Source: Macrostomum lignano (Eukaryota). Taken from it: DNA of 64,000 nt. A program made the position numbers and the translations under genes. Below, piece by piece: positions 1 through 64,000 of this stretch; positions within the stretch are counted from its first letter, which is position 1; each line of letters begins with the position of its first letter. The stretch lies in NCBI GenBank assembly GCA_002269645.1, contig NIVC01000767.1:175840-239839 (forward strand). Reading direction: 5' to 3'. The notes beneath the pieces were generated by a model. The model was not told the DNA's origin, searched no databases, and saw nothing but the letters and a program-made list of their open reading frames with translations.

Positions 1-991
1 TAGTAAGTAAAGGCAAAGCTATAAAAATATAAAGCATATATTAATATATATAAATAAAACATTTATATTTATATAATACTATTGAATAAAGTACTTTGCA
101 TTTTGAATATTCACTTAAGTACTTATATCTATTTTATAACATAAGCATAGCTACATTCTAGATTATGTTAGATGCATCTCATATACTAAAACTAAATACT
201 TATAAAATATATGCACCAAACTAAATATATGTCAAAAATGCTATTATGAACATGAAGGGTATCTTTTGGAATATGATTAGACTATATAAGCAAATATAGC
301 TAGCTATAGAGTAGACTATAGTTTCCTATTTAACATTTTAATAATATCACAATAAATTTTGGTCCTATGGGCCTAGGCTCTCTAATTAGACCTATGCCTA
401 TATAGTGACTTAAAAATTTTGTTTTAATAGGGGGCCTAGTCTTTGTAGGTTTAAAGCTTTGCATAAAAATATATTTTAGGTTTTATTATATTTTATAATT
501 AATTTTGAGCTAGAAATTGCTATATCATTGAATTTGTTAACTAATAATATCTAATATATGAGCATATATAAAGATTATAAATGATTAGTATTTTTGAGAT
601 TAGATGGGATTGCAATCCTATTCTAGATATTATCAACTTTTCCAACTTGAATAAATCAGAGGCTTAATAGTATTAAGGGTAGAGTTAAAATGTTTTATTG
701 ATACTAGCTAGCATCCTAGTTTTCAATTTTGCATCTTGAATTTGGACCTAGGAAGTCAATTACTATGATTCTGGCACTTAGAACCACATATTTATGCTGA
801 TATGTTAAGGCTTACAGTGGAATTGATGGCATGTCAAGGCTGAAAGGTCAAGCAATGCAATGTGTAGTTTATTCAAACAAGAATTATTCTATTCTATTTG
901 TTGCCTCCCTAACTGGGGGCGCTGATTGCTAGTATATTACTAACAGTAGCTGATAAAAACATGATGATCTTCTGTGCAGAGGCAGCTCGAG

Positions 992-3900
992 ATGTCTAAG
1001 TGGTTCACAGGACTAGCTGGCAAAGCTGAGGACTTTCTCAACACTCTGGACACCTCCGCTGCCAGCGCTCTCAACAAATCTGGCCATGCTGACCCCGAAT
1101 CGGCCGCTAGCAGCTCCTCCCCCGCCGCCGGCCTCCCACCTCCGCCGCTGCCGCCGCCTCCGCTGGTGGTGGATCCGCCAGCCGGCACAGTCCGCTTGGC
1201 CGGAGCCCCAGCCAGGCCTCTCTTGGCTCCGCAGCCGTCCGGCCTGCCCCGCCATCTGCCAGCGGCTCAAATAAGCGAGTTGATAAAGATGCGGAACTAA
1301 TGGATCTGTTGAATTCTGAAGCGCCATTGGACTCTCTGGTTAGCGGCAGGCAGTCAGCTGGTTCGATGCTATCGTCTACTCCAACTCCGACTGGCGCAGA
1401 ATCAGCGCCGCCGCAGCCACCGCCGCCAAAGGTTTCAGCTCAGCACAGCCGGCAGTCTAGCGTGGCTTCCAGCTTCTCCAAATATTCGGCCTCCGAGATC
1501 AAAGCCGAAATGGCGGCGGCGGCGGCAGCGGCATCGTCGTCTGCTCACGTCTCGACGTCGGTCACTGGCGCAGTTTCGACATTCGTGTCTCAGTCGGCGC
1601 CGACACCCGCTGCCTCCGCCTCGGCCGCCTCCGTAGTGATGACTGAGGACAATCCGCCAGCGGAGATCGAGAACAAACTGTTGCGCAGCGAGATCTCCTC
1701 GCTAAATCAAGAGTTATCTTCGTTGTTAAAGAGAAATCAATCTGCTCAGGATGCTTCACGGCGGCTCGAGGCTGATTTGACCAAATGTCGGCAACAGTTG
1801 AAACAGGCCGAGGAGGCTGTTGCAGCTGGTCAGGCCAGGTGAATTTTCATTTGATTTTTTATTATACATTTGTTAACTGTTTCAGAAGACTTCTTCAATG
1901 CCAGTAGTGTGAATGTTCGTTTCTAGTTCTGACGCATCTTATTATCTTTTTTCACAACTGTTGCATATAGTAGTCCCCTTAACTCCTTATTCACTTTTTT
2001 TATATTTGCGTGCCATGCCATTGTCTAGCCTGCCTCTTCCTTACCTACCCCTCCTCATCTACCCCTCGTCATCTACCCCTCCTCATCTACCACTCCTCAT
2101 CTACCCCTCCTCATCTACCACTCCTCATCTACCCCTCATCTACCCCTCCTCATCTTCCCCTCGTCATCCACCCCTCCTCATCTACCCCTCATCTACCCCT
2201 CATCTATCTCCCCCGCCACACCTAAATTTTCGCTTCCTCACTCCCCTATCGCGCATTCTCAACTGTAACGCCGCAGGGAGCAGCAGCTGTCCGATCTGCT
2301 GCACAGCCGGGACGCTCAAATAGCAGAGATGTCCAGCGCTCACGAGGCTCTGCGCGATCAACTCGAATTGATGCGCGCCGACAGCACCCGGTCGGCCGGC
2401 TTTCAACAAGCCGCTTTCGACGAGCTTAACGAACGGCTGCGCCAGGCCGAGGCTCGACTAGAGCAGGAGCGAGCGGCTTCAGCCAGCCTGCAGGTTCGAG
2501 TCCGCTGGGCTTGTCTTGTTGCCGAATGGGACTTATAAACGCCTGACTTAGTGTGTCTTAGTGTCTGACTTAATGTGTCTTAGTGTCTGACTTAATGTGT
2601 CTTAGTGTCTGACTTAGTGTGTCTTAAAGTCTGAGTTAATGTGTCTTAGTGCCTGACTTAATGTGTCTTAGAGTCTGACTTAATGTGTCTTAGTGTCTGA
2701 CTTAGTGTGTCTTAGTGTCTGACTTAGTGTGTCTTAAAGTCTGACTTAATGTGTCTTAGTGCCTGACTTAGTGTGTCTTAGTGTCTGACTTAATGTGTCT
2801 TAGTGTCTGACTTAGTGTGTCTTAGTGTCTGTCTCAGTGTGTCTTAGTTTCTGACTCTGTGAGTCCAGAGTGAGTTTTTGACTCACTTTAATTGACGTAT
2901 GATCTATCCCAAGTTGTCATGCCAATCAATTAATTGGTCACCAACCCTCAACCCCCCCCCCCTCCACATAGGCCGACCTTCGCCGACTCCGCCAGGACGC
3001 CGAGCAGCAGCAGGCGATGAGCGCGCAGGCTGGTCGCGCCCTGGCCGAAGAGCAGCGCCGACAGCGCGCACAGGCCCTGGAATTGGAGGCCGCTCAGCGC
3101 CGCTGCCAGCAGGCTCAGGCTGAGCTGCGCGACTATAAAGAGAAGGCTGGCAGGATTCTGCAGGTGAGACTTGTGGCCTAGTTTATTGAGCTGGATTGAT
3201 AGTGCCACCTTGGTGAATGTGACAGATTGGTGTTGAATGTGACATTGGTATGAATGTGACAGACTGGTATTGAATGTGACAGATTGGTATTGAATGTGAC
3301 AGATTGGTATTGAATGTAATAGACTGGTATTGAATGTTACAGATTGATATTGAATGTTACAGATTGGTATTGAATGTGACAGATTGGTATTGAATGTGAC
3401 AGATTGGTGTTGAATGTGACAGATAGGTATTGAATATGACAGATTGGTGTTGAATGTGACAGATAGGTATTGAATGTGACAGACTGGTATTGAATGTTAC
3501 AGATTGATATTGAATGTTACAGATTGGTATTGAATGTGACAGATTGGTATTGAATGTGACAGATTGGTGTTGAATGTGACAGATAGGTATTGAATTTGAC
3601 AGACTGGTATTGAATGTTACAGATTGATATTGAATGTGACAGATTGATATTGAATGTTACAGATTGGTATTGAATGTTACAGATTGGTGTTGAATGTTAC
3701 AGATTGGTATTGAATCTGACAGATTGGTATTGAATTAGACAGACTGGTATTGACTGTGACATTGGTATGAATGTGACAGATTGGTATTGAATGTGGCAGA
3801 TTGGTATTGAAAGTGACAAGTTGATAATAGATGTGACAGATTGGTATTGAAAGTGACAGATAGGTATTGAATGTTACAGATTGGTATTGAATGTGACAGA

Positions 3901-6900
3901 TTTGTAGTATTGAATGTGACAGATTGGTAGTATTGAATGTTACAGATTTATAGTATTGAATGTGACATATTGGTAGTATTGAATGTGACAGATTGGTAGT
4001 ATTGAATGTTACAGATTTGTAGTGTTGAATGTGACAGATTGGTAGTATTGAATGTGACAGATTGGTAGTATTGAATGTGACAAAATGATATTTTAAATGC
4101 AAAACATTCAAACGCTCCCAACCGCAGGTGAAGGACAAAATGATCGCCACACTGAAGAAAGGCAACGGCAGCGAAGGTGGCAACGGTGGCGGCGGCCTCC
4201 CAGACGCTGCTGATGCCGCCGTAGGCAGTTCAGTAGCTGAACTGTCTGCCGAAGTTGACGCCCTTCGACAGGAGCGCGAACTGCTGCGCGAAGAGGCCCA
4301 GCGAGCTAAACTAGCCGCCGAAGGCCTTCGCTGCGATGTTGAAGATCTCGAAGCTCAGATGCAGTCGGAGAGCGAAACCTTTCGCAAGACAATGTCGGGA
4401 TTGGAGGCTCAGCTGGAGTCTGAGAGGCTGGCTAGGCTGGCTGCGGAAGAGGAGGCCCAGGTTTGACTTGCTTTACTCTTGTGCTTGTGATTCACTCTGG
4501 CATGATTAGCTGTCATGTCACACTAACATGATTAGCTGTCATGTCACACTAACATGATTAGCTGTCATGTCACACTAACATGATTAGCTGTCATGTCACA
4601 CTAACATGATTAGCTGTCATGTCACACTGACATGATTAGCTGTCATGTCACACTAACATGATTAGCTGTCATGTCACACTAACATGATTAGCTGTCATGT
4701 CATACTGACATGATTAGCTGTCACGTCACACTAACATGATTAGCTGTCATGTCACACTAACATGATTAGCTGTCATGTCACACTAACATGATTAGCTGTC
4801 ATGTCACACTGACATGATTAGCTGTCACGTCACACTAACATGATTAGCTGTCATGTCACACTGACATGATTAGCTGTCACGTCACACTAACATGATTAGC
4901 TGTCATGTCACACTAACATGATTAGCTGTCATGTCACACTAACATGATTAGCTGTCATGTCACACTAACATGATAAGCTGTCATATTACTTGATTGATTA
5001 TGATTTGCTGTCATGTCACACTAACATGATAAGCTGTCATATTACTTGATTGATTATGATTGGCTGTCATGTCACACTAACATGATAAGCTGTCATATTA
5101 CTTGATTGATTATGATTTGCTGTCATGTCACACTAACATGATAAGCTGTCATATTACTTGATTGATTATGATTTGCTGTCATGTCACACTAACATGATAA
5201 GCTGTCATATTACTTGATTGATTATGATTTGCTGTCATGTCACACTAACATGATAAGCTGTCATATTACTTGATTGATTATGATTTGCTGTCATGTCACA
5301 CTAACATGATAAGCTGTCATATTACTTGATTGATTATGATTGGCTGTCATGTCACACTAACATGATAAGCTGTCATATTACTTGATTGATTATGATTTGC
5401 TGTCATGTCACACTAACATGATAAGCTGTCATATTACTTGATTGATTATGATTGGCTGTCATGTTGCCATGACATGATTGGCTGCCATGTTTGCCATGAT
5501 ATGATTGGCTGTGATGTCACCAACATGATTGGCTGCCATGTTTGCCATGACATGATTGGCTATTCCCCTCCCCACTACAGGCGGCCAGACGCGAGGCCAG
5601 CCAGCAACGGGATCTGTGGCTTCGCGACAAATCCGAGCTCAGCCAACGCCTCGCCCAAGCCGAGGCCGAGCTTGACGCGCTAAGGCGCCAATCGGCGCCC
5701 CAGTTGCTCCGGTCTGGTGCTGGCACTTCTGTCGCATCTGGCGGTCAGGATGGCGGCGAATTAGAAGCCAGAATTCGATCGCTAACGGAGAGTCTGATCC
5801 AGGTGAGCGGTTAGAACTGCAGTAAGGGCTATCTAGGCTCAAACTAGGGCCTGTGGGATGATTTCGCCGACGACTACACTATATAATCTGTGACTTCCAT
5901 TGGTTGGCCAATCGTAATTTAGACTCAAATTAAATACTTTTTTAACCCCGATACTCCAATCTGAGCAGAAGCAGACGGCTCTGGAGTCGAGCAACGCCGA
6001 GAAAGCCAGTCTCAGACTGATGGTGGAGCAGCTGGAGTCTCGCCTATCAGAACGGACCCATCACGCCACGTCGCTTGCCCAGGAGTCGGGCCTGTCGTCC
6101 AGATCTTCGCAGGCGCCCCAGTCTGATTATATCCGCATTCACATGCAGGATCCGCCCTATGCAAGGTTTGTTGGGTGATGCTGCGATCTAAACAGTTGTC
6201 CATTGATCTAAGCAGCTGTCTATTATTGATCTAAACAGCAGTCTATTATTGATCTAAACGGCTGTCTATTATTGATCTAAACAGCAGTCTATTATTGATC
6301 TAAACATCTGTCCATTGATCTAAACAGCTGTCCATTGATCTAAGCAGTTGTCTATTGATCTAAACAGCTGTCCATTGATCTAAACAGCTGTCCATTGATC
6401 TAAGCAGTTGTCCATTGATCTAAACATCTGTCCATTGATCTAAGCAGTTGTCCATTGATCTAAACATCTGTCCATTGATCTAAGCAGTTGTCCATTGATC
6501 TAAACAGCTGTCCATTGATCTAAACAGCTGTCCATTGATCTAAACAGCTGTCCATTGATCTAAACAGCTGTCCATTGATCTAAGCAGTTGTCCATTGATC
6601 TAAACATCTGTCCATTGATCTAAACATCTGTCCATTGATCTAAGCAGTTGTCCATTGATCTAAACAGTTGTCCATTGATCTAAGCAGTTGTCCATTGATC
6701 TAAGCAGTTGTCCATTGATCTAAACATCTGTCCATTGATCTAAACATCTGTCCATTGATCTAAACATCTGTCCATTGATCTAAACAGCAGTCTATTCTTG
6801 ATCTAAACAGCAGTCTATTATTGATCTAAACATCTGTCCATTGATCTAAACAGCAGTCTATTATTGATCTAAACATCTGTCCATTGATCTAAACAGCAGT

Positions 6901-7491
6901 CTATTATTGATCTAAACATCTGTCCATTGATCTAAACAGCTGTCTATTATTGATCTAAACAGCTGTCCATTGATCTAAACAGCTGTCTATTATTGATCTA
7001 AACAGCAGTCTATTATTGATCTAAACATCTGTCCATTGATCTAAACAGCAGTCTATTATTGATCTAAACAGCTGTCTATTGTTGATCTAAACGGCTGTCT
7101 ATTATTGATCTAAACATCTGTTTATTATTGATCTAAACAGCAGTCTATTATTGATCTAAACAGCTGTCTATTATTGATCTAAACAGCAGTCTATTATTGA
7201 TCTAAACAGCATTTTCAACACTCAAAAACATTTGCCAGACACATGAAACGGGCAGTGAACACGCTGGACAAGGCCGGAGTTAAACTAGGCGTATTCCTGC
7301 GCCGCTATCCAATGGCCCGGATGCTATTTTTAGCTTACATAGGCCTGCTTCACCTGTGGGTATTGCTGGTGCTGCTCACCTACCAGCCGGAGATGCACCA
7401 GCGCGGTTACAATGACGCTTTGCCTCAGCCGCCTGGCGCCCCGGCGCTCGCTTCCGCGGCTGGCAGCAGCTTGGCCTCAAACTCTAGCTGA
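992..7491 (+). CDS. GOLGA5: Golgin-84 (golgin subfamily A member 5), 7 exons, one apparent frameshift in exon 1
   Basis: Exons 992-1838, 2277-2493, 2972-3163, 4128-4460, 5581-5802, 5969-6165 and 7239-7491 join by GT-AG with matching phases. Golgin-84 hallmarks recognised from memory: N-term MSKWFTGLAGKAEDFLNTLD, ELRDYKEKAGRILQ|VKDKMIATLKKG, ELEARIRSLTESLIQ|KQTALE, and C-terminal TM GVFLRRYPMARMLFLAYIGLLHLWVLLVLLTYQPEMH. A frame change is needed near 1110-1145. Confidence 0.93.
2030..2215. repeat. Pyrimidine-rich tandem repeat, ~CATCTACCCCTCCT, GOLGA5 intron 1
   Basis: Repeated catctacccctc(ct) units. Confidence 0.85.
2545..2850. repeat. 22-bp minisatellite GTGTCTTAGTGTCTGACTTA(A/G)T, GOLGA5 intron 2
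   Basis: Tandem copies read directly. Confidence 0.9.
3215..4082. repeat. 20-23-bp minisatellite TGAATGTGACAGATTGGTAT, GOLGA5 intron 3
   Basis: Tandem copies; a 23-bp variant with an added TAG appears toward the 3' end. Confidence 0.92.
4501..5560. repeat. 26-bp minisatellite CATGATTAGCTGTCATGTCACACTAA changing to a 56-bp (30+26) higher-order repeat, GOLGA5 intron 4
   Basis: Monomers to ~4975, 56-bp dimers to ~5450, then degenerate copies. Confidence 0.92.
6185..7210. repeat. 20/23-bp minisatellite TTGATCTAAACAGCTGTCCA, GOLGA5 intron 6
   Basis: Tandem copies. Confidence 0.92.
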
Positions 7492-7994
7492 TGTTTATAT
7501 TGTTCTATATAGCCTACTTTCCTGTGGTTTGGTTCTGGCCAGTAGTATAGTATGGATTTTACAATATTAATTGACTTTTTCAACAATTGTCGCTTTCAGT
7601 TAAATTCATTTTTTATCTCTTCGTCGGTGACTGATGCATCTTGTACATCTATAATATTATTGTAGAATCATATGTGAATTGTATTTTGCCTAAGATACTA
7701 CTAACTATTCAGAATGCGCGCTGTCTATCCGGTCTGCTAACTGGTCACGGGGTGTAGAAATTCGCCTTACATACTTATTGATTAAATTGTTGACTAGTAA
7801 GCTAAGTGTATATAAACTGGCCCTCGAAATGCTAAACTGTTCCTTTTCTGTGATGCCTGCGGAGCACAAGTTTCAAGCCTTGATGTTAATAATCTGTTTA
7901 TCTTTTCAAAACTGTCGGTTCCCTTGTAAAAAAGCCTAGGTTAATAAGGATATAATATTGAAGTGTTTAACTATAAGTAACATATTTTATTGTT

Positions 7995-8900
7995 AAAATC
8001 CAGTCTGACACATTTCCCCACATGAATCCAGTCTGACACATTTCCCCACATGAATCCAGTCTGACACATTTCCCTACCTGAACCCAGTCTGACACAATGT
8101 CATGCCTGAACCCAGTCTGATACAATGTCATGCCTGAACCCAGTCTGACACAATGTCATGCCTGAACCAAGTCTGACACAATGTCACGCCTGAACCCAGT
8201 CTGACACAATGTCACGCCTGAACCCAATCTGACACAATGTCATGCCTGAACCCAGTCTGATACAATGTCACGCCTGAACCCAATCTGACACAATGTCATG
8301 CCTGAACCCAGTCTGACACAATGTCATGCCTGAACCCAGTCTGACACAATGTCATGCCTGAACCCAGTCTGACACAATGTCACGCCTGAACCCAATCTGA
8401 CACAATGTCATGCCTGAACCCAGTCTGATACAATGTCACGCCTAAACCCAGTCTGACACAATGTCATGCCTGAACCCAGTCTGATACAATGTCACGCCTG
8501 AACCCAGTCTGACACATTGTCACGCCTGAACCCAGTCTGACACAATATCACGCTTGAACCCAGTCTGACACAATGTCACGCCTGAACCCAGTCTGACACA
8601 ATGTCATGCCTGAACCTAGTCTGACACAATGTCATGCCTGAACCCAGTCTGACACAATGTCATGTCTGAACCCAGTCTGACACAATGTCACGCCTGAACC
8701 CAGTCTGACACAATGTCACGCCTGAACCCAGTCTGACACAATATCATGCCTGAACCCAGTCTGACACAATGTCACGCCTGAACCCAGTCTGACACAATGT
8801 CACGCCTGAACCCAGTCTGACACAATGTCACGCCTGAACCCAGTCTGACACAATGTCATGCCTGAACCCAGTCTGACATGTTTCCTTACCTGAACCCTGT
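7995..8900. repeat. 28-bp minisatellite AACCCAGTCTGACACAATGTCATGCCTG between GOLGA5 and the zinc-finger gene
   Basis: Tandem copies. Confidence 0.92.
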
Positions 8901-8999
8901 CGGACACCTTTCTTGGTGGAACTTCAAATGCTATTTACTCTCCAGACCTGAAGGCTGTAATTACTATTTCATTTGATTACATTGTGTCCTTCAGTCGCC

Positions 9000-9629
9000 A
9001 TGGCAACGCCGGCCAAGCTTTTGATTGGCGAACGCTTCGACGGCAATGGCAATCTGCAAGCAGATCCCGTCTCCGCCGTGGCCGTTCCCAGCTTCTCTTT
9101 GATGACGGATTGTGCCGACAATTTAATTGACAGCTCGGCATCGTCGGCTTCGCATCAATTTCAGGAAATCTTTCCTCCCCTCGCCGACATCGACATCGGC
9201 GCGTACGGAGACGACAGCGGCGGTGGCGGCGGAAGCGAGAGCTTCGACGCCGAGGACGCCGTGAACCGCCTGATTAGCTTGGCCAGTCCGTCGGCAGACT
9301 CGCCGGCGGTGCTGACTGCTGCACCAGCCGACTATGACAGCTCGGCGAACGGCGGCAATATCGGCGTCGAGCTGCTGCTCTCTGCCGGCTCCGAACTTGT
9401 GGCCGCCTCTGCCGAGTTCTGCCTGTGCGCCAACTGCGGCCTGTGCTGCCAAGGCGCTGACCGGATGCGGGCGCATAAAACCGCCAGCGGCCATCTGGGC
9501 TTTCTCAGGTGTCAGATGGTTGCTATGCTCACGTTTTTGCTGGGGGGGGGGTTGGGCTTCTGTAGCCGAGCAGTTCTTGAGCGAGGGTCGCTTCGCTAAG
9601 CAGTTTTACCTATCTATTATGTGTTTTTG

Positions 9630-9686
<57 letters not shown>

Positions 9687-9713
9687 TAGTGTCTGTCTGT
9701 CTGTCTGTCTTAG

Positions 9714-9782
<69 letters not shown>

Positions 9783-9885
9783 GCTTGTCTGTCTGTCTGC
9801 TTGTCTGTCTGTCTGTCTGTCTGCTTGTCTGTCAGTCTGTCTGTCTGTCTGTCTGTCTGTCTGCCTGTCTGTCTGTCTGCCTGCC

Positions 9886-9930
<45 letters not shown>

Positions 9931-9957
9931 GCCTGTCTGTCTGTCTGCCTGTCTGCC

Positions 9958-10014
<57 letters not shown>

Positions 10015-10017
10015 TAG

Positions 10018-10054
<37 letters not shown>

Positions 10055-10185
10055 TAGTGTCTGTCTGTCTGTCTGTGTCTGTCTGTCTGTCTGTCTGTCT
10101 GTCTTAGTGTCTGTCTGTCTGTCTGTCTGTCTTAGTGTCTGTCTGTCTGTCTGTGTCTGTCTGTCTGTCTGTCTGTCTGTCTTAG

Positions 10186-10250
<65 letters not shown>

Positions 10251-10309
10251 TAGTGTCTGTCTGTCTGTCTGTCTTAGTGTCTGTCTGTCTGTCTGTCTGT
10301 CTGTCTTAG

Positions 10310-10348
<39 letters not shown>

Positions 10349-10403
10349 GTGTCTGTCTGTCTGTCTGTCTTAGTGTCTGTCTGTCTGTCTTAGTGTCTGT
10401 CTA

Positions 10404-10501
<98 letters not shown>

Positions 10502-13500
10502 CATCTCCTCCCCCAGAGCCGACCCAGCCGACACATTCAAATGCGCCCAGTGCGCGGATCAGTTGGAATCCCGCCAGGCCGTGCTCCGCCACGTCGCTCT
10601 GCACGGTCATGAGCGCTACCAGAAGAAGCGCCCGAAGATGACGGCGCCGCCTGCGGGTGCGGCTGTGGCGGCAGCGCCGAGCGCGCCATCCGGGCCCTTT
10701 GACTGCGCCGTGTGCGGCCGCGGCCTCACCGCGGTGTCGGACCTGACAGCGCACGCCGCCCAGACCGGCCATTCGCAGTTCAAAGCCCAGCGCCGTCTCA
10801 GCCGAGGCCAGGAAGCTCTTCCAGCACAGTCGAAGCCGGCCGAGCCGCCGGCTGCAGTCGGAAGCTCGCGGCCTTCCCCAGTGGTGACTCTGGGCCCGTC
10901 CGAGCAGCTGTCCGTGTGCCTGCAGTGCACAGCCTGGACTGCCGGAGTTGTTGCTCAGAATGAGCACGGCAAACGGACTGGCCATTATTCGTTTCAGACT
11001 GTTCAGCACCGGAGCGGCGTCAGCGGCGGGCCGACCTCCTACAAGTGTCTGCTGTGCCACCAGCGAATGAGCACGCCTGGACAGGTGAGCTTGTGGGCGC
11101 AATGATGCGGTCCAGTGTCTTGATTTAATTTAGACACAATGATGCGGTCCAGTTTCAATCTAGCTAGCTACAGACACAATGATGCGGTCTAGTTTCAATC
11201 TAGCTAGCTACAGACACAATGATGCGGTCCAGTTTCAATCTAGCTAGCTACAGACACAATGATGCGGTCCAGTTTCTAAGAACTAGCTACAGACACAATG
11301 ATGCGGTCTAGTTTCAATCTAGCTAGCTACAGACACAATGATGCGGTCCAGTTTCAATCTAGCTAGCTACAGACACAATGATGCGGTCCAGTTTCTAAGA
11401 ACTAGCTACAGACACAATGATGCGGTCTAGTTTCAATCTAGCTAGCTACAGACACAATGATGCGGTCCAGTTTCAATCTAGCTAGCTACAGACACAATGA
11501 TGCGGTCCAGTTTCTAAGAACTAGCTACAGACACAATGATGTGGTCCAATTTCTATCTAGCTAGCTACAGACACAATGATGCGGTCCAATTTCTATCTAG
11601 CTAGCTAAAGACACAATGATGCGGTCCAGTTTCAATCTAGCTAGCTACAGACACAATGATGCGGTCTAGTTTCAATCTAGCTAGCTACAGACACAATGAT
11701 GCAATCCAGTTTCAATCTAGCTAGCTACAGACACAATGATGCGGTCCAGTTTCTAAGAACTAGCTACAGACACAATGATGCGGTCCAATTTCTATCTAGC
11801 TAGCTAAAGACACAATGATGCGGTCCAGTTTCTATCTAGCTAGCTACAGACACAATGATGCGGTCCAGTTTCTAAGAACTAGCTACAGACACAATGATGC
11901 GGTCCAGTTTCTAAGAAACAGCTTCAGACACAATGATGCGGTCCAGTTTCAATCTAGCTAGCTACAGACACAATGATGCGGTCCAGTTTCTATTTAGCTA
12001 GCTACAGACACAATGATGCAATCCAGTTTCAATCTAGCTAGCTACAGACACAATGATGCGGTCCAGTTTCAATTTAGCTAGCTAAAGACACAATGATACG
12101 GTCGAGTTTCTAAGAACTAGCTACAGACACAATGATGCGGTCCAGTTTCAATCTAGCTAGCTACAGACACAATGATGCGGTCAAGTTTCTAAGAACTAGC
12201 TACAGACACAATGGTGCGGTCCAGTTTCTAAGAAACAGCTTCAGACACAATGATGCGGTCCAGTTTCAATCTAGCTAGCTACAGACACAATGATGCGGTC
12301 CAGTTTCTATTTAGCTAGCTACAGACACAATGATGCAATCCAGTTTCAATCTAGCTAGCTACAGACACAATGATGCGGTCCAGTTTCAATTTAGCTAGCT
12401 AAAGACACAATGATGCGGTCGAGTTTCTAAGAACTAGCTACAGACACAATGATGCGGTCCAGTTTCAATTTAGCTAGCTACAGACACAATGATGCGGTCT
12501 AGTTTCAATCTAGCTAGCTACAGACACAATGATGCGGTCCAGTTTCAATCTAGCTAGCTAAAGACACAATGATGCGGTCGAGTTTCTAAGAACTAGCTAC
12601 AGACACAATGATGCGGTCCAGTTTCAATCTAGCTAGCTACAGACACAATGATGCGGTCTAGTTTCAATCTAGCTAGCTACAGACACAATGATGCGGTCCA
12701 GTTTCTAAGAACTAGCTACAGACACAATGATGCGGTCCAGTTTCTAAGAAACAGCTTCAGACACAATGATGCGGTCCAGTTTCAATCTAGCTAGCTACAG
12801 ACACAATGATGCGGTCCAGTTTCTATTTAGCTAGCTACAGACACAATGATGCAATCCAGTTTCAATCTAGCTAGCTACAGACACAATGATGCGGTCCAGT
12901 TTCAATCTAGCTAGCTACAGACACAATGATGCGGTCTAGTTTCAATCTAGCTAGCTACAGACACAATGATGCGGTCCAGTTTCAATCTAGCTAGCTAAAG
13001 ACACAATGATGCGGTCCAGTTTCTAAGAACTAGCTACAGACACAATGATGCGGTCCAATTTATATCTAGCTAGCTACAGAACTAGCTACAGACACAATGA
13101 TGCGGTCCAGTTTCAATCTAACTAGCTACAGACACAATGATGCGGTCCAGTTTCTAAGAAACAGCTTCTGACACAATGATGCAGTCCGCATCATTATCAC
13201 TCCCCAATGTCCCCAACCCGGCCGCAGGTGGCCAGCCACATCAGCCGGTTCTCGCACGAGAACTTCGCCAGCCTGGTAGACGATCGTTCGCGCCTGGCAG
13301 ATGGGCCGCCGCCCGGCAGGAGTTGCCCTACCTGAGAGTCCGGCTCTGCCCAATGCGGCCGGGCGAGTCACACCTGGCTCTGCTCATCGTAGCCCTAGCC
13401 GAAGAGTCCGCCGCAGCCGATATGGCCAGCCGCAGCCTGCAACTGGCCGTTGCTAGGCAGAATCTCGGCCTGCCGTACAGCGTCAATCTCTGCCGTGTGT

Positions 13501-14114
13501 GCGGCCTGAGATTCAGTAGCGCCAGCCCGGACGAGCTGCTGGCCCACGCCAGGGCCGCTCATATTGGCGAGCGCGACTTAATGGACCGAAAAATCGCCCT
13601 GATGACTTTCATAACTGAATCAGCTGACAGTGCTACTGTCGGCAGTAGTGCCTGCCGATCATCTGTGTACCTCACCTGCCTGCTCTGCCCTACTCGGCTC
13701 CGATTCGCTAGCGACCTGCCGCCGCATCTCAACGCGGCGCATCGCCGGCCGTGTCCGCTGTGCCAGAAGCCCATCCTGCTGCCGGACGGTCAGGCCAGCA
13801 TGCGCCGGCATCTGCAGACTGTGTGCATCACCCGCTGCTCACTGTGCGACCGCTGTTTCCCTAGCGAAGCCCAGCTGCGCCGGCATCGCGACGCCGACCA
13901 TTCGACCACAACGCTGCCGCCGCCTGTCAAACGACGGCGTCGCTCGATTGTCGATTTTGGCGCCGCCGCGACGCAAACGCGCGACACCGGCGACGACCGT
14001 CTGCTGTTGTGCTTCACGTGTGGCGGCGAGTTCATCAGCTTGTCGGCGCTGAGGTCGCATCATTCGGAGTGCCGCCGGCGAGCAGCTGGCAGGTGTACAA
14101 ATGGAAACTTTTAA
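9000..14114 (+). CDS. Multi C2H2/C2HC zinc-finger protein (~10 fingers), 3 coding exons, one apparent frameshift
   Basis: Exons 9000-9508, 10517-11084 and 13228-~14092/14114, with phases 2 and 0 consistent. The splice at 11084/13228 completes the finger [13 protein letters not shown]|[10 protein letters not shown]. Other fingers include CANCGLC..HKTASGH, CAQCAD..HVALHGH, CAVCGR..HAAQTGH, CRVCGL..HARAAH and CSLCDR..HRDADH. A -1 frame change is needed near 13300. The 3' end is uncertain (possible donor at 14093). Confidence 0.8.
9629..10500. repeat. (GTCT)n microsatellite with recurring CTTAGT interruptions, zinc-finger intron 1
   Basis: Read directly. Confidence 0.97.
11100..13180. repeat. 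40-bp minisatellite GACACAATGATGCGGTCCAGTTTCAATCTAGCTAGCTACA, zinc-finger intron 2
   Basis: About 50 tandem units with a few variant second halves. Confidence 0.95.
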
Positions 14115-14121
14115 TCTGGGT

Positions 14122-14768
14122 TTATGATGCGGTCCAGTTTCTCTTTGAATTATAGACACAATGATGCGGTCCAGTTTCTCTTTAAATTATAGACACAATG
14201 ATGCGGTCCAGTTTCTCTTTGAACTATAGACACAATGATGCGGTCCAGTTTCTCTTTGAACTATAGACACAATGATGCGGTCCAGTTTCTCTTTGAATTA
14301 TAGACACAATGATGCGGTCCAGTTTCTCTTTGAACCATAGACACAATGATGCGGTCCAGTTTCTCTTTGAACTATAAACACAATGATGCGGTCCAGTTCG
14401 TCTTTGAACTATAGACACAATGATGCGGTCCAGTTCGTCTTTGAACTATAGACACAATGATGCGGTCCAGTTCGTCTTTGAACTATAGACACAATGATGC
14501 GGTCCAGTTTCTCTTTGAACTATAGACACAATGATGCGGTCCAGTTCGTCTTTGAACTATAGACACAATGATGCGGTCCAGTTCGTCTTTGAACTATAGA
14601 CACAATGATGCGGTCCAGTTTCTCTTTGAACTATAGACACAATGATGCGGTCCAGTTCGTCTTTGAACTATAGACACAATGATGTGGTCCAGTTCGTCTT
14701 TGAACTATAGACACAATGATGCGGTCCAGTTTCTCTTTGAACTATAGACACAATGATGCGGTCCAGTA
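14122..14768. repeat. 37-bp minisatellite GACACAATGATGCGGTCCAGTTTCTCTTTGAACTATA
   Basis: Tandem copies; shares its 24-bp core with the 11.1-13.2 kb array. Confidence 0.95.
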
Positions 14769-15242
14769 TCTGCTAGTTTTAAAAATAATCATGCTTTTTT
14801 CTTTCCTAAGTGCTTTGTGCGTTCCATTTTCCACAGCTTCCACTGATCATAATTTTGACAAGCTGTCATGGAGAGTTGACGTTTACTTGAAGCAATATTA
14901 GAAGCAGTTATTATTTACTATTATTATACAGCAATTAGTAAAGTACTATTAATTATATCTATATTTTTGTGTCACCTTTTTGAGTCTTACTCTCCATCTC
15001 TACTCGAGTGCAATGCAACAATGGTTTGCTCATTTTATCCGGACCGCGCATGCAAATCTTTCAAGCGGCTTAGTTTTGCTTTTGCATTTTTTTCTGCTGG
15101 CTAATAAAAGTTTATAACTTTTCGGATTGTTGCGGAATATTCTCTAAGTAGTGACTGCATTTTTGCTGTTTGGATAAATTTTATTGAACAAGCAAGAGTT
15201 TGCGACTTTTAATTCTTTGTTCTTTGTCAGTGATAATTGTGT

Positions 15243-15448
15243 AAGTCATGCGGATTGTGTGGGGTCATGCGGATTGTGTGGGGTCATGCGGATTGTGTGG
15301 GGTCATGCGGATTGTGTGGGGTCATGCGGATTGTGTGGGGTCATGCGGATTGTGTGGGGTCATGCGGATTGTGTGGGGTCATGCGAATTGTGTGGGGTCA
15401 TGCGGATTGTGTGGGGTCATGCGGATTGTGTGGGGTCATGCGGATTGT
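15243..15448. repeat. 19-bp minisatellite CATGCGGATTGTGTGGGGT
   Basis: Tandem copies. Confidence 0.92.
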
Positions 15449-16064
15449 TTGAAGTTCCATTCCGAGGCTTTCAGAGCTCAGCTCAAATAGAAGTCAAAGC
15501 CTGAAATATCCTTGGAGCAGATGTTTTCACTATAAAATATTTAAAGATTTGCACATCTGCGAGAATTCGGCATCTGGAAATTACTGGAATTGAAAATAAG
15601 AGTCAATGAGAAAGCATTTTATTTTTCATAATTCTCAAGCTCGAATAACTGATGGCTGCAAGTACTTAAAAAGGACCGAACAGTCTGTCGTTACGAGCGA
15701 TATAGCAAATAATGCTTGATTTATGATCCCTTGCACGTCATGCTCTTCTCAATCAGGCGGGGCTGGAATTTAGCTTTAAAATAATCCGTTCGCTCCCCCC
15801 GGATAACCCCGGGCTTAATGCGCTGTCGCGTGCGTGTTGAAAATTCAGTCTCCGGCATGCTGCTGCTGGCGTCATGCTGAGATGTAATAAGTAGCGATGC
15901 GCGCATTTCAAAGGCTCTCGCCCAGGCGATCGTGTTCCTGAGGTGACCCCGAAGAGATCCCCCTTTCTCAGTCATTTGGATACTGAGACACCGAAACCCT
16001 GAACTCTACATGTATGTTTAGGCAGGAACTGGAGACTACTGTGGCAGTTATTTGTCTGAAAATA

Positions 16065-16815
16065 AACCCCGATCCCGATAGCTCCCCTCCCGATGGCTCC
16101 CCCTCCCGATAGCTCCCCTCCGATGGCCCCCCCTCCCGATGGCTCCCCTCCCGATGGCTCCCCCTCCCGATAGCTCCCCCTCCCGATGGCCCCCCTCCCG
16201 ATGGCTCCCCCTCTCGATGGCTCCCCCTCCCGATAGCTCCCCCTCCCGATTGCTCCCCCTCCCGATAGCTCCCCCTCCCGATGGCTCCCCTCTCGATGGC
16301 TCCCCCTCCCGATAGCTCCCCCTCCCGATGGCTCCCCCACTCGATGACTCCCCATCCCGATAGCTCCCACTCCCAATGGCTCCTCCTCCCGATAGCTCCC
16401 CTCCGATGGCTCCCCTCCCGATAGCTCCCCCTCCGATGGCTCCCCCTCTCGATGGCTCCCCCTCCGATAGCTCCCCCTCCCGATGGCTCCCCCTCTCGAT
16501 GGCTCCCCCTCCCGATGGCTCCCCCTCCCGATAGCTCCCCCTCCCGATGGCTCCCCCTCTCGATGGCTCCCCCTCCCGATAGCTCCCCCTCCCGATGGCT
16601 CCCCCTCTCGATGGCCCCCCTCCCGATAGCTCCCCCTCTCGATGGCTTCCCCTCCCGATAGCTCCCCCTCCCGATAGCTCCCCCTCCCGATAGCTCCCCC
16701 TCTCGATGGCTCCCCCTCCCGATAGCTCCCCCTCTCGATAGCTCCCCCTCCCGATAGCTCCCCCTCTCGATGGCTCCCCCTCCCGATGGCTCCCTACCGA
16801 TGGCTCCCTACCGAT
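16065..16815. repeat. C-rich ~17-18-bp minisatellite CTCCCCCTCCCGAT(A/G)G
   Basis: Tandem copies; G-rich on the minus strand. Confidence 0.92.
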
Positions 16816-16994
16816 GGTTTTCCTCCCGATGGCTGCCCCATGGCACCCCTACGATGGCGCCTTCGGATGGCCTTTCCCAATAGCGTCTCTCACGATGGTG
16901 CATTCCGATGGCGCCCCTGCTACTGATCGAGCCTCGGCCTCGCCAATCAAGAGTCCTGGCTAAGCTCTTGCACCAGGAAAAACCGACAGACCAC

Positions 16995-17850
16995 TGAGAC
17001 AGATGGACACACTGAGAATAGATGGACACACACTGAGAATAGATGGACACAAACTGAGAATAGATGGACACACACTGAGGATGGAGGGACACACACTGAG
17101 GATAGATGGACACACACTGAGAATAGATGGACACACACTGAGGATAGATGGACACACACTGAGGATGGAGGGACACACACTGAGGATAGATGGACACACA
17201 CTGAGGATGGAAGGACACACACTGAGGATGGATGGACACACACTGAGGATGGAGGGACACACACTGAGGATGGAGGGACACACACTGAGGATGGAGGGAC
17301 ACACACTGAGGATAGATGGACACACACTGAGAATAGATGGACACAAACTGAGAATAGATGGACACACACTGAGGATGGAGGGACACACACTGAGGATAGA
17401 TGGACACACACTGAGAATAGATGGACACACACTGAGGATGGAGGGACACACACTGAGGATAGATGGACACACACTGAGAATAGATGGACACACACTGAGG
17501 ATAGATGGACACACACTGAGGATGGAGGGACACACACTGAGGATAGATGGACACACACTGAGGATGGAAGGACACACACTGAGGATGGATGGACACACAC
17601 TGAGGATGGAGGGACACACACTGAGGATAGATGGACACACACTGAGAATAGATGGACACACACTGAGGATAGATGGACACACAGAGGATGGAAGGACACA
17701 CACTGAGGATAGATGGACACACACTGAGGATGGAAGGACACACACTGAGAATAGATGGACACACACTGAGGATAGATGGACACACACTGAGGATGGACGG
17801 ACACACACTGAGTATATATCGACACAAACTGAGGATATAAGGACACACTG
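16995..17850. repeat. 21-bp minisatellite GATGGACACACACTGAGGATA
   Basis: Tandem copies; gives the LRIDGHT repeat ORF. Confidence 0.93.
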
Positions 17851-18121
17851 ATCTATAGAAATCTGCTAGTTCGAAAATCCTGTTAATTACATGCACGAGT
17901 AATGATTAAAACAAAGGCCATTATTTGTAGCGTAGCATCTCATTAAACAGTAAATAAACAGTAAAAGACCACAGTAAACAGCTACCCAGCGGGGGATGAG
18001 AGCAAGCCTAGAACCACTGTCTAGTTACTCAGCTCATACAGTTGAGTCGCCTGTCTTTCTCCGTGACCTTATATTAATTAATTACTCATCAGGATGAAGA
18101 ATGTGGTCTTGCAGGACTGCG

Positions 18122-18122
18122 A

Positions 18123-18171
<49 letters not shown>

Positions 18172-18192
18172 CACAGACAGACAGACAGACAC

Positions 18193-18223
<31 letters not shown>

Positions 18224-18224
18224 C

Positions 18225-18255
<31 letters not shown>

Positions 18256-18264
18256 CACAGACAC

Positions 18265-18298
<34 letters not shown>

Positions 18299-18302
18299 GC
18301 TA

Positions 18303-18338
<36 letters not shown>

Positions 18339-18342
18339 GCTA

Positions 18343-18417
<75 letters not shown>

Positions 18418-18418
18418 T
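18122..18418. repeat. (GACA)n microsatellite with GCTAAG interruptions
   Basis: Read directly. Confidence 0.95.
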
Positions 18419-18984
18419 CCAGCGGCAGTGCGGACAGCCCGAGCGCAGCATCCGGCCACCTGTCACTCTTTCGGCCAGCCCCTCCCCAGTCATCCTCCCT
18501 TATCTTTTTATCCGCTTCATATTTTCGATAATATTAAAAGCCGAAAAATATTGTCTGCGATGGGCTTGCGGTTTATTTATACATTTGACGCTTGGCTGAG
18601 GAGTTTCGCAGCGCCGTTAGAGGGATTTTATCTGATTGCAATAAAAAAAATCCTCAGTTGTTTCATCCCTGCTGAATGGGAAAAAAACGCTTTGAAATTT
18701 AAAACCAAGCCTGTTGGATCGGAGTAGCGCGTGATTATTTTTTGCGATGAGGGGCTCGGGAAGCTGTGTTTTGCGCTTATTAAAGAGTGAAAAATAAATA
18801 TTCTGACTTTTACGCACTGAATGTGCACTTGCTCTTGGGATTACAGGAATATGACAGTTTTAAACAAAAGCCTATATTTTTGTTAGTTTACGAAGCAATT
18901 TGACAGCGATGCAGAATTCGATGGGTTGAAATTTGAGATATTCTACGAGTGTGTGCAGGTTAGGGTTCTGGTAGACTTTCTAGC

Positions 18985-19432
18985 CTACCAGCTCCTTTCA
19001 GTAGAGCCTACCAGCTCCTTTCAGTAGAGCCTATCAGCTCTTCTCAGTAGAGCCCACCAGCTCCCTTCAGTAGAGCCTACCAGCTCCTTTCAGTAGAGCC
19101 TATCAGCTCTTCTCAGTAGAGCCTACCAGCTCCTCTCAGTAGAGCCTACCAGCTCCTCTCAGTAGAGCCTACCAGCTCCCTTCAGTAGAGCCTACCAGCT
19201 CCTTTCAGTAGAGCCTACCAGATCCTCTCAGTAGAGCCTATCAGCTCCCTTCAGTAGAGCCTACCAGCTCCTCTCAGTAGAGCCTACCAGCTCCCTTCAG
19301 TAGAGCCTACCAGCTCCTCTCAGTAGAGCCTATCAGCTCCCTTCAGTAGAGCCTACCAGCTCCTCTCAGTAGAGCCTATCAGCTCCCTTCAGTAGAGCCT
19401 ACCAGCTCCTCTCAGTAGAGCCTACCAGCTCC
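18985..19432. repeat. 23-bp minisatellite TCAGTAGAGCCTACCAGCTCC(C/T)T
   Basis: Tandem copies. Confidence 0.92.
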
Positions 19433-19550
19433 CCGCATATTTGAGCCTCACAGTACATTACAACTCAAAGTAGCAACCTAAACTCCATCGATAAAGCATC
19501 TCAATCTTTCTAATTACAGAATCAGTATTAATCCTCAGTTCTGTAACAAA

Positions 19551-20006
19551 TTATTCAACTTTCTGTTGTTCATCCTCGGCCGCGGACTGGTTGGTGCAGT
19601 GGTCGGCCGTCACCGACACCGCGGTCAGCGGCTCCAGCTCCGCCTCGACGATCGCTTCGCAGATTTCGGCGTACTTGTGGAATGACAGAAACCCGGCGGT
19701 CACCATGCCCTCGAGGGTCTTCATCTCCTTCTTGGCGTCGGTGGACAGGTTGCTGGGGATCGGCTTGAAGCTCCAGCGACCCTCATGCGGCTGCTGCTGC
19801 GACTGCCGCTGCCTGGAAGAGCGCTTCCGCTGCTGCCGCTGCAGATCCTTGCTGTTGCTGCTGCTGCTAGAAGCTGCCAAAGCGACGTCAATGGAACGGC
19901 AATTATCTCTGCCCCTGCAGCTGCTGGTGTTGCTTTTGCCGCCGCCGCTGCTGCCATGGTTGTTGCTGCCCGGCTGCTTGGAGATGCACTGCAGAACCAG
20001 ACCCAT
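19551..20006 (-). CDS. Hypothetical ~151-aa protein; low-complexity N-half, SHOCT/DMAP1-binding-like helical hairpin in the C-half
   Basis: GC-rich non-repeat ORF with the same codon style as the neighbouring exons. Starts MGLVLQCISKQ and contains LSTDAKKEMKTLEGMVTAGFLSFHKYAEICEAIV. Stop at 19551-19553. Confidence 0.55.
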   Translation of the reverse strand: MGLVLQCISKQPGSNNHGSSGGGKSNTSSCRGRDNCRSIDVALAASSSSSNSKDLQRQQRKRSSRQRQSQQQPHEGRWSFKPIPSNLSTDAKKEMKTLEGMVTAGFLSFHKYAEICEAIVEAELEPLTAVSVTADHCTNQSAAEDEQQKVE

Positions 20007-20104
20007 CATGCCTTGGCGGGGTGGCAAAATTTGATTTAGCCGCGTAAAATATTAGTGTAGTAGTTTAAGGCAATGGTGAATGAGATGCGGTTCCTCATCG
20101 GGTC

Positions 20105-20520
20105 TCTTCTCATCAGTAAACGGGGATTCTTCAGTAAATGGGGATTCTTATCAGTAAATGGGGATTCTCATCAGTAAAATGGGATTCTCATCAGTAAAAT
20201 GGGGATTCTTATCAGTAAATGGGGATTCTCATCAGTAAAATGGGGATTCTTATCAGTAAATGGGGATTCTTATCAGTAAATGGGGATTCTTATCAGTAAA
20301 TGGGGATTCTCATCAGTAAATGGGGATTCTTATCAGTAAATGGGGATTCTCATCAGTAAAATGGGGATTCTTATCAGTAAATGGGGATTCTTATCAGTAA
20401 ATGGGGATTCTTATCAGTAAATGGGGATTCCCATCAGTAAATGGAGATTCCTATCAGTAAATGGAAATTCCCATCAGTAAATGAGGATTTCCATCAGTGA
20501 ATAAAGTTTTCCTATCAAGA
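20105..20520. repeat. 20-bp minisatellite ATCAGTAAATGGGGATTCTT
   Basis: Tandem copies. Confidence 0.9.
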
Positions 20521-20949
20521 AATGAAGTTTCCCATCAACATTTTGTCCCCCAAATCTTCCCATTAATAAATGATAAGACTTCCCATCTTCAGCCTCATCA
20601 GCAAAGTCTCTGCAGCTTCTCTGAAGAGCAGGGACTGTCTTTAATCGGGTAATGACAACAGAAAGTTGCTTGCTAATCTCATGGAGATCCTTTCTTATCA
20701 GACGATTGCATAATTTAAAATTGAATACTTAGAAACCTGCTGATCATGGATTAACTTTCAATGGCTAGGCTAAGACGCCACCGGAGTCCTTGAGATTTTT
20801 GACAGCTCGAGAACGGCAAAGCGACTTAAAGTCAGCCTAAATTTGACTACTTAAGGATTAAAAGGGCGAGCTGTCTCATTTATGTTTTATCCTCCACACA
20901 GGCCTCGTAAAAAATAAAGTTAAAGCTGTACTAGCACTACCGACAATAA

Positions 20950-21597
20950 AAATCAGAAACTGGACCGCATCATTGCAGCTGTGCTATCATAAATCAGAAA
21001 CTGGACCGCATCATTGCAGCTGTGCTATCATAAATCAGAAACTGGACCGCATCATTGCAGCTGTGCTATCATAAATCAGAAACTGGACCGCATCATTGCA
21101 GCTGTGCTATCATAAATCAGAAACTGGACCGCATCATTGCAGCTGTGCTATCATAAATCAGAAACTGGACCGCATCATTGCAGCTGTGCTATCATAAATC
21201 AGAAACTGGACCGCATCATTGCAGCTGTGCTATCATAAATCAGAAACTGGACCGCATCATTGCAGCTGTGCTATCATAAATCAGAAACTGGACCGCATCA
21301 TTGCAGCTGTGCTATCATAAATCAGAAACTGGACCGCATCATTGCAGCTGTGCTATCATAAATCAGAAACTGGACCGCATCATTGCAGCTGTGCTATCAT
21401 AAATCAGAAACTGGACCGCATCATTGCAGCTGTGCTATCATAAATCAGAAACTGGACCGCATCATTGCAGCTGTGTTATCATAAATCAGAAACTGGACCG
21501 CATCATTGCAGCTGTGTTATCATAAATCAGAAACTGGACCGCATCATTGCAGCTGTGCTATCATAAATCAGAAACTGGACCGCATCATTGCAGCTTT
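20950..21597. repeat. 41-bp minisatellite CAGAAACTGGACCGCATCATTGCAGCTGTGCTATCATAAAT
   Basis: Near-identical tandem copies; contains the reverse complement of the core CAATGATGCGGTCCAGTTTC. Confidence 0.95.
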
Positions 21598-21989
21598 ACT
21601 CAAAGCTACATATGTATAAATCCAAAATAGATAGGGTTTTCAACAAACCATTACAAATCAGTAGAATCAAAAAACTAACTCACCTGTTGGCATAATCAGA
21701 GGGAAGTTGCTACTTTATACTATTAGACTGTTGCAAATTTCACCGTGCAGTTAGTGGCGATGCGGTTAGCCGGCTTCGGGAGATTCTAATTTGTAGCGGG
21801 TGGAAGCGAGAATGCCTTTGAAAAATAGCTCTCCAACTTTCATAAGGACATTCAGAGCCAATGAGACCCGCATGCATCGAGAATTCCTTCAGCGAATGAG
21901 CACTCAACTCGCTAAAGGGGCAGCTGAGTGCTACTTATATAAGTAGCTTAAATGCGCATGACGTGCCTCAGACTCCATTAGAATCTGGG

Positions 21990-24170
21990 AGGCTGGCGGT
22001 GGCCCAGCAACTGGCATGGTGATCTGGGAGAGTTTGATGTGGCCCTGAGGATCTGGGAGGGTTTGATGTGGCCCTGAGGATCTGGGAGGGTTTGATGTGG
22101 CCCTGAGGATCTGGGAGGGTTTGAGGTGGCCCAGAAACTGAGGATCTGGTAGGGTTTGAGGTGGCCCTGAGGATCTGGGAGGATTTGAGGTGGCCCTGGT
22201 GATCTGGGAGGATTTGAGGTGGCCCTAAGGATCTGGGAGGGTTTGAGGTGGCCCTGAGGATCTGGGAGGGTTTGAGGTGGCCCTGAGGATCTGGTAGGGT
22301 TTGAGGTGGCCCTGGGGATCTGGGAGGGTTTGAGGTGGCCCTGAGGATCTGGGAGGGTTTGAGGTGGCCCTGGGGATCTGGGAGGGTTTGAGGTGGCCCT
22401 GAGGATCTGGAAGGGTTTGAGGTGGCCCTGAGGATCTAGGAGCTAGGGTTTGAGGTGGCCCTGGGGATCTGGGAGGATTTGAGGTGGCCCTGAGGATCTG
22501 AGAGGGTTTGAGGTGGCCCTGGGGATCTGGGAGGATTTGAGGTGGCCCTGAGGATCTGAGAGGGTTTGAGGTGGCCCTGAGGATCTGGGAGCTAGGGTTT
22601 GAGGTGGCCCTGAGGATCTGGAAGGGTTTGAGGTGGCCCTGAGGATCTGGGAGGGTTTGAGGTGGCCCTGGGGATCTGGGAGCTAGGGTTTGAGGTGGCC
22701 CTGAGGATCTGGGAGGGTTTGAGGTGGCCATGAGGATCTGGGAGCTAGGGTTTGAGGTGGCCCTGAGTATCTGGGAGGGTTTGAGGTGGCCATGAGGATC
22801 TGGGAGCTAGGGTTTGAGGTGGCCCTGAGGATCTGGGAGGGTTTGAGGTGGCCATGAGGATCTGGGAGCTAGGCTTTGAGGTTGCCCTGAGGATCTGGAA
22901 GGGCTTGAGGTGGCCCTGGGGATCTGGGAGCTAGGGTTTGAGGTGGCCCTGAGTATCTGGGAGGGTTTGAGGTGGCCATGAGGATCTGGGAGCTAGGGTT
23001 TGAGGTGGCCCTGAGGATCTGGGAGGGTTTGAGGTGGCCATGAGGATCTGGGAGCTAGGCTTTGAGGTTGCCCTGAGGATCTGGAAGGGCTTGAGGTGGC
23101 CCTGGGGATCTGGGAGCTAGGGTTTGAGGTGGCCCTGAGGATCTGGGAGGGTTTGAGGTGGCCATGAGGATCTGGGAGCTAGGGTTTGAGGTGGCCCTGA
23201 GGATCTGGAAGGGTTTGAGGTGGCCCTGAGGATCTGGGAGGGTTTGAGGTGGCCCTGGGATCTGGGAGCTAGGGTTTGAGGTGGCCATGAGGATCTGGGA
23301 GGGTTTGAGGTGGCCCTGGGGATCTGGGAGCTAGGGTTTGAGGTGGCCCTGAGGATCTGGAAGGGTTTGAGGTGGCCCTGAGGATCTGGGAGGGTTTGAG
23401 GTGGCCCTGGGGATCTGGGAGCTAGGGTTTGAGGTGGCCCTGAGGATCTGGGAGGGTTTGAGGTTGCCCTGAGGATCTGGAAGGGCTTGAGGTGGCCCTG
23501 GGGATCTGGGAGCTAGGGTTTGAGGTGGCCCTGAGGATCTGGGAGGGTTTGAGGTGGCCATGAGGATCTGGGAGCTAGGGTTTGAGGTGGCCCTGAGGAT
23601 CTGGAAGGGTTTGAGGTGGCCCTGAGGATCTGGGAGGGTTTGAGGTGGCCCTGGGGATCTGGGAGCTAGGGTTTGAGGTGGCCATGAGGATCTGGGAGGG
23701 TTTGAGGTGGCCCTGGGGATCTGGGAGCTAGGGTTTGAGGTGGCCCTGAGGATCTGGAAGGGTTTGAGGTGGCCCTGAGGATCTGGGAGGGTTTGAGGTG
23801 GCCCTGGGGATCTGGGAGCTAGGGTTTGAGGTGGCCCTGAGGATCTGGGAGGGTTTGAGGTGGCCCTGAGGATCTGGTAGGGTTTGAGGTGGCCCTGGGG
23901 ATCTGGGAGGGTTTGAGGTGGCCCTGAGGATCTGGGAGCTAGGGTTTGAGGTGGCCCTGGGGATCTGGGAGGGCTTGAGGTGGCCCTGGGGATCTGGGAG
24001 GGCTTGAGGTGGCCCTAGGGATCTATGAGGGTTTGAGGTGGCCCTGCATGAGGATCTGGGAGGGTTTGAGGTGGCCCTGAAGAACTTGGAGGGTTTGAGG
24101 TGGCCCAGCAACTGAGGATCTGGGAGGGTTTAAGTTGGCCCAGCAACTGAGGATCTGGGAGGGTTGAGAT
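21990..24170. repeat. 29/33-bp minisatellite GAGGATCTGGGAGGGTTTGAGGTGGCCCT
   Basis: Tandem copies with a GCTA-insertion variant. Confidence 0.95.
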
Positions 24171-25084
24171 CTAGAGGTCACCTCTGGGAAGGCACCCCTG
24201 TGCGCCAATCAGCACTGCGCCTCAGTGCAGCCTTGCAAAGCCTCCAAATTTCATCAGCACGTCGACCACACAAGTCTGCATCAGCCCTGACTTCGTTGGT
24301 CACTGGCCTTCACCCAGGCGGAGCTTCTGGACCTTCAAAAGGTGGCACTAGCGTGACTATGGACACCCAGTTGCGAATTTCTCTGATGACCTCACAATTG
24401 CTATGTATCCTCAATCAGTCTCTCAAGCATTCAGTCATCATTCAGACGCTGTCGCCTCCTTCAACGGGAAAATCCTCCCCTGTTGGTTCGACAAGCAGGT
24501 TTTTGGTAATCCTTCTGCAGAAATGAATTTCACAACTAGCAATAAGCGCCGCACAGTGAGCGTGTGTTCCAAGCATTGGATATTGATATAGTTCTAGCCA
24601 ATAAAATACGCACGTACGCTTGTATATTTGATGCAATTATTTCACAAAGCAGATGTTTAAACACCAGCAAGGCTACAGACAGTTGCCAGGGCTCTGTATT
24701 ACAGCAGCATCTGTGCTGCTAGCATGAGCTGCTGCAAAACGACGGCACAAAAATCTGAAGGGGAAACAAGGGCCAAGGGCTAACCGAATATAAAATTATC
24801 TTTTCAATCCCGGGATAATTCATGTCTCAAATTATTCAGCGCAACATCACAGGGTCAATACGCATAACAGGGAGAGTGAATACACAATGAAATAATACAA
24901 ACCGAATACAATTATTAAGACATTAATATTACTATACCAGGGCTTTTACTGAATTTCGTATTCAAAGCAGAAGCTAATTGGCTTGCTTTTAACCACTGAA
25001 ATGAAATTCAATTAGGGCTCTTGCTGCAGCCTGATTAATTATTGATAAGGGAGGCCATTTCTTGCCGCTGCGGTTTGCGGGGAA

Positions 25085-26055
25085 TCTCGGGATGGATAAT
25101 GGCCGAATCTCGGGTGGATAATGGCCGAATCTCGGGGTGGATAATGGCCGAATCTCGGGTGGATAATGGCCGAATCTCGGGTGGATAATGGCCGAATCTC
25201 GGGTGGATAATGGCCGAATCTCGGGTGGATAATGGCCGAATCTCGGGTGGATGATGGCCGAATCTCGGGTGGATAATGGCCGAATCTCGGGGTGGATGAT
25301 GGCCGAATCTCGGGATGGATAATGGCCGAATCTCGGGTGGATAATGGCCGAATCTCGGGGTGGATGATGGCCGAATCTCGGGGTGGATAATGGCCGAATC
25401 TCGGGTGGATAATGGCCGAATCTCGGGTGGATAATGGCCGAATCTCGGGTGGATGATGGCCGAATCTCGGGTGGATGATGGCCGAATCTCGGGTGGATGA
25501 TGGCCGAATCTCGGGTTGATGATGGCCGAATCTCGGGGTGGATGATGGCCGAATCTCGGGTTGATGATGGCCGAATCTCGGGGTGGATGATGGCCGAATC
25601 TCGGGGTGGATGATGGCCGAATCTCGGGTGGATAATGGCCGAATCTCGGGGTGGATGATGGCCGAATCTCGGGTGGATGATGGCCGAATCTCCATGTGGA
25701 TAATGGCCGAATCTCGGGGTAGATGATGGCCGAATCTCGGGGTGGATGATGGCCGAATCTCGGGTGGATAATGGCCGAATCTCGGGGTGGATGATGGCCG
25801 AATCTCGGGTGGATGATGGCCGAATCTCCATGTGGATAATGGCCGAATCTCGGGGTAGATAATGGCCGAATCTCGGGTTGATGATGGCCGAATCTCGGGT
25901 TGATGATGGCCGAATCTCGGGGTGGATGATGGCCGAATCTCGGGTTGATGATGGCCAAATCTCGGGTTGATGATGGCCGAATCTCGGGTTGATGATGGCC
26001 GAATCTCGGGTTGATGATGGCCGAATCTCCATGTGGATAATGGCCGAATCTCTGG
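25085..26055. repeat. 22/23-bp minisatellite GGAT(A/G)ATGGCCGAATCTCGGGT
   Basis: Tandem copies. Confidence 0.95.
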
Positions 26056-26843
26056 GTGGGGATAATTAGTGCCTTAAAAGGTCACTCTGGGGCCCATGGA
26101 GAACACGTAGAAAAACTAATGAATAACTCAATAAAAATATTTCAACATAATTCAGATTGGGATTGGGATTTACACACAAATAATCTCTGACAGAGTTTCT
26201 AATAATTAAGGACGATAAGAAAAGCAGATAAAAAACGGAAAACAAGGTAGGCAACAACGTGCAAAGCAACTGGGAAACACCAAAATAATAAAACAAGGCT
26301 TAAGATTAACGAGGATAAAAGTTGTAAGCGGCTTGCTTGAGTGAGCGAGGTTTAAGACTGAAGGGTGAAAAGCAGATTGTGGGAACACTGCACAGGGTGA
26401 AGTCCCACAGCCGACTTGGCAACGCCCAGGGGCTTCCTAATAACTCTACTAGATTTTGATTGAACAAAGCCCCGACAGGGATATTAAATTAGTAAACGAA
26501 TAAGCCGTGAGAAGCCACAACTGAAGCTTGCAACATCGGGATCAGCGACTTCGCACACGATAACAGAGACAGCAATTAAGTAAGCTTAGTTTAATATATG
26601 TATGTATAGGGCCGCCAAGAATCAACAGTGCAGGACCGTTACTCAAACGCGTGCTTATATAGCAGATGTATAATTAGCATGGTAAATATGTATATAAGTA
26701 TTCATTCATTCAGAGCCAATCTTCAACATCTTCCTGTGTAGTTTTGAAAGCGCCCGAACCGTCCAGTCCAGACGCCTATTATCCTAACAGATAAAAAACT
26801 GTAGTCCTTGCAGGCAGAGCAGAACTTATATCACCCCCCCCCC

Positions 26844-29800
26844 CTACTTGATGTGCAGGTGCTCGAATTTCTTCAGCAAATCCTCTCGATCCTTCTCTCG
26901 CTTGCGCTCCCTGAAAGAGACCGGGGGGGTTATAAAGGGGACTAATTATAGAAGCGATTAGATGGGATTTGTCAGCTTTCTTTCTCCTCGGAATTCACCA
27001 GGAAATAGGAATCTATTCAATCATTAGATGAGAAATTTTAATTACCGCCTCTAATCTTCGAATCAAAGCGCTTTTTTGCCTTTGAGCTCTTTCCTAGAAA
27101 TTAATCCTTGTTTCATTCGGCGGCAATAAATTCAATATAGAATCCTATCTAACGGCACCCCATGCCCCACTTTTCTCAGTTGAGACAGCCGCTCCATTCA
27201 AAACTGCTGCAAAACACCCAGCTTTTTTATTCAGATCTCAGCCCACTCTTTGACCCCAGCCCACAGTTCACTCTATGACCCCCAGCCCTCAGTCACTCTA
27301 TGACCCCAGCCCACAGTTCACTCTATGACCCCAGCCCTCAGTTCACTCTATGACCCCCAGCCCTCAGTTCACTCTATGACCCCCGGACCTCAGTTCACTC
27401 TATGACCCCCAGCCCTCAGTTCACTCTATGACCCCCGGACCTCAGTTCACTCTATGGCCCCCAGCCCTCAGTCACTCTATGACCCCAGCCCACAGTTCAC
27501 TCTATGACCCCAGCCCTCAGTTCACTCTATGACCCCCAGCCCTCAGTTCACTCTATGACCCCCAGCCCTCAGTTCACTCTATGGCCCTCAGCCCTCAGTT
27601 CACTCTATGACCCCCAGCCCTCAGTTCACTCTATGGCCCTCAGCCCTCAGTTCACTCTATGACCCCCAGCCCTCAGTTCACTCTATGACCCCCGGACCTC
27701 AGTTCACTCTATGACCCCCAGCCCTCAGTCACTCTATGACCCCAGCCCACAGTTCACTCTATGACCCCAGCCCTCAGTTCACTCTATGACCCCCAGCCCT
27801 CAGTTCACTCTATGACCCCCGGACCTCAGTTCACTCTATGGCCCCCAGCCCTCAGTCACTCTATGACCCCAGCCCACAGTTCACTCTATGACCCCAGCCC
27901 TCAGTTCACTCTATGACCCCCAGCCCTCAGTTCACTCTATGACCCCCAGCCCTCAGTTCACTCTATGGCCCTCAGCCCTCAGTTCACTCTATGACCCCCG
28001 GACCTCAGTTCACTCTATGACCCCAGCCCTCAGTTCACTCTATGACCCCCAGCCCTCAGTCACTCTATGACCCCAGCCCACAGTTCACTCTATGACCCCA
28101 GCCCTCAGTTCACTCTATGACCCTCAGCACTCAGTTCACTCGATGATCTTCAGCAGTCACTTCACTCTATGACCCCAGCCCTCAGTTCACTCTATGACCC
28201 CCAGCCCTCAGTCACTCTATGACCCCAGCCCACAGTTCACTCTATGACCCCCAGCCCTCAGTTCACTCTATGACCCCCAGCCCTCAGTCACTCTATGACC
28301 CCAGCCCACAGTTCACTCTATGACCCCAGCCCTCAGTTCACTCTATGACCCTCAGCACTCAGTTCACTCGATGATCTTCAGCAGTCACTTCACCCTATGA
28401 CCCTCATCCCTCAGTCAGAAGAAAGCGCTCACTTCTGCCGCTCAGCCTTGTAAGCATTTGTCAGTTCGTCAAACAATTTGCTATTCATTTCCATAAATGA
28501 CTTGAGCACATTGTACACCAGAGCTACAATAGTCTGGTTCCAGTGCTCGCGCGAGATCCTATAGAACGATGGGAAAAGAATTGGCATTATGACAGCATTG
28601 TTTTCGTCAATTAGTTGCGTCACGTATTCGTTGTTCCAGAAGAATAGAGCGCGTTCGGCCACCTGAAAGGCACAAATTGGGATAAAGGCTGCCTGAATGA
28701 CAGGAAGTGGCATTGGCTGAATAAATGACAGGAAGTGACATTGGCTGAATAAATGACCGGAAGTGAGAGTGACCGAATAAATGGCCGGAAGTGAGACTTT
28801 CCGAGTATATAACCGGAAGTGAGACTGGCTGAATAAATTATTGGAAGTGACAGTGGCTGAATAAATGACCGGAAGTGAGACTGGTTGAATAAATGACCGG
28901 AAGTGAGGCTGGCTGAATAAATGACTGGAAGTGAGGCTGGCTGAATAAATGACCTGAAGTGAGACTGGTTGAATAAATGACCGGAAGTGAGGCTGGCTGA
29001 ATAAATGACCGGAAGTGAGGCTGGCTGAATAAATGACCGGAAGTGAGGCTGGCTGAATAAATGACCGGAAGTGAGGCTGGCTGAATAAATGACCGGAAGT
29101 GAGGCTGGCTGAATAAATGACCGGAAGTGAGGCTGGCTGAATAAATGACTGGAAGTGAGACTGGTTGAATAAATGACCGGAAGTGAGGCTGGCTGAATAA
29201 ATGACCGGAAGTGAGGCTGGCTGAATAAATGACCGGAAGTGAGGCTGGCTGAATAAATGACTGGAAGTGAGATTGTCCGAATAAATGACCGGAAGTGACA
29301 GTGGCTGAATAAATAACCGGAAGTGAGACTGGATGAATAAATGACCGGAAGTGAGGCTGGCTGAATAAATGACCGGAAGTGAGGCTGGCTGAATAAATGA
29401 CTGGAAGTGAGACTGGATGAATAAATGACCGGAAGTGAGGCTGGCTGAATAAATGACCGGAAGTGAGGCTGGCTGAATAAATGACCGGAAGTGAGGCTGG
29501 CTGAATAAATGACCGGAAGTGAGACTGGTTGAATAAATGACCGGAAGTGAGGCTGGCTGAATAAATGACTGGAAGTGAGACTGGATGAATAAATGACCGG
29601 AAGTGAGGCTGGCTGAATAAATGACCGGAAGTAAGGCTGGCTGAATAAATGACCGGAAGTGAGGCTGGCTGAATAAATGACCGGAAGTGAGGCTGGCTGA
29701 ATAAATGACCGGAAGTGAGACTGGATGAATAAATGACCGGAAGTGAGGCTGGCTGAATAAATGACCGGAAGTGAGGCTGGCTGAATAAATGACCGGAAGT

Positions 29801-32800
29801 GAGGCTGGCTGAATAAATGACCGGAAGTGAGACTGGTTGAATAAATGACCGGAAGTGAGGCTGGCTGAATAAATGACTGGAAGTGAGACTGGATGAATAA
29901 ATGACCGGAAGTGAGGCTGGCTGAATAAATGACCGGAAGTGAGGCTGGCTGAATAAATGACCGGAAGTGAGGCTGGCTGAATAAATGACCGGAAGTGAGG
30001 CTGGCTGAATAAATGACCGGAAGTGAGACTGGTTGAATAAATGACCGGAAGTGAGGCTGGCTGAATAAATGACTGGAAGTGAGACTGGATGAATAAATGA
30101 CCGGAAGTGAGGCTGGCTGAATAAATGACCGGAAGTGAGGCTGGCTGAATAAATGACCGGAAGTGAGGCTGGCTGAATAAATGACCGGAAGTGAGGCTGG
30201 CTGAATAAATGACCGGAAGTGAGACTGGTTGAATAAATGACAGGAAGTGAGGCTGGCTGAATAAATGACTGGAAGTGAGACTGGATGAATAAATGACCGG
30301 AAGTGAGGCTGGCTGAATAAATGACCGGAAGTGAGGCTGGCTGAATAAATGACCGGAAGTGAGGCTGGCTGAATAAATGACTGGAAGTGAGATTGTCCGA
30401 ATAAATGACCGGAAGTGACAGTGGCTGAATAAATGACCGGGAGTGACTGGCTGAATAAATGACCGGAAGTGAGGCTGGCTGAATAAATGACCGGAAGTGA
30501 GGCTGGCTGAATAAATGACCGGAAGTGAGGCTGGCTGAATAAATGACCGGAAGTGAGACTGGCTGAATAAATGACCGGGAGTGACTGGCTGAATAAATGA
30601 CCTGAAGTGAGACTGGCTGAATAAATGACCTGAAGTGAGACTGGCTGAATAAATGACCTGAAGTGAGACTGGCTGAATAAATGACCGGGAGTGACTGGCT
30701 GAATAAATGACCTGAAGTGAGACTGGCTGAATAAATGACCTGAAGTGAGACTGGCTGAATAAATGACCGGGAGTGACTGGCTGAATAAATGACCTGAAGT
30801 GAGACTGGCTGAATAAATGACCTGAAGTGAGACTGGTTGAATAAATGACCGGAAGTGAGGCTGGCTGAATAAATGACTGGAAGTGAGACTGGATGAATAA
30901 ATGACCGGAAGTGAGGCTGGCTGAATAAATGACCTGAAGTGAGGCTGGCTGAATAAATGACCGGAAGTGAGACTGGCTGAATAAATGACCTGAAGTGAGA
31001 CTGGCTGAATAAATGACCGGAAGTGAGACTGGCTGAATAAATGACCGGGAGTGACTGGCTGAATAAATGACCTGAAGTGAGACTGGCTGAATAAATGACC
31101 GGGAGTGACTGGCTGAATAAATGACCGGAAGTGAGACTGTCCGAATAAATGACCGGAAGTGAGACTGTCTGAATAAATGACCGGAAGTGAGACTGTCTGA
31201 ATAAATGACCGGGAGTGACTGGCTGAATAAATGACCGGAAGTGAGACTGTCCGAATAAATGACCGGAAGTGAGACTGTCCGAATAAATGACCGGAAGTGG
31301 GCATCGCTAAGCCGAAATTTCAAGCCAGAAAACTCACTTGAAAATGCGAACTGCTAACAGATTTGGCAATCTGCTTAAACAGAGGCACCATGATTTTCTC
31401 GAACTGGCCGGGCTCCATCACGTCCATAATTTCTTCCATCTCGCCGAGGTACATCACCTCCTTGCTGCTGACTGTTCTAGGCCAGAATTTGAGCAGCCCG
31501 CGAACCACCTGCTCGGTGAGTGTGGCGTCTTTCTCAAGGAACTGCACAACGCAGTAGGCCAGCTGGGCGTGAAACATGCCGAGAGATTTGGCCTTGTGCA
31601 GCGGCAGCAGAACTTTCACTAGGAATTGCTTGTGCTCCGCCTTTAACGGCAGCGCAAATCCATTGATGATGCTGCCCAGAATCTCCAGCAATTCGCCGAC
31701 ACCATTGAACTGTTCGGTCTGGTAGATGAAGCGCAGGAAAATGTTATTAATCTGCTTGCGTATGAAAGCGCGCAAGCCAAGAAATTTGCCATAGATTCGA
31801 TGCAGGACAGTCTTCAGAAAATCGCGCTCGCGCGGATCTTCGCTGTCGAAGAGCTCGAGTAGCTGTATAAAAAATTAGTTTAAAAAATGAGTAAAATTCT
31901 CAGCATGCTACTTAGTTAACTACTGCACAGATTTTACACTAGAATAAAAATATGCTTTTAGAGTAGCTAGATGATGAAGCAGCAACGCCAGGTCGAGAAG
32001 CTGCAAACAATATGGATTGAAAACGTTTTGGCCGAAAAGCATGGACTTCTAAAGTTTTAGGTCTAGAATCTAGACTGGAAACCGCTAGTACAAAAAGCAA
32101 TGGACATGTAAAGTTCTAGCTCTAGACCCTAGATCAGAAACTGTTATCATAGAAACCATCGAGTTCTAAAGTCCTTGATCTAGAAATCTGGACTGGAAAT
32201 CGTCAGTACAAAAAAGCCATGGACATCGAAAGTTCCCAAATCTAGAATCTGGATCGGAAACTGTTGTCATAAAAACCATGGAGTTCAAAAGTTCTAGACC
32301 TAGAATCTACAGCAAAACTTTGATGTGCTCAACCTTGAGCTAACCCACTCCCGTGTCGCAACTGCTAATGCCTCCACAGACATATGCACACGTATTGTCC
32401 ATCAACTGAGCAGTGTCAGGAATAGACGTGCGGTTGAGGCAACGCCCTGAAGCCCTGCAGACTGCAGAGACAGACGGGAATAATAAAACAGCTCAATAGC
32501 GCGGAGTGAGAAGTGTACAAGGCCAAGTCAAGATTCTACATTATTCCCATCCGTGAGGATCACAGAATACTAACCCATGTTAATACTGCAACATCGCAGT
32601 AGAGGCCGGCGTACATGCAGCGATGGGAGAAATAAAAGCACCCTGGGGGAGGCAAGGCGGGAGACAGAAGAGTCCAGTCTCCAGGGCGCTCATTAAAGTA
32701 GTATATGCAGACAGGCGGACAGGCAAATGAGAGACGCGAAGAGGAATACCAGAAATCCAATTATCTCCTTTTCCTTCCTAACGAAAGAAATCCGTCCAAC

Positions 32801-34515
32801 ACAGGCAGTGAATATTAGCCTAGTAGAGAAGCAAAGCTTTACAGAGATTTTTCTAGCGACTCGAGTCATACTCAATCACTTTTCTAGACACTAAAAAACA
32901 GCAGACCAACAGTAAAGCAGAATTACCTGCAGTACGAATCGCTGATCAATGTACTTTTTAGCGACCGACGGTTGAAAGTCTGGCGATTCTAATACGCGAA
33001 GAAAGAACTCGTAGACAAACTGTAATGAAATAGCAATTAAAATTCTTATTCATATCCCAAAAGTGCGGTCACTAATATTTAAATACGGAACACAAACTTT
33101 ATGTTTAATAAACAATTTCTAGTTTCACCTGTAAATGAGGCCACGAAGCTTCCAGTGTCGGGTCGTCCTCCTCCGGATCAAAGTCGGGGTTGTCGGAGGG
33201 CGGCAACGTTCGAAAGATGTTGCACGCAATCTGGCGGGATGAAGGGAGGCCGGGCGGGTGATAATTGAGCATAGTAAGCTGTTGATCAGCTTCCATCACT
33301 AGCACAGGAAACCGCTGATCAGCTTCCATCACTAGCACAGGAAACCGCTGATCAGCTTCCATCACTAGCACAGGAAACCGCTGATCAGCTTCCATCACTA
33401 GCACAGGAAACTGCTGATCAGCTTCCATCACTAGCACAGGAAACTGCTGATCAGCTTCCATCACTAGCACAGGAAACTGCTGATCAGCTTCCATCACTAG
33501 CACAGGAAACTGCTGATCAGCTTCCATCACTAGCACAGGAAACTGCTGATCAGCTTCCATCACTAGCACAGGAAACCGCTGATCAGCTTCCATCACTAGC
33601 ACAGGAAACTGCTGATCAGCTTCCATCACTAGCACAGGAAACTGCTGATCAGCTTCCATCACTAGCACAGGAAACTGCTGATCAGCTTCCATCACTAGCA
33701 CAGGAAACTGTTGATCAGCTTCCATCACTAGCACAGGAAACCGCTGATCAGCTTCCATCACTAGCACAGGAAACTGTTGATCAGCTTCCATCACTAGCAC
33801 AGGAAACCGCTGATCAGCTTCCATCACTAGCACAGGAAACTGCTGATCAGCTTCCATCACTAGCACAGGAAACTGCTGATCAGCTTCCATCACTAGCACA
33901 GGAAACTGCTGATCAGCTTCCATCACTAGCACAGGAAACTGCTGATCAGCTTCCATCAATAGCACAGGAAACCGCTGATCAGCTTCCATCACTAGCACAG
34001 GAAACTGCTGATCAGCTTCCATCACTAGCACAGGAAACTGCTGATCAGCTTCCATCACTAGCACAGGAAACTGCTGATCAGCTTCCATCACTAGCACAGG
34101 AAACTGCTGATCAGCTTCCATCTGTATCACTCAAGCTCTCACTCACCATTCGAATAATCTCTGGATAAGTTGCATCTTGCAAAACGCCCCTAGTAACGGT
34201 GACATATTCAACTAATTCGTTAAGGCATGTCCGTTTAATCTCCTTGGATTTGACATCGGACACGGGATCGGAGAAGTCAAATACAACGCAGCACTGTTGC
34301 AACTTTTTAACAAACAACTCCTGCTGATCTGTGGCAGCGTCTTTCAACGGAGGCAGCTGAGTTAACTCCGTCGGCGCCTTCGGCCGGTAGTGAGACGAGC
34401 CGCGCGACCTTTTGGCGGCTTTTTTACTAGCTTTGAGCTCGTTTTTATTGCGGAACGGGTCGGTTTTGTCTTTGGCTGGGCCGCCATCGACTTTGCCAGC
34501 CGCTGCTGCAGACAT
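26844..34515 (-). CDS. PPP2R5: Serine/threonine protein phosphatase 2A 56-kDa regulatory subunit (B56/B', widerborst-like), 6 coding exons
   Basis: Exons 34515-34147, 33230-33129, 33019-32927, 31862-31338, 28662-28433 and 26910-26844 give an intact ORF with consistent phases. Typical B56 motifs: [81 protein letters not shown]. The paralog subtype is not resolved. Confidence 0.96.
27245..28415. repeat. 26-bp minisatellite ATGACCCCCAGCCCTCAGTTCACTCT, PPP2R5 intron 5
   Basis: Tandem copies. Confidence 0.94.
28690..31300. repeat. 28-bp minisatellite GGCTGAATAAATGACCGGAAGTGAGGCT, PPP2R5 intron 4
   Basis: About 90 units; explains the 964-aa and 894-aa repeat ORFs. Confidence 0.96.
32030..32315. 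repeat. Degenerate ~55-60-bp tandem repeat, PPP2R5 intron 3
   Basis: Recurrent catgga..aagttc..tctagaatc..ggaaac motifs. Confidence 0.55.
33280..34125. repeat. 33-bp minisatellite CTGATCAGCTTCCATCACTAGCACAGGAAACTG, PPP2R5 intron 1
   Basis: Tandem copies; gives the [11 protein letters not shown] repeat ORF. Confidence 0.96.
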
Positions 34516-35741
34516 TGGCTAATTGCTTCTAGGAATAAAAGGGGAGGGTCAATTGAAAGCTAGTTTGCTTACTCTGAGCAAGGAATAGAAGGCGTTGTTG
34601 TAATCAGTGTGTGCTCTATGTCAGCATGCAAGGTGTTATTGAGATGGTTGCGATTGTAGTAATTATTATTAGCGAAAGTTGTGATAGTTGTTTTATATCA
34701 CTTGGAAACAAAATTATGCTGCAATTTTTGCTTATGTTAATTTGCTCTAAAAGGAATTTTAGAAGCTTTAACAATAGTTTATAGAAAAGTAGTATCTATA
34801 GATTCTAAGCAAGTTTAAAGCAGGGATTTTGGAAAAGGCTAACTTACATACATGTATTTAAAGATTCTATAACTAAGTAATCAAGTTGCAAGTGAATTTT
34901 TTACACAAGATTTGTCTGTAGTCCAAAGCTGCACATGTTACTACAAAGTGTTACTAAAATTTACCATAAAATGCTCAGTCAGTTTTTATAAATATATGTT
35001 AGCCCAAACAAAATTTGGGAACACAGACATGAATATCTTTTCAAATTAAATTATTAGCTTCTATCACTGATGAAAAAATAAAAAGTCAAACCCCTTACAA
35101 AAATCATAAATCCTAGCACTAAAAGCAAAGTTCTATATTAGAGAATTTTATGCACAATAAGCAAAACTCAATACATTAATCTTCTGAGACCAAATTTTGG
35201 CTGATTGATATTTCATTCGCAGTGTAAAATTTTTTTTCAAGCAATTTTGTGTTTTCTCTTAATAAGCATAATAAATTATCCCTTCTTAGTTTTCTATTGG
35301 TGGTTTTCTACTTTTATTCTTGATAATGAATATGAATATATGCCATTGAGATTTGTTATAATTGTATGCTATCTTGGCTATCTAACCTAGTCTTTTTCTA
35401 TTCTGTCTATTTTACTACCTGAGTCTACTTAAGAATCTATATCCCATATTGGCCAGCCTCAGATAAAACTAATTCCTATTTTATTTAATTCCAATACCCA
35501 AAGCCTCTACTTATAGATTCAAAATAAATTGACCCAGATAGCTCTTTTCCTATAAAATTGATTATTATTTTGTTTATCTAAATAGCCAATAATATAGCTA
35601 TACATGCAGAACACCTGGCCAAGCCAGCCAATCTAGCTGATAAGGGGCCCAGCCAAGGTAAGTTGGAAGTTGTAAGTTGCCTACCCAAAATAGAGACATA
35701 TTTTTACTTGGTATAACATGCCAAAAATCTATATTTATTGT

Positions 35742-36002
35742 CAAAACTAAGAACATGAGCGCTATCATTTTTTGTTATGTGACATGTTTCGCCTTGCATC
35801 AGGCATTGTCAGGCTCTTAAAATTTAGGTACAATTTATTTTTTTATTTACTTATATTTAGCAATTTAGACAAAAACAGGTCAATAAAAGTCATAAAATAT
35901 ATATAAATTAACAGTTGATTGCACAGTCAAGCAGAGCATGCCTGATGCAAGGCAAAACATGTTGCATAACAAAGGATGATAGTGCTCACATTCTTAATTT
36001 TG
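35742..36002. mobile_element. Foldback/MITE-like element with ~65-bp imperfect inverted arms
   Basis: 35742-35806 (caaaactaagaacatgagcgctatc...gccttgcatcaggcat) pairs with 35938-36002 at roughly 85% identity; no TSD identified. Confidence 0.6.
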
Positions 36003-36575
36003 TTTTTCAGGAGACACGCAACTTTACCATAGTCAAAACTAAATTGCATAACTTTAAATTATACAGAAAATTTTGAATAATTTTAGAGATTATATCAAGG
36101 ACTACTTAAATAACATATATATAGTACGCTACACTTGTGTTTCATGGAAATAGTTTTAAAGGCAGGTTTTACAAGAAAAATACACTACATGGAAATAGAA
36201 AATTTTATAATTTTCAACACTAAAACAGTGATTAGGTCTCTTAACAGTGTTAGAGAAAGTTCTAATCACACTATTTTGTGTCTTACATGCTGCTCTAATG
36301 ATGCATTAATCAATTTTTATATCTTAAATTGGTCTTGTAATTATTTTAAATGTTTTTTTCAAGACTCTTCAACAACTTTTCAAGTGACAAAAATACTTAA
36401 AATTTTTGTAAGTCACTTATTGATAATTAATTTTTTATTAGATTGACTTAGTTAAGGTTTAGTATGGCTTTTAGAAGGTAAATTCTCTGCAAATAAGTCA
36501 GGGGCTCAGACTCTAAGAGTGCCCATATTTAATTAATAAATTTATATAATTTGTATTAATATATTTCAATTATAT

Positions 36576-38053
36576 TGTGGCGGCCAGACTACGCGACCGG
36601 CAGCACCAGTGCAGCCGCACTGGAAACCCCCCCCCCGCCTCTGTCTAGCTGAGGTGGGGTGGGTACGCGCCAAGCTAGCCGGCTCGCTAAGCCGGGGGGT
36701 TGGCGTAGCCAATCACGCCATGCCACCTTTTCGCACCTCCCTTGGCCCCTCAATCTCGCACTGTTTGTTATAATCATATAAATACACGCGCAACGCAGTG
36801 CAGAATCTTCGCTGCCACTCCATCTATTGAAACTATAAGGCCTTCCGCCTCATTGGTGAGCCCGACTCCCAGCGCGGAACGCTGGGCCTACCTGGTCGGC
36901 CCTGTGCGGTCCTGGCAGCCAACCGCCTTGGCCGACTGCAACGGCAGCACAGCAGCACAGCAGCACTGCAGCACAGCAGCACCGCAGCCCAACAGCACCG
37001 CAGCACAGCAGCACCGCAGCCCAGCAGCACGAATCGGCCCAGTCAGCCCGCCCCCCGGTAGCTCCTGGGGTCTCGCCTTTCGGCCCCCGCGTTGGACCAA
37101 CCAGCGCCACACGCTGCAGCTACTTCTAGGTTAGCACCGCTGCTGCTAGCCTAACGTCCCCAGCCTCTGTGCAAGAGCATCGATCCGGCTCACGGCGGCA
37201 ACTGACTGTCGATTGCCTCTGGTGTGGTACGGCCGCGCGCCCCTGCTACCTTCGGCGCCCACCTGGCGCCCTGCTGCCATCGGCGCCCGCCTGGCGCCCT
37301 GCTGCTATCGGCGCCCGCCTGGCGCCCTGCTGCCATCGGCGCCCGCCTGGCGCCCTGCTGCTATCGGCGCCCGCCTGGCGCTCTGCTGTCTTCGGCGCCC
37401 GCCTGGCGTTCTGCTGCCTTCGGCGCCCGCCTGGCGCCCTGCTGCCTTCGGCGCCCGCTTCGGCGCCCGCCTGGTGCCCCGCCGCCTTTGGCGCCCGCCT
37501 CGCGCCCCTGCCGCCTTCGGCGCCCGCCTGGCGCCCTGCTGCCTTCGGCGCCCGCCCGGCACCCGCCTGGCGCCCTGCTGCTTTCGGCGCCCGCCCGGCG
37601 ACCGCTCGGCGACCTGCTGCCATCGGCGCCCGCTCGGCGACCTGCTGCCATCGGCGCTCTGCTGCCTTCGGCGCCCGCCTCGCGCCCCGCCGCCTTCGGC
37701 GCCCGCTCCTCGGCGCTCTCGCTGCCTCGGCTACCACCCGACGTTCGGGGCCTAGCTCGGTGCTGGGGGGAGCTGTGTGGCGGCCAGACTACGCGACCGG
37801 CAGCACCAGTGCAGCCGCACTGGAAACCCCCCCCCCCGCCTCTGTCTAGCTGAGGTGGGGTGGGTACGCGCCAAGCTAGCCGGCTCGCTAAGCCGGGGGG
37901 TTGGCGTAGCCAATCACGCCATGCCACCTTTTCGCACCTCCCTTGGCCCCTCAATCTCGCACTGTTTGTTATAATCATATAAATACACGTGCAACGCAGT
38001 GCAGAATCTTCGCTGCCACTCCATCTATTGAAACTATAAGGCCTTCCACCTCA
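36576..38053 (+). mobile_element. Non-autonomous miniature LTR retroelement (TRIM-like)
   Basis: LTRs at 36576-36852 and 37776-38053 (TG...CA) differ by 2 substitutions and 1 homopolymer indel. TSD ATAT at 36572-36575 and 38054-38057. PBS-like TGGTGAGCCCGAC at 36854, PPT GGGGGGAG at 37765. No gag or pol. Confidence 0.92.
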
Positions 38054-38551
38054 ATATTATATTTAATTGTATATCTGTCTATTTATCTTCTTATCTGCCT
38101 TTTAGTGTGGCATTTTGTGACTTCAACCTGAAAATAATATTTATTCATAACTATAATACACAAGCTACTTTGAGTTGAATACTTTGCTGGGCCAAGTCTG
38201 CTCAATATATGACCAAAACCAATACAAGTATTAAATATATATATAGTTTAAGATAAAAACTAAATTTTAATCTAAATCCAAATACTAACCCCACTCCTGC
38301 TGAGTAGATATTCAACTTAGCAGAAATCCAAGCAGAGTTGGACTCTTAAAAATAAAAAATACCTTCTTCATAACAATCTATACTGGCAAGTGATGTACTG
38401 ATGTATCAAATGTTTAATTAGTTATATATCAATGTTTGTTTTTTATATTAGGATATACATCTTTATCACCTTTTAGGCCTACATTTCTGCAACCAAAATT
38501 TCTTGAAATTGTTTTAATTTATAGTAATGTCTGTCATTGTCTCATTTTTAG

Positions 38552-39730
38552 ATGCCTATAAGATGTTGTATACCAAAGTGCAAAGGTAACCATACTAATG
38601 AATCTGATAAGGTTTCAGTCTATGGTTTCCCTACTAACGTGGATGATCTCAAGAGATGGACCAATGCCCTTCCAAGCCAGATTAAGGTATCTTTATTTGT
38701 TGTTTTTAGATTGTTACTCTTTCTACATTTGAAGTATTTGAATTATTATTGAACCCTATTCCCTTAACTTACAGACAGTTACCAAATTCATGGGTATATG
38801 CTAGCATCATTGGCCTAAAGATGTGTCCATGCTAAAGGTCAAGCACTTTACTTGACCTGTTGTTCCTCTATCTATATTCCCTAATGTTTTGAAGAGCTCC
38901 TTGAAGTCAGACTCTGCCAAGTAAGTATGCCACAAGTATTATTCACTACTTTTTTCTGTGTATATTCTGCATGTCACATGGACACAGATCTTTCATTATT
39001 GTGCCTATCTTTAGAGATATCTAGAAATGTTACAAAACATAGAGTTTTGCTTGCCAAACAAACAGAGCTTCCTAATGAACTCAAGAAGTTCAATGCTGGT
39101 GACAAGATCTGCTCATGCTTGTGGAATGATTTGGCCAACACTGCTGACTGTCTTGAGTTTATTGAAAATCATGGGTGGCTTGTCTAGCAAGAAGCAAAGC
39201 TTCAATTTATTATTATTTTGGACCTAACAATTGAATTTTCTGTGACAGTTTGAGATGACCTCACTATCTTGGTGCATCAAAAGAACATATTAATTCTAGT
39301 ACAGGACCTACTTGGATTCAAGTACCACTTGGAATGCCTTAACCAGTTGGAGGCCATTGCTAATTGTGTTAGACAAGCTAGTATCATTGTGACTGATGAG
39401 ATCTCTAGTCACATGTCTGCAATGCAGGCTCTCAACTGCAAATCTGGTGACTTTCAACAGCAGTTCTTTCTGCACCAGTTGAACCTAAGAACAAAACAGT
39501 CAACTGGACAGTGCTACTTGTTGGAAGACATTCTAACAGCTGCTAGATTGCTTTTTGCAGGGAGACGTGTATATAACACCTTGCGAGACTTAATATCAGT
39601 ACCATATGAAGTTACTATATAGCATTATCTTAGAGGCCTTAGTACAATAGCCAGTGATGAGGATTGTTGGTTGATTGTATAGGCTCAATTTGAATGTGCC
39701 AAAACCTCACAAAGGTGCTGCTCCATTAGA
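38552..39730 (+). pseudogene. Decayed THAP-domain, P-element-like transposase
   Basis: MPIRCCIPKCKG...VYGFP...LKRW, then after a short intron IC*HHWP...PVVPLSIF, matches the C2CH THAP pattern with a nonsense codon. Fragmented helical ORFs follow (39269-39622). Confidence 0.7.
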
Positions 39731-39774
39731 AAGCTTAATATCAACATTTGAATATGATTGCAATTTCTAACAAC

Positions 39775-40430
39775 TTCAACGCGTTTTGCATGCCATGGTA
39801 CATTGTCAGGATTTTATTAGAATGATTTGAGAAAGTGAGATTGAAAACGATTGATTAAAAATTGGTTTTTGCAATGTACACAGGTAAGGAGGATAAGATT
39901 GAAAACAATTGATTACAACTTGGCTAACATACATAGGTAGGTAGGAGAGAAAATTATAGATTGAGATTGAAAATTAAACCAAATATACACAATTCTTGTT
40001 CAGTAGTCAGAAGTCAGAGGCAAAGGCAGAGGCAGAATCAGGGGCGGTAGCTTAAGTAATTGAACATCAAGTTAAGTGTAGACAGCATACACGATTGTGT
40101 CACTCACTGATCAGAAAATGCAGAGAACGTGACCTGCACCACTATGTTGTAATTGGGTGTTGAGATTTGGGGTCTGAGCTTTTATGTGCAGGGCCTCGAG
40201 AATTCTAAGTTTGGCATCAGTATGGCTTTGGTCAATGATTTTAAAGTGTTCTTCTGGTTTGCAGTCATTGCAGTTAGTGCATTCAAGGAGGTGAGTTTGT
40301 ATAGCAGATGGTTTGAGCCAGTGTTCCCTAATCCTCGTGTGTAGGTGTCTTTTGGTTTTTCCCACGTAGGAGACACTATGGTCTACAGAGCAGTTAAATT
40401 GGTAGACAACACCAGTATGCAAAGTACAAG
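39775..40430 (-). mobile_element. Penelope-like element, 3' part (GIY-YIG endonuclease plus 3' tail)
   Basis: GVVYQFNC...SYVGKTKRHLHTRIREH...FKII...LRILEALHI...PNLN; stop at 40111. Confidence 0.88.
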
Positions 40431-43400
40431 CCATACTCAGGAAGGTGGCCTGCACGCAGGAATTTTCCCGCGTGCACAAGCCACGCTAAAATTTTGGCGT
40501 GCAAAGTTGGCGTGCAAATAGGGGTCTCAAGCCACGCCTAAATTTTCAGCGTACAATTTTTTTACTTGGTGTGTAACCTTGGCATGCAATTACAAACTGA
40601 CAGTATATCAACAAGTCAGATATAGATGTATACACTATATATATATACAATATATAAAGTTAAACGTGAACAATTGAATTTGAATATTGATTAAACCAAC
40701 TAGTTGAGGCTACAGCCTAGCCTACAGCCAGGCCTACACTCTACAGCCTACATTAAAATTAAAATATCCAATAACTTTTAAACGCTCTTATTTTGTGACT
40801 CTTGTAGACTTTTAGTTTATTTGTTTCTTGAAATGTGAAGAAAAAGTTTTTGATACTCACTATGTTCTTTGTAGCGAATTTCCTTTTTTTATATAAACTT
40901 TGTTTAACGTAAATAGAAAATTTATTTAAAAATAGTATCTAATATGGTTAATATTCAAATCAAGAATGCAAATACATTGTCAACGTAGAATAAATAGTCT
41001 ATCGACTATCTATAATGTATCGATAAAAGTATTTGATTTTTTTCTTTGTAGAATTATATAAAGTTATTTGTCATAAAACACATATAGTTGCTATTTATTA
41101 CTATATCAATCATAGACATAATTTCATTTTTTTAATTTCTGCTCATTGGATTGTTCTAAGTATTAGTAAGTTTTTATTTTTACTAAAGTGAAAGGCAAAG
41201 GCTAAAGCTTCTTAAAGCCAAAAGCCTGAAAAGTGAAAACTAAGGCTAGAGCCTGGAGACATGGATCTAGGACCAGATCCAGATCCAGATAGGCCTATAG
41301 TCATAGACAAAGAGAATAAAAGTGAAAGTGAAGTTTGAGCAAGACATTCAAGTGCAATTGGCATGCCATTAGTTAGGCCTTTGCATTTACAACTGCAGAA
41401 TATATCTTCTATAAGTTCTCAAACTGTAGATGTTGCTAGTCCAAGTCCAATTGCTAATGCTGAGGCTGAGGCTAGCATTGCCAGTGTTAGTGTTAGTGTT
41501 ACTATTAGTAATAGCAATAACAATTCAACTAATAGTACTAGCATAAGCATTGCCAATGTTAGTGGTAAGTATAAAGTATTGTCTATTGTCTTTTACTTTA
41601 TTTGAAGTCTTAATTTTATATCTTTTTTTATTTCTTTTTACAGGTTTATTTTTATTAGATTCTACCATGTCTTAGTCTTAGTCATTATAATATAGGAATA
41701 GGATAGCATAATAGACTATGGTTAACTATAGTCATAGTTAGGTTATAAAGTTATTATTGTATTTATGATTTGGGTCAAATATTTTTTATTCTGAAATATA
41801 AATATGTTCAGATTAGACAAATATATATTCAAGTTTTTAACCAAAAAAATGCAGTCTTTGCTAAACTAAAGAGAAAAGAAATGACAAGCTTTTAAATTAT
41901 ATACTTTTATAATATGTTTATGTTACGTTTCAATTTACTATTTATATACATTTATTAATTATAGTCTATGAAGTATATTGTTTTTATAACATTAATAGCT
42001 ATTGCTTTATAATAACTTTATAACCTAACTATGACTATAGTTAACCATAGTCTATTATGCTATCCTATTCCTATATTATAATGACTAAGACTAAGACATG
42101 GTAGAATCTAATAAAAATAAACCTGTAAAAAGATATAAAAAAAGATTTAAAATTAAGACTTCAAATAAAGTAAAAGACAATAGACAATACTTTATACTTA
42201 CCACTAACATTGGCAATGCTTATGCTAGTACTATTAGTTGAATTGTTATTGCTATTACTAATAGTAACACTAACACTAACACTGGCAATGCTAGCCTCAG
42301 CCTCAGCATTAACAATTGGACTTCAAATATTTTTTATTCTGAAATATAAATATGTTCAGATTAGACAAATATATATTCAAGTTTTTAACCGAAAAATTGC
42401 AGTCTTTGCTAAACTAAAGAGAAAAGAAATGACAAGCTTTTAAATTATATACTTTTATAATATGTTTATGTTAAGTTTCAATTTACTATTTATATACATT
42501 TATTAATTATAGTCTATGAAGTATATTGTTTTTATAACATTAATAGCTATTGCTTTATACTATAGTTATATTTTATATTGACAATTAGAGCAAGGGTATA
42601 GAATTAAAATAAAGATTACTTAGTCCAAAATATTAAATATGTTATATTATTGTATAACTGCCCCTTTGATATACCCTGTTTTATATTTTAATTGAGTCAA
42701 CTTTAAAGTAGGGCAAAAAGATATAATATTATATTATAAGTTTTATAAACATAACTTTGGCTAATACATTAAAAAATTTATATATTTATACAGTAAAATA
42801 TCAAAGTCATTTTAATATTACAGTATATCAACATCTTAAAAAGTATATTACCACTAAGTATAGAAGTTTGAAATATACTTTTCTCTCAATATCATCCAAG
42901 GCTTCAATTGTCAAAATATTTATACTTTTTTCTTTGTTGTTAAGGAATTAATCAATAAACCTTCACTTATTTTATTAGGTGCCCACTGTAGCACTGCTGC
43001 ATCATCTTGGGCTCATGTATTTAATCAACCACCTACTAATGATGCCAAGCGAAAGTCGACCTCAGCAGGCATTGGCAAGCCTTCAGCACCTAAGAAGCAA
43101 AAGCGAAGTGGGACTCAAGATGTTCACTACTGTCTTACCTGCCTACGTGCAGGGCGCAATCTACGTTTCTGCCGAGTGATTCGAGGTGACTATTCAAGCC
43201 TCAATCGGCATAAGGATACACAACACAAAGGAAAAAAGGCATAAACCATGGACCTGCTGAGTTTTTACGGTACAATCAGGAAGTACAACGCATGCTAGAC
43301 CAACGCCAGGAGTCATTGTTTATGGTCGTGGATAGTGCCTCAGACTGTGACAATCAAGATCAGGATGGCCAAGAGTCTGAGTCATTGCACCAGCAGCACC

Positions 43401-45329
43401 AACTGACTAGTGGACAACAGCTGCTACAAACTTTCCAACAGGAGCAGCCTCAGACTGAGCAACAACAGCAGCCACAGACTGAGCAGTGACCACAACAGCT
43501 GCAGACTGAGTAGCAACAGCAGCCACAGACTGAGCAGCGACCACAACAGCTGCAGACTGAGCAGCAACAGCAGCCACAGACTGAGCAACAACAAAAGCAG
43601 CAGCCTCTATTCCAGCTGCGTCTTCAAACTGATGACATGGCAGGTGTACCTGCAGGAATTGCCAGTAAACTGTCAGATTTCGAAGTGCAGCTTAAGACAT
43701 ATAAGCAGAGCATCGACAAGGTCACTAGCTTACTGGAACGTCTGTTGGTAGCTACTGGTGGTGCAATGAATGACGGCTCTAACCTTCTTCCAAGTACTAA
43801 ACTTGACCTTGGCGATAAGACAGTCGCAGAAGCACAGAGCTTGGCTGAGCTGCTGCAGTTCAAGTTTTTTACTCTGTCTGCTTGCAAAAATGGCGACTCT
43901 ATATTTAACTGCCGGCCATGTCTCCAGTTTCTATTACAAGGAAGGCCAATTCCTGTAAACTGTAATGCTGAGGAGCTTTATTGGTTTCTAAATCCAAGCT
44001 CTGATGGTGAAAAAAATATGTCTATCGCGTGTGGCTTGTGGCTAACATCTGAGAGGGTCTTGCAGCTGCTGAATTGTCAAGACAAATTTTCTTAAGTTTC
44101 GCTACACAGTTAAGAATCACTGTGCAACAAGCACTACGCACGGACAAGCTGTTAGTGCATATCAAATGGCCAAGGCACAGCAGACGCGACAGGGCAAAGT
44201 TGTTTGAACTTTGCTTTGTTGCGCTGTCGCTACTATTGAAATGGCAGCGGCTGGTTCCCATTACGAGACGTTGCTGAGTCTTCTGGATGCTTCGGATTGC
44301 GAAGTCGGACAAATTGGCCATGGCTTGTAAGTCTTTAACTTGAAACCCAAGGCTTATTAGTAGTTAGTACTAGGTGTATTCAGTTTATTTGCAATTAATT
44401 ATTTCCTCCGTACACAGCACCTTCTGCAAGGAACTATGGCAGCTTCTAGACCTAGAGGCCTGCATCAATGATGAGACCGCCAAGTTTCTTAGGTGTCCGC
44501 TGCCGTCCACAGGACAGCCACCGCTGCTCACTATCACATGCGATAAAAGCACGCCCAGTTGCATGACAAATCAGGCAGCAATGCTTATCTGTCAAACCAG
44601 CACTGGCCAAGCCGTAGCAGTTCCTGCTGGTGCACCTGCTGTGTACAATGCCGAAATGGAAGCCAGTGGAGAAGTTTTGGCGAGGCGACTTATGGAGGCC
44701 CTGAAGGTAACCTTGATTGTTAGTATTTGTTAATGTGAGCACGATTATCAGATACTTAGAGTATACTTGAAGGGCTAGAAGACATGATGATTTATGTGAC
44801 TGATATGCATATTCTAACTTATCAACTCTAACAAGGTGTTGCGGCCACCTTTAGATAGTATTGTTGGCATCATCGCTGACGGTCAGTAGTTTAAGTGTAC
44901 GTGTATGTGATTTATACTGATTGTTTTACTAATGGATATTCTTGTGTGAGTAGCATGTCATGTGTTTTAAGATAAGTTCTACTGACTAAAATTATCAGCC
45001 ATTGACATCCTCTCAATTCTAAATATTGTATAAAGTTACGTTAAATATGCAGTCAGTTGTTTTCTGTTTTATTTTTGACACAAAATTTAAGTCATTTTAC
45101 CAATTTTTTTACAATTTACTATAGGGTAAACAGATGGTGTAACCACTTTTGGCATACAGGATTTTGGTATACACAATTTTCGGCGTACATGATTTTTGGT
45201 ATTCAAGATTTTTGGTGTGCAACAGAAACGTCATGTTAAGGGTTTTAAAAAATTGGCGTACATTGGCGTGCACCAAGGATTTTTCCATAAATTGATTCCC
45301 GCGTGCACTTGCCACCTTCCTGACTATGG
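40431..45329 (+). mobile_element. hAT-like DNA transposon (4.9 kb) with a disrupted transposase
   Basis: TIRs CCATA(C/G)TCAGGAAGGTGGC..TGCACGC.GGAAT. 8-bp TSD AGTACAAG at 40423-40430 and 45330-45337. Internal fragments: BED-like finger HYCLTC...SSLNRHKDTQH (~43100-43230), AAGSHYETLLSLLDASDCEVGQIGHG, ITCDKST and IIADGQ*. The superfamily call is inferred. Confidence 0.85.
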
Positions 45330-45337
45330 AGTACAAG

Positions 45338-45685
45338 GAACATGCAAATTTAATCTACTAACAAAGTTCTTAATCTTTTTTGTATGGAAGACAACCCGGA
45401 TGTTACAATTAAAAGAGGCAAAGAATAACCTATGCATTGTTTTTAAAGGCTAGAGATGGAGGTCCAAGGAAGGGGAGACGCAGAATGGGTTCAAATTCTT
45501 CAGTGGTAACAGATTGCTCAGGTTTTTGTTTGGTGATTTTGTCCAAGATGAACTTGTTGATGTTTTTTGAACCAGAAAAACAGGGTAGTCATTTTGATGG
45601 AACAGTCTAGTGAGGAACTGCACCTCCCGGTCAAAGTTGATCCAGGTGTTAGTGTTATAGGTAGTAAAAGCTCTATGGACCTGAA
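45338..45685 (-). mobile_element. Penelope-like element, 5' part (RT thumb/linker), 5'-truncated
   Basis: VHRAFTT...FDREVQFLTRLFHQNDYP and RVVFHTKKIKNFVSRLNLHVPCT; joins in frame to the GIY-YIG part across the TSD. Confidence 0.82.
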
Positions 45686-46612
45686 TTACAAATATAAATT
45701 AATATACTATTTATGCATTAATGATGGATAGAATGTAGATTTTTGTAAGTTTCTAAAACCTAATCTAAATGTACAAAAAAGTTCTGAATCTGAATCCAAA
45801 TATCCGAATGTGTTTCCAAATGTAGACAAAAGTAAAAGGTAAATGGTAGGAATGACTATGACACCTTTTAATGATAAAAATGCCTCATCATCTATTAGTA
45901 ATCATATTAGTGTTGTATATTAATTTACTGACAAGATTAAATCTAATCTCGGGCTTATACTATATCTATCTAGTATCTGAATTGAATTGAAATTAGAATT
46001 GAACTCAATTCTTATATATCAAATCTAACTAATTCTAATTACTAATACTAACTGACATTATGTTTGTGAAATTTGATAACTTTATTGTGTATAGTGCATG
46101 TAAGGTCTGTTGCATTTGCATTTTGAAAAAAAGTGATAATTAGGCCTACACTTAAACAATGATTACTACAATTAAATGTTTCTGCAACTTTAGGTTGAAT
46201 GCCTCAAAGGTCTCAAAGTTAAGTAACTTTACTTAATAATACTTTTAAAAAATATATGTTATTGCAAAAACAGACAATTGTAAAAACAAACAATATGACA
46301 TTAAATTTTGCATTTTTCTTTTTAAATTTACTTTCTTTTTTCAAAAGTTATTTTATGTTTGCATGATTTTGTTTTGCTTTTTTGATTTTTTTCATATTTG
46401 GAAGCTCACATTTGGAAATTTGGAAAATAAAATTTATGAATCCACAACATTTAGATTTCTAAAAAAGTGAGACTTTTTGGATTCGGATCTGAATCCAAAT
46501 ATTTGGATCTATCACTAATATGCATATTATAAATATAATAGCAAAAAGAATAATACTAATCAATAAAATTAAAAAAGAAACTCTAATTTATTTTAGGCCT
46601 ATAAGAATTTGG

Positions 46613-46710
46613 GGCATAGTTCTAGTTTACTTCGTTATATTCCAACCCCCCTACCCTTGAATAGAGGGCGAAATAATTTAACGCAGTATGCAGTAAACTA
46701 GAACTATGCC
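46613..46710. mobile_element. 98-bp MITE with perfect 19-bp TIRs and an 8-bp TSD
   Basis: TIR GGCATAGTTCTAGTTTACT at 46613-46631 and 46692-46710; TSD GAATTTGG at 46605-46612 and 46711-46718. Confidence 0.9.
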
Positions 46711-47559
46711 GAATTTGGACTACTTCAAAAGCAAAATGTAAAAAATATGTCATATAGGGCCATTTTAGTGATAGGCCTAAACACTTTGGCAACAAGAAAT
46801 TTTGACAATAGTCATTTTGGCAACAATTTTAGGCCATTTTTGTCTATAGGCCTATTTATTATGCATGCCATTGCCATGGGCTCATGGGCATGGATAATAT
46901 TTTTCCTCTAAAAATCAGTAGGGCCTATTTGATACCTTTATATGTTGTCAGCAATTGACAATTATGAATTTTTAATTGACTTGTACAGCATATTTAAGTC
47001 TGCGCTATTTCAGGTTTTAGGTCATGTGGGCTGTGTGCATCAGTGCATGGCGATTGAGTGAGTGCAGTGCATGCCCGCGGGTTTGTTAACGGATATATCA
47101 GATTAAACTTGCAGCCATTTTCGAAAAAAATAATGTCTAAATAAAATTTTAACTAACAGTTAGAGTTAAAAATACTCTTTTGTTACTAATAAGCTGCTGG
47201 ATCTAATCGGGTATGGTTAAAACACTTAGTTTTAGAGTACACTTGTTGTAATGCATAAAATGATCGTCTTGAAAACCCAGTCACCTTCTTATTGACAACG
47301 ATGAGAAGGATGGATAAAAATTATTTGAATACGATCTTCACTCCTACCAGGGACAAGAATACACCGATAAAACAAGAAAAGTTTTTGCTTTCTTGGCTAA
47401 AAACTGTATAAATAAGAAGAAACTAATTATATAAGAAAATCGATTAGCTACACATGTACATGTATATACAGATCATCATTACTATTTAGACGATATAGTA
47501 CATGTAATCGATGCTTCCCAAAATTATTTAATTATTTTGATTAAATTTGCCCTAATGGC

Positions 47560-47850
47560 AGAGATACATTGCAACCGACAGCTCAGCAGAAGCTAAATTG
47601 CAACGGCGCATCTGAAGTCATGCGTCGTATTGTATGGCATGTTCAGTCCAACAATAGGCCGCGGACTGGGTGAGTCGCCATGCATGTATACACCTCAATA
47701 CCCGAGCTAATGCTCGTAGCCATTTTACAGGTGGGTGAACTGAAGCAATGCAGAGTTAAATGTCTTGCTGAGGGACACAATTGTTCCGAGTGGGTCGAGA
47801 ATGGAATTCACATTCAAGTCGTGAGCGATCTAACGCTGATCTATATAATT
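47560..47850 (+). mobile_element. SINE-like fragment with a CORE-type domain
   Basis: gccattttacaggtgggtgaactgaagcaatgcagagttaaatgtcttgctgagggacacaa resembles the MIR/CORE consensus as recalled from memory; boundaries approximate. Confidence 0.5.
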
Positions 47851-48647
47851 ATAGTCACTTGGGCTACAAACCCCTCCAAAATTGCTATGTAATGATCACA
47901 ACAAGAGTGGTTATAAAGGACTAATAGCACCAGTGGTGCCCCATGCAACGAAGAGGAAAAGGGGAAAGGAAGTGAAAGAAGATGGGGAGACGAGATGATG
48001 GAAGGAGAACAAGATAAAGAGAGAAGCCAAACTGATGATCTACGTGGTCTACTTGTCTTTGAGGTATCTGAATTGAATCGATGTTTTAAAAAGCTTCAAG
48101 TCAGTCAAAAATAGTAGCTCGTACACTTTGCAAATGTACAACACCGTTCGATCAATAATAATTTAATAGAAATTTTATTATACTGCGTGTGCATCGAATC
48201 AGCGCTAAATGGATCAGCAAAGGCCCCAAAATGGCGTGGCATTTGTGTATAATTGTGCATAATGTGGTAAATTACTTGTACAGTATAGTAGCTATCGAGA
48301 ACGTTCATTTCACGTATTAACGTCTACATTTTAATTCTGCATGCATATCGCATCGCGTTCGAATTTGCGCCTCTACGTCTCTGCGTAAATAAACATTCGA
48401 ACCTGCAAGCTAAATATAAAATCTACATGAAAAGAAGTTGTTCTTGGTCAATTAGAAACCGGAAAACAATTTTCGGATATAAATTTAATTTGCACATTCA
48501 TTTTATAAACGACTGCATGTCGATCGTCCAGATAGAAACTAAGGCTTGATATATACGGAAACATCTGAATGAAAATCATTCCAACAGCCCAGCGTATTCC
48601 GGCACTAGATGTGAAAGCAAGCAAGTAAGCCAGGAATCAGCCATTTG

Positions 48648-51600
48648 ATGGAGCGAACTTCCGACTTAACTAGATTGTCAGGTGAGTGCCTGAGTGGCAA
48701 AAAGGCTTTGAATGAAAATCATTGACAGCAGCTGCAACAGCTATAACTTCTACCCTCCCTCAGCCCTCAGTTGGCAGCTATTCCCTCTTACCCTCCCTCA
48801 GCCCTCAGTTGGCAGCTATTCCCTCTTACCCTCCCTCAGCCCTCAGTTGGCAGCTATCCCCTCTTACCCTCCCTCAGTCCTCAGTTGGCAGCTAATCCCC
48901 TCTTACCCTCCCTCAGTCCTCAGTTGGCAGCTAATCCCCTCTTACCCTCCCTCAGCCCTCAGTTGGCAGCTAATCCCCTCTTACCCTCCCTCAGCCCTCA
49001 GTTGACAGCTAATCCCCTCTTACCCTCCCTCAGTCCTCAGTTGGCAGCTAATCCCCTCTTACCCTCCCTCAGCCCTCAGTTGGCAGCTAATCCCCTCTTA
49101 CCCTCCCTCAGCCCTCAGTTGGCAGCTAATCCCCTCTTACCCTCCCTCAGCCCTCAGTTGGCAGCTAATCCCCTCTATATTTTTACAGTCGAGCATCTGA
49201 ACTCGCACAAGTTCGCTTCGAATGGTCCGGATTGCAGGGGATGCCTCATCAGACGCGAGCAATGTCCCAAAACTGGGGAAGCTTTTTGTAAGTGTTAAAC
49301 TAATTATCTTTTAGCCTCACTTTCTGGATAAGAGATTGGAAGAGTCCTAAAACTTTCTGTCACGCACACTCATACACACGCTCACACAAGGTGTACGCTC
49401 GTACAGCGGCCCTTAGGCATGTACACTTTCTGTGCCTTCGGGGTTGGCCATCATGGCTGTATCTCACGACAAACCTCCGGCCAATTTTCGTTCACAAGCT
49501 CTGTCCCCCGAAACTATACTCGTAAGTGTCCATGTTGTTAACATCTCGATTTTATTGATCCAACTTTCAGACATGATTTACCACGCCATCCTTCGAGCCC
49601 ACCATCTGTTCCTGTTTTGTAACGAGAAAGCCGAATCTTGTCAGGGCGTCATCGACCTTCGACTACCAATGTGAGCGCGGGCCCCCCTGAACTGGCATCC
49701 ACTCAGATGAACTGGCACTCACTCAGATGAACCGGCACTCACTCAGATGAACTGGCACTCACTCAGATGAACCGGCACTCACTCAGATGAACTGGCACTC
49801 ACTCAGATAAACTGGCACCCACCCTAATAAACTGGCACCCACTTTAATAACTGGCACCCACTCTAATAAACTGGCAGCCACTCAGATAAACTGGCACCCA
49901 CTCTAATAAACTGGCAGCCACTCAGATGAACTGGCACCCACTCTAATAAACTGGCAGCCACTCAGATAAACTGGCACCCACTCTAATAAACTGGCAGCCA
50001 CTCAGATGAACTGGCACCCACTCTAATTAACTGGCAGCCACTCAGATAAACTGGCACCCACTCTAATAAACTGGCAGCCACTCAGATGAACTGGCACCCA
50101 CTCTAATAAACTGGCAGCCACTCAGATAAACTGGCACCCACTCTAATAAACTGGCAGCCACTCAGATGAACTGGCACCCACTCTAATAAACTGGCAGCCA
50201 CTCAGATAAACTGGCACCCACTGTAATTAACTGGCAGCCACTCAGATAAACTGGCACCCACTCTAATAAACTGGCAGCCACTCAGATAAACTGGCACCCA
50301 CTCTAATAAACTGGCAGCCACTCAGATAAACTGGCACCCACTCTAATAAACTGGCAGCCACTCAGATAAACTGGCACCCACTCTAATAAACTGGCAGCCA
50401 CTCAGATAAACTGGCATCCACTCTAATAAACTGGCAGCCACTCAGATAAACTGGCACCCACTCTAATAAACTGGCAGCCACTCAGATAAACTGGCACCCA
50501 CTCTAACAAACTGGCAGCCACTCAGATAAACTGGCACCCACTCTAATAAACTGGCAGCCACTCAGATAAACTGGCACCCACTCTAATAAACTGGCAGCCA
50601 CTTTGATAAACTGTCATCCACTCTAATAAACTGGCAGCCACTCAGATAAACTGGCACCCACTGTAGTTAACTGGCAGCCACTCAGATAAACTGGCACCCA
50701 CTCTAATAAACTGGCACCCAATCAGATAAACTGGCACCCAATCAGATAAACTGGCACCTACTCTAATAAACTGGCAGCCACTCAGATAAACTGGCACCCA
50801 CTGTAATTAACTGGCACCATCCCCCAAAAGACGCCCCCCCAATTAAAACCCCGGCCTCGCTAGTATAACAAATTATCTCGAACTCTCAAACTGTCAGCCG
50901 CGAATTCAAGCCGGACTCCAGCTGGCCTCACTGCGGCGAGTGCTTCGAGCTTGGCGCCGCCGCCGCCGACGCCGCCGACGCCTGGACGGTCGGCGTCCCG
51001 CTGTCCGGCGGCGGCCGCTGGCGAAGCCCGTTCAACGCCTACGCAAAGTCAGCCGTGTGCGGCCTGGAGGCACCTGGCGGCGAGGACGAATACGAGGACG
51101 GCGAGGAGGCCAACGAGGGAGGCGAGCTCGACGAGTTGCTGGCCTCGCTGCCCGAACGACCGGCGCCCGCAGTCACCGAGTCGGCGTCTGCCTCAGATTC
51201 GGGAAGTTTTTCGAGGTAGGCCTAGTTCAAGCAATAGCAGCTCATTCTGCTTGTCTATGGCCCAAACATCGTCATATACTACTATTTCACTACATACTAC
51301 TATTTCACTACATACTACTATTTCACTACATACTACTATTTCACTACATACTACTATTTCACTACATACTACTATTTCACTACATACTACTATTTCACTA
51401 CATACTACTATTTCACTACATACTACTATTTCACTACATACTACTATTCAACTAGATACTACTATTTAACAGCATACTACTATTCAACTAACATACTACT
51501 AATTGACTACATACTATTATTTCACTACACACAACTATTTCACTACATACAGCTATTTCACTACATACTACTATTTCACTACATACTACTATTTCACTAC

Positions 51601-54600
51601 ACACAACTATTTCACTACATACTACTATTTCACTACACACAACTATTTTACTACATACTACTATTTCATTACATACTACTATTTCACTACATACTACTAT
51701 TTAATTACATACTACTATTTAACTACATACTACTATTCAACTAGATACTACTATTTAACTGCATACTACTATTTAACTACATACTACTATTCAACTAGAT
51801 ACTACTATTTAACTAAGATACTACTAATTGACTACATACTATTATTATTTCACTAGACACAACTATTTCACTACATACTACTATTTAACTACATATTACT
51901 ATTTCACTACACACTACTATTTCACTACATACTACTATTTCACTACATACTACTATTTCACTACATACTACTATTTCACTACATACTACTATTTCAGCGG
52001 CAAGCCGCGACCTCCACCACCGCCTCGTCGGGGTTCGGTGCTCAGTGGAGGCCTCCCGGCGGCATCTTCCTCGTCGCCGTCGCCGACATTGCCGCTCGGC
52101 CAAACAACGACTCTGTCGCCGCCGCTGCCAACATCGTCAGCGCCGGCGACGAAAGAGAAGCCGCGCCCGCCAGTGAGGTCGACTACATCCGGGCAGCCGG
52201 CACGTCCTATTTCAACGGAGCCCGACAGGCCGCAGCTGCCGCCGAAACTGCCTCCTTCATCTACCGAAAGTCAGCTACCTCTGCCGCCGAAACTGCCTCC
52301 ATCATCTACCGAAAGTCAGCTACCTCTGCCGCCGAAACTGCCTCCATCATCTACCAAAACTCAGCCACCCTGCCGCCGAAACTGCCTCCATCATCTACCG
52401 AAAGTCAGCCACCGCTACCGCCGAAACTGCCTCCATCATCTACCAAAACTCAGCCACCTCTGCCGCCGAAACTGCCTCCATCATCTACCGAAAGTCAGCC
52501 ACCGCTACCGCCGAAACTGCCTCCATCATCTACCGAAACTCAGCCACCTCTGCCGCCGAAACTGCCTCCATCATCTACCGAAAGTCAGCTACCTCTGCCG
52601 CCGAAACTGCCTCCTTCATCTACCGAAACTCAGCCGTCATTGCCACCCAAACTGCCTCCATCATCTGCCACAAATAAGCCAATGCTGCCGCCGAAACTGC
52701 CTCCATCATCTACCGAAAGTCAGCTACCTCTGCCGCCGAAACTGCCTCCATCATCTACCAAAACTCAGCCACCCCTGCCGCCGAAACTGCCTCCATCATC
52801 TACCGAAAGTCAGCCACCGCTACCGCCGAAACTGCCTCCATCATCTACCGAAACTCAGCCACCTCTGCCGCCGAAACTGCCTCCATCATCTACTGAAACT
52901 CAGCCACCGCTACCGCCGAAACTGCCAGCATCAGCGAACCAGCTGCCTCTGCCACCGAAGCTGCTCGTTTGAGCCAGACAACCAGCCGCCGTTGCCGCCG
53001 AAACTGCCGAGCTTGCAGGTGAGTTTTCAGCCAACTCTGTTCGGCCTCCTGCACCACCCGAACGTGGCTCCATCAGACGTTCTGTGCGGCTACTATCGCA
53101 AGGGCTACTACCCCGGCAACGATGTTAAAGAGGCCAAGCGGTGAGTTGCGTTTGCGTAAGATGCGCGACTGTCGCTACTCTTGCGACTTAATGGCTACTC
53201 AATAGCTACTCAATATCTACTCAATAGCTACTCAATAGCTACTCAATGGCTACTCAATAGCTACTCGATAGCTACTCAATAGCTACTCAATATCTACTCA
53301 ATAGCTACTCAATAGCTACTCAATAGCTACTCAATAGCTACTCAATAGCTACTCAATAGCCACTCAATAGCTACTCAATAGCTACTCAATAGCTACTCAA
53401 TAGCTACTCAATAGCTACTCAATAGCCACTCAATATCTACTCAATAGCTACTCAATAGCTACTCAATAGCTACTCAATAGCTACTCAATAGCTACTCAAT
53501 GGCTACTCAATATCTACTCAATAGCTACTCAATAGCTACTCAATATCTACTCAATAGCCACTCAATATCTACTCAATAGCTACTCAATAGCTACTCAATA
53601 TCTACTCAATAGCTACTCAATAGCTACTCAATAGCTACTCGATAGCTACTCAATGGCTACTCAATAGCTACTCAATAGCTACTCAATAGCTACTCAATAG
53701 CTACTCAATAGCTACTCAATAGCTACCCAATAGCTACTCAATAGCTACTCAATAGCTACTCAATAGCTACTCAATAGCTACTCAATAGCTACTCAATAGC
53801 TACTCAATAGCTACTCAATAGCTACTCAATAGCTACTCAATAGCTACTCGATAGCTACTCAATGGATACTCAATAGCTACTCAATAGCCACTCAATATCT
53901 ACTCAATAGCCACTCAATAGCTACTCAATAGCTACTCGATAGCTACTCAATAGCTACTCAATAGCTCAAAACGCACCAACCCTGCGCAGTCTGATACGAC
54001 ACGCATCGGGCAACGGAGTTTACATGCTGCGCGGCTTCTGCCAGGGCCAACAGAGCCAGGAGCTGGCCGTCTGCCTTCGCCTCGACGATAAATCTTACAA
54101 ATTCAGCGTGGAAGCGACGACGTCCGGCAGCTGCCAGCAGTTCTGCATCGCCGGCGAGAGCGGCGGCAGGGCGCACGAGACCGTCGAAGCGATGCTGTTC
54201 TACCATCATCTGTTCCCCATCCTGACTGGCACTGGGATGTCCGATATGCGACTGGCGAGACCCTTTGACTTGGAGTGAGCTGGGCGATGCATGTTCTCAT
54301 GGATGATTTGTGTTCTCATGGGTGACTCGTGTTCTCATGGGTGGCTCGTGTTCTCATGGGTGGCTCGTGTTCTCATGGGTGGCTCGTGTTCTCATGGGTG
54401 ACTCGTGTTCTCATGGGTGACTCGTGTTCTCATGGGTGACTTGTGTTCTCATGGGTGACTTGTGTTCTCATGGGTGACTCGTGTTCTCATGGGTGACTCG
54501 TGTTCTAATGGATGACGCAAATTCTTATAATCCATTCGGTGGTTGTCCTTCTCAGTAGAGACCCTTCGGTTTCTGTATGGTCACTATGGAAGCATGCTGT

Positions 54601-57600
54601 TAATTACGAATAAAAAAATGAAACATGAGAAAATTTTGCTCATAAACAATCGCCAGGAAGGACGCAATTGTCAGCGGTTTGACCGCCGCCTTTTCGGCCA
54701 GCCTGTGGCACTACGGAGGCAAGGCCACCTGCACGAGTGAGTCATGGAGGCGGGCTGGGCTAGCAGCTGCGTGCTATTATTCAATTTAGACTACTGAGAA
54801 AAGTAGACAAGTAGAGATTTGAATAGTGAAATCTCTCACTAAGACGAAAAATGCCGCCATAAAAGAAATGACAGAATTACGAGAAGCGTCTGTGCACACC
54901 GATAGCGGTGAGAGAGAACGACGTGTGGGCTAGGGCTGACTGACGAAGGCGGAAAGCCAGAAACTGGTCTTGATCTGCCTGCGCAAGGTTCAAAACCCCA
55001 CTTTTAGGGTGTCACATGCTGGAATTATTAGCAGGGCGGATTAACACAACAGACTTTCGCACCAAAGAATCACACATTAACTCTGATGCGATGGCTCACA
55101 CTGGGTGTACAGCAGCCCTGACTTTCTAACCGTCAGGCATGTACAGTCTGTGTGCCGTGGGGGTTGGCCTTCATGGGTAGGGGAATCGCACCCCCCTTTG
55201 GACTTTGGACTTTGATACGAGTATCAAAAAAGTTGCAGTTCAATGCTATCAGTGCACTGTAGATTCCCGGTTATTCATTGAATCCTTTCAGCGTTCTCGT
55301 TGAAGCAGCCGACGGTACGTACGCCCTTCGAATGGACTCCTATGACACCACCGTGCTGTGCGTTGTACAAAATGGTCAAGTCATGAAATTTCGCATCGTT
55401 GTGACAGCCGGTCAGCCGGTAGCGACGAGGTTTGACTCGCTTGACTCATTTTTCTGGAACTTAAACTACGTCTTTAATACTCTACTGGCAGTAGTATCAG
55501 AATAATTTTTACCAGAAATAGACTTTAATACCATCAGCAGAAGGAAAAACATGCTATAGATTCGCAAAGTAGATTAGCAATCCATTTTATCCTGTAGTAT
55601 AATATTTGGGAATAGATTAGCAATCCATTCTATCCTGTAGTATAATAGGCGGGAATAGATTAGCAATCCATTCTATCCTGTAGTATAATAGGCGGGAATA
55701 GATTAGCAATCCATTTTATCCTGTAGGATAATAGGTGGGAATAGATTAGCAATCCACAAAACACCCACCCGTCCCACCGCACCGCAGCTGATATTCGCCA
55801 TCAACTTTCCGAATTCGAGCAAGTTCAGCAGCATCGAGGAGCTGCTGCTGCACTATCACAAGAATCCCCTGCCAACTAACTCGCTGGGTACATCGGATCT
55901 GCTGCTGCGGATTCCTTTTCAGTTGTCTACGTAAGAATGTTGACCATGATGTCAAGGGCCGCGCTGTACACACTGTGTGAGCGTTGTGTAATGAGAGCGA
56001 AATGGGCAGAATTGCCTCAGCGCCAGGGTCAGAAGCCTCCGAATATTTATTACTATATAAACCGCCTTCAGGAGATGCCAGCACGAACTCAGCCGCCTGG
56101 TCAGGCTGCCAGACGAGCAGGTGATTCGCAGCGGCACGGCTGATTCGGCTGCGGCGAAGTTGAGCCGACACGGCGGCGTCAAGCGCGGCGGTAATTTCTA
56201 CTTGCATCTGAACAAGGAGCGCAAGGGCGGAGGCGGAACCCTGCTAGCTATTGCTCCGGATGCGGCCAGCTCAGGGGAGGTGCACCGGTTGCGCCTGGTT
56301 ACCATGGAGACCGGATTTATCGGACAACCGCAGGTGATAATTTATTGATTGAGTAGTTCCCCTCGTGATCTAGTTACGGGCGAATTGCTGAGATGTCAAG
56401 GCTGAGGTCAGAAGCTACATGTAGTTTATTTAAAAACTTGTATTCGTCTACACATACTAGTATAGATATAAACACGTTTGAGTTATATGGTGAGAAGCTC
56501 AATGGCTTTCAGCTCAACGTGGGGCAAGTCAGTGGAATCCCAGTCTGTGGAATCCTGCAGTCTGTGGAATCCCAGTCTGTGGAATCCTGCAGTCTGTGGA
56601 ATCCTGCAGTCTGTGGAATCCTGCAGTCTGTGGAATCCTGCAGTCTGTGGAATCCTGCAGTCTGTGGAATCCTGCAGTCTGTGGAATCCTGCAGTCTGTG
56701 GAATCCTGCAGTCTGTGGAATCCTGCAGTCTGTGGAATCCTGCAGTCTGTGGAATCCTGCAGTCTGTGGAATCCTGCAGTCTGTGGAATCCTGCAGTCTG
56801 TGGAATCCTGCAGTCTGTGGAATCCTGCAGTCTGTGGAATCCTGCAGTCTGTGGAATCCTGCAGTCTGTGGAATCCTGCAGTCTGTGGAATCCTGCAGTC
56901 TGTGGAATCCTGCAGTCTGTGGAATCCTGCAGTCTGTGGAATCCTGCAGTCTGTGGAATCCTGCAGTCTGTGGAATCCTGCAGTCTGTGGAATCCTGCAG
57001 TCTGTGGAATCCTGCAGTCTGTGGAATCCTGCAGTCTGTGGAATCCTGCAGTCTGTGGAATCCTGCAGTCTGTGGAATCCTGCAGTCTGTGGAATCCTGC
57101 AGTCTGTGGAATCCTGCAGTCTGTGGAATCCTGCAGTCTGTGGAATCCTGCAGTCTGTGGAATCCTGCAGTCTGTGGAATCCTGCAGTCTGTGGAATCCT
57201 GCAGTCTGTGGAATCCTGCAGTCTGTGGAATCCTGCAGTCTGTGGAATCCTGCAGTCTGTGGAATCCTGCAGTCTGTGGAATCCTGCAGTCTGTGGAATC
57301 CTGCAGTCAGTAGAATCCCAGTCTGGAATGAAATCCCATGGAGCAAAAAATCCACACGTTGAGCCCCTTCCTCTCAGCATCACTGCCCCTCAGCCATTTC
57401 ATTTCAGACGGGGCGCCACTTTATTTCATAGGGGGCGCCTCTTTATTTCATAGGGGGGCGCCACTTTGTTTCAGAGGGGGGGGCGCCACTTCATTTCATA
57501 GGGGGGGGGCGCCTCTTCATTTCAAAAGGGGGCGCCTCTTCATTTCATAGGGGGCGCCAATTTATTTCAGAGGGGGGCGCCACTTTATTTCATAGGGGGC

Positions 57601-58118
57601 GCCACTTCATTTCATAGGGGGCGCCACTTCATTTCATAGGGGGCGCCACTTCATTTCATAGGGGGCGCCACTATATTTGAGAGGGGGCACCACTTCATTT
57701 CATAGGGGGGCGCCACTTCATTTCAGGGGGGCACCACTTCATTTCATAGGGGGCGCCACTTCATTTCAGGGGGGCACCACTTCATTTCAGTGGGGCGCCA
57801 CTTGATTTGATGGGCGTCATGTACTTTTACAGCCAGACGAGCATGCTCTCCTGTCTAAGCCCCATTTATGGCGTTCTGATCAATGACCTGAAATGACACA
57901 CTGGGTGGGATTACCTGTGGTTGAGGATATTAAAATCCCATAATTTAAAACTTTCTCAGTCACTGCCTGATATTTGAACCAAAATATGACAGAAATTCGT
58001 GCACGTTGAAGACAAACCGGAGCTGGCCGCCCTAAGCCTGGACAGACTTGTTCACATCCTGTGCGCCAATCCCAGCTGCCTGCCGCAAGGATTCCCACGA
58101 CTGTACATGAAACAGTGA
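48648..58118 (+). CDS. SH3BP2-like adaptor: PH domain, acidic Tyr motif, Pro-rich repeats and three SH2-like domains
   Basis: Proposed exons 48648-48681, 49189-49287, 49571-49670, 50898-51215, 51998-53140, 53990-54274, 54657-~54740, 55292-55418, 55788-55930, 56072-56333 and 57993-58118. PH: CRGCLIRR...YHAILRAHHLFLFCNEKAESCQGVIDL. SH2-1: GNGVYMLRG...MLFYHH. SH2-2: LWHYGG...DGTYALR...FSSIEELLLHYHKNPLP. SH2-3: GNFYLH...SLDRLVHIL. Frameshifts occur in the Pro-rich exon, and the 54740/55292 junction is uncertain. Confidence 0.72.
48755..49180. repeat. 39-bp minisatellite CCCTCAGTTGGCAGCTAATCCCCTCTTACCCTCCCTCAG, adaptor intron 1
   Basis: Tandem copies. Confidence 0.93.
49690..50818. repeat. 20-bp minisatellite with alternating AACTGGCACCCACTCTAATA / AACTGGCAGCCACTCAGATA units
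   Basis: Alternating dimeric higher-order structure. Confidence 0.94.
51275..51995. repeat. 18-bp minisatellite ATTTCACTACATACTACT
   Basis: Tandem copies running right up to the acceptor at 51996-51997. Confidence 0.94.
52235..52925 (+). repeat. Exonic 45-bp coding repeat (PPKLPPSSTE(S/T)Q(L/P)PL)n
   Basis: About 15 copies inside the adaptor Pro-rich exon. Confidence 0.9.
53190..53965. repeat. 11-bp minisatellite CTACTCAATAG
   Basis: Tandem copies. Confidence 0.95.
54290..54515. repeat. 19-bp minisatellite TGTTCTCATGGGTGACTCG
   Basis: Tandem copies. Confidence 0.92.
55570..55756. repeat. ~43-bp tandem repeat GAATAGATTAGCAATCCATTCTATCCTGTAGTATAATAGGCGG
   Basis: About 4 copies. Confidence 0.85.
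56530..57330. repeat. Highly homogeneous 17-bp minisatellite GTCTGTGGAATCCTGCA
   Basis: About 45 essentially identical units. Confidence 0.97.
57405..57810. repeat. ~22-bp minisatellite GGGGGCGCCACTTCATTTCATA
   Basis: Tandem copies. Confidence 0.9.
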
Positions 58119-58239
58119 ACATGAAGCTCATGCTGCCTGCGGCTTGGTCGGGGCAGCTGAAACTTACTTTATCTATTCAAATTGTTCTTTAATGATATTG
58201 CCAAGACAAGATGACTTAGCCTGCAGTACGTGCCTGTCT

Positions 58240-58410
58240 CTCCCTGCATCTCTCCCAGCTGCATCTCTCCCAGCTGCATCTCTCCCAGCTGCATCTCTCC
58301 CAGCTGCATCTCTCCCAGCTGCATCTCTCCCAGCTGCATCTCTCCCAGCTGCATCTCTCCCAGCTGCATCTCTCCCAGCTGCATCTCTCCCAGCTGCATC
58401 TCTCCCAGCT
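58240..58410. repeat. 15-bp minisatellite GCATCTCTCCCAGCT
   Basis: Tandem copies. Confidence 0.93.
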
Positions 58411-60074
58411 GCATCGCTTTGCATCTCTCTCTGAATCTCTCTGCATTTCTCCCTGCATCTTTATCTGCATCTGTCCCTAGTTTCGAGTCCTTAATGTATT
58501 CGTTTGTCTCCCTCTAAAGATCTATCTGAAATTTCTCCGTGCATCTCTCCCCATGTCTTATTCAACGAGCGTACGACACTTAAAAAAAATCTTGCACGAA
58601 TTTCTTGCTGGTAAACCGCAGATTATACAAATAATTGATGTGTTCCTTATTACCCGACTTTTGGTAATCAAAGAACACTCACTTCTAGCTCAGTAGCTAG
58701 GCAACCAGTACGTCAACAGAAGGTATTCAATTACCTTGAGTCCTTAACTGAGAGCTCTCGTCAATACTCCTTGTTCGTTGATCTCGTTATCAGTAGCGTT
58801 CCTGTCCTTCAGGAATTCCGGGCGCCGGTCAACAGTTGATCTGGTCCGCTCTTGCAATTGTCTCCTTGACTTCTTGCCGGCCGGTTATCTGTAGTTCGGA
58901 CCAATCGGAAGCTTCCAAGTTAACAACGGGTACCCTGCGCCAAACTGCGGTTTAACATAAGCCTACTCCTTCTAGCAGTGCCTCTATGCACTCTAGGTAT
59001 AGCTCCGGAAACCACTGATAGTCTTCTAAGATCTATCAGGGGCAGTCCTTCTGGAGACTGCAACCAGTAGAGTCTAGACAGACTCAGGAGTCTCAACAGA
59101 CTCAAACTAAACTCCAACGAGACGTCTCAAAACACAGGCGTAAATGAGTAAGGCTTACCGCAAGAACTCGACGAGTCTTCTGTAGGAAGTCCTGTAGTGG
59201 CTTCCTTTTCGGAGCTCTTCTCCTTCCGGGGAATTGTTGGCTCTGAGTCCGTTCCGGACCACTTGCATTTATAGGCGTTCAGACCTCTCTCGAGGTCGTA
59301 CATCACTGTCTTCGCAAATGTCAAAGGGTCACGATTCGGTGGCTGTCAAGCATGACAGGGTAGAAAGTGCGCAACTAGTCGACTGTAAAAGCGCATGATT
59401 GGTTACCGTAGCTGGTAGACTTTGATTGGTTCATCCGGGTCAACCCGAGTGCAAACCAAATGATGACTTGAAGGTGGGGTTTGAATTGACAGTTGTTGGT
59501 CGCACGTGATTGGGTGATTTCTAAAATTAGCATGCTCGAGATTTCTCTCTTTCTATTGGTTAATTCGAATATATGTATGGTTCAGCGCATATCCTTATAC
59601 ATGCTCCTCAAATTACTACTATTTAAGTAGTACGTTAACAATTTTAAATCACTTTTCTGGGAGATATAATACTCTACCTACATAATATGCTAGTGAAAAT
59701 TTCTATTCAAGTGCCTTTCTGCTATTCAATTTCAACGATTCAGAATGATTTTTTATAAAGTTTTAACTGTTTTTCTGCGTTATCTAGCGTTATCTGCGTT
59801 ATCTAGATGTACTCCAGGTTTTTTCAGCTTGCGGCTGACTACTCGGCCAATGCTTAATTTATTCGCTTTGATAAAAATATCTTCACAAATATATGCAAGC
59901 GAAGGAACTGAAAATGCATAAGAGCAGTAATATTTAAACAGACAGAACTGTTACGAGCTAAATCTATGTATTTCCCATCTGTTAGACAGGGATATTTGAC
60001 AGAGAAGTGTCACCTGTGATTAGCACCTGTCGTTTCATAATAATAAATAATAATAACAATATTAATTGACAACA

Positions 60075-63000
60075 CCTACGATCGGAAGCGTCAGTTGCCG
60101 CCGAAGCTCCTGGTGCGGCTGGCTCCTCCCATGGCGGGACCTCTGCCCTTGTGGAAACTCCCACGGCCTCGGAGGGATCCAAAGCGGGGATTGCTGGCCA
60201 AACCACTAAGCCGAAGCGCACCTATGCGGCTATGGAAAAGAGGCAGTCGGCCCTGATTATCCCAGGCCAGGAGACGCCTCTTATGGCTGAACAGCTCGAC
60301 CTAATCTGGTGCGGGTTGGTCTCCCACCTGGTCAAGATGGCCTTGAGCGGTACCGTCATCCAAGTACTAAAGACGAAAGTCGAGGACCAAGCCCTTCACA
60401 TCCAGCCCGCCGAGCGCCGACAGCCAGTCTGAGCAGCTGCGTCGCCTGCTAGTGGCTACCAATCCGGAGCTGCGGGCCAATGGCGTCGTAGTTCACGAGA
60501 CCATCTTCGAGCCTGGCGGAGACGGTTTCACGGCTATTCTTGGACTGTCGGATAACTGGATGCTCCGCTATCCGACATGTCCCTCATCTCTGTCGGCTGA
60601 TACAGATTCAGATCTTCAGCTTTGAGTCTAACGCCACCCGCCCGCCGCCCCCAGAGAAGCGTAAGCGTGCGGGTGGGGCTCTGCCGGCGGAAAACGCCCA
60701 GGAAAAGAAGCTCTCGTTCGTCACGACCCCTCCGAGGACGTGGACCCTGTCAGAGGGAAAGCCGCGAAAACTGCAGCAACAGGCGGACGTGGAAAGGCTG
60801 GAAAACCCGCCCGGAACACTATCCGCTCTGGTCTGACTCAGCGCACGAAGCAGCTGCTGGACACTGCCAAGGTTCGCAACCGCAGCAACTCCCAGCCCAG
60901 TGTCACGAGTGTCATGACCGCATCATCCTACTTCAGGAGCCCTGGACGAAGAAAGCTAAGATTCCGAATATTCCTGCTGATTTTGACTGTTTTCAGACCC
61001 CTAAAACCCCAGAGCAGCCATATCGTGTCTACCCATCTCAAAGCTTGGCACAGACCGGACCTCTCTGACAGACCTCTGCGACATTCAACTCAAACCACAT
61101 AATCACCATCTCACGGTCATCATCGCCTCGATTTTATCCCTGGCGATGGCCCCGCAGTTCACCAACCTCACCTCCTCGTGGACTACTGCTCTAACCGCAG
61201 TTTGAGCTGCTGGTGGCGGGCGAACGTCAACGCGCCACCACACCTGGGGCAGCAATGTAGTGAGTTGCAAGTGTACTTGTATGCGCCAGTCGCTAGAGCG
61301 GGGTGGGGGTTGCTATTGTATCAGCATGTACGTGCTTTTCACCACCCCTGTCTCTATCTTTTATACCCAGTTTGATGTAACAATCGTTGTATCGTATTTA
61401 ACCTGCGTATCGATCTAATAAACGCCAAGAGGCTTCGTCAACTCTCAGTCGTATCTCTCTGCCTTAGTCTACAAGCAATACCTCCAGCAGCAGAGGCGAG
61501 TGTTGTGGCCGCTGGCTAAATAAATGAAGTCAATTCAGTTTGAGAGAAAAGAGAGGAGAGCTGAGGAGAGGTGCTCTCAGCTGTGGCTAGCATTCAATAT
61601 ATATTGTGCTGATAGATGTACATGTTTGCGAGTACATTAAGCATGCAAATTCACAACATCATCCCCCGTGCGAAAAGTGACAGAATACGGGTGGGACAAG
61701 CAGACGCAATAACGCAACCAATGTCAATGAACAATTTTCGGTGCATGAGCAGTCAGTCAGTCAGGTCAGTCAATCACGGGTCACAAGATTGAGAGTCTCG
61801 GGGGCCAATCGGAGCTCTCTTGGCGTTAATGGCGTTAATGAAGTCGTCAGCTTCCCGAACCAGGGAAGGGAGACTATCATTCTGCCAAAGCTTACCGCCC
61901 TATCAGTCTGACGCCTTTCTTCCTCAAACTGATGGAACGGCTGGTGCTCTGACACCTCCTCCTCGTGGACCTGAGGAACTCCCGCTCTCCCCCAACCAGC
62001 ACGCCTTGCGTCCTGGACGCTCCATCGAAAGTGCGCTGCATGATATTTTCGACAAGCTGGAGCGCGCCGTGCTCGGCAGTGGATACGCGCTCTCGCTTTC
62101 CTTGACATTGATGGAGCTTTCAATAATGTGCTTTTTGAAGTCTTTAGGCGGGCCCTGGAATCCCGGGGCACGCTAGAGCACCTTACCCGCTGGATCATGT
62201 ACATGGTCTCCAATCGTACTGCCACCTCGCACCTCCTGGGACACTCTCGCTCTGTAGAGGTCCAGAAAGGCGGACCGGACCGCAAAGTGGGAGTCCTCAG
62301 CCCGATTCCCTGGAACTTGGTCATGGACGAGCTGCTTCTCTGGAGCCCGTATCCGGAACCTGGTTCAAAAGGTCGGCTATTTGGATGATGTTACCGCCAC
62401 TGTGGCTGGACCATCACTCGCGGTTCTCAGAGACCTCCTCCAAGCCTTCATCCACCGTGCCGAGCGCTGGGCGCACAGCTGCGGTCTCGGGTTATCTGAG
62501 TCTGGTGGCTTATCATTTTCACCAGCTGCCGAAACTGGAGGATTGAACCACTCCCCCTCTATGGCAAACTCGTTGCCATGGAGAAACAAAACCAGATGTC
62601 TGGGCGTCACCCTCGACCACAGGTTGAGCTGGACCCCACACGTCCAAACCAAAGCCGCAAAGCTCTAGTGACTCGCGCGCAGATCTGCAGAGCTTTCGGC
62701 GCTACCTGGGGCCTCACCACACGCCGCCTCTGGTGGATTTACACTTCCATTGTGAGACCGGCCATCTCCTTCACCGGCTTCATCTGGAACAGTGCCCTAG
62801 AGGTGAAAGGGGTTCTCGTGCAAGGCCGCGCTTATCACAAACTATCATTAGTTTGATCATTATCCCTCTACGCCCTTTACTGACATAAACTCCTTCCTGA
62901 ACATTCCCCCTTGACCTCTTTGTCAGAAGAGAGGCAATGAAGACCACCGCCGTCTGAATGGTGTCATCATCCAGAAGCAGTTCGTTTTTAGAAAGCGGAA

Positions 63001-64000
63001 CCTCCGGCCGCACGGCGACCTCAGCCTGCGAGACCTGAAAGCAGCGGAAGGCCTGCTGACCCTCTCGGACGGAATCCCGTCCACGCTCTGCCCTCCGCTC
63101 AAATTAAAAACCAGAATTCCACCACTTCATGAAGCAAGTGACAAATTGAAACCCCATGATATCCACTGATTCACTGAACGGGTCCCAAATCCACCCCGCC
63201 TCTGGCTACGGCTACTGCATCGTGTCTGGAGGGAGAATCGTGGCGATCTTCTCTCAGCACCTGCTCCACCGGCTTCCAGAACGAAATTCTCGCCATCAGC
63301 TCCTGCGCCATGGAGCTGTATAAACATGCAGCGCGTCTGGGGGAAGGAGATTACCCTCCACTCGGACAGTCAAGCGGCGATCCACGCCCTTAAGCGCACC
63401 ATCACCTGCTCGCGTACAGTCCTCGACTGCATCGGGCAGCTCAACCGCTTAGGCGCCTCTAACAAGGTGTCAGTGGATCCCGGGCACTCGGGCCACCCAG
63501 CAAAGAGTTGCCAAGGCTGGCTCGACCGGTTCTTTTAAAGCTCCCCTGCCCGTGGCCCCCATCCCACCCCGTTTTTACCACTCGGATCAACCAGTGGGTG
63601 GCTTCTAAGCACAGGAAGAGGTGGGCTAACGCCCCCGACTGCCGGAAATCCTTGTCTTTCTTCCGCCTTGCGCAGGGCCATGCTTGGCCTCAACCACAGG
63701 GACATCAGGGCGGTGACCATGGCCCTCTGGGTCATGGCTGTTTTGCCAGGCATCACCGCCTCCAGGGAAAAAATCTGTAGTGAGGAATGCCCCTTCTGCA
63801 TCTCGGTGTCGAGAATGCGGAGCACTTCATATGGGAATGCCCCGCCTTTACTCAGGATAGGCTCACCTACCTCGGCCCAAACCCGGACCTCTGCGACATT
63901 TTCAGGCCGAGAATCTCTGCCAGCTCGTCAGCTACGAGCTACCTAAGGCTACCGGGCGAGCGACCATCCACCTCCTGGACTCTACGGAGGGGGACCGCGC
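60075..64000 (+). mobile_element. Decayed non-LTR retrotransposon with ORF1, APE, RT, RNase H and CCHC (Loa/R1-group-like)
   Basis: APE: LVDYC...NA..HTWGSN..RGE. RT: AKAYRPISL, PNQHALRPGRSIESALH, VLSPIPWNLVMDELL, YLDDVT. RNase H: LHSDSQAAIHAL...LDCIGQLNRLG..PGHSG. CCHC: CPFC...ENAEHFIWECP. Many stops and frameshifts; runs off the window end. Confidence 0.88.
61256..61473. mobile_element. Solo LTR (218 bp) inserted in the LINE endonuclease
   Basis: TGTAG...CTACA ends, 5-bp TSD AGCAA at 61251-61255 and 61474-61478, internal AATAAA. Confidence 0.85.

What the first reader, a model, noticed from the sequence alone, without database searches (positions are those of the whole stretch)
48648..58118. 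Adaptor protein with an SH3BP2-like N-half extended by three tandem SH2-like domains
Seen: the apparent stop after SH2-1 (TGA at 54276-54278) overlaps a GTGAGC donor at 54275. Its phase 2 fits the exon at 54657, which leads into LWHYGG and a second SH2. Phase-matched exons then lead to a third, divergent SH2 ending at 58118. Known: SH3BP2/3BP2 is PH-Pro-SH2 with one SH2; tandem SH2s normally come with a catalytic domain (Syk, SHP2, PLCgamma) or in p85. Inference: a non-catalytic PH + EDEYED + ~15x PPKLPP + SH2x3 scaffold is an architecture I do not recognise and may be a lineage-specific phosphotyrosine adaptor.
Basis: partly seen in the sequence, partly recalled or inferred. Interest (0 to 1): 0.72.

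Follow-up and report, generated by a model that had tools for sequence, protein, structure and literature searches.

The report
Flatworm adaptor gene with tandem SH2 domains
This is one Macrostomum lignano (flatworm) gene for a non-catalytic signalling adaptor with a long proline-rich repeat, two real SH2 domains in tandem and a conserved tail that may be a degenerate third SH2; the build is unusual and found only in this species, but the third domain and the SH3BP2 likeness are unproven.

Summary
The ATG is at 48648. The TGA at 54276-78 overlaps a GTGAGC donor, and joining 54274 to 54657 keeps the frame into LWHYGG. Junctions 55930/56072 and 56333/57993 are in phase, and the stop is at 58116-18.

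Two compensating shifts lie in the PPKLPP exon, so only 4 of about 17 units read PPKLPP literally. Exons 7 and 8 each lack one G, which puts the strong splice sites out of phase.

An exhaustive search found only M. lignano relatives. UniProt A0A1I8GWQ2 is a run-on model of this same locus from another copy. It has all four sites in frame and joins all three domains. Two diverged paralogues are collinear.

- **Domain 2** is a bona fide SH2: Pfam scores 30 bits in a paralogue.
- **Domain 1** is homologous to domain 2 (hhalign 96%, E 2e-9).
- **Domain 3** is conserved in a paralogue but only weakly SH2-like (hhalign 49%, P 2e-4). It lacks the FLVR arginine, and structure prediction failed.
- **PH and SH3BP2 likeness** has no significant support.

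Verdict: a real, lineage-restricted PH-like / proline-repeat / tandem-SH2 adaptor. The triple-SH2 claim is unresolved and no transcript data were available.

The parts
48648..48681 (+). Exon 1: putative start codon, MERTSDLTRLS. This is the least certain exon and is not used in the UniProt model.
   Evidence: It is the first ATG of its ORF. The donor is CAG|GTGAGT and the phase matches exon 2. It is absent from P0241.
49189..49287 (+). Exon 2: N-terminal part of the PH-like region (…CRGCLIRRE…).
   Evidence: The sites TTTTACAG| and |GTAAGT are phase-matched. P0241 matches this exon at 91%.
49571..49670 (+). Exon 3: PH-like beta2-beta4 (YHAILRAHHLFLFCNEKAESCQGVIDLR).
   Evidence: My own PH HMM aligns this stretch in register: 3.6 bits, reached by 3 of 2000 shuffles. 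hhalign against the SH3BP2 PH uses the same register, but P is 0.32.
50898..51215 (+). Exon 4: end of the PH-like region plus an acidic tract with a single tyrosine (GGEDEYEDGEE).
   Evidence: Translation. 99% identical to P0241.
51998..53140 (+). Exon 5: PPPPPRRG, then a Ser/Pro-rich stretch, then about 17 units of KLPPSST(E/K)(S/T)Q(P/L)PLPP, then the start of SH2-1 (YYPGNDVKEAKR). It holds the two compensating 1-nt shifts (a C-run at about 52365 and a T-run at about 52965).
   Evidence: Differences between repeat units are synonymous in 15 of 31 cases in the PPKLPP frame, against 7 of 31 and 4 of 31 in the other two frames. P0241 reads PPKLPP in frame throughout, with 'PPKLLVEPDNQPP'.
53990..54274 (+). 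Exon 6: core of SH2-1 (GVYMLRGFC … EAMLFYHHLFPI … RPFDLE).
   Evidence: My own SH2 HMM gives 22.6 bits, reached by 0 of 2000 shuffles. hhalign of the SH2-1 family against the SH2-2 family gives probability 96%, E 2.3e-9. About half of the weak PDB profile hits are SH2 domains (ABL, NCK1, BLNK).
54275..54656 (+). Intron 6: GTGAGC donor overlapping TGA 54276-78, a 19-nt minisatellite (54292-54516), AATAAA at 54609, and the acceptor CGCCAG|.
   Evidence: Both P0241 and paralogue P0243 read straight across this junction (…DLE|KDAIV… and …DLE|PRPDN…).
54657..54736 (+). Exon 7: linker plus betaA of SH2-2 (KDAIVSGLTAAFSASLWHYGGKATCT). It has no in-frame ATG. It is one G short compared with the UniProt copy.
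   Evidence: P0241 reads 'KATCTDVLVEA', which needs ACGGA|GTGAGT. SLWH(Y/H)G is conserved in paralogue P0243.
55292..55429 (+). Exon 8: SH2-2 alphaA-betaD (VLVEAADGTYALRMD…VMKFRIVV…). It is one G short compared with the UniProt copy (CCGG[G]TAGCGACGAG|GTTTGA).
   Evidence: Pfam SH2 gives E 0.005, 17.4 bits in the window copy and 30.3 bits, above the cut-off of 21, in paralogue P0243. All four weak PDB hits are SH2 domains. My own HMM gives 36.4 bits. P0241 reads 'TAGQPGSDELIFAINF'.
55788..55930 (+). Exon 9: SH2-2 betaE-betaG (LIFAINFPNSSKFSSIEELLLHYHKNPLP…IPFQLST). A TAA overlaps the GTAAGA donor.
56072..56333 (+). Exon 10: N-terminal part of the third domain (…GGNFYLHLNKE…TLLAIAPD…EVHRLRLVTMETG…). 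It has His where SH2 domains carry the FLVR arginine.
   Evidence: In phase with exon 9. 28% identical and collinear with the third domain of paralogues P0242 and P0246. The SH2 signal is weak.
57993..58118 (+). Exon 11: C-terminal part of the third domain (KFVHVEDKPELAALSLDRLVHILCANP…RLYMKQ) and the TGA stop.
   Evidence: Phase 0 matches exon 10. The C-terminus coincides with that of paralogues P0242 and P0246 (…LLVKP).

Best explanation
The region 48648-58118 is one 11-exon protein-coding gene of the flatworm Macrostomum lignano. It encodes a non-catalytic adaptor of about 909 residues.

**Order of parts**
1. A weakly PH-like N-terminus.
2. An acidic EDEYED tyrosine site.
3. PPPPPRRG and about 17 tandem PPLPPK units, which match the class II SH3 (PxxPxK) and PPLP-type WW ligand motifs.
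4. Two true SH2 domains in tandem that arose by internal duplication. Both keep the FLVR arginine.
5. A conserved C-terminal domain that is probably a strongly degenerate SH2 without the phosphotyrosine-binding arginine.

**Inferred mechanism**
- The SH2 pair docks on phosphotyrosine sites, perhaps on doubly phosphorylated motifs as in Syk, ZAP-70 or SHP-2.
- The multivalent proline repeat recruits many SH3 or WW proteins.
- The tail acts as a structural or regulatory module rather than a phosphotyrosine reader.

**The 'stop' after SH2-1** is only the start of a phase-2 intron.

**The four frame anomalies** in this window are 1-nt homopolymer differences from another copy of the locus. They are most likely long-read assembly errors.

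**Shown versus inferred**
- Shown: the exon structure, the identity of SH2-1 and SH2-2, the collinear paralogues, and the restriction to this lineage.
- Inferred: the binding functions, the fold of the third domain, the PH identity, and that the indels are errors.
For: **Gene structure**
- All ten introns have GT donors and CAG acceptors. Eight junctions are in phase as assembled.
- Exon 7 has no ATG in the frame that encodes SLWHYGG.
- The M. lignano spliced leader ends in ATG (PMC8629364). Joined at 54657 it would give the wrong frame.

**Support from related proteins**
- An exhaustive phmmer search with exon 6 found A0A1I8GWQ2 (P0241, E 3e-59). It maps collinearly on the window from 31390 to 63909.
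- P0241 contains …RPFDLEKDAIVSGL…, …KATCTDVLVEA…, …TAGQPGSDELIFAINF…, in-frame PPKLPP units, and all three domains up to RLYMKQ.
- Paralogue P0243 (35% identity) reads SH2-1, linker and SH2-2 in one ORF.
- Paralogue P0242 (41% identity) carries SH2-2 and the third domain and ends at the same position as this gene.

**Domain identity**
- SH2-2: Pfam 30.3 bits, above the cut-off, in P0243. In the window copy E is 0.005. The weak PDB hits are all SH2.
- SH2-1: hhalign against the SH2-2 family gives 96%, E 2e-9. My own SH2 HMM gives 22.6 bits, reached by 0 of 2000 shuffles.
- A profile of the three domains hits dozens of SH2 chains in the PDB at E 5e-4 to 0.013.
- Third domain: the paralogue scores 9.7 bits against my SH2 HMM, reached by 0 of 2000 shuffles. 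hhalign against canonical SH2 domains gives P 1.8e-4, probability 49%.

**Repeat frame**
- Variation between repeat units is mostly synonymous only in the PPKLPP frame.

**Assembly background**
- M. lignano assemblies are PacBio-based, about 15% tandem repeats, with 180 Mb of duplicated blocks at least 95% identical (PMC5730564).
Against: - No transcript evidence could be reached. Every supporting protein is itself a gene prediction from the same species.
- P0241 is a run-on model through several genes.
- P0242 and P0246 skip the exon 7 equivalent.
- AATAAA occurs at 54609 in intron 6, and none occurs within 1 kb after the final stop.
- In the window as assembled the reading frame is broken at two junctions unless weak donors are used (GTCATG at 54741, GTAGCG at 55419).
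- The third domain gives no Pfam hit at E up to 1 and no SH2 hit in the PDB searches. It shows no similarity to the SH2-2 family (P 0.34).
- Structure models were unusable, with pLDDT 40-42.
- The PH region has no Pfam or PDB support.
- SH2-2 has Asp at betaB7. A paper on Legionella SH2 domains links that residue to loss of phosphotyrosine binding (PMC6208348).
Confidence: 0.7

Rival explanations
1. Two genes in an operon-like pair. Gene A (PH-like, proline repeat, SH2-1) ends at TGA 54276 and is polyadenylated after AATAAA at 54609. Gene B (SH2-2 plus the tail) is SL trans-spliced at the 54656 acceptor.
For: - AATAAA at 54609 is the only canonical signal in the two stretches scanned for one (intron 6 and the kilobase after the final stop).
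- The spacing is 378 nt, of which 225 nt is minisatellite. That fits the operon spacing in M. lignano, where about 30% of genes are trans-spliced and 15% lie in operons (PMC8629364).
- In the literal window sequence, SL-ATG plus exon 7 in frame 0 plus the strong donor at 54737 happens to be in phase with exon 8 (my reading).
Against: - That frame would translate exon 7 as EGRNCQRFDRRLFGQPVALRRQGHLH. It would lose SLWHYGG, the betaA motif of SH2-2, which is conserved in paralogue P0243 as SLWHHG.
- The conserved frame has no ATG, and no AG other than 54655-56 lies downstream of its last stop.
- P0241 and P0243 read through the junction.
Confidence: 0.12
2. The copy in this window is a decaying duplicate, that is, a young pseudogene. 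The four 1-nt indels are real, and the intact gene is the copy behind A0A1I8GWQ2.
For: - Four frame-disturbing differences lie in 2.7 kb of CDS. There are also four amino-acid differences and a different repeat number compared with P0241.
- The sequenced DV1 line carries extra chromosomes and 180 Mb of blocks at least 95% identical (PMC5730564), so redundant copies under relaxed selection are expected.
Against: - All four differences are length changes of homopolymer runs (C4 to C3, T2 to T3, G2 to G1, G3 to G2). That is the typical error of PacBio-based assemblies.
- The two in exon 5 compensate each other exactly.
- There are no in-frame stops or larger lesions in any exon.
Confidence: 0.3
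3. The C-terminal region (exons 10-11) is not an SH2 fold. It is a lineage-specific domain of another kind, and the protein is a PH-like / proline-repeat / tandem-SH2 adaptor with an unrelated tail.
For: - No Pfam match at E up to 1 and no SH2 match in the PDB searches, either alone or as a family profile.
- hhalign against the protein's own SH2-2 family gives P 0.34.
- The FLVR arginine is missing both in this gene (His) and in the paralogue.
- The only profile match covers a 22-column hairpin.
Against: - The order of predicted elements and the motifs fit an SH2: helix, GNF(Y/L)(L/V), a betaC-betaD hairpin (V.R.R.V), then L..(L/M)VH.L.
- The paralogue's domain beats all 2000 shuffles against my SH2 HMM.
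- Adding this region to the three-domain profile accompanied a higher score for PDB SH2 domains (13 to 23 bits for APS). SH2-1 was added at the same time, so the separate contribution of the third region was not measured.
Confidence: 0.45

Closest known systems
SH3BP2 (3BP2)
   Same: The order of parts looks alike: an N-terminal PH(-like) region, an acidic tyrosine tract (EDEYED here, EDYEHDDEDD in SH3BP2), SF.S..P…PPPPP(K/R)RG, a long proline-rich SH3-binding region, then an SH2. Both lack a catalytic domain.
   Different: There is no significant sequence similarity (BLASTP E 2.3; hhalign probability 2.5% and P 0.32). SH2-1 is not closest to the SH3BP2 SH2. This protein has two SH2 domains plus a tail instead of one SH2. 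It has about 17 exact tandem PPLPPK units. No orthology can be claimed.
Tandem-SH2 modules of Syk/ZAP-70, SHP-1/2, PLC-gamma, p85 and RasGAP
   Same: Two SH2 domains follow each other closely, with about 20 residues between domain ends. Both keep the betaB5 arginine, so bidentate reading of paired phosphotyrosines is plausible.
   Different: No kinase, phosphatase, lipase, GAP or p110-binding part was detected (Pfam). The two SH2 domains are each other's closest relatives, so they are not orthologues of any of these pairs.
PH-SH2 adaptors (SH2B/APS/LNK, STAP/BRDG1, DAPP1)
   Same: All are non-catalytic docking proteins that combine a PH-type region with an SH2. APS and DAPP1 are among the best single matches of SH2-2.
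   Different: Those proteins have one SH2 and no long tandem proline repeat. The PH identity is unproven here.
Non-canonical SH2 domains (second SH2 of Spt6, the JAK SH2-like domain)
   Same: They are a model for the tail: an SH2-derived fold that has lost the phosphotyrosine-binding arginine and serves a structural role next to another domain. This comparison comes from my own knowledge.
   Different: Those folds are solved structures. Here the fold is only a hypothesis.

Membership tests
SH2 domain (Pfam PF00017): second domain | Profile match at or above Pfam's gathering score. | tested here: met
   The window copy scores 17.4 bits, below the cut-off of 21 (E 0.005). The homologous domain of paralogue P0243 scores 30.3 bits. 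All four PDB phmmer hits are SH2.
SH2 domain (Pfam PF00017): first domain | Significant homology to an established SH2. | tested here: met
   No Pfam hit. hhalign against the SH2-2 family gives probability 96%, E 2.3e-9 over 87 columns. My own SH2 HMM gives 22.6 bits, reached by 0 of 2000 shuffles.
SH2 domain: first and second domains | Arginine at betaB5 of the FLVR motif. | tested here: met
   YMLRG and YALRM are invariant in all paralogues. Note that betaB7 is Phe in SH2-1 and Asp in SH2-2.
SH2 domain: third region | Significant profile match to SH2. | tested here: inconclusive
   Pfam and PDB give no match. My own HMM gives 1.3-2.9 bits, reached by 7-56 of 2000 shuffles. The paralogue gives 9.7 bits, reached by 0 of 2000. 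hhalign gives P 1.8e-4, probability 49%, over a hairpin only. hhalign against the SH2-2 family gives P 0.34.
SH2 domain: third region | Arginine at betaB5. | tested here: not met
   GNFYLHLNK has His at that position. The paralogue GNFLVLRRS has Leu there, with Arg one residue later.
SH2 domain: third region | The SH2 fold (alphaA, central sheet, alphaB). | not testable with these tools
Exon 10 alone gave pLDDT 42. Paralogue P0242 with a 5-row alignment gave pLDDT 40.
SH3BP2 family | Sequence homology to SH3BP2 across the PH and SH2 domains. | tested here: not met
   BLASTP gives E 2.3. hhalign against 13 SH3BP2 proteins gives probability 2.5%, and only in a low-complexity stretch. The PH region gives P 0.32. 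SH2-1 against the SH3BP2 SH2 gives -0.4 bits.
SH3BP2 family | The architecture PH, proline-rich region, single C-terminal SH2. | tested here: not met
   A proline-rich region and an SH2 are present, but they are followed by a second SH2 and a conserved tail.
PH domain (PF00169) | Profile match. | tested here: inconclusive
   No Pfam or PDB match. My own PH HMM gives 3.6 bits, reached by 3 of 2000 shuffles, for beta2-beta4 only. By eye, the stretch between beta6 and the C-terminal Trp is about 12 residues too short.
Tandem-SH2 enzymes and regulators (Syk, SHP, PLC-gamma, p85, RasGAP) | A catalytic domain or a domain that binds the catalytic subunit. | tested here: not met
   Pfam found no other domain in the 906-residue model.

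The most novel reading that the evidence does not exclude
Macrostomum flatworms have evolved a private family of non-catalytic scaffolds. One polypeptide carries three SH2-fold domains in a row: two phosphotyrosine readers and one arginine-less pseudo-SH2. Ahead of them lie about 17-22 identical SH3/WW-binding proline motifs. No such architecture is described in any animal. It would be a highly multivalent hub, and possibly condensate-forming, for phosphotyrosine signalling.
Probability: 0.4. Interest if true: 0.55.

Novelty: new variant of a known kind. Interest (0 to 1): 0.45.

Why it matters
SH2 adaptors are the wiring of phosphotyrosine signalling, and their domain combinations are thought to be largely fixed across animals. 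If confirmed, this protein would be a lineage-specific rearrangement of that toolkit, combining:
- a tandem SH2 pair without an enzyme;
- an extreme tandem array of SH3/WW ligand motifs;
- a possible pseudo-SH2.

M. lignano has RNAi and transgenesis, so the function could be tested directly.

There is also a practical lesson. In this genome, ORF-level 'stops' at phase-2 introns and homopolymer indels make adaptor genes look truncated or broken. The existing UniProt model of this locus is a run-on through neighbouring genes.

Tried and rejected
**Searches and models that gave nothing useful**
- The word-indexed search with the spliced 382-residue C-terminal half found nothing. The relatives came only from the exhaustive search with exon 6.
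I kept to exact window translations and database proteins.
- AlphaFold2 on exon 10 alone, and on paralogue P0242 with a 5-row alignment, gave pLDDT 42 and 40. I did not run fold searches on these models because they would be meaningless.
- Rfam found nothing in the window.
- The search with human SH3BP2 as bait returned only mammalian orthologues among the 120 listed, too narrow a set for a sensitive profile.
- The B56 exon did not identify the organism: the best hit was 85%, to an unnamed Logan contig.

**Alignments and hits I discarded**
- MAFFT misaligned SH2-1 with the third domain, so I did not use that alignment.
- The TAL-effector top hits of the three-domain profile sum many sub-threshold repeat matches.
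- P0244 and P0245 are unrelated repeat proteins.

**Readings I rejected**
- The literal Cys/His-rich reading of the repeat (CRRNCLHHLPKVSH, about 12 times) as a real zinc-binding-like repeat. Substitution patterns favour the PPKLPP frame, and the other copy is in frame.
- An alternative last exon at 57833 or 57837. It is in phase but has no similarity to the paralogues or to SH2 domains.
- Extending the gene beyond 58118 through the GTGAAC donor, as the UniProt model does. That runs into retroelement-like ORFs, and paralogues P0242 and P0246 end at the same position as this gene.


Full report
**What is in the sequence**

The window is eukaryotic and full of minisatellites: TRF returns 48 rows at score 300 or more. 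Between 48648 and 58118 on the + strand I could chain eleven exons. Every donor starts GT and every acceptor ends CAG.
- The ATG is at 48648.
- TGA 54276-78 overlaps the GTGAGC donor at 54275, which is phase 2.
- The acceptor at 54656/54657 rebuilds the same GAG codon and continues as KDAIVSGLTAAFSASLWHYGG.
- Junctions 55930/56072 and 56333/57993 are in phase.
- The stop is at 58116-18.

The stop over the donor is not remarkable. A phase-2 intron with a GTRAG donor always reads as TGA, TAA or TAG. Exons 3, 4, 5 and 9 of this gene end in the same way.

The sequence as assembled does not give a clean reading frame.
- In the 45-nt repeat, unit 4 has 44 nt (CCCC reduced to CCC at about 52365). The unit at 52958 has 43 nt (CGTTTGAG).
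- Between these two sites the open frame reads CRRNCLHHLPKVSH about 12 times instead of PPKLPP.
- Among the units downstream of the first shift, 15 of 31 differences from the consensus are synonymous in the PPKLPP frame. In the other two frames the counts are 7 of 31 and 4 of 31. Selection has therefore acted on PPKLPP.
- The strong donor of exon 7 (CGA|GTGAGT) is phase 1, but the strong acceptor at 55292 needs phase 2.
- The donor of exon 8 (GAG|GTTTGA) is phase 2, but exon 9 needs phase 0.
- With the strongest sites the CDS is 2728 nt, which is 1 mod 3.
- A literal open frame exists only with the weak donors GTCATG (54741) and GTAGCG (55419).

**Relatives**

The word-indexed search with the spliced C-terminal half found nothing. 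An exhaustive phmmer search of exon 6 (the SH2-1 core, an exact window translation) against 1.84 billion representative proteins found five hits. Three are real and all are Macrostomum lignano proteins named 'SH2 domain-containing protein'.
- P0241 is UniProt A0A1I8GWQ2.
- P0242 is A0A1I8GQE0, with cluster member P0246.
- P0243 is A0A1I8G3B9, with cluster member P0247.

The window is therefore M. lignano (Platyhelminthes, Macrostomorpha).

P0241 (2139 residues) maps collinearly on the window from 31390 to 63909. It begins in an ORF antisense to the B56 gene and ends in retroelement ORFs. It is a run-on prediction of this same locus from another copy or assembly. Inside it the adaptor is intact.
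- PPKLPP is in frame throughout, with '…PPKLLVEPDNQPP…'.
- It reads '…RPFDLEKDAIVSGL…' across intron 6.
- It reads '…KATCTDVLVEA…', which requires ACGGA|GTGAGT, one more G than the window has.
- It reads '…TAGQPGSDELIFAINF…', which requires CCGGGTAGCGACGAG|GTTTGA, again one more G.

With these two G residues the strong splice sites are all in phase and the CDS is 2730 nt. All four anomalies are thus single-base differences in homopolymer runs. M. lignano assemblies are PacBio-based, about 15% tandem repeat, and contain 180 Mb of blocks at least 95% identical (PMC5730564). Both assembly error and a slightly decayed duplicate are possible. I favour error.

**One gene or two?**

M. lignano trans-splices about 30% of its genes and has operons with short spacers. 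Its spliced leader ends in ATG (PMC8629364). AATAAA lies at 54609 in intron 6, and none lies within 1 kb after the final stop. An operon reading therefore deserved a test.

It fails on the reading frame.
- SL-ATG joined at 54657 gives the frame EGRNCQ…, not the frame that encodes SLWHYGG.
- The SLWHYGG frame has no ATG, and no other AG lies after its last upstream stop.
- Yet it is the frame conserved in the 35%-identical paralogue P0243 (…DLEPRPDNRKLTDLLRTSLWHHG…).
- Exon 7 must therefore be entered from an upstream exon in phase 2, and the donor at 54275 provides this.

Paralogue P0243 reads SH2-1, linker and SH2-2 in one ORF. P0242 and P0246 carry SH2-2 and the third domain and end where this gene ends. 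All of these are predictions, not transcripts, so a short isoform that ends after SH2-1 cannot be excluded.

**Domains**

*Second domain.* This is an SH2.
- Pfam gives E 0.005 in the window copy and 30.3 bits, above the cut-off, in P0243.
- All four PDB hits are SH2 domains.

*First domain.* This has no Pfam or PDB hit on its own.
- Its family profile matches the second-domain family with hhalign probability 96%, E 2.3e-9.
None of 2000 shuffles reached that score.
- Both the first and second domains keep the FLVR arginine.
- betaB7 is Phe in the first domain and Asp in the second. Asp at this position was linked to loss of phosphotyrosine binding in a Legionella SH2 (PMC6208348).

*Third region.* This is 28% identical and collinear with the tail of P0242, so it is a conserved domain.
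- It has no Pfam match at E up to 1 and no SH2 match in the PDB, alone or as a profile.
- It shows no similarity to the SH2-2 family (P 0.34).
- It has weak, in-register SH2 signals. This gene scores 1.3-2.9 bits, reached by 7-56 of 2000 shuffles.
- The paralogue scores 9.7 bits, reached by 0 of 2000 shuffles.
- hhalign against canonical SH2 domains gives P 1.8e-4, probability 49%, for the betaC-betaD hairpin only.
- The FLVR arginine is replaced by His. All but three human SH2 domains keep this arginine (PMC12470777).
- Structure prediction could not decide.

*N-terminus.* This is at best PH-like.
- There is no Pfam or PDB match.
- My own PH HMM gives 3.6 bits, reached by 3 of 2000 shuffles, for beta2-beta4 only.

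*SH3BP2.* I used the human sequence, recalled from memory, as bait. It was 97% identical to a macaque SH3BP2 isoform, and I used 13 of the database proteins it retrieved as the reference. There is no significant similarity to SH3BP2. Only the order of parts looks alike.

**How it probably works (inference)**

- The SH2 pair reads phosphotyrosine, possibly paired sites.
- The PPLPPK units fit the class II SH3 consensus PxxPxK and the PPLP WW-ligand motif (from my own knowledge). There are about 17 here and about 22 in the other copy, which gives very high valency.
- EDEYED is a plausible tyrosine phosphorylation site.
- The tail is a structural or regulatory module.

**Novelty**

The protein exists in UniProt only as an automatically named, wrongly extended model. 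No paper in the library mentions a triple SH2 or this protein. No homologue outside M. lignano reached E 0.001. I rate it a new variant of a known kind (an SH2 adaptor). Interest is moderate. It would be higher if the third SH2 and the single transcript are confirmed.

Noticed in passing
window 48682-57992 (all ten introns) and the whole window: Nine of the gene's ten introns (all but intron 2) carry their own private minisatellite, with units of 39, 40, 18, 11, 19, 43, 17 and 22 nt. The window as a whole gives 48 TRF rows at score 300 or more. This fits the reported figure of about 15% tandem repeats in M. lignano.
   Followed up: partly
window 31390-63909 versus UniProt A0A1I8GWQ2 (P0241): The public 2139-residue model is a chimaera. 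It starts in an ORF antisense to the PP2A-B56 gene, runs through the adaptor, skips its stop through a GTGAAC donor at 58115, and ends in retroelement-like ORFs (an Exo_endo_phos_2 trace). Its residues 43-645 have no match in the window.
   Followed up: partly
window 52379-52965: The shifted frame of the proline repeat stays open and would encode about 12 units of CRRNCLHHLPKVSH, a Cys/His-rich repeat. I judged this an artefact of two compensating 1-nt indels, but the open frame is striking.
   Followed up: yes
window 4089-7488 (+): Exons of a golgin-84 (GOLGA5) homologue. Pfam Golgin_A5 gives E 2e-25 for the C-terminal transmembrane exon and E 2e-9 for a coiled-coil exon. More coiled-coil ORFs lie from about 1100.
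   Followed up: partly
window 31323-31874 (-): A large exon of a PP2A regulatory subunit B56 gene (Pfam B56, E 5e-90). The best database match is only 85% identical (an unnamed Logan contig from run SRR26915109), and the Bugula neritina protein is 81% identical.
   Followed up: partly
window 13158-14111 (+): A 318-residue open frame with C2H2 zinc-finger matches (zf-C2H2_4, E 2e-6).
   Followed up: no
window 60070-64000: Overlapping ORFs on both strands that look like a non-LTR retroelement (endonuclease and reverse-transcriptase-like text). Pfam gave no hit at E up to 0.01 for the four ORFs tested.
   Followed up: partly
window 54609: The only canonical AATAAA found in the two stretches scanned for one lies in intron 6, 45 nt before the exon 7 acceptor. 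No AATAAA or ATTAAA lies within 1 kb after the final stop. A short isoform ending after SH2-1 is therefore conceivable.
   Followed up: partly
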